The notes under the pieces were generated by a model. That model ran no database searches. It had not been told where the DNA came from and saw only the letters and a list, made by a program, of their open reading frames with translations. Below are positions 1-60,000 of a stretch of 60,000 nt of DNA, in pieces; the stretch's first letter is position 1, and the number at the start of each line of letters is the position of its first letter. A program made the position numbers and the translations under genes. The stretch is from Malacoraja senta (taxonomy: Eukaryota): positions 23,934,001-23,994,000 of the forward strand of contig CM075989.1 in assembly GCA_038087875.1 (NCBI GenBank). Direction: 5' to 3'.

Positions 1-198
1 GAGAAAAGGAATAGGCGACATTTCGGGTCGAGACCCATCTTCAGACTGATGTCGGCGGGGGGAGGTGGGGGGGGTGGGAAAATGAAAGGAAGGGGCGGAG
101 ACAGTAAGCTTTGTGGGAGAGCTGGGAAGGGGAAGGAGGGAGAAAGCAAGGACTACCTGAAATTAGAGAAGTCGATGTTCATACCGCTGGGGTGTAAA
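1..198 (-). mobile_element. Penelope-like element 3' fragment (end of ORF + 3' UTR + degenerate hammerhead motif)
   Basis: Reverse strand matches the ...[12 protein letters not shown] end and tail seen at 58540-59140 and 29055-29524. Confidence 0.75.
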
Positions 199-636
199 GG
201 ATAGTCCGTGGGTCACCAATGAGGTAGATAGTAGTTCAGGACTTCTCTCTGGTTGTGGTAGGATGACATTCTGGTTGGTTGGACAGAAAATGGGAAATTA
301 TATTAAATCTGGAGATATGTGAGTTAATGCTTCTGAAAGAATGGAATGGGACAAGGGACACATGGCAATAAACTAAACTAAACTAAACTGAACTACGGCA
401 TGGTGTCCTGTTGCTCTCTGTGTGAAGGTGTTGAGCTGCCCCCATGTGGCAGGGATCTGATCCCCAGTTGGGTCAAATGAGATCACGTGGATGAGCTCAG
501 ACTTTGTGTAGTCAGACGCAAAACGCTGGAGTAACTCAGTGGGTCAGGCAGCATCGCTGGAGAACATGGATAGGTGATGTTTCAGAGTGCTGGAGTAACT
601 CAGCAGGTCAGGCAGGATCTCTGGGGAACATGGGCA

Positions 637-905
637 GGTGACCACGCCTTTGCGGTTGCAGCTCCTAGACTGTGGAACAGCATCCCCCTTCCCATCAGAA
701 CTGCCCCCTCCATCGACTCCATTAAGTCAAGACTAAAAACCTATCTATACTCCCAAGCCTTTCTTGACATCCTCTGAGCGAGGGCTATATGTATATATGT
801 ATGTAATTTGTTTGTTTATACTATTCTTATAACAAATGTAAAGCACTTTGGCCAACGAGAGTTGTTTTTTAAATGTGCTATATAAATAAATGTGACTTGA
901 CTTGA
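637..905 (+). mobile_element. L2-clade LINE 3' end
   Basis: Translates DHAFAVAAPRLWNSIPLPIRTAPSIDSIKSRLKTYLYSQAF*, typical of the L2 ORF2 C-terminus. Followed by a tail with AATAAA and (gactt)n. Confidence 0.75.
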
Positions 906-2317
906 CTTTTCGGGTCAAAACCCTTCATCAGACTGGACTTTGAATGGAGATGGTGCATTGCCGACGCACTCAGTGGGGGTGGGGAGAGTAGAGTCACTCC
1001 CAGCCCTTACCATGAAGTGTTTGTGGCATCCTGCATGCAGCACGCTGGGGGAAGGTGGAGGTGAACACTGCTCGCCATATGCATTAGGCCAGACATCGCT
1101 AACCGCATACTGGTCGACCCTGCCTGCATCCTCGTTAGCCTCCTACACATGTTATCTACACTTATGCTTCCAACATACTAGGGGCAATTTACAGAAGCCA
1201 ATCAACCTACAAACCTGTACATCTTTAGAGTGTGGGAGAAAACCGGAGCACCCGGAGAAAACCCACGCAGGTCACGGGGAGAACATACAAACTCCATACA
1301 GACAGCACCCATAGTCAGGATCGAACCCGTGACTCTGACGCTGTGAGGCAGCAACTCTACCGCTGCGCCACTGTGCCATCCCAGTTGTTGTTGTCACTGT
1401 GCTGACCCACACGGCTCATGTGTAAATTCCATATTCTATTATAATGGCTTAAATATTTCACATTGCTTCATCATCTTTTTTATCCGAGTTTAAAACAAGA
1501 GAAGAGGAAGATTGCAGTTTAGTTTAGAGATACAGCGCAGAAACAGGCCCTTCGGCCCACCGAGTCCGTGCTGACCAGCAATCCCCGCACACTAACACTA
1601 TCCTACACACACTAGGGACAATTTACAATTATACCAAGCCAATTAGCCTACAAACCTGCACACCTTTGGAGTGTGGGAGGAAACCGGAGATCCTGGAGAA
1701 AACCTACGCAGGTCACGGGAGAACATACAAACTCCGTACATTTGTGCCATAGAATTAATAGTCTTATAACATGACAACTCCATGGGGTGGGAGATTGCAA
1801 CCTTCATGTGGTCCCCCCTGTTTCGACTAATGCACTCAACCCGATGTGCACAAACAAATAGATCCAATAGAACAAGTTGACCTGCAACGTTAGGCTGTGC
1901 ATGCCACACGCAAGAAGAAGACAAGTCCATGAAAATTAATATCTGTTAAACAAACCGCTGCTTTAACAACCTGGCATTGGCCAACTGCTGGGAAGAGTAC
2001 TTGAAGATTAGGACCTCCTTAGCCTCATTGTTCCTTGAATTCCTCTGAGTCACAAGCGGAGCGAGCCGCCCTCGATCCCGGGAGGATGCTGTGGAGACTA
2101 TTTCCCTAAAATACAAGACACTGCCCAGGAATTGCTGATCAACAAAAGCAGAGCAAATGAAAAAATAATGCAAAATACAGCAAATGCTATAAACATCTGA
2201 ATGAAGCAGTCAGCAGGTCAGGCAGTATCTGCTCCCTTCCACACAGCAGTTTTAGTTGGTTGGACAATAATTGTACTTCATTTAGAATTCACTCGCAATG
2301 ATCTCGGATGAAACTAT

Positions 2318-2656
2318 TGTAGAGGCACCAAATGTCGTGAAGAAACGGTTTCTTTATTCGGGCATTATAGGTTAGATATACATGCACGTTTAGTCCTCTA
2401 ACACAAAAGTCATTCTTGCTGCTGCGAGGCTGTTGCCTCGTGGGCTCCAGCTGAGCACTTGCTGAGGTGGCAGAACACTCACCCAAAGAGAGAAGAGGAA
2501 GAGAGAGAGGGAAGGTTGTTCCGGAGTTCATTATATACTAGGGCACACCCCTATACCCCGTGACAACTCCTCCCCGCCATTGCCCAGTCACTTGATCTTA
2601 CCCCCGACTGCCAAGGGTTCGCATAGCAAGTGGCCCAACCACCGGGTGCCACCACA
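2318..2656 (-). mobile_element. Probable solo LTR (Gypsy-like)
   Basis: TG...CA ends with a 10/12 inverted repeat (TGTAGAGGCACC / GGTGCCACCACA). On the minus strand TATATAA (2531-2537) precedes AATAAA (2353-2358) in U3-R-U5 order. No clean TSD. Confidence 0.55.
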
Positions 2657-2976
2657 CTGGTTTAATAAAAGCACAATTTAGTGTAACAGAACATTGCTTT
2701 AGTTGTTGTTACTATTTAGTAGTGTTCTTTCATTGATTTCTATTGACTCGATTTGGAGCAATGGGTGTCACGGAAGTACAGCTGATAGAGCCACTGCCTA
2801 GAGACTTGTGCTTAATCTGTCATTGCCTGATGTCCGTCTGCCTTTTTCATGTTCTCCCTATGACCAAGTGGACTTCCTCCAGCTGCTCCAGTTCCCCAGT
2901 CCAAACGCAGGTAGTTTTTTTTTATTAGAGACACAGTGTGGAAACAGGCCTTATGACCCACTGAGTCCACAATGAC

Positions 2977-3164
2977 GGTACACAAAAATACTGGAGAAAC
3001 TCAGCGGGTGCAGCAGCATCTATGGAGCGAAGGAAATAGGCAACGTTTCGTCCCGAAACGTTGCCTATTTCCTTCGCTCCATAGATGCTGCTGCACCCGC
3101 TGAGTTTCTCCAGCATTTTTGTGTACCTTCAATTTTCCAGCATCTGCAGTTCCTTCTTTAACAC
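2977..3164. mobile_element. Penelope-tail fold-back insertion nested in a SINE tail
   Basis: Head-to-head inverted arms flanked by gagtccacaatgac (2963-2976) and gagtccacactgac (3165-3178). Confidence 0.75.
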
Positions 3165-3341
3165 GAGTCCACACTGACCATCGGTCACCAATACACTAGA
3201 GGGCCATAAACTTCAAATAAGTTCACCTTAAACTTGTGTCCTCTAGTTCTTGATTCGCCAACCCTGGTGAAAAGACAATGTGCATTCATCCTATCTACGC
3301 CCCTCATGAATTTATACACTTCTTTAAAGATCACTTCTGGA

Positions 3342-3660
3342 GGTCACGGTGGCGCAGCGGTAGAATTGCTCCCTTACAGCGAATGCAACGCCGGAGACCC
3401 GGGTTCGATCCCGACTACGGGTGCTGTCTGTACAGAGTTTGTACGTTCTCCCCGTGACCTGCGTGGGTTTTCTCTGAGATCTTCGGTTACCTCCCACACT
3501 CCAAAGACGTACAGGTTTGTAGGTTAACTGGCTTGGTAAATGTAAAAAATTGTCCCTAGTGGGTTGGATGGTGTTAATGTGCGGGGATCGCTGGACGTCG
3601 CGGACCTGCTGGGCCGAAGGGCCTGTTTCCGCGCTGTATCTCTAAACTAAACTAAACTAA
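3342..3660 (+). mobile_element. tRNA-derived SINE (HE1/V-SINE type), full length
   Basis: A box TGGCGCAGCGGTAG, B box GGGTTCGATCC, conserved central block, and LINE-like tail ...gggccgaagggcctgtttcc...(taaac)n. Confidence 0.85.
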
Positions 3661-4536
3661 GAATCAGAGGGGAAACATTGCCACGTTGAGGGTGGTACGT
3701 ATGTTGAGTAAGTTACCAGAGAGAGTGCGTGAGGCAGGTACAATAACATTTAAAAGATATTTCCCCAGGTACCCGGACACAGGCATGTTTTGGAGAGGGA
3801 TGAGGTCAAATGCGGGCAGTTGGGACAAAGCTTTGAGCATCTTTGTCGACATTGAAGGACTTGTTTTTGTGCAAAAACGTTTCACTGAACCTTGATACAC
3901 GGGACAATAAACTGAACTGAACTGTACTGTTTGACTGTGTGACTAACTTTCTAAAACCAACAATCGTGAGTCCATTACTTGGATGGAAGGGCGAGGATCA
4001 TCTCTCTCAATGCTTGGTTCGGATTTCTTAACATCGATTTTGTGCAAACCGATTTTCAGCACTTTTTGGTCTTCATTGAACAGCAGCTGAATGTGTTCGC
4101 CTGCTGCTGGCTCAGTGACTGGCTCAAGGCTGCGGTGATCAAGGGCAGCTCATGAAATTGTCGCAGACACAGCTGCCTTTCTCAGTACTGGCACTAACAT
4201 AAATTCCCAATGTTTATCATGAAAAATCTCATTTATTGCAAAACTGTTAGGATTAACAAGAACAGAAATTGGTCATTCAGCCCCTTGAGACCTCAGCAAT
4301 GCAATTAAAACCATGGTTGACTGCACTTTTATAACCATTTCCTGCCTTTGATTCATATTTATGCTTATCTAATATGTATCTAAGTGCTTATGTACAGTGA
4401 TACTTGTACCGAACTGCATACACAAATGAATTTCACTGTACCTCTGTACATGTGACAATCAAGTACCAGATCATGTTGCATGCTGATATTGTATAGCGAA
4501 TATTATACAATTATTTGACGTGTGTATATATGTATA

Positions 4537-5048
<512 letters not shown>

Positions 5049-5289
5049 CCCGAGTCCTCAGCCCATACTGTGCGGCCGTGGCCCCATACCAATATCGCAA
5101 TGATCATTGTCTTTTTGAACAGTAAACTGTGCAATCTCCTGTGTTCTTTCTGTGTAATAAATTCCTCTTTAATCTGCAGCTTCTCAGCCACATGCCTGGC
5201 TGTGTCTTGCCTCCTCCTTCTCATTTTTAACTTAGGACAACATGACTCTTCTTCAAGTCAAGTCAAGTCAAGTGAGTTTATTGTCATGT

Positions 5290-5489
5290 NNNNNNNNNNN
5301 NNNNNNNNNNNNNNNNNNNNNNNNNNNNNNNNNNNNNNNNNNNNNNNNNNNNNNNNNNNNNNNNNNNNNNNNNNNNNNNNNNNNNNNNNNNNNNNNNNNN
5401 NNNNNNNNNNNNNNNNNNNNNNNNNNNNNNNNNNNNNNNNNNNNNNNNNNNNNNNNNNNNNNNNNNNNNNNNNNNNNNNNNNNNNNNNN
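5290..5489. other. Assembly gap (200 N)
   Basis: Run of exactly 200 N, likely a placeholder of unknown true size. Confidence 0.99.
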
Positions 5490-5874
5490 GCTCTGACATG
5501 CACTGTCAACTGTGGGACCTTATATAGACAGGTGTGTTCCTTTCCAATCATGTCCAATCAATTTAATTTACCACTGGTGGACCAATCAAGTTGTAGAAAC
5601 ATCTCAAGGATAATCAGTGGAAGCAGGATGAACCTAAGTTCAATTTTGAGTGTCAGCAAAGGGTCAGAATACTTATGTAAATGTGATATTTCAGTTATTT
5701 ATTTTTTAATTACTTTGCAAAAATTTCTAAACATCTGTTTTTGCTTCTTCATTCTGGGATATTGTGGGTAGATTGATGATTACAAAAAATGAATTTAATC
5801 CATTTTAAAATAGGGCTGTAATGTTACAAAATGTGGAAAAATTGAAGGGGTCAGAATACTTTCTGAATGCACTG
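5490..5874 (-). mobile_element. Tc1-family DNA transposon end (IR/DR type), probably the 5' end with its UTR, truncated by the gap
   Basis: Minus strand starts CAGTGCATTCAGAAAGTATTCTGACCCC next to a TA target (5875-5876). The direct repeat gggtcagaatactt occurs at ~5661 and ~5848, about 190 bp apart. There is a TATATAA on the minus strand at ~5520. Confidence 0.8.
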
Positions 5875-6997
<1,123 letters not shown>

Positions 6998-7329
6998 TTG
7001 AAACATGAATCTTATGCATGAAGGACGGGTCAAACGCTGCTCCATCGGTTTAGTTGATCGATTTTAAAACCAGGAATTAGCTGCAAATGTTCTCCGTTAA
7101 GGTGTGCTGTTGTATTTAGACTTGTTCAATAGTTAAAGCAGAGTACATGACGAACTATCTGAAAGAGGATCATGTCACATTACTGGTAGGTAAAGCAAAA
7201 TTAATCAAAAGTGTGGATGGAGAATTTTTGAAGCAGTGGGAAGTCAATGTTGTTGTGATCAATGTAATACATCAATTACCATGGGGACTGACTCCTGATC
7301 GGGAATGTTTCTGTTAATAATATCCCAAC

Positions 7330-8480
7330 GTTTTAGAGACATTTGGACAGGTACATGGATACAAAATTCTTGGAGGGATATGGGCCAAATGCAAGCAGGT
7401 GGGCATGGAGGAGGTTGTCAAGAATGATCCCAGGAATGAGTGGGTTAGCCTATGATGAGCGTTTGTCGGCACTGGGCCTGTAATCGCTGGAGTTTAGAAG
7501 GATGAGGGAGGACCTAATTGAGTGTTGGGCCTGCAGCATCAACATCGCGGAGCTGTGGTTCGTAGAGCTCCCAGCGCGGGCGGCGCTGACTTCAACATCG
7601 CGGAGTCCTGGGATCCCTTTGCCGAGGGCCGCCAGCGTGAATCTCCGCCCAGCGCGGCCCAGTGGACTCCAGGAGCCGCGGACTCTGGTAGGAAGTGACT
7701 GATTCGGAGGTCCAAGCCGCTGAGGTTGTTCTCCCGTTCCGACGTCGGAGTTCCACCATCCCGGCGAGCGGGCCTGAGCATCGGGCCGCCCGTAGCGGCG
7801 ACTGCAGAAGGCTCGGGAGGCCCCGACCAAGGGTGAACATCAAGAACATCAGAGGAAGATGAGTGAACTTTGGTGCCTTCCCTCACAGTGGGAAACTTTG
7901 ATTCTGCTGTGTGGGGATGTTTTATGTTGGACTCTATCCTGTGTGGTGTTCTATTATTCTATGGCTGTACGGTGAACACACACTTCACTGTACTAACTGG
8001 TACATGTGACAAATAGATGTATCTTGTATCTTGAAACATATAGAATAGTGAAAGGCTTGGATAGAGTGGATGTGGAGAGGATGTTTCCATTTGTGGGAGA
8101 CTCTGGGACCAGAGGTTACAGCCTCAGAATTAAAGGACGTTCTTTTAGGAGGGAGATGGGGAGAGATTTCTGCAGTCAGAGGGTGGCGAATCTGTGGAAT
8201 TCTTTGCCACAGAAGGCTGTGGAGGCCAAGTCAGTGGATATTTTAAAGGCAGAGAAAGATAGATTCTTGATTAGTACAGGTGTCAGAAGTTATGGGGAGA
8301 AGGCAGAAAATGGATTAAGGAGGGAGAGATAGATCAGCAATGATTGAATGGAGGAGTAGACTTGATGGGCCGAATGGCCTAATTCTACACCAATTCCTTT
8401 TGACAATGTAGATGGGACATGCTGGTCGGTGTGGGCAAGTTGGGCCGAAGGGCCTGTTTCTACACAGTATCATTCTATAC
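7330..8480 (+). mobile_element. CR1/HER1-type LINE 3' fragments interrupted by a GC-rich insertion (~7520-8030)
   Basis: ...YSLEFRRMR.DLIE at ~7480-7520 resumes as ETYRIVKGLDRVDVERMFP...RVANLWNSLP at 8033, then the CR1 tail. Confidence 0.8.
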
Positions 8481-8821
8481 TTTAATGATCATGTATCACA
8501 TTTTCATAAGCCACAAGCCTTTTTTTACATATATCAGAATAGACTTCTTTTACAAAGGCCACCTTTATATTGAAAAATATGATTAGTTTGCAATGTTTTT
8601 TCTTTATAAACAATTGAATGGTTGGCAGTTCTTTAGTTCAAGGGCAGTGAGATATTGGAGTTTTAGTTTGCATTCCTCAATCTTGTTCTGAATAACTAAT
8701 GTGTTTTAAATAGGAGGGAAGTGTGGACATCGAACAGTACAGCATAGCAACAGGCCCTTCGGCCCACAATGTATGTGCTGAAGTGGGAAATAAATTGGGA
8801 GAAAAGTGAAAGGCAAGTAGG

Positions 8822-9125
8822 GGAGGCACAGCGGTGCAGCGGTAGAGTTGGTGCCTCACAGCGGCAGGGACCCAGGTTCGATCCTGACCTCGGGTGCTGT
8901 CTGTGTGGAGTTTGAACATTTTCACTGTAGGTTTTCTCTGGGAGCTCCAGTTTCCATGCAGGTTTCTAGGTTAATTGGCCTCTGTAAATTGCCACTAGTG
9001 TGTAGGGAGTGGATGTGAACATGGGATAACATAGAACTAGTGTGAACGGTTGTTGGATGGTTGGCATGGATTCTGATGGCCGAAGGGCCTGTATCTGTGC
9101 TGTATCTTTCAATCGATCAATGAAT
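8822..9125 (+). mobile_element. tRNA-derived SINE (HE1/V-SINE type), diverged
   Basis: A and B boxes plus the family tail. Confidence 0.75.
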
Positions 9126-9206
9126 TAATTAATCACGGGTTGGAATGAGCAAAAATGATCTTTGTCTTTCCTTTTATTGTACATTGCATGATCCACATTT
9201 AAACAT

Positions 9207-9413
9207 GAAGACAGACACAAAATGCTGGGGTAACTCAGCGGGACAGGCAGCATCTCTGGAGAGAAGGAATGGGTGACGTTTCAGGTCGAGACCCTTCTTC
9301 CACCCGAAATGTCACCCATTCCTTCTCTCCAGAGATGCCGCCTGTCCCGCTGAATTAAGCCAGCATTTTGTGTCTGTCTTCGGTGTAAACCAGCATCTGC
9401 AGTTCTTTCCTCA
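9207..9413. mobile_element. Penelope-tail fold-back insertion
   Basis: ~75-80 bp inverted arms plus 3' tail. Flanks acatttaaacatg / acatttaaaaatg. Confidence 0.75.
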
Positions 9414-9840
9414 ACATTTAAAAATGTCAGTTTAACTTCCTGGGAGAATATCCTTATACAAATAATGTCTGATCCCAAATAATAAACAGATATTTAAGAA
9501 ACATCATAAACATAGACCCTTCGACCCATGATGTCTATGCCAAACATAATGCCAGCTTAGACTAATCTCCTCTGCCCTGCATGTCATCCATATCCCTCCA
9601 TTCCTTGCACATCCATGCGCCTATCTAAAAGCCTCTTAAATTTTACGATTGCACCGGCCTCAGCCACCCCCACCACCCCTGAAGCACTACCTGAAGCATG
9701 TTCCAAGTGCTCCCACTCTTTGTGAAACTAAACTTGCTCCAAACATCTCCTTTAAACTTTTCCCATCTGACCTTAAAGCTATCACCTCTGGCAATTGACA
9801 TTTTCACACTTGGAAAAAAGATTCAGTTGCCTGCCCTCAG

Positions 9841-10535
9841 GGGGGCAGCACGGTGGCGCAGCGGTAGAGTTGATGCCTTGCAGCACCAGAGACCCGGGTT
9901 CCATCCTGACTACGGGCGCTGTCTCTATGGAGTTTGTACATTTTCCCAGTGACCGTGGGTTTTCTCCAGGTGCTCTGGTTTCCTCCCACATTCCAAAGAC
10001 GTGCAGGTTATTTGGCTTCTGTTAGGATAGTGCCAGTGTACGGGTTGTCTCTGGTTGGTGCAGACTCACTGGGCCGAAGGGCCTGTTTCCACGCTCCTTG
10101 CCTGAAGTGTATGACTATATCAAATCCCCACTCAGCACTCAGAACAATCCAAGTTTCTCCAACCTCTCCAAGGCACCCATATCTTTCCTATAATGTGATG
10201 ATCAGAACTAACCAAAGTTTTATAGAGCTACAACATGGGCCGTCGCGGTTGCTGCCTTAAGGCGCTGGCAGCGCTGGAAACACTGGTTCGATCCTGACTA
10301 TGGGTGCTGTCCGTACAGAGTTTGTACGTTCTCCCCGTGACCTGCGTGGGTATTCCTTGAGTTCTTCCCACACTCCAAAGACGCGCAGGTTTGTAGGTTA
10401 ATAGGCTTGGTGTATGTGTAAATTGTCCCTAGTGTGTGTAGGATAGTGTTAGTGTGCGGGGATCGCTGGTCGGTGCGGACTCGGTGGGCCGAAGGGCCTG
10501 TTTCCGTGCTTGTTTCTCTAAACTAAACTAAAGTA
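9841..10535 (+). mobile_element. Two tRNA-derived SINE copies (~9841-10105 and ~10240-10535) nested in a minus-strand CR1 remnant
   Basis: SINE heads and tails are recognisable, and CR1-like sequence flanks both sides. Confidence 0.75.
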
Positions 10536-11498
10536 AACATGACATTGCATCTTTGTCCTGACTGATGAAGTAAACATGACATTGCATACTCAATGTCCTG
10601 ACTGATGAAGGCAAGCAGACTATTCATCTTCTTTACCACTCTACATGTATCTATACACTGTAAATGGATCGATTGTAATCATGTATTGTTTTTCCACTGA
10701 CTGACAAAAGCTTTTCACTGTACCTCGGTACACATGACAATAAACTAAACTGAACTAAATGTGTTGCTACTTCCATGGATCTCAACATTACTGTTCGGTG
10801 TCCTGTATATCTTCCCCTTACATTTGGCCTCCAAAGAGCAACACTTCACATTTGCCCGGATTAAATTCCATCTACCATTGCACTGTCTATATCGGTAACC
10901 GATCTATTTCCTGCTGCATCCTTTGACAGCCATCGGTACTACAGCCAGCTCCACCAATTATTCCATCGTCTGCAAATGTATAAACCAATCCAGGGACTCG
11001 ACCCGAAACGTCACCCATTCCTTCTCTCCTGAGATGCTGCCTGTCCCGCTGAGTTCCTCCAGCACTTTGTGTCTACGGCTTAACCCAGCATCTGCAGTTC
11101 CTTCCGACTATTATTTGTTTGCTGTTATTTGTAACTAGCGTGCAGACCTCCAGGATGTTCCGTGCTTCGTGAAGTATTCGCCAAAGTCGTCACTGGACCT
11201 ACGTTACGGTGTTCCCCGTGTGAAACATTGTGAGCAGGTGGTGTGGACCCTCACCTGGAGATTCCCATGCCTGTTATTTGGCATCCCGATCTGGGAACGC
11301 CACACTGGGCATAAACCTTGGAGCGCCGTCGCAACAGATGGGCTGCCCTGCTTGAACAGGGCAACTTGCCACCCCCGTCCCTCTCAAGGGCAACTAGGGA
11401 AGGACATGAACAAGGGCCCTTGCCAGCAACATCCACACGCTGAAAAATATCATTAATTCAAAACACAAACAACCAATAAATAAACAAAGCCATTTGCC

Positions 11499-11812
11499 GG
11501 CGTCTCGGTGGCACAGCGGTAGAGTTGTTGCCTTACAGCGCCAGAGACCCGGGTTCGATCTCAACTACGGGCGCTGTCTGTACGGAGTTTGTACGTTCTC
11601 CCCGTGACAGCGTGGGCTTTCTCCGAGGCATTCGGGTTCCTCGCACACTCCAAAGACGTACGGGTTTGTAGGTTAATTGGCTTGGTATAAATGTAAAATT
11701 GTGCCTAGTGTGTGTGGGATGGTGTTAGTGTGTGGGGATCGCTGGTCGGTGCGGACTCGGTGGGCCGAAGGACCTGTTTCTGCGCAGTATCTCTAAACTA
11801 AACTAAACTAAA
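11499..11812 (+). mobile_element. tRNA-derived SINE (HE1/V-SINE type), full length
   Basis: A box, B box, core and (taaac)n tail. Confidence 0.85.
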
Positions 11813-12121
11813 TAAATGTATTTGAGGTTGGCAGAAGTGTCAGGTACATGACAGTCTCACCTGGAAGGGATGTTTCTGGGCCATCCATCATCTTATCTTG
11901 TATTTATGATGATACAGATGACAACCATTCAGTCCATCAGGTCAATGCCAGCTCCCAGAAGAACAATCATTAGTTCATCTTCATAAGCCATGGGGGTAGA
12001 ATTTGGCCATTTGGGCCGAAGGGCCTGTTTATGTGCTGTATAAAACGATGAATCTAATTATTTACAAAAAATAATTGTGTCAGCCCTCAGCTTTCTTTGC
12101 TGAAATGTTTATTGTCACACT

Positions 12122-12291
12122 ACTAGGTAGGCAAAAATGCTGGTGGAACTCAGCGGGTAGGCAGCATCTATGTAGAGAAGGAATAGGCGACGTTTCGGTT
12201 CTCTACCTAGATGCTGCCTCACCCACTGAGTTCCTCCAGCTTTTTTCGTCTACCTTCGATTTTTCCAGCATCTGCAGTTCCTTCTTAAACA
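12122..12291. mobile_element. Penelope-tail fold-back insertion with perfect 14-bp TSD
   Basis: tttattgtcacact at 12108-12121 and 12292-12305, with inverted arms between them. Confidence 0.8.
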
Positions 12292-13235
12292 TTTATTGTC
12301 ACACTCGTAAGTTTTTTTCTGCACCCTCTCTATACCATTTTTCAAATTGAACCTGTGAGCTGTTATGATCTGGAGTGGACCATGTGGAGGGGAAGTAAAT
12401 TGACTAGGAATTGGCTAAATGCAATTTGGATATAACTAGGAGAGGGTATCGAGTGTGCATGCCAGTGGGAATGTTATGGGTCCAGACTAACTTCTTTCAA
12501 GTGGCTAGCAGAAGCAAAATGGCCTGAATGGTTCCCCTTGATTTGCAAGATGTGCGAGCCAAAAGATGCCTTGATCTTGAGACAGTTTCATCCAAGAATC
12601 CTACTGGGTAGTTCCCTATTTCAATGTGATTTATCAATTGACAGGTCAGGGTATAGCACGGAAACAGGCCCTTCGGCCCACCGAGTCTGCGCCGACCTGC
12701 GATCCCCGCACACGAGCACTATCCTACACACACGAGGGACAATTTACAATTATACCAAGCCAATTAACCTACAAACCTGTACGTCTTATATGTGTAGCTT
12801 TATTGATTTTTTCCTTCAAAAATTCTTTCAAATATAAATGGTTAATTCCTCAGTTCCTTGCTTGTATTTTCAAGGATTGTGTTGCAAATATCTGTTTGCT
12901 CAGTAATTCTCACATCCTTTATCAGGCTACGCTGCAGAATTTCACACAAACTGTGTTAAGACTCGAATATAATGTTTAAAACAATTCAGTAAACCCGAAC
13001 ATTGGCAAAAACACTGATACACCCCCATTGCCACCACATTGCGGCGATAAGCGGCAGTCACTCACAACCTCCCTGACTTTTTTTATCAACCACTTCCTTT
13101 TGTCTACCTCTTCTTTTGAACCTTTGAACCATTTCTATGTATTTACACTTCCTGTCGAAGATTTTAGTTTGTATTCTGCCTTCATAATGTTCACCATTAA
13201 TCATTCTCTTTAAACGTACACTGAGCTGACTTTGG

Positions 13236-13512
13236 TGTACGAAAGAACTGCAGATGCTGGCTTAAATCGAATGTAGACACAAAATGCTGGAGTAACTCAG
13301 CGGGTGAGGCAGCATCTCTGGAGAGAAGGAATGGCCGACGTTTCGGGTCGAGACCCTTAACCGAAACGTCGCTCATTCCTTCTCTCCAGAGATGCTGCCT
13401 CACCCGCTGAGTTACTCCAGCATTAAGGGTCTCGACCCTAAACGTCGCCCATTCCTTCTCTCCAGAGATGCTGCCTTACCCGCTGAGTTACTCCAGCATT
13501 TTGTGTCTACCT
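13236..13512. mobile_element. Penelope-tail composite (one inverted + two tandem copies)
   Basis: A minus-strand tail is followed by two plus-strand aaacgtc...ccagcatt units. Confidence 0.75.
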
Positions 13513-13739
13513 CTGAGATTACTTCTGCTTTCTGACTTCCATATTAAAATATACATCCCTGCTTAATATTGTCACATCTCACAAAATTTCAGTTGCCTTG
13601 GAAATTGCCCTGTCACTGACGACTTTATAATGAATCAGTTTCAAAGGTCAAGCAATTAATATTATGGTCTTCCCCTCAAAGATTTACTCGATGCTCTTTT
13701 CTGATATTTTGTGTGAGGTCGATTACTGTGTGGAGAATT

Positions 13740-14018
13740 AAGGCATAAATCAGTTATTCGGCCCTTCGAGCCAGCACCGCTATTTGATATGATCATCGCT
13801 GATAATCCAGAATCAGTACCCCGTTCCTGCTTTCTCCCTATATTCCTTGATTCCGTTAGCCCTAAGAGCTCTTTCCAGCTCTCTCTTGAATACATCCAGT
13901 GAATTGGCCTCCACTGCCTTCTGTGGCAGAGAATTCCACAGATTCGCAACTCTCTGGGTGAAAAAGTTTTTCCTCATCTCAGTCATAAATGGCCGACCCC
14001 TTATTCTTAAACTGTGAC
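13740..14018 (-). mobile_element. CR1/HER1-type LINE 3' end
   Basis: ORF 13813..14025 [32 protein letters not shown]... Confidence 0.85.
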
Positions 14019-14511
14019 TGGGCAATCCAACACAGGAGGAAACTAATGGTCAGAGAAATAGCCTGAATATACCTTCTGTTTACTCAACTTGACATCAAAT
14101 ATGACACTGAAGTTAAAATAGGCTGAGATGATATTTAACAGGTGTTGGGAACTGGAGTCGTTTGAGAATGGAATTTATCTCAGGAACTGAAGACTATCTG
14201 CATTGGGTTGGTGGTATTCTAGGTCATGTTGCAGACCATGGTTTAGATCAGAGATGCAGCATGGAAACAGGCCCTTCAGCCCACCGGGTTCGCGCCGACC
14301 AACGATCCCCGCACACTAACACTATCCAACACACACTGGGACAAATTTTTACATTTACCAAGCCAATTAACCTACAGACCTGCATGTCTTTGGAGTGTGG
14401 GAGGAATCCGAAGATCTCGGAGAAAACCCACGCAGGTCACGGGGAGAACATACAAACCCAGTACAGACATCATCCGTTGTCGGGATCGAACTCGGGTCTC
14501 CGGCACTGCAA

Positions 14512-14766
14512 GAGATGCTGCCTGACCCGCTGAGTTACTCCAGCACTGTGTGAAACGTCACCTATCCATGTTCTCCACAGATGCTGCCTGACCCGCTGAG
14601 TTACTCCAGCACTCTGTGAAACGTCACCTATCCATGTTCTCCACAGATGCTGCCTGACCCGCTGAGTTACTCCAGCACTCTGTGAAACGTCACCTATCCA
14701 TGTTCTCCACAGATGCTGCCTGACCCGCTGAGTTACTCCAGCACTGTGTGAAACGTCACCTATCCA
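14512..14766 (+). repeat. 66-bp tandem array derived from the Penelope tail (~3.9 units)
   Basis: Unit tgaaacgtcacctatccatgttctccacagatgctgcctgacccgctgagttactccagcactctg, period 66 (e.g. 14581 to 14647). Confidence 0.92.
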
Positions 14767-15858
14767 GAGTATTGCCATACCTATGCACAATCCCAGATTA
14801 GCAAAGTGTCCAGAAATAATCCACTGATCCTGCGTACGAGGCACTTTCAAAGTCTAGTCTGCCCTCCCGGTCTTCTGACTGATGCCCTATCTAGGCGAGC
14901 TCCAGGCTGCTGTTGGGCCTCTCGCCGTTGCCTTCCCTGGACATCAGGATCTACGTTAGTCTGGACGTTAATCATGCCGCCTTCTTTCTGCCATGACTGT
15001 TTGAAGCCGCAGGCACTAGTCTAAGGCTGGTGGAGTTAGTCGCTGGATGTGGGTGGATAGATCAACTGCTCCATTCTTCCTGTCAAGAAATCTCTGGTCT
15101 TTCCTGTGGTTTTGTTTTCCTGTGCACTCTACTTAAGATAAGAAATAATCAGCAGTTCGGCAACAATCCTGACAGGTGGAAAGCAACGGCTTGTTTCCAC
15201 GGGGTTACCAGGTACATTTACATTTGTGCACAGTTACAACATAGTTTAGTTTATTTTAGAGATATAGGGCAGAAACAGGCCCTTCGGCCCACCGAGTCCA
15301 TGCCGACCAACGTGCACTAGAACTATCCACACACAAGGGACAGATTACAATTCATAATTGACTTACAAACCTGCGCATCTTTCGAATGTAGGAGGAAACC
15401 GGAGCACCCGGAGAAAACCCACGCGGTCACAGGGTACGAACCCCATGTGCAGGTTTGTCGGTTGTCAGAGTCCTGGGTTCGATCCTGTCTACGGGTGCTG
15501 TCTGAACGGAGTTTGTACGTTCTCCCTGTGACCACGTGGGTTTCTTCAGGGTGCTCTGGTTTCCTCCCACTTCCCAAAGACGTGCGGGTTTGTAAATTAA
15601 TTGGCCTCTGGTGTATAATTGCCTCTAATGTGTAGGGAATGGGTGAGAAAGTGGGCTAACAAAGAACTGGTGTGAACAGGTGATCGATGGTCGGCATGGA
15701 CATTCTGGGCCGAAGGGCATGTTTCCGTGCTGTATCTCCAAACTGAACTAAACTACATGGCCACTCATAGAGTGCAGAGATAAGGGGCTAGCTGTAACTC
15801 TTTGTATGGTACACAAAAATGTGGGTGCAGCAGCATCTATGGAGCGAAGGAAATGGGC

Positions 15859-15886
15859 AACGTTTCGGGCCGAAACCCTTCTTCAG
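15859..15886 (-). ncRNA. Minimal hammerhead ribozyme motif, second subfamily
   Basis: Minus strand CUGAAGA-A-GGGU-UUCG-GCCC-GAAACGUU. Lies in a short insertion with a perfect 13-bp TSD (actctttgtatgg, 15797-15809 / 15894-15906). Confidence 0.6.
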
Positions 15887-17244
15887 ACTTTGTACTCTTT
15901 GTATGGACTTGACAGGCCGAACAGCTTCATATTGTGCTGTAACGATTTGAGATTCTGTTGTCATATTCTAAGAAAATTATAAAGCCATGAATTTATCTTT
16001 TGGAAAAATTAGTTTCAATTATTTTCTGCTACTTTTCGGAAACACGGAGTCCTGAATGCACTAGTTTGCTATCAGTGATGTCGCTGTCCTGTGACCTTCG
16101 GAAATGGAATGGAAATGTTACCTTTTTTTTCGTAGATCAATAATGAAATAATCAGCGTTGTTTTTCACGGTAATCAAAGTTGGTTCGAAGCATAATTTAG
16201 GATTTATTACTTCTCCTTATTCTGCAGAGTTGTGCTCAGGTCACAGCGTGACGCACATGCGTCAAAGGCCAAGAGCGTCACTCCGACACATGAACAAAAC
16301 CTGCGGGATCTGTTGCATCTTCTACAGTCTGTAGGAACTGCAGATGCTTGTTTAAACCGAAGATAGACGCAAAATGCTGGAGTGTCTCAGCGGGACAGGC
16401 AGCGTCTCCAGAGAGACGGAATGGGTGTGACTCTTCTTCAGACTCTTATGAAGAGTTACACCAGCATTTTGTGTCTATCTTCATAAACCAGAGCACCCGG
16501 GGAAAACCCACGCGGTCACAGGGAGAACGTACAAATTCCATACAGCCCGTAGTCAGGATCAAAATCTGGATTCTAGCCCTGTGAGGCAGGAACTCTACCG
16601 CTGCACCACTGTGCCATCTCAAATTCTTGAGATACATGTGGCTATGGTCCTAGCGTTGTAAAAGATGTTTCCATGGTTGGACATGCTGGAGATAGACGCA
16701 AAAAGCTGGAGTAACTCAGCGGGATAGGCAGCATCTCTGGAGAGAAGGAATGGGTGACAATTCGGGTCGGGACCCTTCTTCAAACCTGCTGGGCGATTGG
16801 TTGACAAGACATTGGTCTTTTCTCCACTAACAATTTCCATAAATATATTGCAGAGTTTCCATTCAATATAAATTCCTTAAATTCTAAAGTGCTATTCCTA
16901 TTTTCCTGATGTAATGACAGTAATCACCGCGTTTACACTGCCATTCACTGCCCACGTTTATGAAGTAATGGTTTTAGCAAATGAATGTAGCTGGTGATGA
17001 TACCCAAGGTCCGCGCTGTGCAGTACTTCAGTAACACGTTGCTGCCTAGTGCAAGAATGAGTCATCCTCTCTTGAAAGACACAGACCTATCTGTCCTCGT
17101 GCCAGCGATTTGTGCGGGGACTGTTTCCACAATGACAAGGCCTTTGTTCAAGTGGCATTCTGATGCAGCGGAATTTTTTGTTTTTGTTGCATCATTTATG
17201 AATATCTTAACAGAGTTCTGACAAAAACACATATTCTAATCTGA

Positions 17245-17686
17245 AGATAGACACAAAGTGCTGTGGTCAATCTGCGGGACAGGCAGCATCTCTTGAGAGA
17301 AGGGATAGGTGACTTTTTGGGTCGAGACCCTTCTTCAGAACACGAGAACCAGGAATTCACTAAAGATAGACACAAAATGGTGGAATAACTCAGCGGGACA
17401 GGCCGCATCTCTGGAGAGAAGGAATGGTTGACGTTTCGGGTCAAGACCCTTCTTCCGACAGGTTAGGGATAAGGGAATCGAGATTTATAAATGGTGATGT
17501 GGAGAGATAGAGAACAAGGAATGAAAGATATGCAAAAATGTAACGATGATAATGGAAACAGGACGTTGTTAGCTGTTTGTAGGGTGAAAATGAGAAGCTG
17601 GTGCGACTTGGGTGGGGGAGGGGTAGAGAGGGAGTGCTGGGGTTACCTGAAGTGAGAGAAATCAATATTCATACCATTGGGCTGTA
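17245..17686 (-). mobile_element. Penelope-like 3' fragment with a duplicated tail
   Basis: Reverse of ...[12 protein letters not shown] plus 3' UTR and two tail copies. Confidence 0.75.
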
Positions 17687-18319
17687 CAGATACTGCATCA
17701 ATGGAATAACATTTAGTGCAAGATAAAGGTACAGGTGTCAGAGGTTACGGGGAGAAGGCAGGAGAATGGGGTTAGGAAGGAGAGATAGATCAGCCATGAT
17801 TGAATGGCGGAGTAGACTGGTAGGGCCGAATGGCCTAATTCTGCTCCTATCACTTATGACCTTATGACAAAGTTCAGTCCAGACGGTGCAGGACTGGCAG
17901 ATTCTTCGGGTTGCTCGATATTTCTTCCATTAATAGCTCAAGCTGTTGTTCCCAAAGATCAAGCACAGAGTGAAGGGGGAGTGGGATTAAAATTGGGACA
18001 TGGGTTGTTGAGAAAGATGGGATGTGCAGAGTCTAGTGAATGATGCAAGGGAAGTGGAAGTTATTGGGTGATGTGTGATGTATAAAGTGCAAAATGACAC
18101 AGAAATGAACTAAATTCCATTAAATGAACAGCGTTTCATTTGTTTTTTCCTGAGCAATCTTGTTCTGTAACAGACTACCTGATATATTGAGGACTACCAA
18201 AGAAAAATAGGGAAAGAAATTCAGTGTCTCAGAACAAGTGCAATATATTTTTTCATCTAATTATAGGTTTCAGAATTATTGTAGAAACAAAGGACTGCAT
18301 ATGCTGGTTAACACACAGA

Positions 18320-18537
18320 CTGAGGAATTGTCTCGACCTGAAACGTCACCTATCCATGTTCTCCACAGATGCTGCCTTACCCGCTGAGTTACTCCAGCAC
18401 TCTGTGAAACGTCACCCATCCATGTTCCCCACAGATGCTGCCTGACCTGCTGAGTTACTCCAGCACTGTGTGAAACGTCACCTATCCATGTTCTCCAGAG
18501 ATGCTGCCTGACCCGCTGAGTTACTCCAGCACTCTGT
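18320..18537 (+). repeat. Degenerate hammerhead motif followed by 3 units of the 66-bp repeat
   Basis: Same unit as 14512-14766. Confidence 0.85.
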
Positions 18538-19535
18538 GGCCTTTTGGAATTAATAGCCAATGACGACCTCCACAGCCGTCTGTGGCAATGAATTCCACAG
18601 ATTCACCATCCTCTGACTAAAGACATTCCTCCCCATTTTATTCACCTCCCTTTCCTTTAATCCACCATCAGCGACCAAGTCTATCCTTCATCTCATGAGG
18701 AAGCAGGAAACCCTCGCTTGTGGGATATCTGTCCCAAACTCTCAGCACAGTTTTAGGTTATTCTAATTTTTGTTTTCTCCTTCACATCTACACCTTCAAT
18801 TAAGTTTCTGATCGCCCATCTCTTGTGTTTCGTTGTCACATTTTGCCTGATTATTATATACCTAAAAAGCACGCTCGGGATGTCCCCAATGCCAATATTA
18901 CAATGCTAATCTAAGTTTCCTGGCTGTCAAAGTGGACTCGGCCAAACCCCCAACTAGAGCGTCATTGACCTGAGATGAATCGTATCACGTGAAATCCCAG
19001 CCTTTCCAAACAAATTCTTCATCTCACTCTCCCCGCTCCCTCAAGCTGAGCTTTTTACTGCACTGATTAGCCATTTAATTGCTTTTCTAGATCGCTCAGG
19101 ATTGAAATAATTGCTGCTGTAATTGTTCTTGTTGCTTGCTGATGTTTTATTCTTGAGGGGGAGCTGGCCTCTGCGATGATCTGCTGCAGTGTTGCGATTA
19201 ATTACACTTGCTCTGGGGCTGTGCACATTATCTCTGTAAATTGAGACGAGTTTTCGCTCAGCGCGGTAAATCAAGCCTGTGTTTGTTGTATGTTTTTGTG
19301 ATTCTCTGCTTGGATCTGTTCAATGTACTTCATCGTTCACGCATCCAGGGAACCACAGCTGATTAGCAACCTAGACTTTTGCAAGACACAAGGAACTGCA
19401 GATAGAAACATAGACAATAGGAGCAGGAGTAGGCCATTCGGCCCTTCGAGCCAGCACCGCCAGTCAATATGATCATGGCTGATCATCCACAATCAGTACC
19501 CCATTCCTGCTTTCTCCCCATATCCCTTGATTGTC

Positions 19536-19698
19536 GTGGGGCGACTCCTGTATGGTCGTGAGTAGTCGCCCAAAGAGTCGTACCTTTTTCTGGTCGTCGC
19601 TGGATTTTCAACATGTTGAACATTTTCAGTGACCTGCTGCGCCTATGACGGGTGCCGGCAAGTCGCCGAAAAATCGCGTAAGTGGGACAGGCCCTTTA
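19536..19698. mobile_element. Partial PIF/Harbinger-type MITE (one terminus)
   Basis: Ends in gtgggacaggccct-tta, the same terminus as the complete MITEs in this window. Confidence 0.6.
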
Positions 19699-20184
19699 CT
19701 CAGCAGGGCTGGAGAACATGGATGGGGCACTTTTTGGATTGGGTCCTTTCTTCAGACTGATTGTAGAGGGGGCAAGAATGTTGGAAGAAGTGAGGGGCAG
19801 AACGAAGACTGGCAGGTAATCAATGAAGCAAAGAACTGCAGATGCTGGTTTATACCAAAGATAGACACAAAGTGCTGGAGTAACTCAGTTGGTCAGGCAG
19901 CATCTCTGGAGAAAAAGGATGGGTGACGTTTCAGGTCAGGACCCTTCTTCAGACTGAAAGTAGAGGTGGGTGGAGAAGAAGGGTCATATTAGGAAGAAGA
20001 AATATTAGATTATGAATTGGCAATGGCAGATCAAGGTATGAATTCTTAATTATAGGAAACATCTCACCATGTTAATCACAATCCTTAAACCTATTTGTGT
20101 TTCACTAATTGGTACACGTGACAATAAACAGACCTTTGGACCTTTCTTTGTTTATACCGCGGAAAGCTGGTGATGCTTTGTTAA

Positions 20185-20485
20185 GGGGCACGGTGGTGCA
20201 GCGGGTAGAGCTGCTGCCTCACAGCACCAGAGACTCTGTCTCAATCCTGACCTCAGGTGCTGTCTGTGTGGACCCTCTACCTGTGACCGCGTGGGTTTTC
20301 TCTGGGTGCTCAGGTCTCCTCCCACATCCCAGAGACGTGCGTGTTTGTGGGCTAATTGGCTTCTGTAAATTGTCCCTGTTGTGTAGGAAGCGGAAGTGAA
20401 ATAAAACAGGAATTAGTGTCCGGGGTGACCGATGGTCGGTGTGGGTACGGCAGGCCGAAGGGCCTGTTTCCAAGCTGTATCTCCA
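20185..20485 (+). mobile_element. tRNA-derived SINE, diverged
   Basis: Family head, core and tail. Confidence 0.75.
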
Positions 20486-21502
20486 ACGAGAAAAAAAGAG
20501 CTGATTGTCGAATGTCAGGAAAATAAATAATATTAAAGAGACAGCACAATAAAGCTGCATAAACCACTTCCAAACATACTGCAGTAAAACATGAATAGAG
20601 GCTGAGTGAAAGATATCTGGGTACTCACTGAGAATGATTCCAACTCGTTCCGATCAAAAGGATGGAATTGGACCTTAGCCATGAATTTTACATCTACTCT
20701 TGACCATGCAGACATCTATCTGGCTGACGTTTTCTATTTCACTCTTTGCAAACCCAGGATTATCCAAATGTCTTTTGCCAATCTTTAATTTTTAAATGAT
20801 CCCAAGTTTGTTTACAGACCCCTCCATGGTCTCGCCCATTCTTGCGTCTCACCTCCTTCAGTTCAGCCTTCCTCTGAGATTGTTGTTCCTGTCCAACGGT
20901 CTTCTCTTGGTGCGCTAAGTTCCGTTGCTTTGCCACTGGAGGCGGTGGCCTCCGCTAAAAAAACTCAGATCTTCCCTCTCTCTTCCTTTAATCAGCCAGA
21001 GCAGGTAGTAGTGGCAGAGACTATAACAACAATGAAAAGACCTTTGGACAGGTACATGGATAGGAAAGATTTGGAGGGATATGGGCCAAACGCAGTAGGG
21101 TGGGACTAGTGTAGATGGCACATGTTGGTCAGCGTTGGGCCGATGGGCCTGATTCCATGCTGTAAGACCCTATGACTATGTGAATCTTAAGTGTGTCGAT
21201 CTGAAATGCTGACTAATCATTTCTGATGATGCTGCTGCCTTACCTGTTGAGTTACTAAGAGTGGTTCTGCAATTGTTCATTAGAAGTGCTCTGATCTTTT
21301 AAACCTTTATTTACTGGCCTTTATCCTGCACTAAACGTTATTCCCTTTATTTGTACACTGTGGACGGCATGATTGTAATCAAGTATAGTCTGGATAGCAC
21401 GCAACATAGAAACATAGAAAATAAGTGCAGGAGTAGGCCATTCGGCCCTTTGAGCTAGCACCACCATTCAATATGACCATGGATGATCAGCTAAAATCAG
21501 TA

Positions 21503-21680
21503 GTTTAAGAAAGAACTGCAGATGCTGGTAAAATCGAAGGTAGACACAAAATGCTGGAGAAACTCAGCAGGTGAGGCAGCATCTATGTGATGTTTCGGGT
21601 CGAGACCCGAAACGTCACCGATTCCTTCTCCCCATAGATGCTGCCTCACCCGCTGAGTTTCTCCAGCATTTTGCGTCTAC
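21503..21680. mobile_element. Penelope-tail fold-back insertion nested in a CR1 tail
   Basis: Flanks cagctaaaatcagta (21488-21502) / cagctaaattcagta (21681-21695). CR1 sequence is continuous across the insertion. Confidence 0.8.
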
Positions 21681-22398
21681 CAGCTAAATTCAGTATCCCG
21701 TTCCTACTTTCTCCCCATATCCCTTGATTTAGTTAGCTCTAAGAGCTATATGTAACTCTCTCTGACTGATGTACAAATTTGTTAGCCACCCAGAGTTAGA
21801 AACTGGAAGTCCTCGACTGCTCAATCAATAATCACGGGCTTTGTACAAATGATAGAAGCATTAAGATTAGGGGCCTTGAATCTGAGTTTCTTGTGACAGC
21901 AAGGAATTCTGATCAAAGAGCAGCTGCATCATTGCTAACCTGGAAAAGGCCTCGTCTAGCAGATGTTCAGGTGCTGTTGTGCAGAAATCCACAGTTAAAC
22001 TCGTTCCCAGGGGATGCATGAGGCTGGGTGGTAAACTCATCCTCAACATTTTAATGCTGCAAACACCTATTAGCAACAGAAACCCAATCGGCTGCCAGCT
22101 GAAAGTATGCGAGGCAAGGAGTGTGAAAAAAACATCAAATTCAGCACTCTAGGAATCAAATCTGTACCTTCTGAGATATCTTGCAAGAACATTGTGTATA
22201 TATTCACTTTAAACACATTTGGTTTATTATTTTAATCCAATTGCCATCAATGCAAGTTGGTGAATTTCTGGTGGTTTATTGGGATGGTTCCATTGTGCGT
22301 TTACCGTCAGCGTGGCTGGGGATTCCAGCACCGGCCTCTTGAGGGTTGCTCCTTCAATGTGTGCCGTATCGCATCTATCGCTGTGCACCCTTCTCTTT

Positions 22399-22837
22399 GC
22401 TGAGAGAATGGAGCGGCTAGGCTTGTACACTCTGGAGTTTAGAAGGATGAGAGGGAATCTTATTGAAACATATAAGATTGTCAAGGGTTTGGACACGCTA
22501 GAGGCAGGAAACATGTTCCCGATGTTGGGGGAGTCCAGAACCGGGGGCCACTGTTTAAGAATAAGGGGTAAGCCATTTAGAACGGAGATGAGGAAACACT
22601 TTATCACACAGAGAGTAGTGAGTCTGTGGAATTCTCTGCCTCAGAGGGCGGTGGAGGCAGGTTCTCTGGATACTTTCAAGAGAGAGCTAGATAGGGCTCT
22701 TTAAGATAGAGGAGTCAGGGGTATGTGGAGAAGGCAGGAACGGGGTACTGATTGGGGATGATCAGCCATGATCACATTGAACGACGATGCTGGCTCGAAG
22801 GGCCGAATGGCCTACCCCTGCACCTATTGTCTATTGT
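22399..22837 (+). mobile_element. CR1/HER1-type LINE 3' end
   Basis: ERMERLGLYTLEFRRMRGNLIETYKIVKGLD...RVVSLWNSLPQ plus tail. Confidence 0.88.
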
Positions 22838-24609
22838 CATTCGGGACTTCAACTCCATCACTGTTGTGTTAGACACAAGATTCTGGAGTCTCAGCAGGAA
22901 AGGCAGCTTCTCTGGAGAGAAGGAATGGGTGACGTTTCAGGTCGAGTCCTTTCTTCAGACTAGTTGTGTTACTGACCCGATTGTGGGGGGGGGCAGCCGT
23001 GAGGAGGGGGGAGAACAAAGGAGGACCTGGCGCGGACACTCTGTAACTTTGTAAGTGCCCTTTATGGGCGACTATTTGTATACATTGGGTACGCAAGCAA
23101 AGAATTTCTCTGTGACTTGTCACATGTGACAATAAAGTATTCATTCATTCAAGTATTCCTTTTTAGACTTTATTTCAGACATTATTTAGAGATCCAGTTT
23201 GGAGCCGGCCCTCTGTCCCACTGAGTCCGCAAAGACCAGCGATCACCCCCATACACTAGTGCTATTCCAACACTAGGGACAATTTACAGAAGCCAATTAA
23301 CACACATATACTGGGTGTCCAGAACAGACCTTCAGAGATATCCACACCCAGGAATTTGAAGCTTTTGACTCTCTCCATCACCGTCCCCTCGATGAAGACA
23401 GTTTTGTGGATCCTAGTCTTTCCTTTTCCAAACTCTGCAAGGATGCTTTTCTCAGATCTGTTTCCTAAACGATACTGCCTGACCCGCTGAGTTACTCCAA
23501 CTTTGTGAATTCTGCTCAACATTTCAACATCCGCAGTCCCCTGTGTCTCTCCCTCTTAATTAACAAGCAATTGAGGATCTTTAAGATCAGTTCTCAGAGC
23601 AATTTATCTGTTCTTTCAACTGATGAATCCTGCTTTTCAGTAAAAGAGCAAATCGCAATGTTAGACCTCAATGGAGAAATGCGCTTGGGGGGGGGGGGGG
23701 TAAGCGGAGGGAATAGTTTTTTGATTAAAGGAAACTTGAAAAGAAATCTCTACATTTATGTGGGATTGTAGTTGGCTTTGAACCTCTGTACTGAACGCTT
23801 GTTGCCAGATATGCAATGTGAATAAAACATGTCCTTTTGTGTATTAACTGGCTTCTGCAGTTCTCTGTTTCTACATGCTGTTATATCTGTTGAATAGATG
23901 GAAAATTATCTCCAGGAAGCTAACCAACATAAAGCAACATTTTTCATTTGACTCTTTAATTTTTGTTTTTAATATACTGGGCAATAAATGTATCCTGAGC
24001 AGGGGTGTGAGTTGGCAGCCCTTGATATACGATTGTTCAATTTTCTTTTCCATTGAAATCTTTTTCTTATCACCCAATTTTCACAGTTGCCCCAAAGGTG
24101 ATTCTGTACAACACGATCGGTTCAGAGCCAATTAATAAGTAGCCCCCGGCATTGCCATCAGCCATGAAGATGAATCTTTTATGTGTACCGATCGGGGAGT
24201 TCAGAATGAGCTGATGGTGACACCTTGCTGCCAGAGCCTGCAACAACATCTAGTCAAATATCAACAGCAGCCCTTTATAGTGGCAAGCTTTAGTAGCAGC
24301 TCTAGACGCAGTTCGCAAAGACAGAGTGCGCATCATTGTTTTAAATGCTTATCATGGAATCAGCCACTGAACTAAACGTACACTAATTGTAATAATTTTT
24401 TATGCTTCGACTGCATTTTGATGTTGCAAAAAAGAGACTATTCAATCAGCCGTGATTGATCAGTAGAGTAGACGATGGGCTGAATGGCCCAACTCTGCTC
24501 CGATTAACTTGCGAGACTACACAGCAGTGTAAACTACTGAATATTTAAAACAAGTTACTGCATACCATGACTTTCCAAAGGAGTGTTATAGAACAAGAAA
24601 TATATTTAA

Positions 24610-24640
24610 TTTATTATATATATATATATATATGTGTGTA

Positions 24641-24671
<31 letters not shown>

Positions 24672-24933
24672 GTATGTATATATGTGTGTGTGTATATATA
24701 TGTGTGTGTATATATATATATATATGTGTGTGTGTATATATATGTATGTGTGTGTGTGTGTATATATATATGTGTGTGTATATATATGTGTGTGTGTGTA
24801 TATATGTGTGTATATATATGTGTGTGTGTATATATGTGTGTGTATATATGTGTGTGTGTGTGTATATATGTGTGTGTGTGTATATATATATGTGTGTGTG
24901 TATGTATATATATATAGTGTGTGGGTGTGTTTG

Positions 24934-25028
<95 letters not shown>

Positions 25029-25035
25029 ATATATT
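24610..25035. repeat. Compound (TA)n/(TG)n microsatellite
   Basis: Directly visible. Confidence 0.95.
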
Positions 25036-26190
25036 TGTCAGAAAATTACAAATATTAAGAAAAGAAACATTTGGACATGTAAGGTTTCAAGTTGTTGAAT
25101 AGCATGATTGGACATTGCATAACTAACGTACTTTATTCTAGACAGCATATCATTCATTTATTTGTTCTATATCTCTCTATATATATCTCTCGTTTCTCCT
25201 TTCCCGACTCTCAGTCTGAAGAAAGGTCTCGACCCGAAACGTCACCCATTCCTTCTCCCCAGAGATGCTGCCTGACCCGCTGAGTGACTCCAGCATTTTG
25301 TGTCTATCTTCGGTTTAAACTAGCATATGCAGTTCCTTCCCACACACAAGCTTTATTCTGCTTCTTATCATGTGTTCCAATTCCAAGGAAGGTTGTTGCA
25401 TATTCAGATGCCTTATCAACGAAGGCCAAACGAACTGAATTGAAACAAGGAGTTAACAATATTTCACTGTGTCAGATTTTTAAAAAAGAAGCAAATGATG
25501 ACTCATTGATAGAAATACAAAAAAAGCATTGACATGGGCAGGGATTTATCACAGACAACGTTAAACTGGTTAACGAACAGAGCAAGTTTCATCTAAACAT
25601 TATTTTAATTTTCAGTCAAATAGAGAGATCAGTTGTTTAGCCATTTCATGACAGAGGTGATGATCCGATGACACTATTGTCACATGTACCTCGGTACATT
25701 GAGAGTCTATGTTTTTGCGGACAGTACTCAGCGTACACAAAGAGTCGCCATGTTTCAGGCACAGACGATGTTACAAAATTACTCGTTCGAGTCATGTTGG
25801 CTCCTCTGTGTTCCAGGTGTCCTCCCCCGCTGGCTCCCTCCTTGTTCATAAGTTCTAGGAGCAGAATTAGGCCATTCGGCCCATCGTCCACTCCACCATT
25901 GAATCATAGCTGATCTATCTTTCCCTCTCAACCCCTTTCTCCTGCCCTCCCCATTTCTCATCTTGCTTCCCACATGGTGCCCAACCCCGTGACTATTTGC
26001 TTGCTCGCCACAGAAGCAGATGTACAATCACATATTACAATCGCTCCACACTCTTAAACGCTGTGAGTGGCTCGGTCGTAATCATGTATTGTCCTTCCGC
26101 TGACTGGAGAGCACGCAACAAAATCTTTTCACTGTACCTCGGTACACGCGACGTGCCGGAGTAACTCAGGCAGCATCGAAAAGATCTGCA

Positions 26191-26712
26191 GTCTGAAGAA
26201 GGGTCCCGACCCGAAACATCACCTATCCATGTTCACCAGAGATGCTGCCTGACCCGCTGAGTTACTCCAGCACTCTGTGAAACGTCACCTATCCATGTTC
26301 TCCACAGATGCTGCCTGACCCGCTGAGTTACTCCAGCACTCTGTAAAACGTCACCTATCCATGTTCCGGCAGCATCTATGGAGCGAAGGAAATAGGCAAA
26401 GTTTCGGCCCGAAACCCTTCCGGGTTTCGGCCCGAAACGTTGCCTATTTCCTTCAGGGTTTCGGCCCGAAAGGTTGCCCATTTCCTTCGCTCCACAGATG
26501 CTGCCTGACCCGCTGAGTTACTCCAGCACTCTGTGAAACGTCACCTATCCATGTTCACCACAGATGCTGCCTGACCCACTGAGTTACTCCAGCACTCTGT
26601 GAAACGTCACCTATCCATGTTCTCCACAGATAGTATTATCAAGGATCAGTGTTAACAGCATTTTGTGTCTATCTCAGGTGTAAACCAGCATCTGCATTTC
26701 CTTCCGACACAA
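26191..26712 (+). repeat. Composite Penelope-tail array: hammerhead motif + 66-bp units + internal palindromic insert + tail
   Basis: 66-bp units flank an inverted second-subfamily segment at ~26368-26500. Confidence 0.88.
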
Positions 26713-27674
26713 TTGATCAGAAAGATGGAATTTTAAGAAAGAAAAGGGTAACGTCTGTGAGGGAGATATTATTCTCGTCAGTATTTGTGAGATTCCACAC
26801 GGACATTTGGTGTCGCTCTGACATTTTCCCTCTCTCCATCTCGGACTTCACCGAGAGTTGCGGATCAATAACACTCGGTAGCACGACATCCGACTGCACT
26901 GCAATATCATCTTCAAGGTGTCTGCTCCCTGCCAGAACATCTACTTCTGTTTCTAATAAAATCTCAGCTCTGTTCCAGGGAACATTTAAAAGTGCTGAAG
27001 TTGCATGAAACAAAAGAATATCAAAGATTCCCCACCAGAATTGATTGATCCTGACTCTGGACCTGGCATCTCTTCCCACTGCCAAGGCAGCTGCAGTTGA
27101 TTCATTCTCCGACTTCTCAAATCAGCGTGAAATACCTCACCACAGACAGGCTGGCCTTTTCATTTAAAATGGTGCATTTTTCTTCTCTAAAAGCAAGGGA
27201 TGATGAATGAAATAATCCTAGTGTCAACAGAGTGTGTGTGGTAACAGTCGGCACTACTCCGCCAATGACAAGCAAACCTCAGGCACGATATCCCACGATG
27301 TCGGCATCGTTCTCACTGTGGCTTATCCAAAGTCAATAGTTGGAATCCTGAACGTAACTTCTGGGGCGGCACAGTGGCGCAGCGGTAGAGTTGCTGCCTC
27401 ATGGCGCCAGAGACCCGGGTTCGATCCTGACTACGGGTGCTGTCTGTACAAAGGATGTACGTTCTCCCCGTGACCTGCGTGGGTTTTCTCCAGGTGCTCT
27501 GGCTTCCCCCCCCACACTCCAAAGACGTACAGGTTTGTACTCTAATTATCTTCTGTAACTTAGCACCAGTGTGTTGGATGGAGCAAGTGTAATATCTCTA
27601 AATTTGTGTTTCTGATTTTCTTTTTTGTGCCTTTAGAATGAATTCTGTCCTTAATTTGTGTATTGTGATGTTAC

Positions 27675-28225
27675 ATAGATACATAGAAAATAGGTGTAGG
27701 AGTAGGCCATTCGGCCCTTCGAGCCTGCACCGCCATTCAATACGATCATGGCTGATCATCCAACTCAGTATCCCGTACCGGCCTTCTCTCCATACCCCCT
27801 GATCCCTTTAGCCACAAGGGCCACATCTAATTCCCTCTTAAATATAGCCAATGAACTGGCCTCAACTACCCTCTGTGGCAGAGAGTTCCAGAGATTCACC
27901 ACTCTCTGTGTGAAAAAGTTTTTCCTCATCTCGGTCTTAAAGGATTTCCCCCTTATCCTTAAGCTGTGACCCCATGTCCTGGACTTCCCCAACATCGGGA
28001 CTTCCCCAACATCCTGGACTTCCCCAAAATCTTCCTGCATCTAGCCTGTCCAACCCCATAAGAATTTTGTACGCTTCTATAAGATCCCCTCTCAATCTCC
28101 TAAATTCTAGCGAGTATAAGCCAAGTCTATCCAGTCTTTCTTCATATGAAAGTCCTGACATCCCAGGAATCAGTCTGGTGAACCTTCTCTGCACTCCCTC
28201 TATGGCTATAATGTCCTTCCTCAGA
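27675..28225 (-). mobile_element. CR1/HER1-type LINE 3' end
   Basis: ORFs 27937..28194 and 27765..28040: QRRFTRLIPGMSGLSYEERLDRLGLYSLEFRRLRGDLIE... Frameshifted, with a (tctatgt)n-type tail. Confidence 0.9.
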
Positions 28226-29054
28226 TGTTGTTGATGTCCCTACTATTTTTTAATTTTTTATTCTGCTTATATGTTTTGTAATCTGCTTATCTGCAAGGCG
28301 TCCTTGAGAGTCTTTGAAAGGCGCCCACAAGTATAATGATAAATAAAAAAAAATTAAATAAACTATACAAAACTGAAAGATTGGACAAGCTAAGCATGAG
28401 TCTGCTGCAGTTTAGAAGAATATGAGGAGACTTTGATTGCAAATTAAAAAACGCAATCCTGGGAAACGAGTCCCAGCCTGCTCAACCTCTCCCCATAGCT
28501 CAGGCCCTCAAGTCCTGGTAACATCCTTGTAAATCTTCTCTCCACCATTTCCAGCTTGACAACATCTTTCTTACAGCAGGGTGACACAATACGCCCAGCG
28601 TGGCCTCGCCAATGTTTCACGCAAGGGGTAGAGTCTTTGCTTGTGGAAGGTTCCTGACGGGAGAGGAGACAGAAACGAGGAGTTCCGGTTACAGTCAGGT
28701 CACCCAATTAAACCATATCCTTGTGAGATCTGGAGCAGAACATCTGCAGATGCTGTCACTTATCCAAGTGACAAAATGGGCCACTGCTGAACCTTTGTGT
28801 TGGCTCAAGGAGCGAACCAGGTTGGCCAGATGGCAGGAACACTTGGAATAACTAACTGCAGCCTGGTTAACCCTGGTCTTGCTGCAACTGGATCTGTGCT
28901 GTAAATGTGCGGCTGCAAGATATTTGGTTGCCAAAAGTGGTTCAGTATTGTCATTTGGGAAGATTACCAGCAGGGGAATTAGCCCTGTGGTTTTAGAATC
29001 AGCTTTTCCCAACTCAAGCACAGAAACATCCCTGGCCAGGAACATTGAAATTAT

Positions 29055-29524
29055 TTAAGAAGGATCTGCAGATGCTGGAAAATCGAAGGTAGACAAAAAT
29101 GCTGGAGAAACATCGCAGCATCTATGGAGCGAGGGAATAGGCGACGTTTCGGGTCGAGACCCTGCTTCAGACTGATGTGGGGGTGAGGGGGGGTGGAAAG
29201 AAGAAAGGAAGAGGCAGAGACAGTGGGCTGTGGGAGAGCTGGGAAGGGGAGGGGAAGGAGGGAGAAAGCAAGGACTACCTGAAATTGGAGAAGTCAATGT
29301 TCATACCGCTGGGGTGTAAACTACCCAAGCGAAATGTGAGGTGCTGCTCCTCCTATTTGCGGTGGGACTCACTGTGGCCATGGAGGAGAACCAGGACAGA
29401 AAGGTCGGATTCGGAATGGGAGGGGGAGTTGAAGTGCTGAGCCACCGGGAGATCAGGTTGGTTAATGCAAACTGAGCGGAGGTGTTGGGCAAAGCGATCG
29501 CCAAGCCTACGCTTGGTCTCACCG
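29055..29524 (-). mobile_element. Penelope-like element 3' fragment (GIY-YIG C-terminal part + tail), defective
   Basis: Minus strand reads GETKRRLGDRFAQHLRSVCINQPDLPVAQHFNSPSHSESDLSVL...[26 protein letters not shown], then the hammerhead-bearing tail. Confidence 0.85.
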
Positions 29525-29799
29525 TCCAAGATGAAAATATTAATTTCTTAATGCCAGTGTATTGTCTAAACAGTATCTAATTTTGCATACCTTTTTGAAC
29601 CAAGTGTCCCCAAGTTGGTGGCATGGTGCTGGAGTAACCTAGTGGGTCAGGCAGCATCTGTGGAGTATATAGATAGAGGACATGCCTGGTCAGAACCCTT
29701 CTCAACTCGAGCCTAATCATCCCCGCACCCTAATGGGCCTGTCCCACTTAGGCGATTTTTTGGGCGACTACAGGCGACTGCCGCAAAACTTTCAACATT

Positions 29800-30093
29800 A
29801 AGGACGGCGCAGCGGTAGAGTTGCTGCCTTATGGCGCCAGAGACCCGGGTTCGATCCTGGCTGCAGGTGCTGTCTGTACGGAGTTTGTACGTTCTCCCCG
29901 TGACCGCGTGGGTTTTCTCTGGATGCTCCGGTTTCCACCCACACTCCAAAGACGAACAGGCTTGTAGATTAAAAGGCTTTGGTAAATCGCCCCTAGTGTG
30001 TTGGACAGAAGAAGTGTATGGAGTGATCGCTGGTTGGCATGGACTCGGTGGGCCAGAGGGCCTGTTTCCACGCTGTTTCTCTAAACTAAATTA
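29800..30093 (+). mobile_element. tRNA-derived SINE
   Basis: A/B boxes, core and tail. Confidence 0.8.
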
Positions 30094-31226
30094 AACTCCC
30101 TGAGCAGAGATGCATTAATTGAAGGCACAACCATCCCTTGTGAGCATGAAGAGGCTGGTATAACTCAGGAGGGACAGAATAGACTATTGGCATGCACTGG
30201 TGCTTGTTCACCCAATTTTTTGATGAATTGGTGGTGATGATTCCGGAAGAGAGTGGAGCGTTAGAGAAATCATCGGGAATGGAAGCGTGGACTGGGGTTT
30301 TGTCAGGGGATGGTAAAAGGAAAGATAGTCCGGAGACAGAAGAATGTAGACCTGACAATTGGTTGGGTGCCACGTGGGAATGTTAGCTCTGGAGGAGAGG
30401 AGATATTGTTCACCATTTGTCCCGGCACCATGGGGTATTCAGTCAGGCTGAAACCAGACAATGCTGGTGGGAACTGAGAAGACGAGCTGTGATCTTCCCG
30501 TCTGTGGTCTGAGTGAATGCAAGTTCAAATCCTGGCTGGGACATTGGCCAAGTAGGCCTGGGCATTCAAATAATGCAGGCATGCGTTTAGCTTTATGTTT
30601 AGTTCAGAGATACAGCGTGGACACGGGCCCTTCGGCCCACCGAGTCCGTACCGACCAGCGATCACCCATCTACTAGTTCGGTCCGACACACTGGAGACAA
30701 TTTACAGAAACCAACCATCGACCACTAGTGCCGTAGATCGATGTTGTCCCACTTTCAGATATTACCCACTAGCGACAATTATATACAAACCTGTACTTCC
30801 TCATAAGTTCCTGCAGCAGAATTAAGCCATTCGGCCCATCAAGTCTACTCCACCATTCAATCATGGCTGATCTATCTTTCCCTCTCACCCCCACCCTCCT
30901 GCCCATAGCCCCTGACATCCCTACTGATCAAGAATCTGTCAGTCTCTGCCTTAAAAGGTGTGTGGTTCCGGGGAGAACGTACAAACTCCGTACAGACAGC
31001 ACCCGTATTCAGGATCGCACCCGGGTCTCTGGCACAGTAAGGCAGAGGTGCAGCGGTAGAGTTGCTGCCTCACAGCGCCAGAGTCCTGGGTTCGATCCTG
31101 ACAAAAGGTGCTGTCTGTACGGAGTTTGTACGTTCTCCCCGTGACCTGCGTGGGTTTTCTCCGGGATCTCCGTTTCCTCCAACACTCCAAAGACGCGCAG
31201 GTTTGTAGGTTAATTGGCTTCAGTTA

Positions 31227-31739
31227 AGGGGCTGTCCCACTACGGCGACCTAATTGGCGAGTTTAGGAGAGTTTGAAAAAGTTGAAGACCTCCTTCGGCT
31301 ATGTTGAAGATTAGCTTCGACTAGCTACGGGAAAATTGGACACCGAATAGTGGAGAGTGAAGACGACCTCCTTCGACCTCCCTGCGAATATGATGAAGAC
31401 TATCTACGACTACCTTCGACTACCCTTGATTACATTTGACTACCCTCGATTACCTACGAATAACATGCCGACCTGCTACGACCTACTTCGACTAATCCTA
31501 CGAGTAAATTTTTAAAATTATTTTTCCATGGCGACCTTTTTTTATTCGCGGGCATTTTTCAGCATGTTGAAAAATACGCCGCGACCTAGCTGAGGCCTCG
31601 AGTATGCGGGGACTACTCTCGAGCATGAAGGAGAGTTACAAAGACCTCCTAGGACCTCGTGTCAACCATGCTGCGAGTATGAGTCGAGGGCAAACTCTTC
31701 TAAACTCGCCAATTAGGTCGTAGTAGTGGGACAGTCCCT
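31227..31739. mobile_element. Non-autonomous PIF/Harbinger-type MITE (513 bp) nested in a SINE
   Basis: TIRs AGGGGCTGTCCCACTAC..GACCTAATTGGCGAGTTTAG / CTAAACTCGCCAATTAGGTC..GTAGTGGGACAGTCCCT, with TTA on both sides. Confidence 0.82.
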
Positions 31740-31875
31740 TTAATTGCTCCTGGTGTTTGACAAATTTTGATAATAATCTGTAATTGCTTCTGGCAGCTCC
31801 TCTTCCCAAGATTTCTCGAGCTCATTACCGGTCGACCATTCCTCCTTGTTAGTAGGGATTTTCCTTATGTATTAA

Positions 31876-32073
31876 AGATACGCACAAAAAGCTGGAGTAA
31901 CTCAGCGAGACAGGCAGCATCTCTGGAAAGAAGGAATGGGTGAAGTAATGGGTCGAGACCCTTCTACGTCACCCATTCCTTCTCTCCGGAGATGCTGCCT
32001 GTCCCGCTGAGTTACTCCAGCTTTTTGTGTCTATCTTCGGTTTAAACCAGCATCTGCAGTTTCTTCCTGCACA
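31876..32073. mobile_element. Penelope-tail fold-back insertion ~230 bp upstream of exon 2
   Basis: ~70-bp inverted arms. Flanks ttccttatgtattaa / ttcataatgtattaa. Confidence 0.78.
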
Positions 32074-32302
32074 TTCATAATGTATTAATATCTGCTTGTA
32101 GTAAGCATTTTTTTTTTAACAGATTCAAGAGTATTTTATTATCATGCGTCCCGAAACAGAACAATGAAATTCTAACTTGCCACAGCACAACAGAATATGT
32201 GAAAAGAAAAATGTTGCCAGCGTGTTTTCAACAATTAGTTTTATTTGCATTCAAGTACGGCTTGTCAGTGTGTGACGTTGATCTTATCGTTTTGTTTTGC
32301 AG

Positions 32303-32371
32303 TTTGTCAGCGAGAAAATGGGTGGAGCTGAAGGAACAAAACTAGACGATGATTTCGTGGAGATGGAACGG
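32303..32371 (+). CDS. SH3GL3: Endophilin-A3 coding exon 2 ([23 protein letters not shown])
   Basis: Acceptor ttttgttttgcag, donor gtacga, 69 nt, phase 0/0. Contains the [11 protein letters not shown] endophilin motif. Confidence 0.95.
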
Positions 32372-33592
32372 GTACGAGAACGAACTGCTGTGAAAAGATT
32401 CTGGCAAATGGTTCAATAAAATACTTCAGGCCCGTGATTAAACATGGCACACACAAGGTTTGAGACAAAGGATTAGAGAGTTACAAATTGTGAAGCTTGA
32501 GTTTTAGTTCAGTTTAAAAATACAGCACGGAAACAGGCCCTTCTGCCCACCGAGTCCACACCGACCAATGATCAAGTGAGAGTTAGATTTGTTTTTATAT
32601 TTAAGAACAGATTAAATTATTTTCAGTTCCAGAAGGTGGAAGGTTATTATTATATATATTTTTAAATACTTGTTTCCAAATTGTGCAGTGCAATTTAATT
32701 TCCAAATAAAGAACATACAGTGTGGAAACAGGCCCTTCGGCCCAACTTGCCCACACTGGCCAACATGACCACTTACGCTGGCAGCTCATTCCATATACCA
32801 ACCACCCTTTGTGTAAGAAAAAGTTCCCCTCGGATTCTTTATTAAATCATCCTCTCCACCCCCCCCCCCCCCCCCCACACCCCTCAATGTAAACATCAGA
32901 TTCCCATTAAATCTTTCCCCCTCCACCCTAAACCACCATCTTGCACTATTATCGCTTTTAGTCAAGTGAAATGTCCAAAGCACTTCACTAGAACAGGCAG
33001 GCCAATTTTGAGTAGAAAGGAACTGCAGACGCTGGTTTAAACTGAAGATAGACACAAAAAGCTGGAGTAACAGCGGGACAGGCAGCATCTCTGGAGAGAT
33101 GGAATGGGTGACGCTTCGGGTTGAGACCCTTCTTGAGGAGCAAGATTACAGAGGATATATTGTTTATTTTAGTTTAATAACCACTTTTTTCTTTCTTATT
33201 TAAGAAAATAGATGCTACGAGTAAAGCTGTGGCTGATGTTCTGTCTAAAACAACTGAGTACTTGCAGCCGAATCCAGGTATGAAAGTGTACCATGAACGG
33301 CTTTTAACTTTCCTTCGCCATTTCTAGTTTATCTGCTTTTCAGTGAGACTAGGACTTTTGTTAATACTAGAGAACAAGGCATATTGAAGGCAAAAGATAC
33401 CAACCTTTGCTAGGTTCCATTAATGTAGGGGTACTGACCTCCCCGCTGTCAAAGGCATCTCCAGGAGTCACTGCCTCACAAAGGCACCTTATAACTGTGC
33501 CCTCCAGAGTTGCATATGTCCACCCTGGGATAAAGGTTGTGATTGTCTACACTATCTATGCCTCTCATAATTCTGTGTGTGTGTGTGTGTAC

Positions 33593-33627
<35 letters not shown>

Positions 33628-33716
33628 CATATATGTGTGTGTGTGTATACATATATGTGTGTGTGTGTGTGTGTGTGTGTATACATATATGTTTGCGTGT
33701 GTGTGTGTGTGTATAC

Positions 33717-33755
<39 letters not shown>

Positions 33756-33812
33756 CATATATATGTGTGTGTGAATATTCATATATGTGTGTGTGTGTGT
33801 GTGTGTATATAC

Positions 33813-33855
<43 letters not shown>

Positions 33856-34945
33856 CATATATGTGTGTGTGTATACGCATATATGTGTGTGTGTGTATAT
33901 ACATATATGTGTGTGTGTGTATATACATATATGTGTGTGTATACGCATATATGTGTGTGTGTGTGTGTGTATATGCGCTATACATTGAAGTATTTTAAAT
34001 GCGTCATGTCATTTGGAAGCCTACAGAGCCAAGTTAGGGATGCTCAACACGGTGTCAAAGATCCGAGGACAAGTTAAAACCACGGGCTACCCGCAGCCTG
34101 AAGGCTTGTTGGGAGAATGTATGCTGAGAAATGGAAAGGACCTCGGAGATGATTCCAATTTTGGTGTGTAGATCGGTAACGTTTTGTGCGATACATATTT
34201 TTCTTTTTCATTACATTTTAATTCTAGTTAAGTTGATAATGTGATTAAAATTTAAATCAATCGACCTGCATTTCACCGAAGAAAGACGCAAAATGCTGGA
34301 GTAACTCAGCGGGACAGGCAGCAACTCTGGAGAGAAGGAATGGGTAATGTTTTGGGTCGAGACCCTTCTTTAGACTGAGAGTCCGGGTAAAGGGAGACTA
34401 GAGATATGGAAGGGTAAGGTGTGAAAACAAGACATCAAAGGAAAATATATAGATTGTTAGCTAGGGGAAGGTAGTTCCTTCCTACACAACCTGCATTTCA
34501 CTTTTGCTTTAGGCATGATCTAAATGACTTCAATAAGTTTATACAGTTCAGATTTTTCAGCAATATAGAGAAGATCCTCACTTCATTTTTACGATCATTT
34601 TTCCAATTATGATCTAGTGCGTATAATTTGAGCTTTTACAATGAAAACACTTCCATGATTATGGTATTCAAACAATACAATGAATGAATTTGAAGATAGA
34701 CACAAAAAGCTGGAGTAACTCAGAGGGACAGGCAGCATCTCTGGAGAGAAGGGATGGGTGATGTTTCGGGTCGAGACCCTTCTTCAGACTAGTTAGGGAT
34801 AAGGGAAATGAGAGATATAGACGGTGATGTGGAGAGATAAAGAACAATGAATGAAAGATTTGCAAAAAAGTAACGCTGATAAAGGAAACAGCCATTGTTA
34901 GCTGTTTGTAGGGTGAAAATGAGAAGTTGGTGTGACTTGGGTAGG

Positions 34946-34976
<31 letters not shown>

Positions 34977-37900
34977 GGAATGCTGGGCTACCTGAAGTGA
35001 GAGAAATCAATATTCATACCACTGCCCAAGCGAAATATGAGATGCAGTTCCTCCAATTTGTGTTTAGCCTCACTCTGAAGGGTGGTCTGTATAAACCCCT
35101 CTGTGCATGCTGATTTTGTTACGTGCTTGATTTTTCAAGGTCCGGCTCTGGTCGATGTTGGTGAAGCGCTGAAACAAATGGGGGAAGTGAAGGATTCCCT
35201 GGATATCGAAGTAAAGCAGAATTTTATTGATCCGCTGCAAATTTTACAAGAAAAAGACTTAAAAGAAATTGGAGTGAGTATCTTTCCCCACGAACATAAT
35301 TGCAGTTCACTTTTTCTAGTTTACAGATACAGCGAGGAAACAGGTCCTTCAGCCCACCGAGTCCGCACCAACCAGCGCCCCCCCCCCCCCCACATTAACA
35401 CACACTAGGGACTGTTTACAATTATACCAAGCCAATTAACCTACAAACCAATTAACTACAAACCTGTACGCCTTTGGAGTGTGGGAGGAAACCGAAGATC
35501 TCTGAGAAAACCCACGCAGGTCATGGGGAGAACGTGCAAACTCCATACAGACAGCACCCATGGTCAGGATCGAACCCGGTCTGAGTTGACAAAGAGTGGA
35601 CAGGAAAAGTCCAAATGATCTATCATGTCCAAACAGGGCGTGTTTCCGCACTAGATCTCTAAAGTCTAATAGACCTGCAGCATATTCAGTATAACTTATA
35701 AAAAATACAATAAAGTGTAAAGTATCATTCATTCATTCCCTCATATTCTGTCTCTCATGCACTTTTGAATTCCTTGCCACATATATATTGGGAGGAATTT
35801 GTGGTGTGATGTGGGATCAATAATCTTTCATTGTAATAGATGAAAACATGGCCTGGAAAATATTGTTCCACTTCTCAACAACGAACCCAGTGAGCATGTT
35901 CAAGTTGAAAAATGTTTTCTGTGTAAATATTATTCAACAAATGGAGGATTCCTACTTAACGTGTTCTTATCTTGACAAAGCATCATTTAAAAAAGCTGGA
36001 GGGTCGTCGCCTAGATCACGATTACAAAAAGAAACGTCACGGTAAAATTCCCGACGAGGAGATCAGACAAGCGGTGGATAAATTTGAGGAGTCCAAGGAA
36101 CTCGCTGAGATCAGCATGTTCAACTTCCTGGAAAATGACGTGAGTGCTTGGCTAATCAGAACTCATCCCCCCGACCAACCCGAAGCCCACAAACCATCTT
36201 TAACTCAGTCTTAAACACGCAGAATAAAGTCAGAACGAATTTCAGCAAAGGGGAGAAGATTTACTGCTATGGGCTGATAATTACTGTTAAGACAATTATT
36301 TTTGAACTAAGGATTATTATATATAGATTTTTAATAAATAATATGGCAAGTCAAGATTAAATATATTTTAGACAATACATCAATTTCTTTGCAATTTTTT
36401 TGTTTAAAAAGCCTGTTTTTTGGCTATTTTGAATTGCAGCTTGCATAGATCAAGAAAAATTGGAATATGTTGCACGTACAGGTGAGCGATATGCAGATTG
36501 TTTGGCTGCAAACTAGTCCTGTGATTTAACTTGTACTGAATTCCTGAGTTCAATAAAGGCTGCAACTAAAAAGCTTTTAGGAAGCAAATCTCTGTCGGTA
36601 TCCTTACTTACTCCCTTCCAAATGTAACCACAGACATGCTTTCAATATTGTTTAGACTAGTCTTCTTGCTAAAGACATTTTCTTTTACCTACAGGTAGAG
36701 CAAATCAGTCAGCTCCTCGCTCTAGTGGAAGCCACACTGAGCTATCACAAAGAATCCACTACAATCCTGGAGCAGCTTCACAACACACTACAGAGCAGGT
36801 GCAGTTCCAAACCGTGCGTGGGGGGGGGGGTCTAGGATTCAAGTCTGGTCCATGGGCATTTTGAAATTAACCAGTGAGACGCAAATAACAAAAGACGAAA
36901 ACTGGGTAGAGTCTAGAACCAGAGAGCACAGCCTCAAAATAAAAGGACGTACCTTCGGAAAGGAGATGAGCAGGAATTTCTTTAGCCAAAGGGTGGTGAA
37001 TCTGTGAAATTCATTGCTACAGACAGCTGTGGAGGCCAAGTCATCAGGTAATTGTAAAAGAAGATAGACACAAAATGCTGGAGTAACTCAGTGGGCCAGG
37101 CAGCATCTCTGGAGACAAGGAATGGGTGACGTTTCGGGTCGAGGCCCTTTATCTTCGATTTAAACCAGCATCTGCAGTTCTTTCCTACACAGGGTATTTG
37201 TAAAACACAGATTGATAGGTTCCTGAACAGCAAGGGTGTCAAAGATTATGACACTCGAGTGTCAGCGTGGCTTTGTCTTTTTGAGAAGATGACAAGGTGA
37301 TTGATCGAGAAGGGCAGTGAATGTTGTCTACAGGACTTTGTTAAGACATTCGGCAAAGTCCCTCATGTTAGGCTGATTCAGCAGATGAAGATGCATGGTG
37401 ACTTGATGGTGTGGATATAGAACTGACTTACCCACAAAAGACAGGGCATTGGTGCAAGGGTGTTATTCTAAGCTGTCAGAAGTCAGGCAGACCATAAAAA
37501 CCTTGTATGTTTTTCTTAAAGGATCAGCATAGTCTCCAGCCGTCCGAAGCGTGACTTCAAGCCTAAGCCTGCAGTTGCTTCATCCTTTGAGCCTATCGAC
37601 AACCCACAACTCAATGGTCTTTCGTACAATTCCTCTTTCAGGTCATCTGGTAAGAATACTTACGTGAATATTAGAATGAAACTTGTAGAATTGTACACAT
37701 ACTTCAGTGCTCTTTAGACTGAAGAGCAAAATGGAGGTGGCACCAAACCAAAAATGGTGGCGCGGCAGAAGTGTTGCTGCCTCACAGCGCCAGAGACCCG
37801 GGTTCGATCCTGACTACAGGTGCTGTCTGTGCGGAGTTCTCCCTGTGACCGCGTGGGTTTTCTGCGGGTGCTCCAGTTTCTTCCCACATCCCAAAGACGT

Positions 37901-40900
37901 GTGAGTTTGTAGGTTAATTGGCTTCTATAAATAGCCCCGCGTGTGTAGGGTGCAGAGTGGGCAGAAGTGGTGTACGGGTGATTGCTGGTCGGCATGGACT
38001 CAGTGGGCAGAAGGGCCTGTTTCCATGCTGCATCTCCAAACTAAAAGTGATGTATATACAGTAATATATATGCAATAATTTTCCAGGATCACCTGCATAA
38101 AACCTGCAGATCTGATCCTAAAAAGACCTTCAGAATTTTTGATATTCTATACCATTATATCTCAAATTGATGGTCTTAATGTTAATGTTAATATAATGTA
38201 TGTTTTGTACTTGCACTTTTATTTAGTTTGCCAAGATTGTATGTTTAGCTGTGCGTTGGTTCATGTAGTTCCTGCACTAGCCTGCAGGTGTCAGTCCTTG
38301 TTTCCCTTTCTGTTATCATGTAGCTAAACTTTCCCCATTCAGGTCCCTTTGCAGGTCAAGGTGTACCTGTTCACCTTGTGAGTAGCTTTCCTAAACCAGT
38401 GTGTGTGCGTGTGATGCACTCCTCTTTTCAGCATGTTTGAAAATCACCACCACCACCTCTCTCCAAAAACTCTCCCTACCCTTAGATCAGTGGTTCTGAA
38501 CCTGGGGGTCTGGACCCCCATGGGGGGGGGGGGTCATTTGGGGCTTTACCGGGGGACATGAAGAGCTCATAAATAACAGATCCATTTGTTGAGCCCATGT
38601 TTGGGAACCTAACAAAGGTACATACCACATACAGTATTTTGTTTGTGTATGCACGTACGTGGATATGACAGGTTTGGAGGGATATGGAGGGATATGGACC
38701 AGGTGCAGGCAGGTGGGACTAGTGTAGCCGAGACATGTTGGCTGGTGTGGGCAAGTTGGGCCGAATGGGCCTGTTTCCACACTGTCTCACTCTGTGACTA
38801 GTGTAGCTGGGACATGTTGGCTGGTGTGGGCAAGTTGGGCCGAATGGGCCTGTTTCCACACTGTCTCACTCTGTGACTAGTGTAGCTGGGACATGTTGGC
38901 TGGTGTGGGCAAGTTGGGCCGAATGGGCCTGTTTCCACACTGTCTCACTCTGTGACTAGTGTAGCTGGGACATGTTGGCTGGTGTGGGCAAGTTGGGCCG
39001 AATGGGCCTGTTTCCACACTGTCTCACTCTGTGACTAGTGTAGCTGGGACATGTTGGCTGGTGTGGGCAAGTTGGGCCGAAGGGCCTGTTTCCATACTGT
39101 CTCACTCTGTGACTCTGTAACCAATTATTGACAGGTCAACAGTCTTGTGTAGGATGGAACTGCAGATGCTGGTTTCAGCGTGAAGATAGACACAAACTGC
39201 TGGAGTAACTATTCAAATAATGGGCACTATTTTCTTGAAAGGTTTTATTAACATCCACTATTATGGGAATGGACCATAATATTAAAATAAAAATTAGTAA
39301 ATTAGGTTCGGGTTTTTTATCCATATTTCTAGGAAAACACTAGGAAACGACAGAGCCTATTAGATCCAATGTAGGAAAGAACATTTCCATTTCCAACCAC
39401 AAGTCTGAAGAAGGGTCTCGGCCGGAAACGTCACCCATTCCTTCTCTCCAGAGATGCTGCCTGTCCCGCTGAGTGACTCCAGCATTTTGTGTCTATCTCC
39501 CATTGTCCATTAATAGAAACATAGAAACATAGAAAATAGGTGCAAGAGTAGGCCATTCGGCCCTTCGAGCCTGCACCGCCATTCAATATGATCATGGCTG
39601 ATCATCCAACTCAGTATCCCGTACCTGCCTTCTCTCCATACCCCCTGATCCCTTTAACCACAAGGGCCACATCTAACTCCCTCTTAAATATAGCCAATGA
39701 ACTGGCATCAACTACCTTCTGTGGCAGAGAATTCCACAGATTCACCACTGTTTTAAGATATTTGCAGAAATTTGTTTATTTGTAATTAACTAACTAACTG
39801 GTTTGGAAATATTGCAAGGTGAGAGAAACTGAGGTAAGCAGTACACTCAAGGACTGAAGTGTAACGTTTCAGTAGCCTAATGTAGAAACATAGAAAATAG
39901 GTGCATTAGGCCATTTAGCCCTTTGAACCAGCACCGCCATTCAATATGATCATGACTGATCATCCAGAATCAGTACCCCATTCCTGCTTTCTCCCCATAT
40001 CCCTTGATTCCATTAACCTTCAGAGCTGTATCTAACTCTCTTGAAAACATCTAGTAAATTGGCCTCCACCGCCTTCTGTGGCAGAGAATTCCACAGATTC
40101 ACAACTACTCCGGGTGAAAAAGTGTTTTCTCATCTCAGTCCTAAATGGCCTACCACTTATTCTTAAACTGTGACCTCTGGTTCTGGACTCCCCCGCCGTC
40201 GGGAATAATGTAGGTACACAACAATTACTGTATTTTGCTGAGCCCATTTTCACGAAAAGCAGTATTTTTCTCTTGCTGTTCCATAAAATACAACACGTAT
40301 TGAGATATTATAACTATCCAAGTTACATAAGTAAGTGATAGAACATAGAACAGTACAACACAGGAACAGGCCCTTCAGCCCACAATGTCTGTGCCGAACA
40401 TGATGCCAAGTTAATCATCTGCCTGTACATGATCCATATCCCTCTCATAATCATAATCATACTTTATTAGCCAAGTATGTTTTGCAACATACGAGGAATT
40501 TGATTGCCATACAGTCATACTATAAAAGCAACAAGATACACAAAATACATTTTTACATAACATCCACCACAGTGACTCCTCCACATTTCCTCACTGTGAT
40601 GGAAGGCGGAAAAATAAGTTCAGTCTCTTCCTTCTTTGTTCTTCCGCGGTCGGGGGCCTCGAGCTTCCGTTGATGGGACGTTCTTGGCTCCGTAGCCAGC
40701 GGTCGGGCCCTCCGCATCGGGGCGATCAAGCTCCCGCATCAGGGGGATCTCAGCTCCCCCACGCCGGGCGATCGGACCCCGGGTCGGGGTTGGTCAAACC
40801 TCCTGCTGAGTGGAGCTTCCCGACATCAGTCTCTACCCGAGACTGCGAGCTTCTCGATTTGAAATCCGCAGGTCGCGGTGTAGCGTTGATCCCAGGCAAG

Positions 40901-41857
40901 GGATCGCAGGCTCCGAGGGCAAGTTCACGGCCCCGCGGGTGGGCTCAAAGTCAGTTCCGTGCAAGGCCTCCAGCTCCATGATGCTAGGCTGCAGAGCGAC
41001 CGGAGATCCGATCCAGGAAAACAATCGCATCTCCAGCAAGGTAAGAGATTGAAATGTCCATCACTAATGATTCATTTCCCTCCTGGGATAAATAAAGTTC
41101 TATCGTATCGTATTGTAAAGGGCATAGCTATGGCCCCCGACCCACCCCCCCTCCCCCTCCCCTACATAAAACAAACCAGAGAACATTGTCCCAAACTTTT
41201 AAAAACACTAAAAATAACAAAAAAGACGAAAAAACAGACAGACTGTTGGCGAGGCTGCCATCGCTGACGGCGCCACCTGGTGAACACCCTCCGTTCCCTG
41301 CACTTCCATGTGACTATCTAAAAGCCTCTTAAACACCACTAACCTATCTGCCCCCCCCACCCCCCCACCACCACCACCACCCCTGGCAATGTGTTTCAGG
41401 CCCCCTCCACTCTCTGTGTGTGTAAAAAAAAAACAGGCCCGCACACCTCTATTAAGTCTCCTTCTAGCTATGCCCTTTACAAAAGATACGATACGATAGA
41501 ACTTTATTCATCCCAGGAGGGAATGAATCATTAGTGTTTGAAATTTCCACCCGAGGACAAAGGTTCTGACTGTCTACCATGTCTCTGCCTCGTATAATTT
41601 TAGATAAGCTTGACGCAGGAGCAAACTAATGTTCTTCCCCATTGCACACAGCTTCCTCGACGCAAGTGGACCAGCCCTGCTGTAAAGCTGTCTATGACTT
41701 TGACCCTGAGAATGAAGGAGAACTTGGATTCAAGGAAGGTGACATCATCACACTTACAAATCAGATTGATGAAAACTGGTTTGAAGGCATGTTGAACGGC
41801 GAATCCGGCTTCTTCCCCATTAATTATGTGCAAGTGATTGTTCCATTGCCGCAGTGA
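32303..41857 (+). CDS. SH3GL3: Endophilin-A3 (N-BAR + SH3), spliced CDS, exons 2-9; 5'-partial because exon 1 is not in view. join(32303..32371,33205..33277,34020..34163,35140..35273,35981..36139,36695..36798,37522..37649,41652..41857)
   Basis: Eight exons (69,73,144,134,159,104,128,206 nt = 1017 nt) join in one frame through GT-AG introns and end at TGA. Segments [45 protein letters not shown] and the C-terminus VIVPLPQ match the endophilin-A3 paralog as I recall it, rather than A1 or A2. Confidence 0.92.
33205..33277 (+). CDS. SH3GL3: Endophilin-A3 coding exon 3 ([24 protein letters not shown])
   Basis: Acceptor tttcttatttaag, donor gtatga, 73 nt. Contains the EYLQPNP motif. Confidence 0.95.
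33573..33980. repeat. Compound (TG)n/(TA)n microsatellite in SH3GL3 intron 3
   Basis: Directly visible. Ends ~40 nt before the exon 4 acceptor. Confidence 0.95.
34020..34163 (+). CDS. SH3GL3: Endophilin-A3 coding exon 4 ([48 protein letters not shown])
   Basis: Acceptor catttggaag, donor gtgtgt, 144 nt, phase 1/1. Encodes the BAR insert helix region. Confidence 0.93.
34277..34488. mobile_element. Penelope-tail insertion with an inverted segment and perfect 13-bp TSD
   Basis: acctgcatttcac at 34264-34276 and 34489-34501. A long minus-orientation part is joined to a short plus-orientation 3' end (agttccttcctacaca). Confidence 0.8.
34690..35078 (-). mobile_element. Penelope-like 3' fragment in intron 4
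   Basis: Reverse of the ORF end ([11 protein letters not shown]), 3' UTR and hammerhead-like tail. Confidence 0.8.
35140..35273 (+). CDS. SH3GL3: Endophilin-A3 coding exon 5 ([45 protein letters not shown])
   Basis: Acceptor tttttcaag, donor gtgagt, 134 nt. Lies inside ORF 35082..35408. Confidence 0.95.
35315..35582 (-). mobile_element. tRNA-derived SINE, antisense, intron 5
   Basis: Reverse complement of the family consensus. Confidence 0.8.
35981..36139 (+). CDS. SH3GL3: Endophilin-A3 coding exon 6 ([53 protein letters not shown])
   Basis: Acceptor cttgacaaag, donor gtgagt, 159 nt. Lies inside ORF 35972..36214. Confidence 0.95.
36695..36798 (+). CDS. SH3GL3: Endophilin-A3 coding exon 7 ([34 protein letters not shown])
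   Basis: Acceptor tcttttacctacag, donor gtgcag, 104 nt. Encodes the last BAR helix. Confidence 0.93.
37522..37649 (+). CDS. SH3GL3: Endophilin-A3 coding exon 8, linker ([43 protein letters not shown])
   Basis: Acceptor tttttcttaaag, donor gtaaga, 128 nt. Phases fit exons 7 and 9, and [10 protein letters not shown] resembles the endophilin linker motif. Confidence 0.9.
37755..38045 (+). mobile_element. tRNA-derived SINE, intron 8
   Basis: A/B boxes, core and tail. Confidence 0.8.
38488..38610. mobile_element. Possible degenerate hAT/Charlie-type MITE
   Basis: Starts CAGTGGTTCTGAACCTGGGGG (Charlie-like TIR). The right end tttgggaacc is only a weak match. Confidence 0.35.
38717..39113 (+). 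repeat. 79-bp minisatellite (5 copies) made from a CR1-type LINE 3' tail
   Basis: Units start at 38717, 38796, 38875, 38954 and 39033. The inner copies appear identical. Confidence 0.93.
39513..40205 (-). mobile_element. Two CR1/HER1-type LINE 3' ends (~39513-39748, ~39885-40205)
   Basis: (agaaacat)n tails and reverse of ...[10 protein letters not shown]... Confidence 0.8.
40445..41283 (-). mobile_element. GC-rich non-coding retroelement with a LINE-like stem-loop tail, nested in a CR1 remnant
   Basis: Shares its head (ggcgcc..atggc(a/t)gcctc.ccaacagtctgtc) and a subterminal block with 47905-48830. Tail on the minus strand is gtatgttgcaaaacatac..AATAAA(gattat)n. Confidence 0.6.
41652..41857 (+). 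CDS. SH3GL3: Endophilin-A3 terminal coding exon 9, SH3 domain ([68 protein letters not shown])
   Basis: Acceptor ttcttccccattgcacacag with ctaat upstream. SH3 motifs ([21 protein letters not shown]) are present. TGA at 41855-41857. Confidence 0.96.
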
Positions 41858-42320
41858 AGCCGATCCAATTTTGTAAATGTTCGGATACAGAACACAGACA
41901 TTTCATCAGTGTGGCATTCCGTGAAAGCCTTGCTCTTTGAGTGACTTTTGTACGTCTTCTATTTGTCTATTTATTTTTTTACATGTTCCATTTGTATTGA
42001 AGATGTTTATGTCTTTTTGCTACAAGAGTAATTGCAAATCTTACCTATTTCTGCCAGCAAGTTCACAGTTTATAAGTATACGGCTGTAACTATTTAACTT
42101 TTACTTGCGCTCTGAATCTTTTGTTGCTGATTACAGTGGGGGAAATTTTCTATTTAGCTGTAATAAGAATATTCTTGATACAGTTTAATTATTGTGGTTA
42201 TAATTAACTGTTATTAACGTTTTAAGATTCTGACCTGTTCTTGAGCCATTTTATTTGGCAGTGTAATTTATTGTTCTGCACAGATGCCATAATAAATGTG
42301 TGTAAAAACTGTAATTTAAC
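41858..42320 (+). other. SH3GL3: Probable SH3GL3 3' UTR
   Basis: Repeat-free, U-rich sequence from the stop codon to AATAAA. The end coordinate is approximate. Confidence 0.65.
42291..42296 (+). terminator. Polyadenylation signal AATAAA of SH3GL3
   Basis: First canonical AATAAA I see after the stop, with GU/U-rich sequence downstream and before repeats resume at ~42390. Confidence 0.7.
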
Positions 42321-42413
42321 CAGTGTTAGCTCTCATTGTTGAACAGCATTGTCAATTATGTGTTTGCATCTTATGTACCCTATTTATATTTCTCTAACTT
42401 CAAGTAACCCTTA

Positions 42414-42711
42414 AGGGCCTGTCCCACTGTACGAGCTAATTCAAGAGCTCTCCCGAGTTAAAAAAAATAAATCAAACTCGTGGTAAGTACGTAGCGGCTA
42501 CGTCGGAGCTCGTGGATGTCTCGTAGCGGCTCGTAACGCTAACGGCAGGTACTCGGGAAACGCGGTAACTCGTGAAGTTTTTTCAGCACTGTGAAAAATG
42601 TCCACGAGAGCCCCGAGTACCTACGAGCGGCTATTACCGTAATTCTCCAAGTTCGAATCAGGGGAAACTCGGGAGAACTCTTGAATTACCTCGTACTGTG
42701 GGACAGCCCCT
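42414..42711. mobile_element. Non-autonomous PIF/Harbinger-type MITE (298 bp) nested in a Penelope 3' UTR fragment
   Basis: ~35-bp TIRs AGGGCCTGTCCCACTGTACGAGCTAATTCAAGAG / CTCTTGAATTACCTCGTACTGTGGGACAGCCCCT. TTA TSD at 42411-42413 and 42712-42714. Confidence 0.85.
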
Positions 42712-43231
42712 TTACTTTTCCCCTCTCTCTCCGTCCCTCCCCCACCCTAGTTCTCCGATTAGTTTCACCGTCCTCCTGATTAATTTTACTGTTTGAATGC
42801 CTCATTGTCACCTTCCCCATGAACCATTCTACATTTCCTTGATCAACGTCTGATTTGATCTGTCCTTTTCACACCTTGCCCTTCCTTATCTCTAGTTTCC
42901 CTCCCCCCTCACTCTCAGACTGAAGAAGGCTCTCACCCGAAATGTCACCCATCCATTTTCTCAAACAAAGAGTACCACCACCCCAATGAAAAATCTATCC
43001 GTACCGACGTCCCACACCAGTACGATGTATCAGAAAGCCACAGACGGATCAATTTATGGACACTGAGCTGCAGTTCTGCAAGTGGCCACCAGAGGATGCA
43101 TGGCACCAACTTCTTGATCAAGCCTCCCCCATTGATCTGCTCTCCCCCCCCCCCCCCCCCACCTTCCATTCAACAAGAGATTGGCTCTAAATCTTAGGGT
43201 TCAGCTTTCAGAGTAAGAACATAGGAGCAAT

Positions 43232-43535
43232 AGTTTAGAGATACGGCGCGGAAACAGGCCCTTCGGCCCACCAAGTCCGTGCCGACCAGCGATCCCCGCA
43301 CACTGACACTATCCTGCACACTAGGGACAATTTACAATCTTTTTACCAAAGCCAATATCCTACAAACCTGTACGTCTTTGGAGTGTGGAAGGAAACCAAA
43401 GATCTCGGAGAAAACCCACGCAGGTCTCGGGGAGAACGTACAAACTCCGTACAGACAGCACCCGTAGTCAGGATCGAACCTGGGACTCTGCCACTGTGAG
43501 GCAGCAGCTCTACTGCTGGACCACCGTGCCACCCC
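43232..43535 (-). mobile_element. tRNA-derived SINE, full length
   Basis: Reverse complement of the family consensus. Confidence 0.82.
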
Positions 43536-44976
43536 GTGGCTAGATTGCACTGATTGCTGGCTTGCAGTTATATGGAGAATTATCATCTTGGATCAATGCA
43601 TTGGTGACAATACGGGCAGCACACAGTATTGCAGCTAGCATCTTACAGCTCCAGTGATTCAGCTTCCCAGAGCCTGGAGAAAACCCACGTGGTCACAGGG
43701 AGAACATACAGTACAAACTCCATACGCAGACAGCACCCGCAGTCAGGATCGAACCCGGGACTCTGGCGCTGTGAGGCACTGTGCTGCCCAATAGTGACCT
43801 TGCCGATAAACCAAATCACCACTTTAAGGGCGGCACGGTGGCCCAGCGGTAGAGTGGCTGCCTTACGGCAGGGGGACTGGGGAGGGGTGTGTGATGAGCA
43901 GATGGATCAGGTGGTGAAGGGGAGAGGAGCAGGGTGGCGTGGGGAGTAAAGGGAAGTGTGCGGGGAGAGGAGGAGAGGAACAGGAACAGGTTTTTCCATG
44001 GTTGAGTCTGTTCCCTCATTCAACAAACCCAGAACTGATCGTTTTTCTGAAACAACATTCTCCTTCACTATCCCCATTTTCTCGATATCTTGAATATCAC
44101 GAATCTATCGATCTGACTCTTGAATGAATAATCAAGCCTCTACAGACCTTTAGGATAGAGAATTCCAAAAACTGACCACCCTCTGAGTAATGAAATGTCT
44201 CCTTATTTCCACACTATATCCCAAAACTAAACTAAACATATAATCTATTAATAAAGCAAATAAGAATTCACAGACAAAAAGGTCTATCTAGTTTCCCTCA
44301 AACTACTAGGTCAAAATCATTCAGCAGTAGGTACAATGATAATATATTAATGTCTACTCAGTGATGATTCTTCAACAGAGCAGCACTAGAATTAAGCTCT
44401 TGGAAAATTCCAGTGGTGAATTATTTTAGAGACAATAGTTACAGTAGCCCTTTGAGACATTGACCCCTGGTGGTGGATCAGTGTTCTAACAAACCAGGCA
44501 AAGACAGTCTGAAGAAAGGTCTCGACCCAAAACGTTACCTATTCCTTCCCTCCAGAGATGCTGCCTGTCCCGCTGAGATACTCCAGTTATTATGTCTATA
44601 TTCAGGCAATGGCAGTGCAAGCCAAAGTATGATGGGCAACTCGAGTGGTGTAAAGTCCATGGTGTTTGTGTTGAGGTTGGGTCATGGAGGATGGTTCAAG
44701 AGCCTGATGGTGGTTGGGACGAAGCTGTTCTTGAACCTGACAATCACGGTTCTCAGGCTCCTGTATCTGCTCCCGATGGTAGCAGCGAGATGAGAGCGTG
44801 GCCAGGATGGTGCGGGTCTTTGCTGCCTGTTGTCTATGAAGATCTTCTTGTAGATCACTTCGATGGTGTTGAGACAATACCAGTAATGAAGTGGGAAAGG
44901 TCCATTTTTCTCAGCATCATTCTTACCTTGTTTATTTGTTTTCTAGGCTCATTGATGTAAATACCCCATACATTTA

Positions 44977-45579
44977 TCTATCAATATATTACTAAAACTC
45001 TCATCTTGTTTGGAGGTCTGTCTGTCTGCGTGCATACAATCTCATGGAACTATGCCAAAACGGTACACAATAGCGCAACACTTTTTGCACCACCTTACTT
45101 ACCATTGACCTGTGGTTGTTGGTATCAAGTATTGTTCAGATTGATGTTATATTTCACAAGTTATCACATTTTTAAGTTTACTAAATCCACTTTGATAATC
45201 ACTTCAACACTTCAGTGCTGGCAGTTGTAGCTATGACGTCACAATGGGATCTCACAGTCCTCTACCCGACATTTACAACAATGTTGCCATCATATGAACA
45301 CTTCGTCTGGTCCTGAAAGCAAGTGATTGAACAGGAGGGGGAAGGGCCAGGGGCATTGGAATTGGGAGAGCTGGGGGAGGCAGGGAAGTCGTGGAATCTT
45401 ATGTTAGGGAACGGATTGCATTGGGGGACCAGGCCTCCCGTCGGGACTATGGGTGAGTGATGGAATATTGCGTTGGGGGAACGGGTTACGTTGGGGGAAA
45501 TGGTTTGCATTGGGGGAACGGGTGAGTGGTGGATTCTTGCATTGGGGAAACGGGTCCCAACGGGTCCCACTCGGTCCAG
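44977..45579 (+). mobile_element. Probable non-autonomous Helitron
   Basis: A|TC 5' end (tctatcaatatattactaaaac), subterminal hairpin gggtccc-aac-gggtccc (one change from gggaccc/gggtccc), CCAG|T 3' end (variant of CTAG|T), internal ttgcgttgggggaacggg repeats, and no TSD. Confidence 0.6.
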
Positions 45580-46192
45580 TATAAAATAAATCTCTGCAAC
45601 TCATGAGTTTTTTTTTCCAAGCTCTTGATTTTTTAATCAAGACTTTGACTTTGAAAATGGCCCCAAAACCTGGCAACCCTTGTGTGTGGACCCAGTGGGC
45701 TGTTTCTGTGCTTAACCGAGGATTGCACTTATGTATGGCAATAATCTTACTGATCTGTGAGCAAAAAACAAATTTCACTGTACCTTGGCACATGTGATAA
45801 TAAAAGAACCATTGAACCGTTTTGCTTGAGAAACAGAGCAGACAGTAATAGAAGAGACTTATTTTTTCCAATTCCAGGTGCTCTGAGTTACATATAATCA
45901 TTCTTGAATTTTCTTGAAAATTTCTTGGCTTGAACAATGCATCATCTGAGCAAAGTAAATGTGTTTTCTAATTTTCTGATTCCACAAAATATATATTGTT
46001 TTACTTGTATTTTTTGCTTGGCATGTATTCCTTTGCAAAAAAACCCTCATATGGTTCAAATAAAATAAGGGTTTTGTATTCTTTCAGGGATAGTTCAAAC
46101 ATGCAAAACAATAAACCTAGGTATTCTTTCAGATATTAGTTATCTCAATCTCATTCCCAATCTCCTTTGATGTATTACTCTGTAAAAGATTA

Positions 46193-46508
46193 GGTGGCAC
46201 GGTGGCGCAGGGGTAGAGTTGCTGCCTTACAGCGCCAGAGACCCAGGTCCCGGGTTCGATCCCGACTACGGGTGCTGTCTATACGGAGTTTGTACGTTCT
46301 CCCCGTGGCCTGCGTAGGTTTTCTCCGAGACCTTCGGTTTCCTCCCTCACTCCAAAGACTTGCAGGTATTGTAGGTTAATTGGCTTTGTATGAATGTAAA
46401 TTGTCCCCAGTGTGTGTAGGATAGTGTTAATGTGCGGAGATGGCTGGTCGGTGCGGACTCGGTGGGCCGAAGGGCCTGTTTCTGCGCTGTATCACTAAAC
46501 TAAACTAA
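46193..46508 (+). mobile_element. tRNA-derived SINE, full length
   Basis: A/B boxes, core and (taaac)n tail. Confidence 0.85.
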
Positions 46509-46539
46509 TATTTACTAAAATATGCTGCAACTTTGTTGC

Positions 46540-46860
46540 AATGTTGGGGGAGTCCAGAACCAGGGGTCACAGTTTAAGAATAAGGGGTGGTCAATTTAGG
46601 ATTGAGATGAGGAAAAACGTTTTCACCCAGAGAGTTGTGAATCTGTGGAATTCTCTGCCACAGAAGGCAATGGAGGCCAATTCACTGGATGTATTCAAGA
46701 GAGAGTTAGATTTAGCTCTTAGGGCTTACAGAATCAAGGGAGATGGGGAGAAAGCAGGAACGGGGTACTGATTATGGATAATCAGCCATAATCATATTGA
46801 ATGGCGGTGCTGGCTCGAATGGGCCGAATGGCCTACTCCTGCACCTATTTTCTATGTTTC
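46540..46860 (+). mobile_element. CR1/HER1-type LINE 3' end
   Basis: ORF 46541..46771 plus tail. Confidence 0.85.
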
Positions 46861-47904
46861 AATGGTCCTGAAAATCAGTTTCAGGGGAACAATGTTGGGA
46901 TCTTGTGTTCAATGGGAACTTCACCCCAGCGCTCAGGACAATAATTAGATGTTGAGACTTGTTCAGTATTTTTGGCACGAAACTAGACACCTTGTGAAGA
47001 ATGGAATGCTTTACACTGGGCCTTTCATTTTATTTTTCATTATATATTTCTATCAACATTAGCTCATTCTGATATTGTAGCCAATTGGATTACATTAATT
47101 TTTTCTGCTATTAGGAAGACAGTTAGCTGGGTTAGAGCCACCACAACATTCTCTGTGTTATTTAATACTACATAAGTTGAAGAAGTGTCTGGATTTTATC
47201 ATGCCATATACTAAATGTGTTATATTCCCTATCCAGCTCCCCAGTAAATTGGATACCTCTTCCAAAACCAAGTCATTTTAGTCTTTGAGGTCTGAAGAAG
47301 GGTCTCAATCCAAAACGTCACCCATCCATGTTCTCCAGAGGATAGACACAAAAAGCTGGAGTAACTCAGCAAGTCGGGCAGCATCTCTGGAGAAAAGGAC
47401 GAGGTGAAGATTCGGGTCGAGACCCTTCTTCAGACTCCAGAGATGCTGCCTGACCCGCTGTGTTACTCCAGCACTTTTATTTTAATCTTTTTAGTTCTTG
47501 TATATTTTGTCAGCAAAGTAATTGCTGTGTTTTCTTTGTTATAACATTTTTTAAAGTCCCCCAATGATGTACAGCATTTCAGCTCATGCTGACAAAAAGC
47601 TTTACACTGTACCTCAGTACACATGACAATATGAAACTAAATTAAACAATGAGAAGCCTGCTATTTAAAGATTTATTTTGTATTTGTCAGTAACCTGCAG
47701 CTGAATTAACAGTTGGAGTACTCAGCTTGTACAATTAATCTCCATTAATCATCAAGAATTTTCTTTCACCCTAAACCTCCGTGTAGCTATCTACAGCATT
47801 AAGGAATATCACCCCAATCCAGAACTAAAAACAGCCTGAGCAGCTTTTCCCAAAAGGAAATGTGCTTCTTTGTCCTTCATAAGCCTGAACAAACTCCACG
47901 TATT

Positions 47905-48830
47905 CAAAGGTTTCAAAGGTCTTTTATTGTCACGTGTACCAATTAAGGTACAGTGATATGCGAATTATCATGCAGCCATACTAAAAAAAGAGCAACAAAA
48001 CTCACAACTACATAAAGGTTACCATAAACATCCACCACAGCAGATTCCCCACATTCCCCACTGTGATGGAAGGTAATAAAGTCCAACCTTCTTCCTTTTT
48101 ATTCTCCCGTGGTCGGGGCAGTCGAACCATCCGTCGGGGCGATCGAAGTTCGCACAGGTTGGAGCTCCCGAAGTCGGTCTCCAGCAAAGATCGGCAACTC
48201 CTCGATGTTAGGCTGCAGTGCGGACGGAGATAGGATACGGAAAAAAAATCGCATCTCTGTCGAGGTAAGAGATTACAAACAATTCCCCTCCCTCCCCACC
48301 CCAGATAAAACAAGCTAAATGGGCTGTCCCACTTGGACGACCTAATCCACGAGTTCTGGCGAGTTTGCCCTCGACTCATACTCGCAGCATGGTTGACACG
48401 AGGTCGTAGGAGGTCTTCGTAACTCTCCTTCATGCTCGAGAGTAGTCCCCGCGTACTCGAGGCCTCAGCTAGGTCGCGGCGTATTTTTCAACATGCCGAA
48501 AAATGCCCGCGAGTAAAAAAAGGTCGCCATGGAAAAAATCGATACTTTTTTTACTCGTAGTAGGTCGCATGTATTTCGTAGGTAATCGAGGGTAGTCGAA
48601 GGGAGTCGAAGGTAGTCGTAGATAGTCTTTATCATAGTCGAAGGAGATCATCAACATGACATTTTTTTCAAACTCTCCTAAACTCTTCGAAACTCGCCAA
48701 TTAAGTCGCCCAAGTGGGACAGCCCCTTTAAGAACACTAAAAACATACATTTAACACATACTATTAAAACAACAAAGAAGGAAGGGATAGACAGACTGTT
48801 GGTGAGGCAGCCATTGCTGGCGCCACCCGG
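47905..48830 (-). mobile_element. GC-rich retroelement (same family as 40445-41283) carrying a nested MITE
   Basis: Shared head and subterminal block, with a Rex-like tail (cactgtacc..ggtacacgtgacaataaa on the minus strand). Confidence 0.6.
48319..48727. mobile_element. PIF/Harbinger-type MITE, inverted relative to 31227-31739
   Basis: TIRs ATGGGCTGTCCCACTTGG / CCAAGTGGGACAGCCCCT, flanks TAA/TTA. The interior is the reverse complement of 31227-31739. Confidence 0.8.
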
Positions 48831-48833
48831 TGT

Positions 48834-48871
<38 letters not shown>

Positions 48872-49379
48872 CTGCAGATGCTGGTTTAGACGGAAGAGAG
48901 ACACAAAATGCTGGAGTAACTCAGCGGGGCAGGCAGCATCTCTGGAGAGAAGGAATGGCTGATGTTTCCACGGAACCTGAAACGTCACCCTTTCCATCTA
49001 TCCAGAGATGCTGCCTGCCCGCTGAGTTACTCCAGCATTTTGTGTTAAACTACACATATTGGTGGTTAATCATAAATGCCAAACGAACATTTAAATCATT
49101 TGCTTCTTAAAGTGAGATAAAGTGATGGGGTTAACAGCCCTTCTTTTAACGTACCCCTTTACAACGGATCACGGATGTAGTGGACGGAGATGCCGCTGCC
49201 ATTGCCAGCTTGTGCCCTGTCGGTGGCGGTGAAGGAAGCGCTGTCCCCAGGAGCTACAACGTGAGCCGTGTCACCAGACCGTGCGGTGGTGAAGGAGCGC
49301 TCGCTGTGCAGACCAACGTGTTTGGAGTGTGGGATGAAGCCGGAGCGCCCGGAGAATACCCACGCAGTCACAGGTTCCG

Positions 49380-50338
49380 GGGGCGCTGTTCAGGCAGCAG
49401 CCATGTCAGCAGTGCGTCAGTTTTTTCAACTTTTTTTAATTTTTTAGTATGTTTTAAAGTGTGTGTTTAATGTTTCTTTGGGTGTCTTGTGTGGGGGGTG
49501 CTGTGGGGGGGTAAGGGGGAAACCGCTTCGGTCGCCTCCTCCATGGAGAGGCGACTTTTTCCAGGTCGCCTCCCCCGTGGCCTAACATCAAGGATTGGCG
49601 CGGCCTTTCCCGGAGACGTGCCTGGCGCGGGCTTTCCCGGAGACGTGCCCGGGGCGTGGAGCAGGTGAACCCTCGCTGGGGCTCGCTGGAGGGGAGACGG
49701 GCGGCATGGTGGCGCAGTGGCAGAGTTGCTGCCTGAAGTCGCAGCCTGAAGCCGCGGTCTGCAGAGCTCCAGCTGGTGCGGCGTCTACAGCCCGGGATCC
49801 CTCGTGGGGGACCCGGGGGAAGAAGAAGCCATCATTGCCGGCGCGAGGCCAACTTCTACCGCGGGGCCGGCATGGACTTACCATCACCCCTGGAGGGGAG
49901 CTTCGACCGCCGACCCTGCAGTCTACGGTGCTTCTGGCTGCGGCGGGGACTTTAAATCTTGACCGCCGGCCTGAGGCCTACAACAATCTAAAGCCGCGGT
50001 CTCCGGTGAGGAAGAGCCGATCCTGGACTGACTTGGACTCTGGTCCTGTCCACGGGGGGTAATGGAGGAGGACTGGCCAAATTTTTGTGCCTTCCACCAC
50101 AGTGATGAATGCTGTGGTGGATGTTTGTGTTACATTTTGTGTGTTCTTTATTATTGTATCGCTGCTGACAACCCAATCCTTGCTGGGTCACTGCTCGTGC
50201 GGTCGACCGGTTGGTGCAGAGAGTAGCTTTGAATGTTTGTCTTTCGTTACATTGTTAGTGTCCCTTCTTCTTTCTCTTTTAAAAAAAAGCTACTGTAATG
50301 CGCCCTTTTAAATTGCCCCTTGGGGATGAATAAAGTGC

Positions 50339-50370
<32 letters not shown>
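49380..50370 (+). mobile_element. GC/CpG-rich retroelement-like insertion ending in AATAAA(gatt)n
   Basis: Contains the tgccttccaccacagtg..gaatgctgtggtggatgttt block shared with 7870, 40560, 48030 and 59570. Confidence 0.55.
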
Positions 50371-50371
<1 letters not shown>

Positions 50372-51337
50372 CGCACAAACTCCGTCTAGACAGCGCCCGC
50401 AGTCAGGATTGAACCCGTGTCTCTGGCACTGTGAGGCCGCAACTCTACCGCTGCGCCACCGTGCCGACTGGACACCGCGCTTTAAAGTTGGGGAATACAA
50501 TGTTTCATATCTCCTTCGGCCAAGATTAGATTGTTCAGTGAGTTGAAAGTTGCAAGATGGCACCAGACTGTGGCGACTCTTTGAGTGAGCCTAGTGCATT
50601 TAATTGTCATACAGTATGCCTTGAAACGGAACAATAAAATTTGTTCTTGCAGCAGAAGCACAACAGACTTGTGAACACGCTACTCAAAAGATAATATAAT
50701 AAACAAACTAGAAAACAGAACTTCAATATATATTTCTTAAACGTTGCATCCCGTGGCGAGGTTTTTTCAGCAGCACAGTGCGAAAGGATCAAACACAACA
50801 GCTCTGAACTTATTTGGATCAAAGAAACAGCATAAGTCAGTGATGCCACTGCAAGCTGCCCTGTAAAGGATCTATTACAATCACGCCATTCGTTTAGTTA
50901 TAGGATTGTTATAATGGAAAGTGTCACTTGACTGGATAGCATACAAAACAAGCTTTTCACCTTGTCTGTTCAAAGGCCTGGATAGAGTGGATGTGGAGAC
51001 GATGTGTCCACTAGTGGGAGAGTCTAGGACCAGCAGGCACGGCCTCAGAATAAATGGATATGCCTTTAGAAAGAAGATGAGGAGGAATTTCTTTAGCCAG
51101 AGGGTGGTGAATCTGTGGAATTCTTTGCATTAGAAGGCTGTGGAGGCCAAGTCAGTGGGTATTTTTAAGGCGGAGATTGATAGATTCTTGACGGTGGTGA
51201 ATCTTTGGGATTCATTGCCTCAGAAATGTGGACATGTACGTGGATAAGAAAGGTGTAGAGAGATATGGACCAATGCTGGCAGGTGGGACTAGTGCAGTTG
51301 GGGCATCTTGGTAGGCAAGTATTCAATTTAATTTGGG

Positions 51338-51636
51338 TTGTGGCGCAGCGGTAGAGTTGCTGCCTTACAGCGCCAGAGACCCGGGTTCAATCCTGACTAT
51401 GGGTGCTGGCTGTACGGAGTTTGCACGTTTTCTCCATGACCGCGTGGGTTTTCTCCGGGTGCTCCGGTTCTCCCCCACATTCTGAAGACTTTTTCAGGTT
51501 TGTGGGTTCATTGCCTTCTGTAAATTGTCCCTAGTGTGTAGGATAGAACTGGTGCACGGGGTGATCGCTGGTCGGCACGGACTCGGTGGGCCGAAGGGCC
51601 TGTTTCCGGGCCGAATCTCTAAAGGAAACTAAACTA
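51338..51636 (+). mobile_element. tRNA-derived SINE
   Basis: A/B boxes, core and tail. Confidence 0.8.
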
Positions 51637-52242
51637 ATTTATAGAACATTCACATTTTTTTTCGAATATCTGTCATGAATGTTTAAAAATCACTCAAGCA
51701 CTTTGCCTATTTCCTTCGCTCCATAGATGCTGCTGCACCCGCTGAGTTTCTCCAGCATTTTCGTGTACCTTCGATTTTCCAGCATCTGCAGTTCCTTCTT
51801 TAACACTTTGTGACCGTGATGCTGTGGCTCAGGCTGAACAAGGCAAGGATTGGGGAGAGAATACTGACACGGAACTCAGATGTGTCTGACATAATGTGAC
51901 CTGGTGCCATGGCAACAGAGGCCTGTGGGTGATGCTGAGAGACGCACATCGAGGCACCCCTCACCCCCCGGGATCACAGCAGCAGCACAGAGGTCTACTA
52001 TTCATATCTCAACTCATGATTATCAGGTTGAAATATTCGTGACTACTCGCTTTTATTTTGGGCACTGTGATATTTAAAGGCAAGGTTTAACGCACTAATC
52101 CATGGTAACACACCGACTCCCAGAGTCAGGCAGTTTTGGCTTAAAATTAGCCCCAAGTCTCTGCAGACACTTTAGTGGAAGAAGTTAGTTTAGTTTAGTT
52201 TAATTTAGTTTAGTTTAGAGATACAGCATTGAAACAGTTCAG

Positions 52243-52782
52243 ATTAGTTTATTGTCACATGTACTGAGGTACAGTCATAAGCGTGCTAACCAGTCAGCGG
52301 AAATACTATACATTATTACAACCGAGCCATCCACAGTGTACAGATACAGGATAAAGGGAATGACGTTTAGTGCAAGGTAAAGTCTGATTAAAGATAGTCC
52401 AAGTGTCTCCAATGAGGTAGATTGGAGCTCAGGACTGCTCTCTAGTTGTTAATAGGATGGTTCAGTTGCCTGATAACAACATTTTCACACTTCTGTACCT
52501 CTTGCCTGATGGGAGAGGGGAGGAGAGGGAGTGGCCGGGGTGCGACTGGTCCTTGATTATGCTGCCGGCCTTGCCGAGGCAGCGTGAGGTGTAGATGGAA
52601 TCAATGGAAGGGAGGTTGGTTTGTGTGATGGTGTGGGCTGCGTCCACAATTCGCTGCGATTTCTTGCGGTCTTGGATGGAGCTGTTCCCAAACCAGGCTG
52701 TGACGCATCCTGATAAAATGCTTTCTCCGGCGCATCTGTAGAAGTTGGTGAGAGTTGTTGGGGACATGCCGAACTTCCTCCT
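52243..52782 (-). mobile_element. Rex1/Babar-clade LINE 3' end
   Basis: RKFGMSPTTLTNFYRCAGESILSGCVTAWFGN...IIKDQSHPGHSLSSPLPSGKRYRS plus a ...gtgacaataaact tail. Confidence 0.85.
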
Positions 52783-53554
52783 CTGTATAACTTGACTGAT
52801 GCAAGTGTTTATGTAAGAGCACCAGAGACCCGGGTTCCATCCTGACCTCGGGTGCTGTCTGTGCGGAGTTTGCACGTTCTCCCTGTGATTTCACAAGTTT
52901 CCTCCCGGTGCTCCGTCCGGTTCCCTCCCACATCCCAAAGACGTGCGGGTTTGTAGGTTAATTGGCTTCTGTAAATTGCCCCCTAGTATGTAGAGAGTGT
53001 ATGGGAAAGTGGGATGACATAGTTTGAGCAGGTGATTGCTGGTCAGCGTGGACTCAATGGGCCAAGGGGCCTGTTTCCACGCTGTCTCTCTAAAGAAAAC
53101 TGAGAACCATAAGCGATTTATTGGCTGTGAAGTACTCTAGTTTATTTCTGGAGTGTGAACGGTGATATATATATATATACACATGATTAATTTAGTAGTG
53201 TGTGGTGTTGTGTAACCTTCCCATTCTGCTGTCACCCATCAGATAAAGGGATCTCAGGCATCCAGTGTCTATGATGTAATGAGGCAGGCTGCACATCATC
53301 ACAATGGAAGTGGGGGAATCGGATGGAGTTACAGATCCACCACTGGAGTTTAATAGGATGAGAGGGGATCTTATTGAAACATATAAGATTATTAAGGGTT
53401 TGGACACGCTCGAGGCAGGAAACATGTTCCCGATGGCTAAAGAATTTCCTCCTCATCTCCTTTCTAAAGGTACATCCTTTAATTCTGAGGCTGTTCTCTC
53501 TGGTCCTGGACTCTCCCACTAGTGGAAACATCCTCTCCACATCCAGGCCTTACA

Positions 53555-53900
53555 TTGTTCAAGGACCCACACCATCCTGGCCACACACTCATCTCCCCGC
53601 TACCTTCAGGTAGAAGGTACAGGAGCCTGAAGGCTGCAACAGCCAGGTTCAGGAATAGCTACTTCCCCACAGCCATCAGGCTATTAAACCTGGCTCGGAC
53701 AAAACTCTGAATATTAATAACCCATTATCTGTTATTTGCACTTTATCAGTTTATTTATTCATGTGTGTATATATTTATATTATGGTATATGGACACTGAT
53801 CTGTTTTGTAATAAATGCCTACTATGTTCTGTTGTGCTGAAGCAAAGCAAGAATTTCATTGTCCTATCAGGGACACATGACAATAAACTCACTTGACTTG
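53555..53900 (+). mobile_element. Rex1/Babar-clade LINE 3' end
   Basis: KDPHHPGHTLISPLPSGRRYRSLKAATARFRNSYFPTAIRLLN plus a tail with AATAAA. Confidence 0.8.
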
Positions 53901-54660
53901 AGGTTCAATGATTGGGGATGAATCACTGGCAGCAGCTTTGAACATAGGACAATACAGCACAGGAACAGGCCCTTCAGCCCACAATGTTTGTGCCCAACAT
54001 GATGCCTAATTGAACTGATCTCATCTGCCTGCACATGATCCATATCCCTCTACCCCTACCCTTCCACGTGCCTATCTACAAGCCTCTTAAACGCCACTAT
54101 CGTCTCTGCCTCCACCACCACCCCCGGCAGTGCGTTCCCGACCCTTGCTACATTAGTTTTAGTTTTAGAGATACAGGGCGGAAACAGGCCCTCCTGTCCA
54201 CGAGTCGGCGCCACCCAGCGATCACCTGTATCTCCCCTACTCTCAGTCTGAAGAAGGGTCTCAACCCAGCGATCACCCGTACACTAGTTCTATCGCACAC
54301 ACTAGGGACAATTTACAGGAGCTAATTAACCTACATACTTATACTCTTCTATCTTCTATGTCTAGTCAGCACAGTGGTGCTGTTACTGGTAACTGAACCA
54401 TTCTATCACCAACTAGAGAGCGGTCCTCACCTCCTCTCTACCTTATTGGAGATCCTCGGACTATCTTTAATCGGACTTCACGGTACTTTACTGAACGTTA
54501 TTCCCTTTATCCTGTATCTGTCCACTGTGGACGGGTTGATTGTAACTTGTATAGTCTTCCAGTTGACTGGATAGCACAGCACGCCACCTCTGTACTCGTG
54601 ACAATAAACTAAACATACACGATAAAAAAACTAACAAAAATGAAAACACTGAATGTTAAA

Positions 54661-55473
54661 GACACAGAGTGCTGGAGTAACTCAGCGGGTCAGGCAGCAT
54701 CTGTGGAGAACATGGATAGGTGACGTTTCACAGAGTGCTGGAGTAACTCAGCGGGTCAGGCAGCATCTGTGGAGAACATGGATAGGTGACGTTTCACAGA
54801 GTGCTGGAGTAACTCAGCGGGTCAGGCAGCATCTGTGGAGCGAAGGAAATGGGCAACCTTTCGGGCCGAAACCTCGAAAGGGTTTCGGGCCGAAACGTTG
54901 CCTATTTCCTTCGCTCCATAGATGCTGCCGGAACATGGATAGGTGACGTTTTACAGAGTGCTGGAGTAACTCAGCTGGTCAGGCAGCATCTGTGGAGAAC
55001 ATGGATAGGTGACGTTTCACAGAGTGCTGGAGTAACTCAGCGGGTCAGGCAGCATCTGTGGAGAACATGGATAGGTGACGTTTCACAGAGTGCTGGGGTA
55101 ACTCAGCGGGTCAGGCAGCATCTGTGGAGAACATGGATAGGTGACGTTTCACAGAGTGCTGGGGTAACTCAGCGGGTCAGGCAGCATCTGTGGAGAGAAG
55201 GGATGGGTGACCTTTTGGGTTGAGACCCTTCTTCAGACTGAGAGTAGGGGAGATACAGAGATAAGGAAGTGTAAGGTGTGAGAACGAAACATCAAAGTGG
55301 GTTGAAGATTCCAGGAATAGGAGAAGGTAACAACAAAGCAGAGATAAAATGTAATCTGGGACAGTCAGACTGGTCAGAGAACTGGGAAGGGGGAGGGATG
55401 GTGAGAGAGGGAAAACAAGGTGTTACTTGAAGTTAGAGAAGTCAATATTCATATGGCTGAGGTGTAAGCTGGA
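54661..55473 (-). repeat. Penelope 3' fragment extended by a composite 66-bp array with an internal palindromic insert
   Basis: On the minus strand: ORF end, 3' UTR, degenerate hammerhead (55205-55239), then ~7 units. The insert at ~54830-54930 matches 26368-26500. Confidence 0.88.
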
Positions 55474-55636
55474 CAAAGGTCTCAGTTCAGTTTAGTTTAT
55501 TGTCACGTGTCCTGAGGTACAGTGAAAAGTTTTGTTGTGTTATCCAATCAAATGTTTGCACATCTTTCATTCATTTGTTCTACATCTCTATACATTCATC
55601 GTCTATATCTCTGTTTCCCTTTCCCCTGACTCTTGT

Positions 55637-55664
55637 CTGAAGAAGGGTCTCGACCCGAAACGTC
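55637..55664 (+). ncRNA. Minimal hammerhead ribozyme motif in a Penelope tail
   Basis: CUGAAGA-A-GGGU-CUCG-ACCC-GAA-ACGU-C. Confidence 0.65.
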
Positions 55665-55913
55665 ACCCATCCCTTCTCTCCAGAGATGCTGCCTGTCCCG
55701 CTGAGTTACTCCAGCTTTTTGTGTCTATCTACAAATGAAAGACTACATGTGATTATAATCGAGCCATCTACAGTGTACTTCCATGGGTCTCCACCCGAAA
55801 CGTCACCTATCCATGTTCTCCACAGATGCTGCCTGACCCACTGAGTTACTCCAGCACTCTGTGAAACGTCACCTATCCATGTTCTCCACAGATGCTGCCT
55901 GACCCGCTGAGTT

Positions 55914-56690
55914 AGAGGGGCAGGTGGTCCGGGTGTGGGTGCGGCAGCGTCCTGTGAAACGTTGTAAGTGTGAGGTTTGTGGTTGTGGGAGACCTGGGGC
56001 TTTGCAATGGGAAGGCAGCGACACAAAGGGCCGCACTGCTCTCAGCCCAATGCTCATGCTGCAAGCAACGCCAGCCAGCACTGAGCCAGGCGAGTGGACT
56101 GACTGAGTGTGAGCATCAGACGTCAGGACAGAGGGGAGGGTTGTACCAGTGACACTTGTCCTGACCCAGTTTCTATCTTCCCCGGGCCTTTGTCTCGGCG
56201 TGGACTGGAGAACATTGGCAGCAGGTACATGACAATCAGCGCGCAGTCAGTGTTTACCTCTCTCTGGTGTTTACAGCCTGCTGTGGCAGACATTGATTTG
56301 TTGTGTTGCTGTTCTGTACATCATTGGATTATTCCCGCAGCTGGTCTGGTGGGGGCTGGCTGGCAGACAGACAGACAGACAGACAGACGGACAGACAGAC
56401 GGTAGCCCGTGGAAGGCAGACATTGTCAGCAAAGTTGCAGCGAACCAGAGCGACCGCGGGGCCCCGGGACCAACGTGAAAGGCGAGATTTAACTCATCAT
56501 CAAGGTACGGACATTGGACCTGGGGACCTGGGCTCACCTGGACCGATGCTGATTGGAGCCGGTTACTGAAGAAACACCGTCCACGCGGGGTAACTAACTA
56601 ACTATCTGTCCTGTTGCAACAGGTAAGGTTCAAGATCAAAGCCTTCATTTGTAAATGCGGCCATCACAACCGGCGCAGATTCACACAAGC
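55914..56690 (+). promoter_or_regulatory. Candidate promoter / non-coding first exon of the next gene
   Basis: Repeat-poor, GC/CpG-enriched stretch with CCAAT (~56047), CRE-like agacgtca (~56118) and a strong donor cag|gtaagg at 56622/56623. No coding evidence. Confidence 0.4.
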
Positions 56691-56706
56691 TCGCCAGACA
56701 CTGGAC

Positions 56707-56827
56707 CTGTCTGTCAGCCTGTCTGTCTGTCAGCCTGTCTCTCTGTCTGTCTCTGTCTGTCTCTGTCTGTCTGTCTGTCTGTCAGCCTGTCTGTCTGTCA
56801 GCCTGTCTCTGTCTGTCTCTGTCTGTC

Positions 56828-56906
<79 letters not shown>

Positions 56907-56943
56907 GTCTGTCAGCCTGTCTCTCTGTCTGTCTCTGTCTGTC

Positions 56944-56982
<39 letters not shown>

Positions 56983-57215
56983 GTCTGTCTCTCTGTCTGT
57001 CTCTCTGTCTGTCTCTCTGTCTGTCTCTCTGTCTGTCTCTGTCTGCCTTTGTCTGTCCCTGTCTGTCTGTCTCTCTGTCTGTCTTTGTCTGTCTCTGTCC
57101 GTCTGTCTGTCTGTCTCTCTGTCTGTCTGTCCATCTGTCTGTCTGCCTCTGTCTCTCTCTCTGTCTGTCGGCCTGTCTGTCTCTCAGTCTGTCTCTCTGT
57201 ATCTCTCTCTGTCTC

Positions 57216-57257
<42 letters not shown>

Positions 57258-57315
57258 AGTCTGTCTCTGTCTGCCTTTGTCTGTCTCTATCTGTCTATCT
57301 GTCTGTCTGTCTGCC

Positions 57316-57359
<44 letters not shown>

Positions 57360-57391
57360 GGCCTGTCTGTCTCTCAGTCTGTCTATCTGTA

Positions 57392-57424
<33 letters not shown>

Positions 57425-57607
57425 GTCTGTCTCTGTCTGTTTCTGTCTGTCTCTTTGTCTGTCTGTTTGTCTCTCTCTCTCTCTTTGTGTCCGTCTCTCT
57501 GTCCACCTCTCTGTCTCTCTCTGACTGCCTCTCTCTCTCTCTCTGTCTCTCTCTCTCTGACTCTCTCTGTCTCTCTCTCTCTGTCTCTCTCTCTCTCTCT
57601 CTGTCCC

Positions 57608-57672
<65 letters not shown>
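56707..57672. repeat. ~1-kb (TCTG)n/(TC)n simple repeat
   Basis: Directly visible. Source of the SVCL/RQTD pseudo-ORFs. Confidence 0.97.
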
Positions 57673-58537
57673 GGTGCATTGACCAGTTGATGATCTAACC
57701 CCCAGACAAAGTTCATTTCCAGCTCATTTAGATTTAGAAATGACAGTACCTCCGTCGCTAAAGTGCCTCGGATTATTAAGTTGGGTTGTGTGTGGAGAAA
57801 CAGAGTTTAGGATTATTTTATAAGGTGCTTTAGAAGTTTGTGTATTTTCTATTACATTTGATGATTGTTGCACCGACTTGTGTTTGAACCATTTGTCATG
57901 AGGATGTTTATCCTTTCTGAAGATAGACACAAGAAGCTGGAGTAACTCAGCGGGACAGGCAGCATCTCTGGAGAGAACGTTTCGGGTCGAGACCCTTCTT
58001 CGGACTTGTTCAAAACTCCCTCTCCAGTGCTTTCAAAATCATGTCTCCAGGGTCTACAAATGTCACAAGGGTTTCACTTTAATATTAATCAATCCATTTA
58101 CAAATGCAACTGTACTTTTCAGACTGAATCTTCAAAGATAAATATCAACCATTTGGTTGGCACTTTGACACCTACCCACAGCGGAGAACTGATTGGAACT
58201 CATTTGAGGAGAATTCAGTTCAGTTTAGTTTATTGTCACGTGTACCGAGGTACAGTGAAAAGCTTTTTGTTGCCGGCTAACCAGTCAGCAGAAAGACAAT
58301 ACATGATTACAATCGAGCCATTCAGTGTACAGATGATAGGGAAATAACGTTTAGTGCAAGGTAAAGCCATTACAGTCCGATCGAGCATAGTCCGAGGGTC
58401 ACCAATGAGGTAGATAGTTCAGCACTGCTCTCTGGCTGTGGTAGGATGCTTCAACTGGTCCTGAATTGAGGAGAATGAATCACATCTGCTCAGTCATGCT
58501 GCATCTACCCTTCAGGAACCAAGCACAAATATCAGCA

Positions 58538-59140
58538 ATATATATTGGCGAGACCGAGCGCAGGCTCGGTGATCGTTTCGCAGAACACCTCCGCTCAGTC
58601 CGCCTTAACCTACCTGAACTCCCAGTTGCTCAACACTTTAACTCCCCCTCCCATTCCCAATCTGACCTTTCTGTCCTGGGCCTCCTCCATTGTCAGAGTG
58701 AGGCCCAGCGCAAATTGGAGGAACAGCACCTCATATTTTGCTTGGGCAGCTTACACCCCAGTGGTATGAATATTGACTTCTCTAACTTCAAGTAACCCTT
58801 GCTTTCCTTCTCTCTCCATCCCTCCCCCTTCCCAGTTCTCCGACCAGTCTTACTGTCTCCAACTACATTTTAACTGTGTTTGCTTTGTTGATACATTCTC
58901 CCAACTAACAACGATCTATTCTACATCGTCCTGGATCTCCATTCCCTTTGCCCTGTTTTCACACCTTTATACTTGCTTATCTATGTATCTACCTCTCCCC
59001 TGATGTCAGACTGAAGAAGGGTCTCGACCCGAAACGTCACCCATTCCTTCTCTCCACAGATGCTGCCCGTCCCGCTGAGTTACTCCAGCATTTTGTGTCT
59101 AACTCTAATTCAAACCAGCATCTGCAGTTCCTTCCTACAA
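58538..59140 (+). mobile_element. Penelope-like element 3' fragment: GIY-YIG endonuclease C-terminal part, 3' UTR and hammerhead-bearing tail
   Basis: [85 protein letters not shown] has the YIG-ET-R..R..EH, E and GxN pattern of PLE GIY-YIG domains. Confidence 0.88.
59011..59038 (+). ncRNA. Minimal hammerhead ribozyme motif ~215 nt after the GIY-YIG stop
   Basis: CUGAAGA-A-GGGU-CUCG-ACCC-GAA-ACGU-C. Confidence 0.65.
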
Positions 59141-60000
59141 ATCTCGCAGCATGTTGATATTGTCAGTCACTAGGATCAGGGCATTACTATAAATAGGAGG
59201 CAGATTAGCTTCATAAATACATAGGAATTATGCAGCATGGAAACAGGCTCTTCAGACCAACACCGTTGATTAGTACAGGCGCCAGGGGTTCTGGGCCAAG
59301 GCAGGAGAATGGTGTTGAGGGGAAAGATAGATCAGGCACGATTTAATGGCGGAGTAGACTTGAAGGGCCGAATGGCCTAATTCAGCTCCTGTAATTTATG
59401 AACTTATGAACACAAGGACCAGTCTCGCCCCGGTCACTCCCTCTTCTCCCCTCTCATGTCAAAGTCAAAGTCAAAAGGTCAAAGTCAAATTTATTCATCA
59501 CATACACCAACGAAGGCACAGGGAAATGGATTTGCCAGCAGCGATACACTTTAAAAAATGAGGTCAACACAAACATCCACCACAGCGTTCCTCACTGTGG
59601 TGGAAGGCAACAAAGTTCAGCCAGTCCTCCTCGTTTGTTCACATCCGTGGTGGGGGCCATAAACCCTCCGTAGCCGCCGCTACGAACGGCCGGATGCACA
59701 GGCCCTCTTGTCGGGATGATCCAAACTCCGACGTCGGGACGGTCGAACACACTCGGAGCGGCCGATGTCCACAAGGTACAGAGGTTTGAAAGCACATACC
59801 TCCAGATTCAAGGACGGGCAACTGAACCGTCCACTCACCAGCTAGAGTGTGGTCCTGACCTCCCACCTACCTCGCTGGAGACCTTTGAATTATCTATAGT
59901 TGGACTTTACTAGACTTTATTCCTGCACTAAACATTATTCCCTTTATCCTGTATCTGTACACTGTGGACGGCTCGATTATAACTTGTATTGTCTTTCCGC

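What the first reader, a model, noticed from the sequence alone, without database searches (positions are those of the whole stretch)
26191..26712. The same composite array, with identical private junctions, occurs twice 28 kb apart in opposite orientation
Seen: 26341-26500 (ctgtAAAACgtcacctatccatgttCCGGCAGCatctatggagcgaagg...ggtttcggcccGAAAGGttgcccatttcc) is nearly the reverse complement of 54830-54960. The two share the taaaacg variant unit, the ttcc|ggcagc fusion junction to the second subfamily, and the gaaaggtt variant. Unit counts differ, and only the 26-kb copy has an extra internal duplication. Inference: the chimeric array (66-mers + fold-back insert) is itself a mobile unit, or was copied locally by gene conversion. 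Either way it is a higher-order non-autonomous element.
Basis: partly seen in the sequence, partly recalled or inferred. Interest (0 to 1): 0.7.

Follow-up and report, generated by a model that had tools for sequence, protein, structure and literature searches.

The report
Hairpin-carrying Penelope tail array
Two stretches of a skate-like genome are related copies of a short tandem repeat built from the tail of a very common jumping gene (a Penelope-like element) with a hairpin spliced into it; it is most likely one young sub-family of that jumping gene, a variation on known behaviour rather than a new system.

Summary
Observation confirmed. 26280-26631(+) matches 55018-54700(-) with 6 substitutions and a 33-bp indel; flanks are unrelated. 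The repeat is the terminal repeat (pLTR) of a Penelope-like retrotransposon (PLE): monomers carry minimal hammerhead heads and follow GIY-YIG C-termini. Six 64-66-bp arrays lie in the window; the units lack the ribozyme core. In two arrays a 91- or 124-bp fold-back from a sister subfamily sits inside one unit with no loss. Head-to-head fold-backs are routine here (8 others). Each copy has parts the other lacks. In contigs of the best-matching run the 'private' GAAAGG letter is far more abundant than two loci give (rough floor about 700 copy-equivalents) and about 5-fold richer than in three relatives. A dispersed young subfamily is therefore favoured (0.6) over local conversion (0.25). The junction itself could not be counted genome-wide, and neither copy has a target-site duplication. 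It fails the retrozyme test. The scan had no look-alike sequence; ribozyme-free PLE-type tandems were noted in other genomes. New variant of a known kind; interest 0.3.

The parts
26153..26177 (-). Short inverted, internally deleted piece of the pLTR body just 5' of the array (PLE-type 5' inverted copy; whether it arrived with the array is not known)
   Evidence: Inverted arms I5-I8 and I14-I17
26189..26212 (+). Array head: minimal hammerhead core and stem II; the following palindrome is broken (CA in place of CG), so the motif is incomplete
26213..26344 (+). Two 66-bp units (pLTR body without the ribozyme core)
26345..26366 (+). Left part of the interrupted unit, with the shared AAAAC variant
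26367..26490 (.). 124-bp fold-back insert from a sister pLTR subfamily: inverted arm 26365-26418, a 33-bp extra direct piece, direct arm from 26455 with the GAAAGG variant; placed in the unit with no loss of unit sequence
26491..26631 (+). Rest of the interrupted unit, one full unit and a 31-bp partial unit (array ends inside a unit)
26632..26655 (.). 24-bp unrelated spacer, the same length as the missing part of the unit; unexplained
26656..26711 (+). Older pLTR 3' end with the optional tail; its last part is contiguous with the orthologous flank in three relatives, so it predates the species split
   Evidence: table 8 records 8, 16, 24, 32
54660..54839 (-). Second copy: rest of the interrupted unit and two units, ending at the natural pLTR 3' end
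54840..54930 (.). Second copy: 91-bp fold-back insert, same junctions and GAAAGG variant
54931..55240 (-). Second copy: AAAAC part-unit, three units, and a first unit whose head belongs to another, older subfamily (hammerhead GAAA broken); the switch lies in about 20 bp of shared sequence
55241..55470 (-). 5'-truncated older PLE remnant (last codons of the endonuclease domain and 3' UTR) fused to the second copy; 86% identical to the remnant at 58747-58901
58520..59142 (+). Reference PLE remnant in the window: GIY-YIG C-terminus, 3' UTR, complete minimal hammerhead, pLTR body and tail; ties the repeat family to PLEs
14513..14766 (+). Sister 66-bp array without the insert (others: 18316-18540 +, 55785-55914 +, and an older 64-bp two-unit form near 510-650 -)

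Best explanation
It is a young, non-coding subfamily of Penelope-like pLTR derivatives. Step 1 (shown): the 66-bp unit is the body of the pLTR without the hammerhead core, amplified head to tail and present at six unrelated sites in the window. Step 2 (anatomy shown, mechanism inferred): in one ancestral array a unit took up a head-to-head fold-back of a sister subfamily with no loss of unit sequence. Most likely the PLE endonuclease cut the array and both broken ends primed reverse transcription on sister-subfamily RNA. One end primed through about 20 bp of homology, the other through a 2-base microhomology, and the two cDNAs were joined where they stopped at hammerhead stem II. Step 3 (inferred): this composite became a source copy and was copied in trans by PLE reverse transcriptase and endonuclease to many sites, often into or beside older pLTRs. 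The two copies here are independent descendants, later reshaped by unit slippage and a 33-bp gain or loss at the hairpin tip. No host function is needed. The 26-kb copy lies in sense orientation in intron 1 of an endophilin-A gene, so its hairpin is probably transcribed passively (inferred).
For: PLE identity: the 91-aa frame at 58520-58792 matches skate and ray proteins (87% to the best hit); 2 of 6 hits scanned carry RVT_1 and 5 of 6 carry GIY-YIG, the latter below the curated cut-off. The same C-terminal motif occurs at 6 places, one directly upstream of the 54-kb copy. 4 of 17 heads meet all minimal-hammerhead features. 5 of 6 head-to-head pairs carry the tail at one end only, as in PMC8557442 Fig. 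2. Third source: the 26-kb copy has a head and 33 bp that the 54-kb copy lacks; the 54-kb copy has the natural 3' end and the ancestral arm letter that the 26-kb copy lacks; flanks are unrelated. High copy number: at 26472 only 38% of summed contig depth in run X1 reads the ordinary C, against 81-82% in X2, X7 and X8. The remainder is 2.8% of monomer depth against 0.5-0.6%, about 700 to 22,000 single-copy equivalents; four control positions show no such drop in X1. Two of six arrays would carry the insert with P=0.0015 if only 1% of arrays genome-wide did and sampling were random. Age: 1.3-1.9% between copies and 1.3% of units from the majority, against 17-18 differences in about 370 bp of orthologous flank in relatives. 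Two templates: 5 of 52 stem pairs mismatch in the 54-kb hairpin, against 2 of 75 in an ordinary fold-back. The anole PLE protein cuts and extends both strands, can home to its own pLTR and does not need ribozyme cleavage in vitro (PMC11167929).
Against: The junction was never counted outside the window: no genome is held, no listed contig piece spans it and two collection scans were empty. The depth figure is for one letter, not the junction. It is the remainder after the commonest other letter, the tool says summed depth is no copy number and that some differences were not counted, and the letter could belong to a monomeric subfamily. No TSD was found for either copy or for any of the 6 arrays, whereas 5 of 8 ordinary fold-backs have 9-15-bp TSDs (only 3 of 15 single monomers do). 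All shared non-consensus marks fall within about 135 bp, as a conversion tract would. Three arrays end inside a unit, which initiation at the natural 3' end does not explain. No intact PLE and no RNA evidence was seen.
Confidence: 0.6

Rival explanations
1. Local ectopic gene conversion: two ordinary 66-bp arrays already sat 28 kb apart in inverted orientation, and the insert with its neighbouring variant was copied from one into the other by homology-directed repair. The composite is then not a mobile unit.
For: Shared non-consensus marks are confined to about 135 bp around the insert; none of the other unit variants is shared. No TSDs. Long identical unit runs on both sides of the insert are ideal homology arms, and the two are the best inverted pair in the window.
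Against: The GAAAGG letter has a summed depth thousands of times that of two loci and is about 5-fold enriched over relatives. The copies are about as diverged as unrelated units of the family, so the event is not recent.
Confidence: 0.25
2. The composite is dispersed, but by a DNA route: array fragments or small circles patched into breaks, or converted into older pLTRs, without PLE reverse transcription.
For: 0 of 6 arrays have a TSD; arrays start and stop at different points in the unit; in the 54-kb copy the array replaces the body of an older pLTR through about 20 bp of homology.
Against: 2 arrays end at the natural pLTR 3' end, 4 begin at or in the hammerhead head, and the 26-kb copy has a PLE-type inverted 5' piece. 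PLE insertions without a TSD and with microhomology joins are described (PMC3846280).
Confidence: 0.11
3. One copy is an assembly artefact, or the two arose independently.
Against: The copies differ by 6 substitutions, a 33-bp indel, heads, ends and unit number, which a misjoin would not create. The only N gap is at 5290-5489. The right flank contig agrees letter for letter up to the repeat. Independent origin would have to repeat two junctions and three variants.
Confidence: 0.04

Closest known systems
pLTR fragments of endonuclease-bearing Penelope-like elements, with partial tandems, 5' inverted copies and the 30-40-bp tail (Craig et al. 2021, PMC8557442; Arkhipova et al. 2013, PMC3846280)
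   Same: Sequence source, head-to-head fold-backs with palindromic junctions, tail at one end only, TSD in some insertions and microhomology joins in others.
   Different: Here the tandem unit is a 66-bp sub-piece of the pLTR, and the fold-back sits inside the array, comes from a sister subfamily and is inherited by separate insertions.
Animal non-LTR retrozymes (Cervera and de la Pena 2020, PMC7229834; Li, Clavereau and Pollet 2026, 10.64898/2026.07.22.740005)
   Same: Non-coding tandem repeats related to PLE pLTRs, a few units long, dispersed, proposed to use PLE enzymes; reported in one chondrichthyan genome.
   Different: Retrozymes carry a complete type I hammerhead in consecutive units. 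Here no 66-bp unit or insert has the core and the single heads are damaged, so self-cleavage into circles is not expected.
PAc, the Poseidon PLE of Anolis carolinensis (Frangieh et al. 2024, PMC11167929)
   Same: Supplies the mechanism borrowed here: cutting and extension of both strands, homing to its own pLTR, two initiation sites bounding the tail, ribozyme cleavage not needed in vitro.
   Different: PAc is autonomous and kilobases long; the clade of the element here (Poseidon or Neptune) was not determined.
Non-autonomous Chlamys PLEs such as MRC1 (passage in PMC8557442)
   Same: Non-autonomous PLE derivatives giving multicopy head-to-tail insertions; most Chlamys lack canonical hammerheads.
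   Different: Green algal elements of another PLE clade; no inherited internal hairpin is mentioned in the passages seen.
Composite VNTR-containing retrotransposons such as SVA (recalled, no call)
   Same: A chimera of retroelement pieces with a variable tandem repeat, moved in trans.
   Different: SVA uses L1, has a poly(A) tail and TSDs; none of these is seen here.

Membership tests
PLE pLTR-derived sequence | Repeat lies downstream of an RT + C-terminal GIY-YIG ORF | tested here: met
   C-terminal motif at 6 places in the window, one upstream of the 54-kb copy; homologues carry RVT_1 (2 of 6) and GIY-YIG (5 of 6, below curated cut-off). The window's own frame gave no Pfam hit; the atlas gave GIY-YIG clusters at 0.95. 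No RT remnant in the window itself.
PLE pLTR-derived sequence | Minimal type I hammerhead in the repeat (extra base after A9, G10.1-C11.1, palindromic 15.2-16.2; PMC4209133) | tested here: met
   4 of 17 heads meet core, 4-bp stem II, GAAA, palindrome and UH; the rest are decayed. Rfam gave no hammerhead match up to E 5.
PLE pLTR-derived sequence | Head-to-head inverted copies and a 30-40-bp tail at one end only | tested here: met
   5 of 6 pairs found by script have the tail at exactly one end; 13 of 38 non-array cores have it.
Non-LTR retrozyme | Complete hammerhead in at least two consecutive units | tested here: not met
   At most one core per array, in the head; none in 66-bp units or the insert.
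Non-LTR retrozyme | Expressed as self-cleaved linear and circular monomer RNA | not testable with these tools
   Only contigs were offered, and RNA runs held 0.16 or less of the words; none was laid.
Mobile composite non-autonomous PLE | Many dispersed copies with the same internal junction | tested here: inconclusive
   2 copies with unrelated flanks; one diagnostic letter is high-copy and enriched; junction not counted genome-wide.
Mobile composite non-autonomous PLE | Own target-site duplication | tested here: not met
   No TSD scoring 8 or more for either copy under 5 boundary choices, nor for the other 4 arrays; 5 of 8 fold-backs and 3 of 15 monomers have one. A TSD is optional in PLEs (PMC3846280).
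Mobile composite non-autonomous PLE | Empty orthologous site in relatives | tested here: inconclusive
   Orthologous right-flank contigs of 3 relatives stop at 26684-26685 inside the older tail; none bridges the array.
Segmental duplication | Homology extends into unique flanks | tested here: not met
   Only dispersed-repeat matches over 3 kb each side.
MITE / microRNA gene | Terminal inverted repeats with TSD, or a curated miRNA family match | tested here: not met
   Both arms are internal pLTR pieces; Rfam matches (mir-722, 35.5 bits against a cut-off of 81) are far below gathering.

The most novel reading that the evidence does not exclude
A ribozyme-less 66-bp pLTR array has become a lineage-specific parasite that homes into older Penelope terminal repeats, and one branch carries a captured hairpin of about 52 bp to hundreds or thousands of loci. 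Transcribed from host introns, it would supply double-stranded RNA against a competing sister subfamily. Its zero-loss insert with two unequal arms would also be a genomic record of two-ended priming by a dimeric PLE enzyme, which bears on how PLE head-to-head inversions form.
Probability: 0.15. Interest if true: 0.6.

Novelty: new variant of a known kind. Interest (0 to 1): 0.3.

Why it matters
If the composite is a dispersed subfamily, it shows that pieces of a Penelope terminal repeat can keep spreading as short tandems without a hammerhead, and can carry a hairpin with them. Retrozyme screens require hammerheads in consecutive units and would miss such elements. The anatomy of the insert offers a way to test two-ended priming against self-priming as the source of PLE inversions, which is still open (PMC8557442, PMC3846280). 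If it is local conversion, it is an ordinary case of exchange between nearby repeats. No host function is indicated.

Tried and rejected
Genome-wide junction count: no whole genome is held. Exact scans for the junction gave 0 in metagenome contigs and genome contigs, and for the 66-bp junction 0 in metagenome contigs and viral contigs; these collections are not expected to hold fish DNA, so the blanks mean nothing. Laying contigs of 4 of the 24 listed runs on 25850-27050 was swamped by the repeat (182,000-229,000 contigs per run); no junction-spanning piece or empty site was listed. Rfam: only sub-threshold miRNA and hairpin matches. Pfam on the window's own endonuclease frame: no hit. Pfam on 100 of 176 longer open frames: one hit, a BAR exon. 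Segmental duplication, MITE, miRNA gene and retrozyme membership were rejected (see membership tests). Seven paper searches found no description of this 66-bp family or composite. Repbase and Dfam could not be searched, and the closed supplements of 10.64898/2026.07.22.740005 list chondrichthyan retrozyme families that may include relatives. Searches of the scan's own findings by sequence and place found no look-alike.

Full report
Setting. No whole genome is held for this window. The nearest named proteins come from skates and rays, so the host is taken to be a skate or ray. Coding exons of an endophilin-A (SH3GL) gene lie on the + strand from 32300 to about 41858. Its first coding exon was not found on the + strand of the window. 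The 26-kb copy therefore most likely lies in intron 1 in sense orientation, and the 54-kb copy about 13 kb past the stop codon.

Observation. The junction word, the AAAAC word and the GAAAGG word each occur exactly twice in the window, once per copy, on opposite strands. The shared block is 26280-26631(+) against 55018-54700(-): 318 aligned bases, 6 substitutions (2 at the hairpin tip) and a 33-bp indel. Over 3 kb on each side the flanks share only other dispersed repeats. Chance and segmental duplication are excluded. An assembly artefact is unlikely because the copies differ in letters, heads, ends and unit number, but no read or contig spanning either array was seen.

What the repeat is. 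The family covers 6155 bp (10%) of the window in 42 clusters, and 182,000-229,000 contigs per run were laid on the 1.2-kb stretch. Several monomers follow the same protein C-terminus, found at 6 places including just upstream of the 54-kb copy. The longest piece (58520-58792) matches 12 longer proteins. Of 6 of these scanned, 2 carry RVT_1 and 5 carry GIY-YIG, below the curated cut-off. The frame itself had no Pfam hit but drew GIY-YIG clusters in the atlas. Monomer heads fit the minimal hammerhead of metazoan PLEs described in PMC4209133 (parts 1-2 of 4 read): 4 of 17 heads meet all features and the rest are decayed. Of 6 head-to-head pairs found by script, 5 carry the optional tail at one end only, the pattern in the Fig. 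2 legend of PMC8557442 (passages read). Of 8 ordinary fold-backs, 5 have 9-15-bp TSDs, above the 95th percentile of a random-position control. The repeat is the pLTR of an endonuclease-bearing Penelope-like element, and fold-backs are its ordinary insertion product.

The 66-bp arrays. The unit runs from the GAAA of the hammerhead to a few bases short of the monomer end, so it lacks the catalytic core and stem II. Five arrays share the same unit junction (14513, 18316, 26189, 54660, 55785), and an older 64-bp form lies near 510-650. Fourteen full units differ from their majority by 1.3%. The same junction at unrelated sites means that the array itself is a dispersed young family. It is not a retrozyme by the criterion of 10.64898/2026.07.22.740005 (parts 1-3 of 5 read; supplements closed), which needs complete hammerheads in two consecutive units.

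The insert. It is 124 bp in the 26-kb copy and 91 bp in the 54-kb copy, and sits inside one unit with no loss of unit sequence. Both arms come from a sister subfamily that also occurs alone in the window (3055, 15866, 51700). The direct arm joins the unit inside about 20 bp shared by both subfamilies; the inverted arm joins through two shared bases. Both arms stop at hammerhead stem II. The RNA folds into a long hairpin (-98.3 and -89.5 kcal/mol, z about -12), which any inverted repeat would do. In the 54-kb hairpin 5 of 52 stem pairs mismatch, against 2 of 75 in the ordinary fold-back at 3 kb, so the arms had different templates or had already aged before the copies split. I infer a double-strand cut in an array with both ends primed on sister-subfamily RNA. 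PMC11167929 (parts 1-2 of 4 read) shows that a PLE protein cuts and extends both strands, may home to its own pLTR, and inserts without ribozyme cleavage in vitro. The alternative is self-priming, proposed in PMC3846280 (passages and Discussion read), or capture of an older fold-back. The extra 33 bp of the 26-kb copy matches the inverted arm at the two positions where the shared direct arm differs, so it may be ancestral.

Mobile or local? For a third source: the 26-kb copy has its own head, an inverted 5' piece and the 33 bp; the 54-kb copy is fused to an older PLE end of another subfamily and has the natural 3' end. In one search, table 3, the ordinary C at 26472 makes up 38% of depth in the best-matching run X1 and 81-82% in three relatives. 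The remainder is 2.8% of monomer depth against 0.5-0.6%. Divided by single-copy depth 30.1 it is about 22,000, or about 700 if each copy is counted up to 31 times by overlapping contigs. Four control positions show no drop in X1. Two loci alone would give a depth near 60 before such inflation. This figure is rough. The tool warns that summed depth is no copy number and that some differences were not counted. The remainder includes any letter other than C, and the G could sit in a monomeric subfamily. X1 may also be the sample the window came from. The copies are 1.3-1.9% apart, while the orthologous flank differs by about 4.7% in relatives, which fits amplification after the species split.

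Against mobility: neither copy, and none of the six arrays, has a TSD, although only 3 of 15 single monomers do. Three arrays end inside a unit. All shared non-consensus marks lie within about 135 bp, as in a conversion tract. The junction was not counted outside the window. Both copies touch older pLTR remnants, and the tail beside the 26-kb copy is shared with relatives; this fits homing but also conversion, and pLTR remnants cover a tenth of the window.

Comparison and verdict. It works like a non-autonomous PLE derivative or retrozyme. It is PLE pLTR sequence by the tests met, is not a retrozyme, and is unproven as a mobile composite. Seven paper searches found no account of this family; PMC7229834 was seen as passages only, and repeat databases could not be checked. 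The scan held no look-alike sequence, but had noted ribozyme-free PLE-type tandems in other genomes (not checked here). The comparison with SVA is recalled and comes from no call. Odds: dispersed young subfamily 0.60, local conversion 0.25, DNA-level dispersal 0.11, artefact or independent origin 0.04. New variant of a known kind; interest 0.3.

Noticed in passing
window 32300-41858 (+): Eight coding exons of an endophilin-A (SH3GL, BAR + SH3) gene; the first coding exon was not found in the window.
   Followed up: partly
window 38717-39114: Young 79-bp tandem (5.1 copies, 98%) of another repeat family whose unit junction has the same CACTCTGT|GA ending as the 66-bp arrays; a shared slippage or priming signal, or chance.
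   Followed up: no
window 26632-26655: A 24-bp unrelated spacer is exactly as long as the part of the unit missing between the array end and the older tail. It and the right flank of the 14.5-kb array both have AGTATT within three bases of the array end.
   Followed up: partly
window 13234-13514: pLTR fold-back followed by a 76-bp tandem unit that also skips the ribozyme core, an independent origin of the same kind of array.
   Followed up: partly
window 2977-3165, 12125-12291, 21500-21682, 31876-32074, 47290-47478: Ordinary pLTR fold-backs with 9-15-bp target-site duplications.
   Followed up: yes
window 15886-, 19952-, 55637+, 59011+: Four heads meeting all tested minimal-hammerhead features; Rfam does not detect them.
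   Followed up: partly
window 29278-29535-, 34991-35080-, 58472-58792+: Truncated PLE endonuclease remnants; the one at 35 kb ends about 60 bp from an endophilin exon.
   Followed up: partly
window 14380-14512 and 27363-27561: tRNA-derived SINE-like repeats (identity recalled, not tested); the 14.5-kb array truncates one of them.
   Followed up: no
window 5290-5489: 200-N scaffold gap beside long (AC)n tracts.
   Followed up: no
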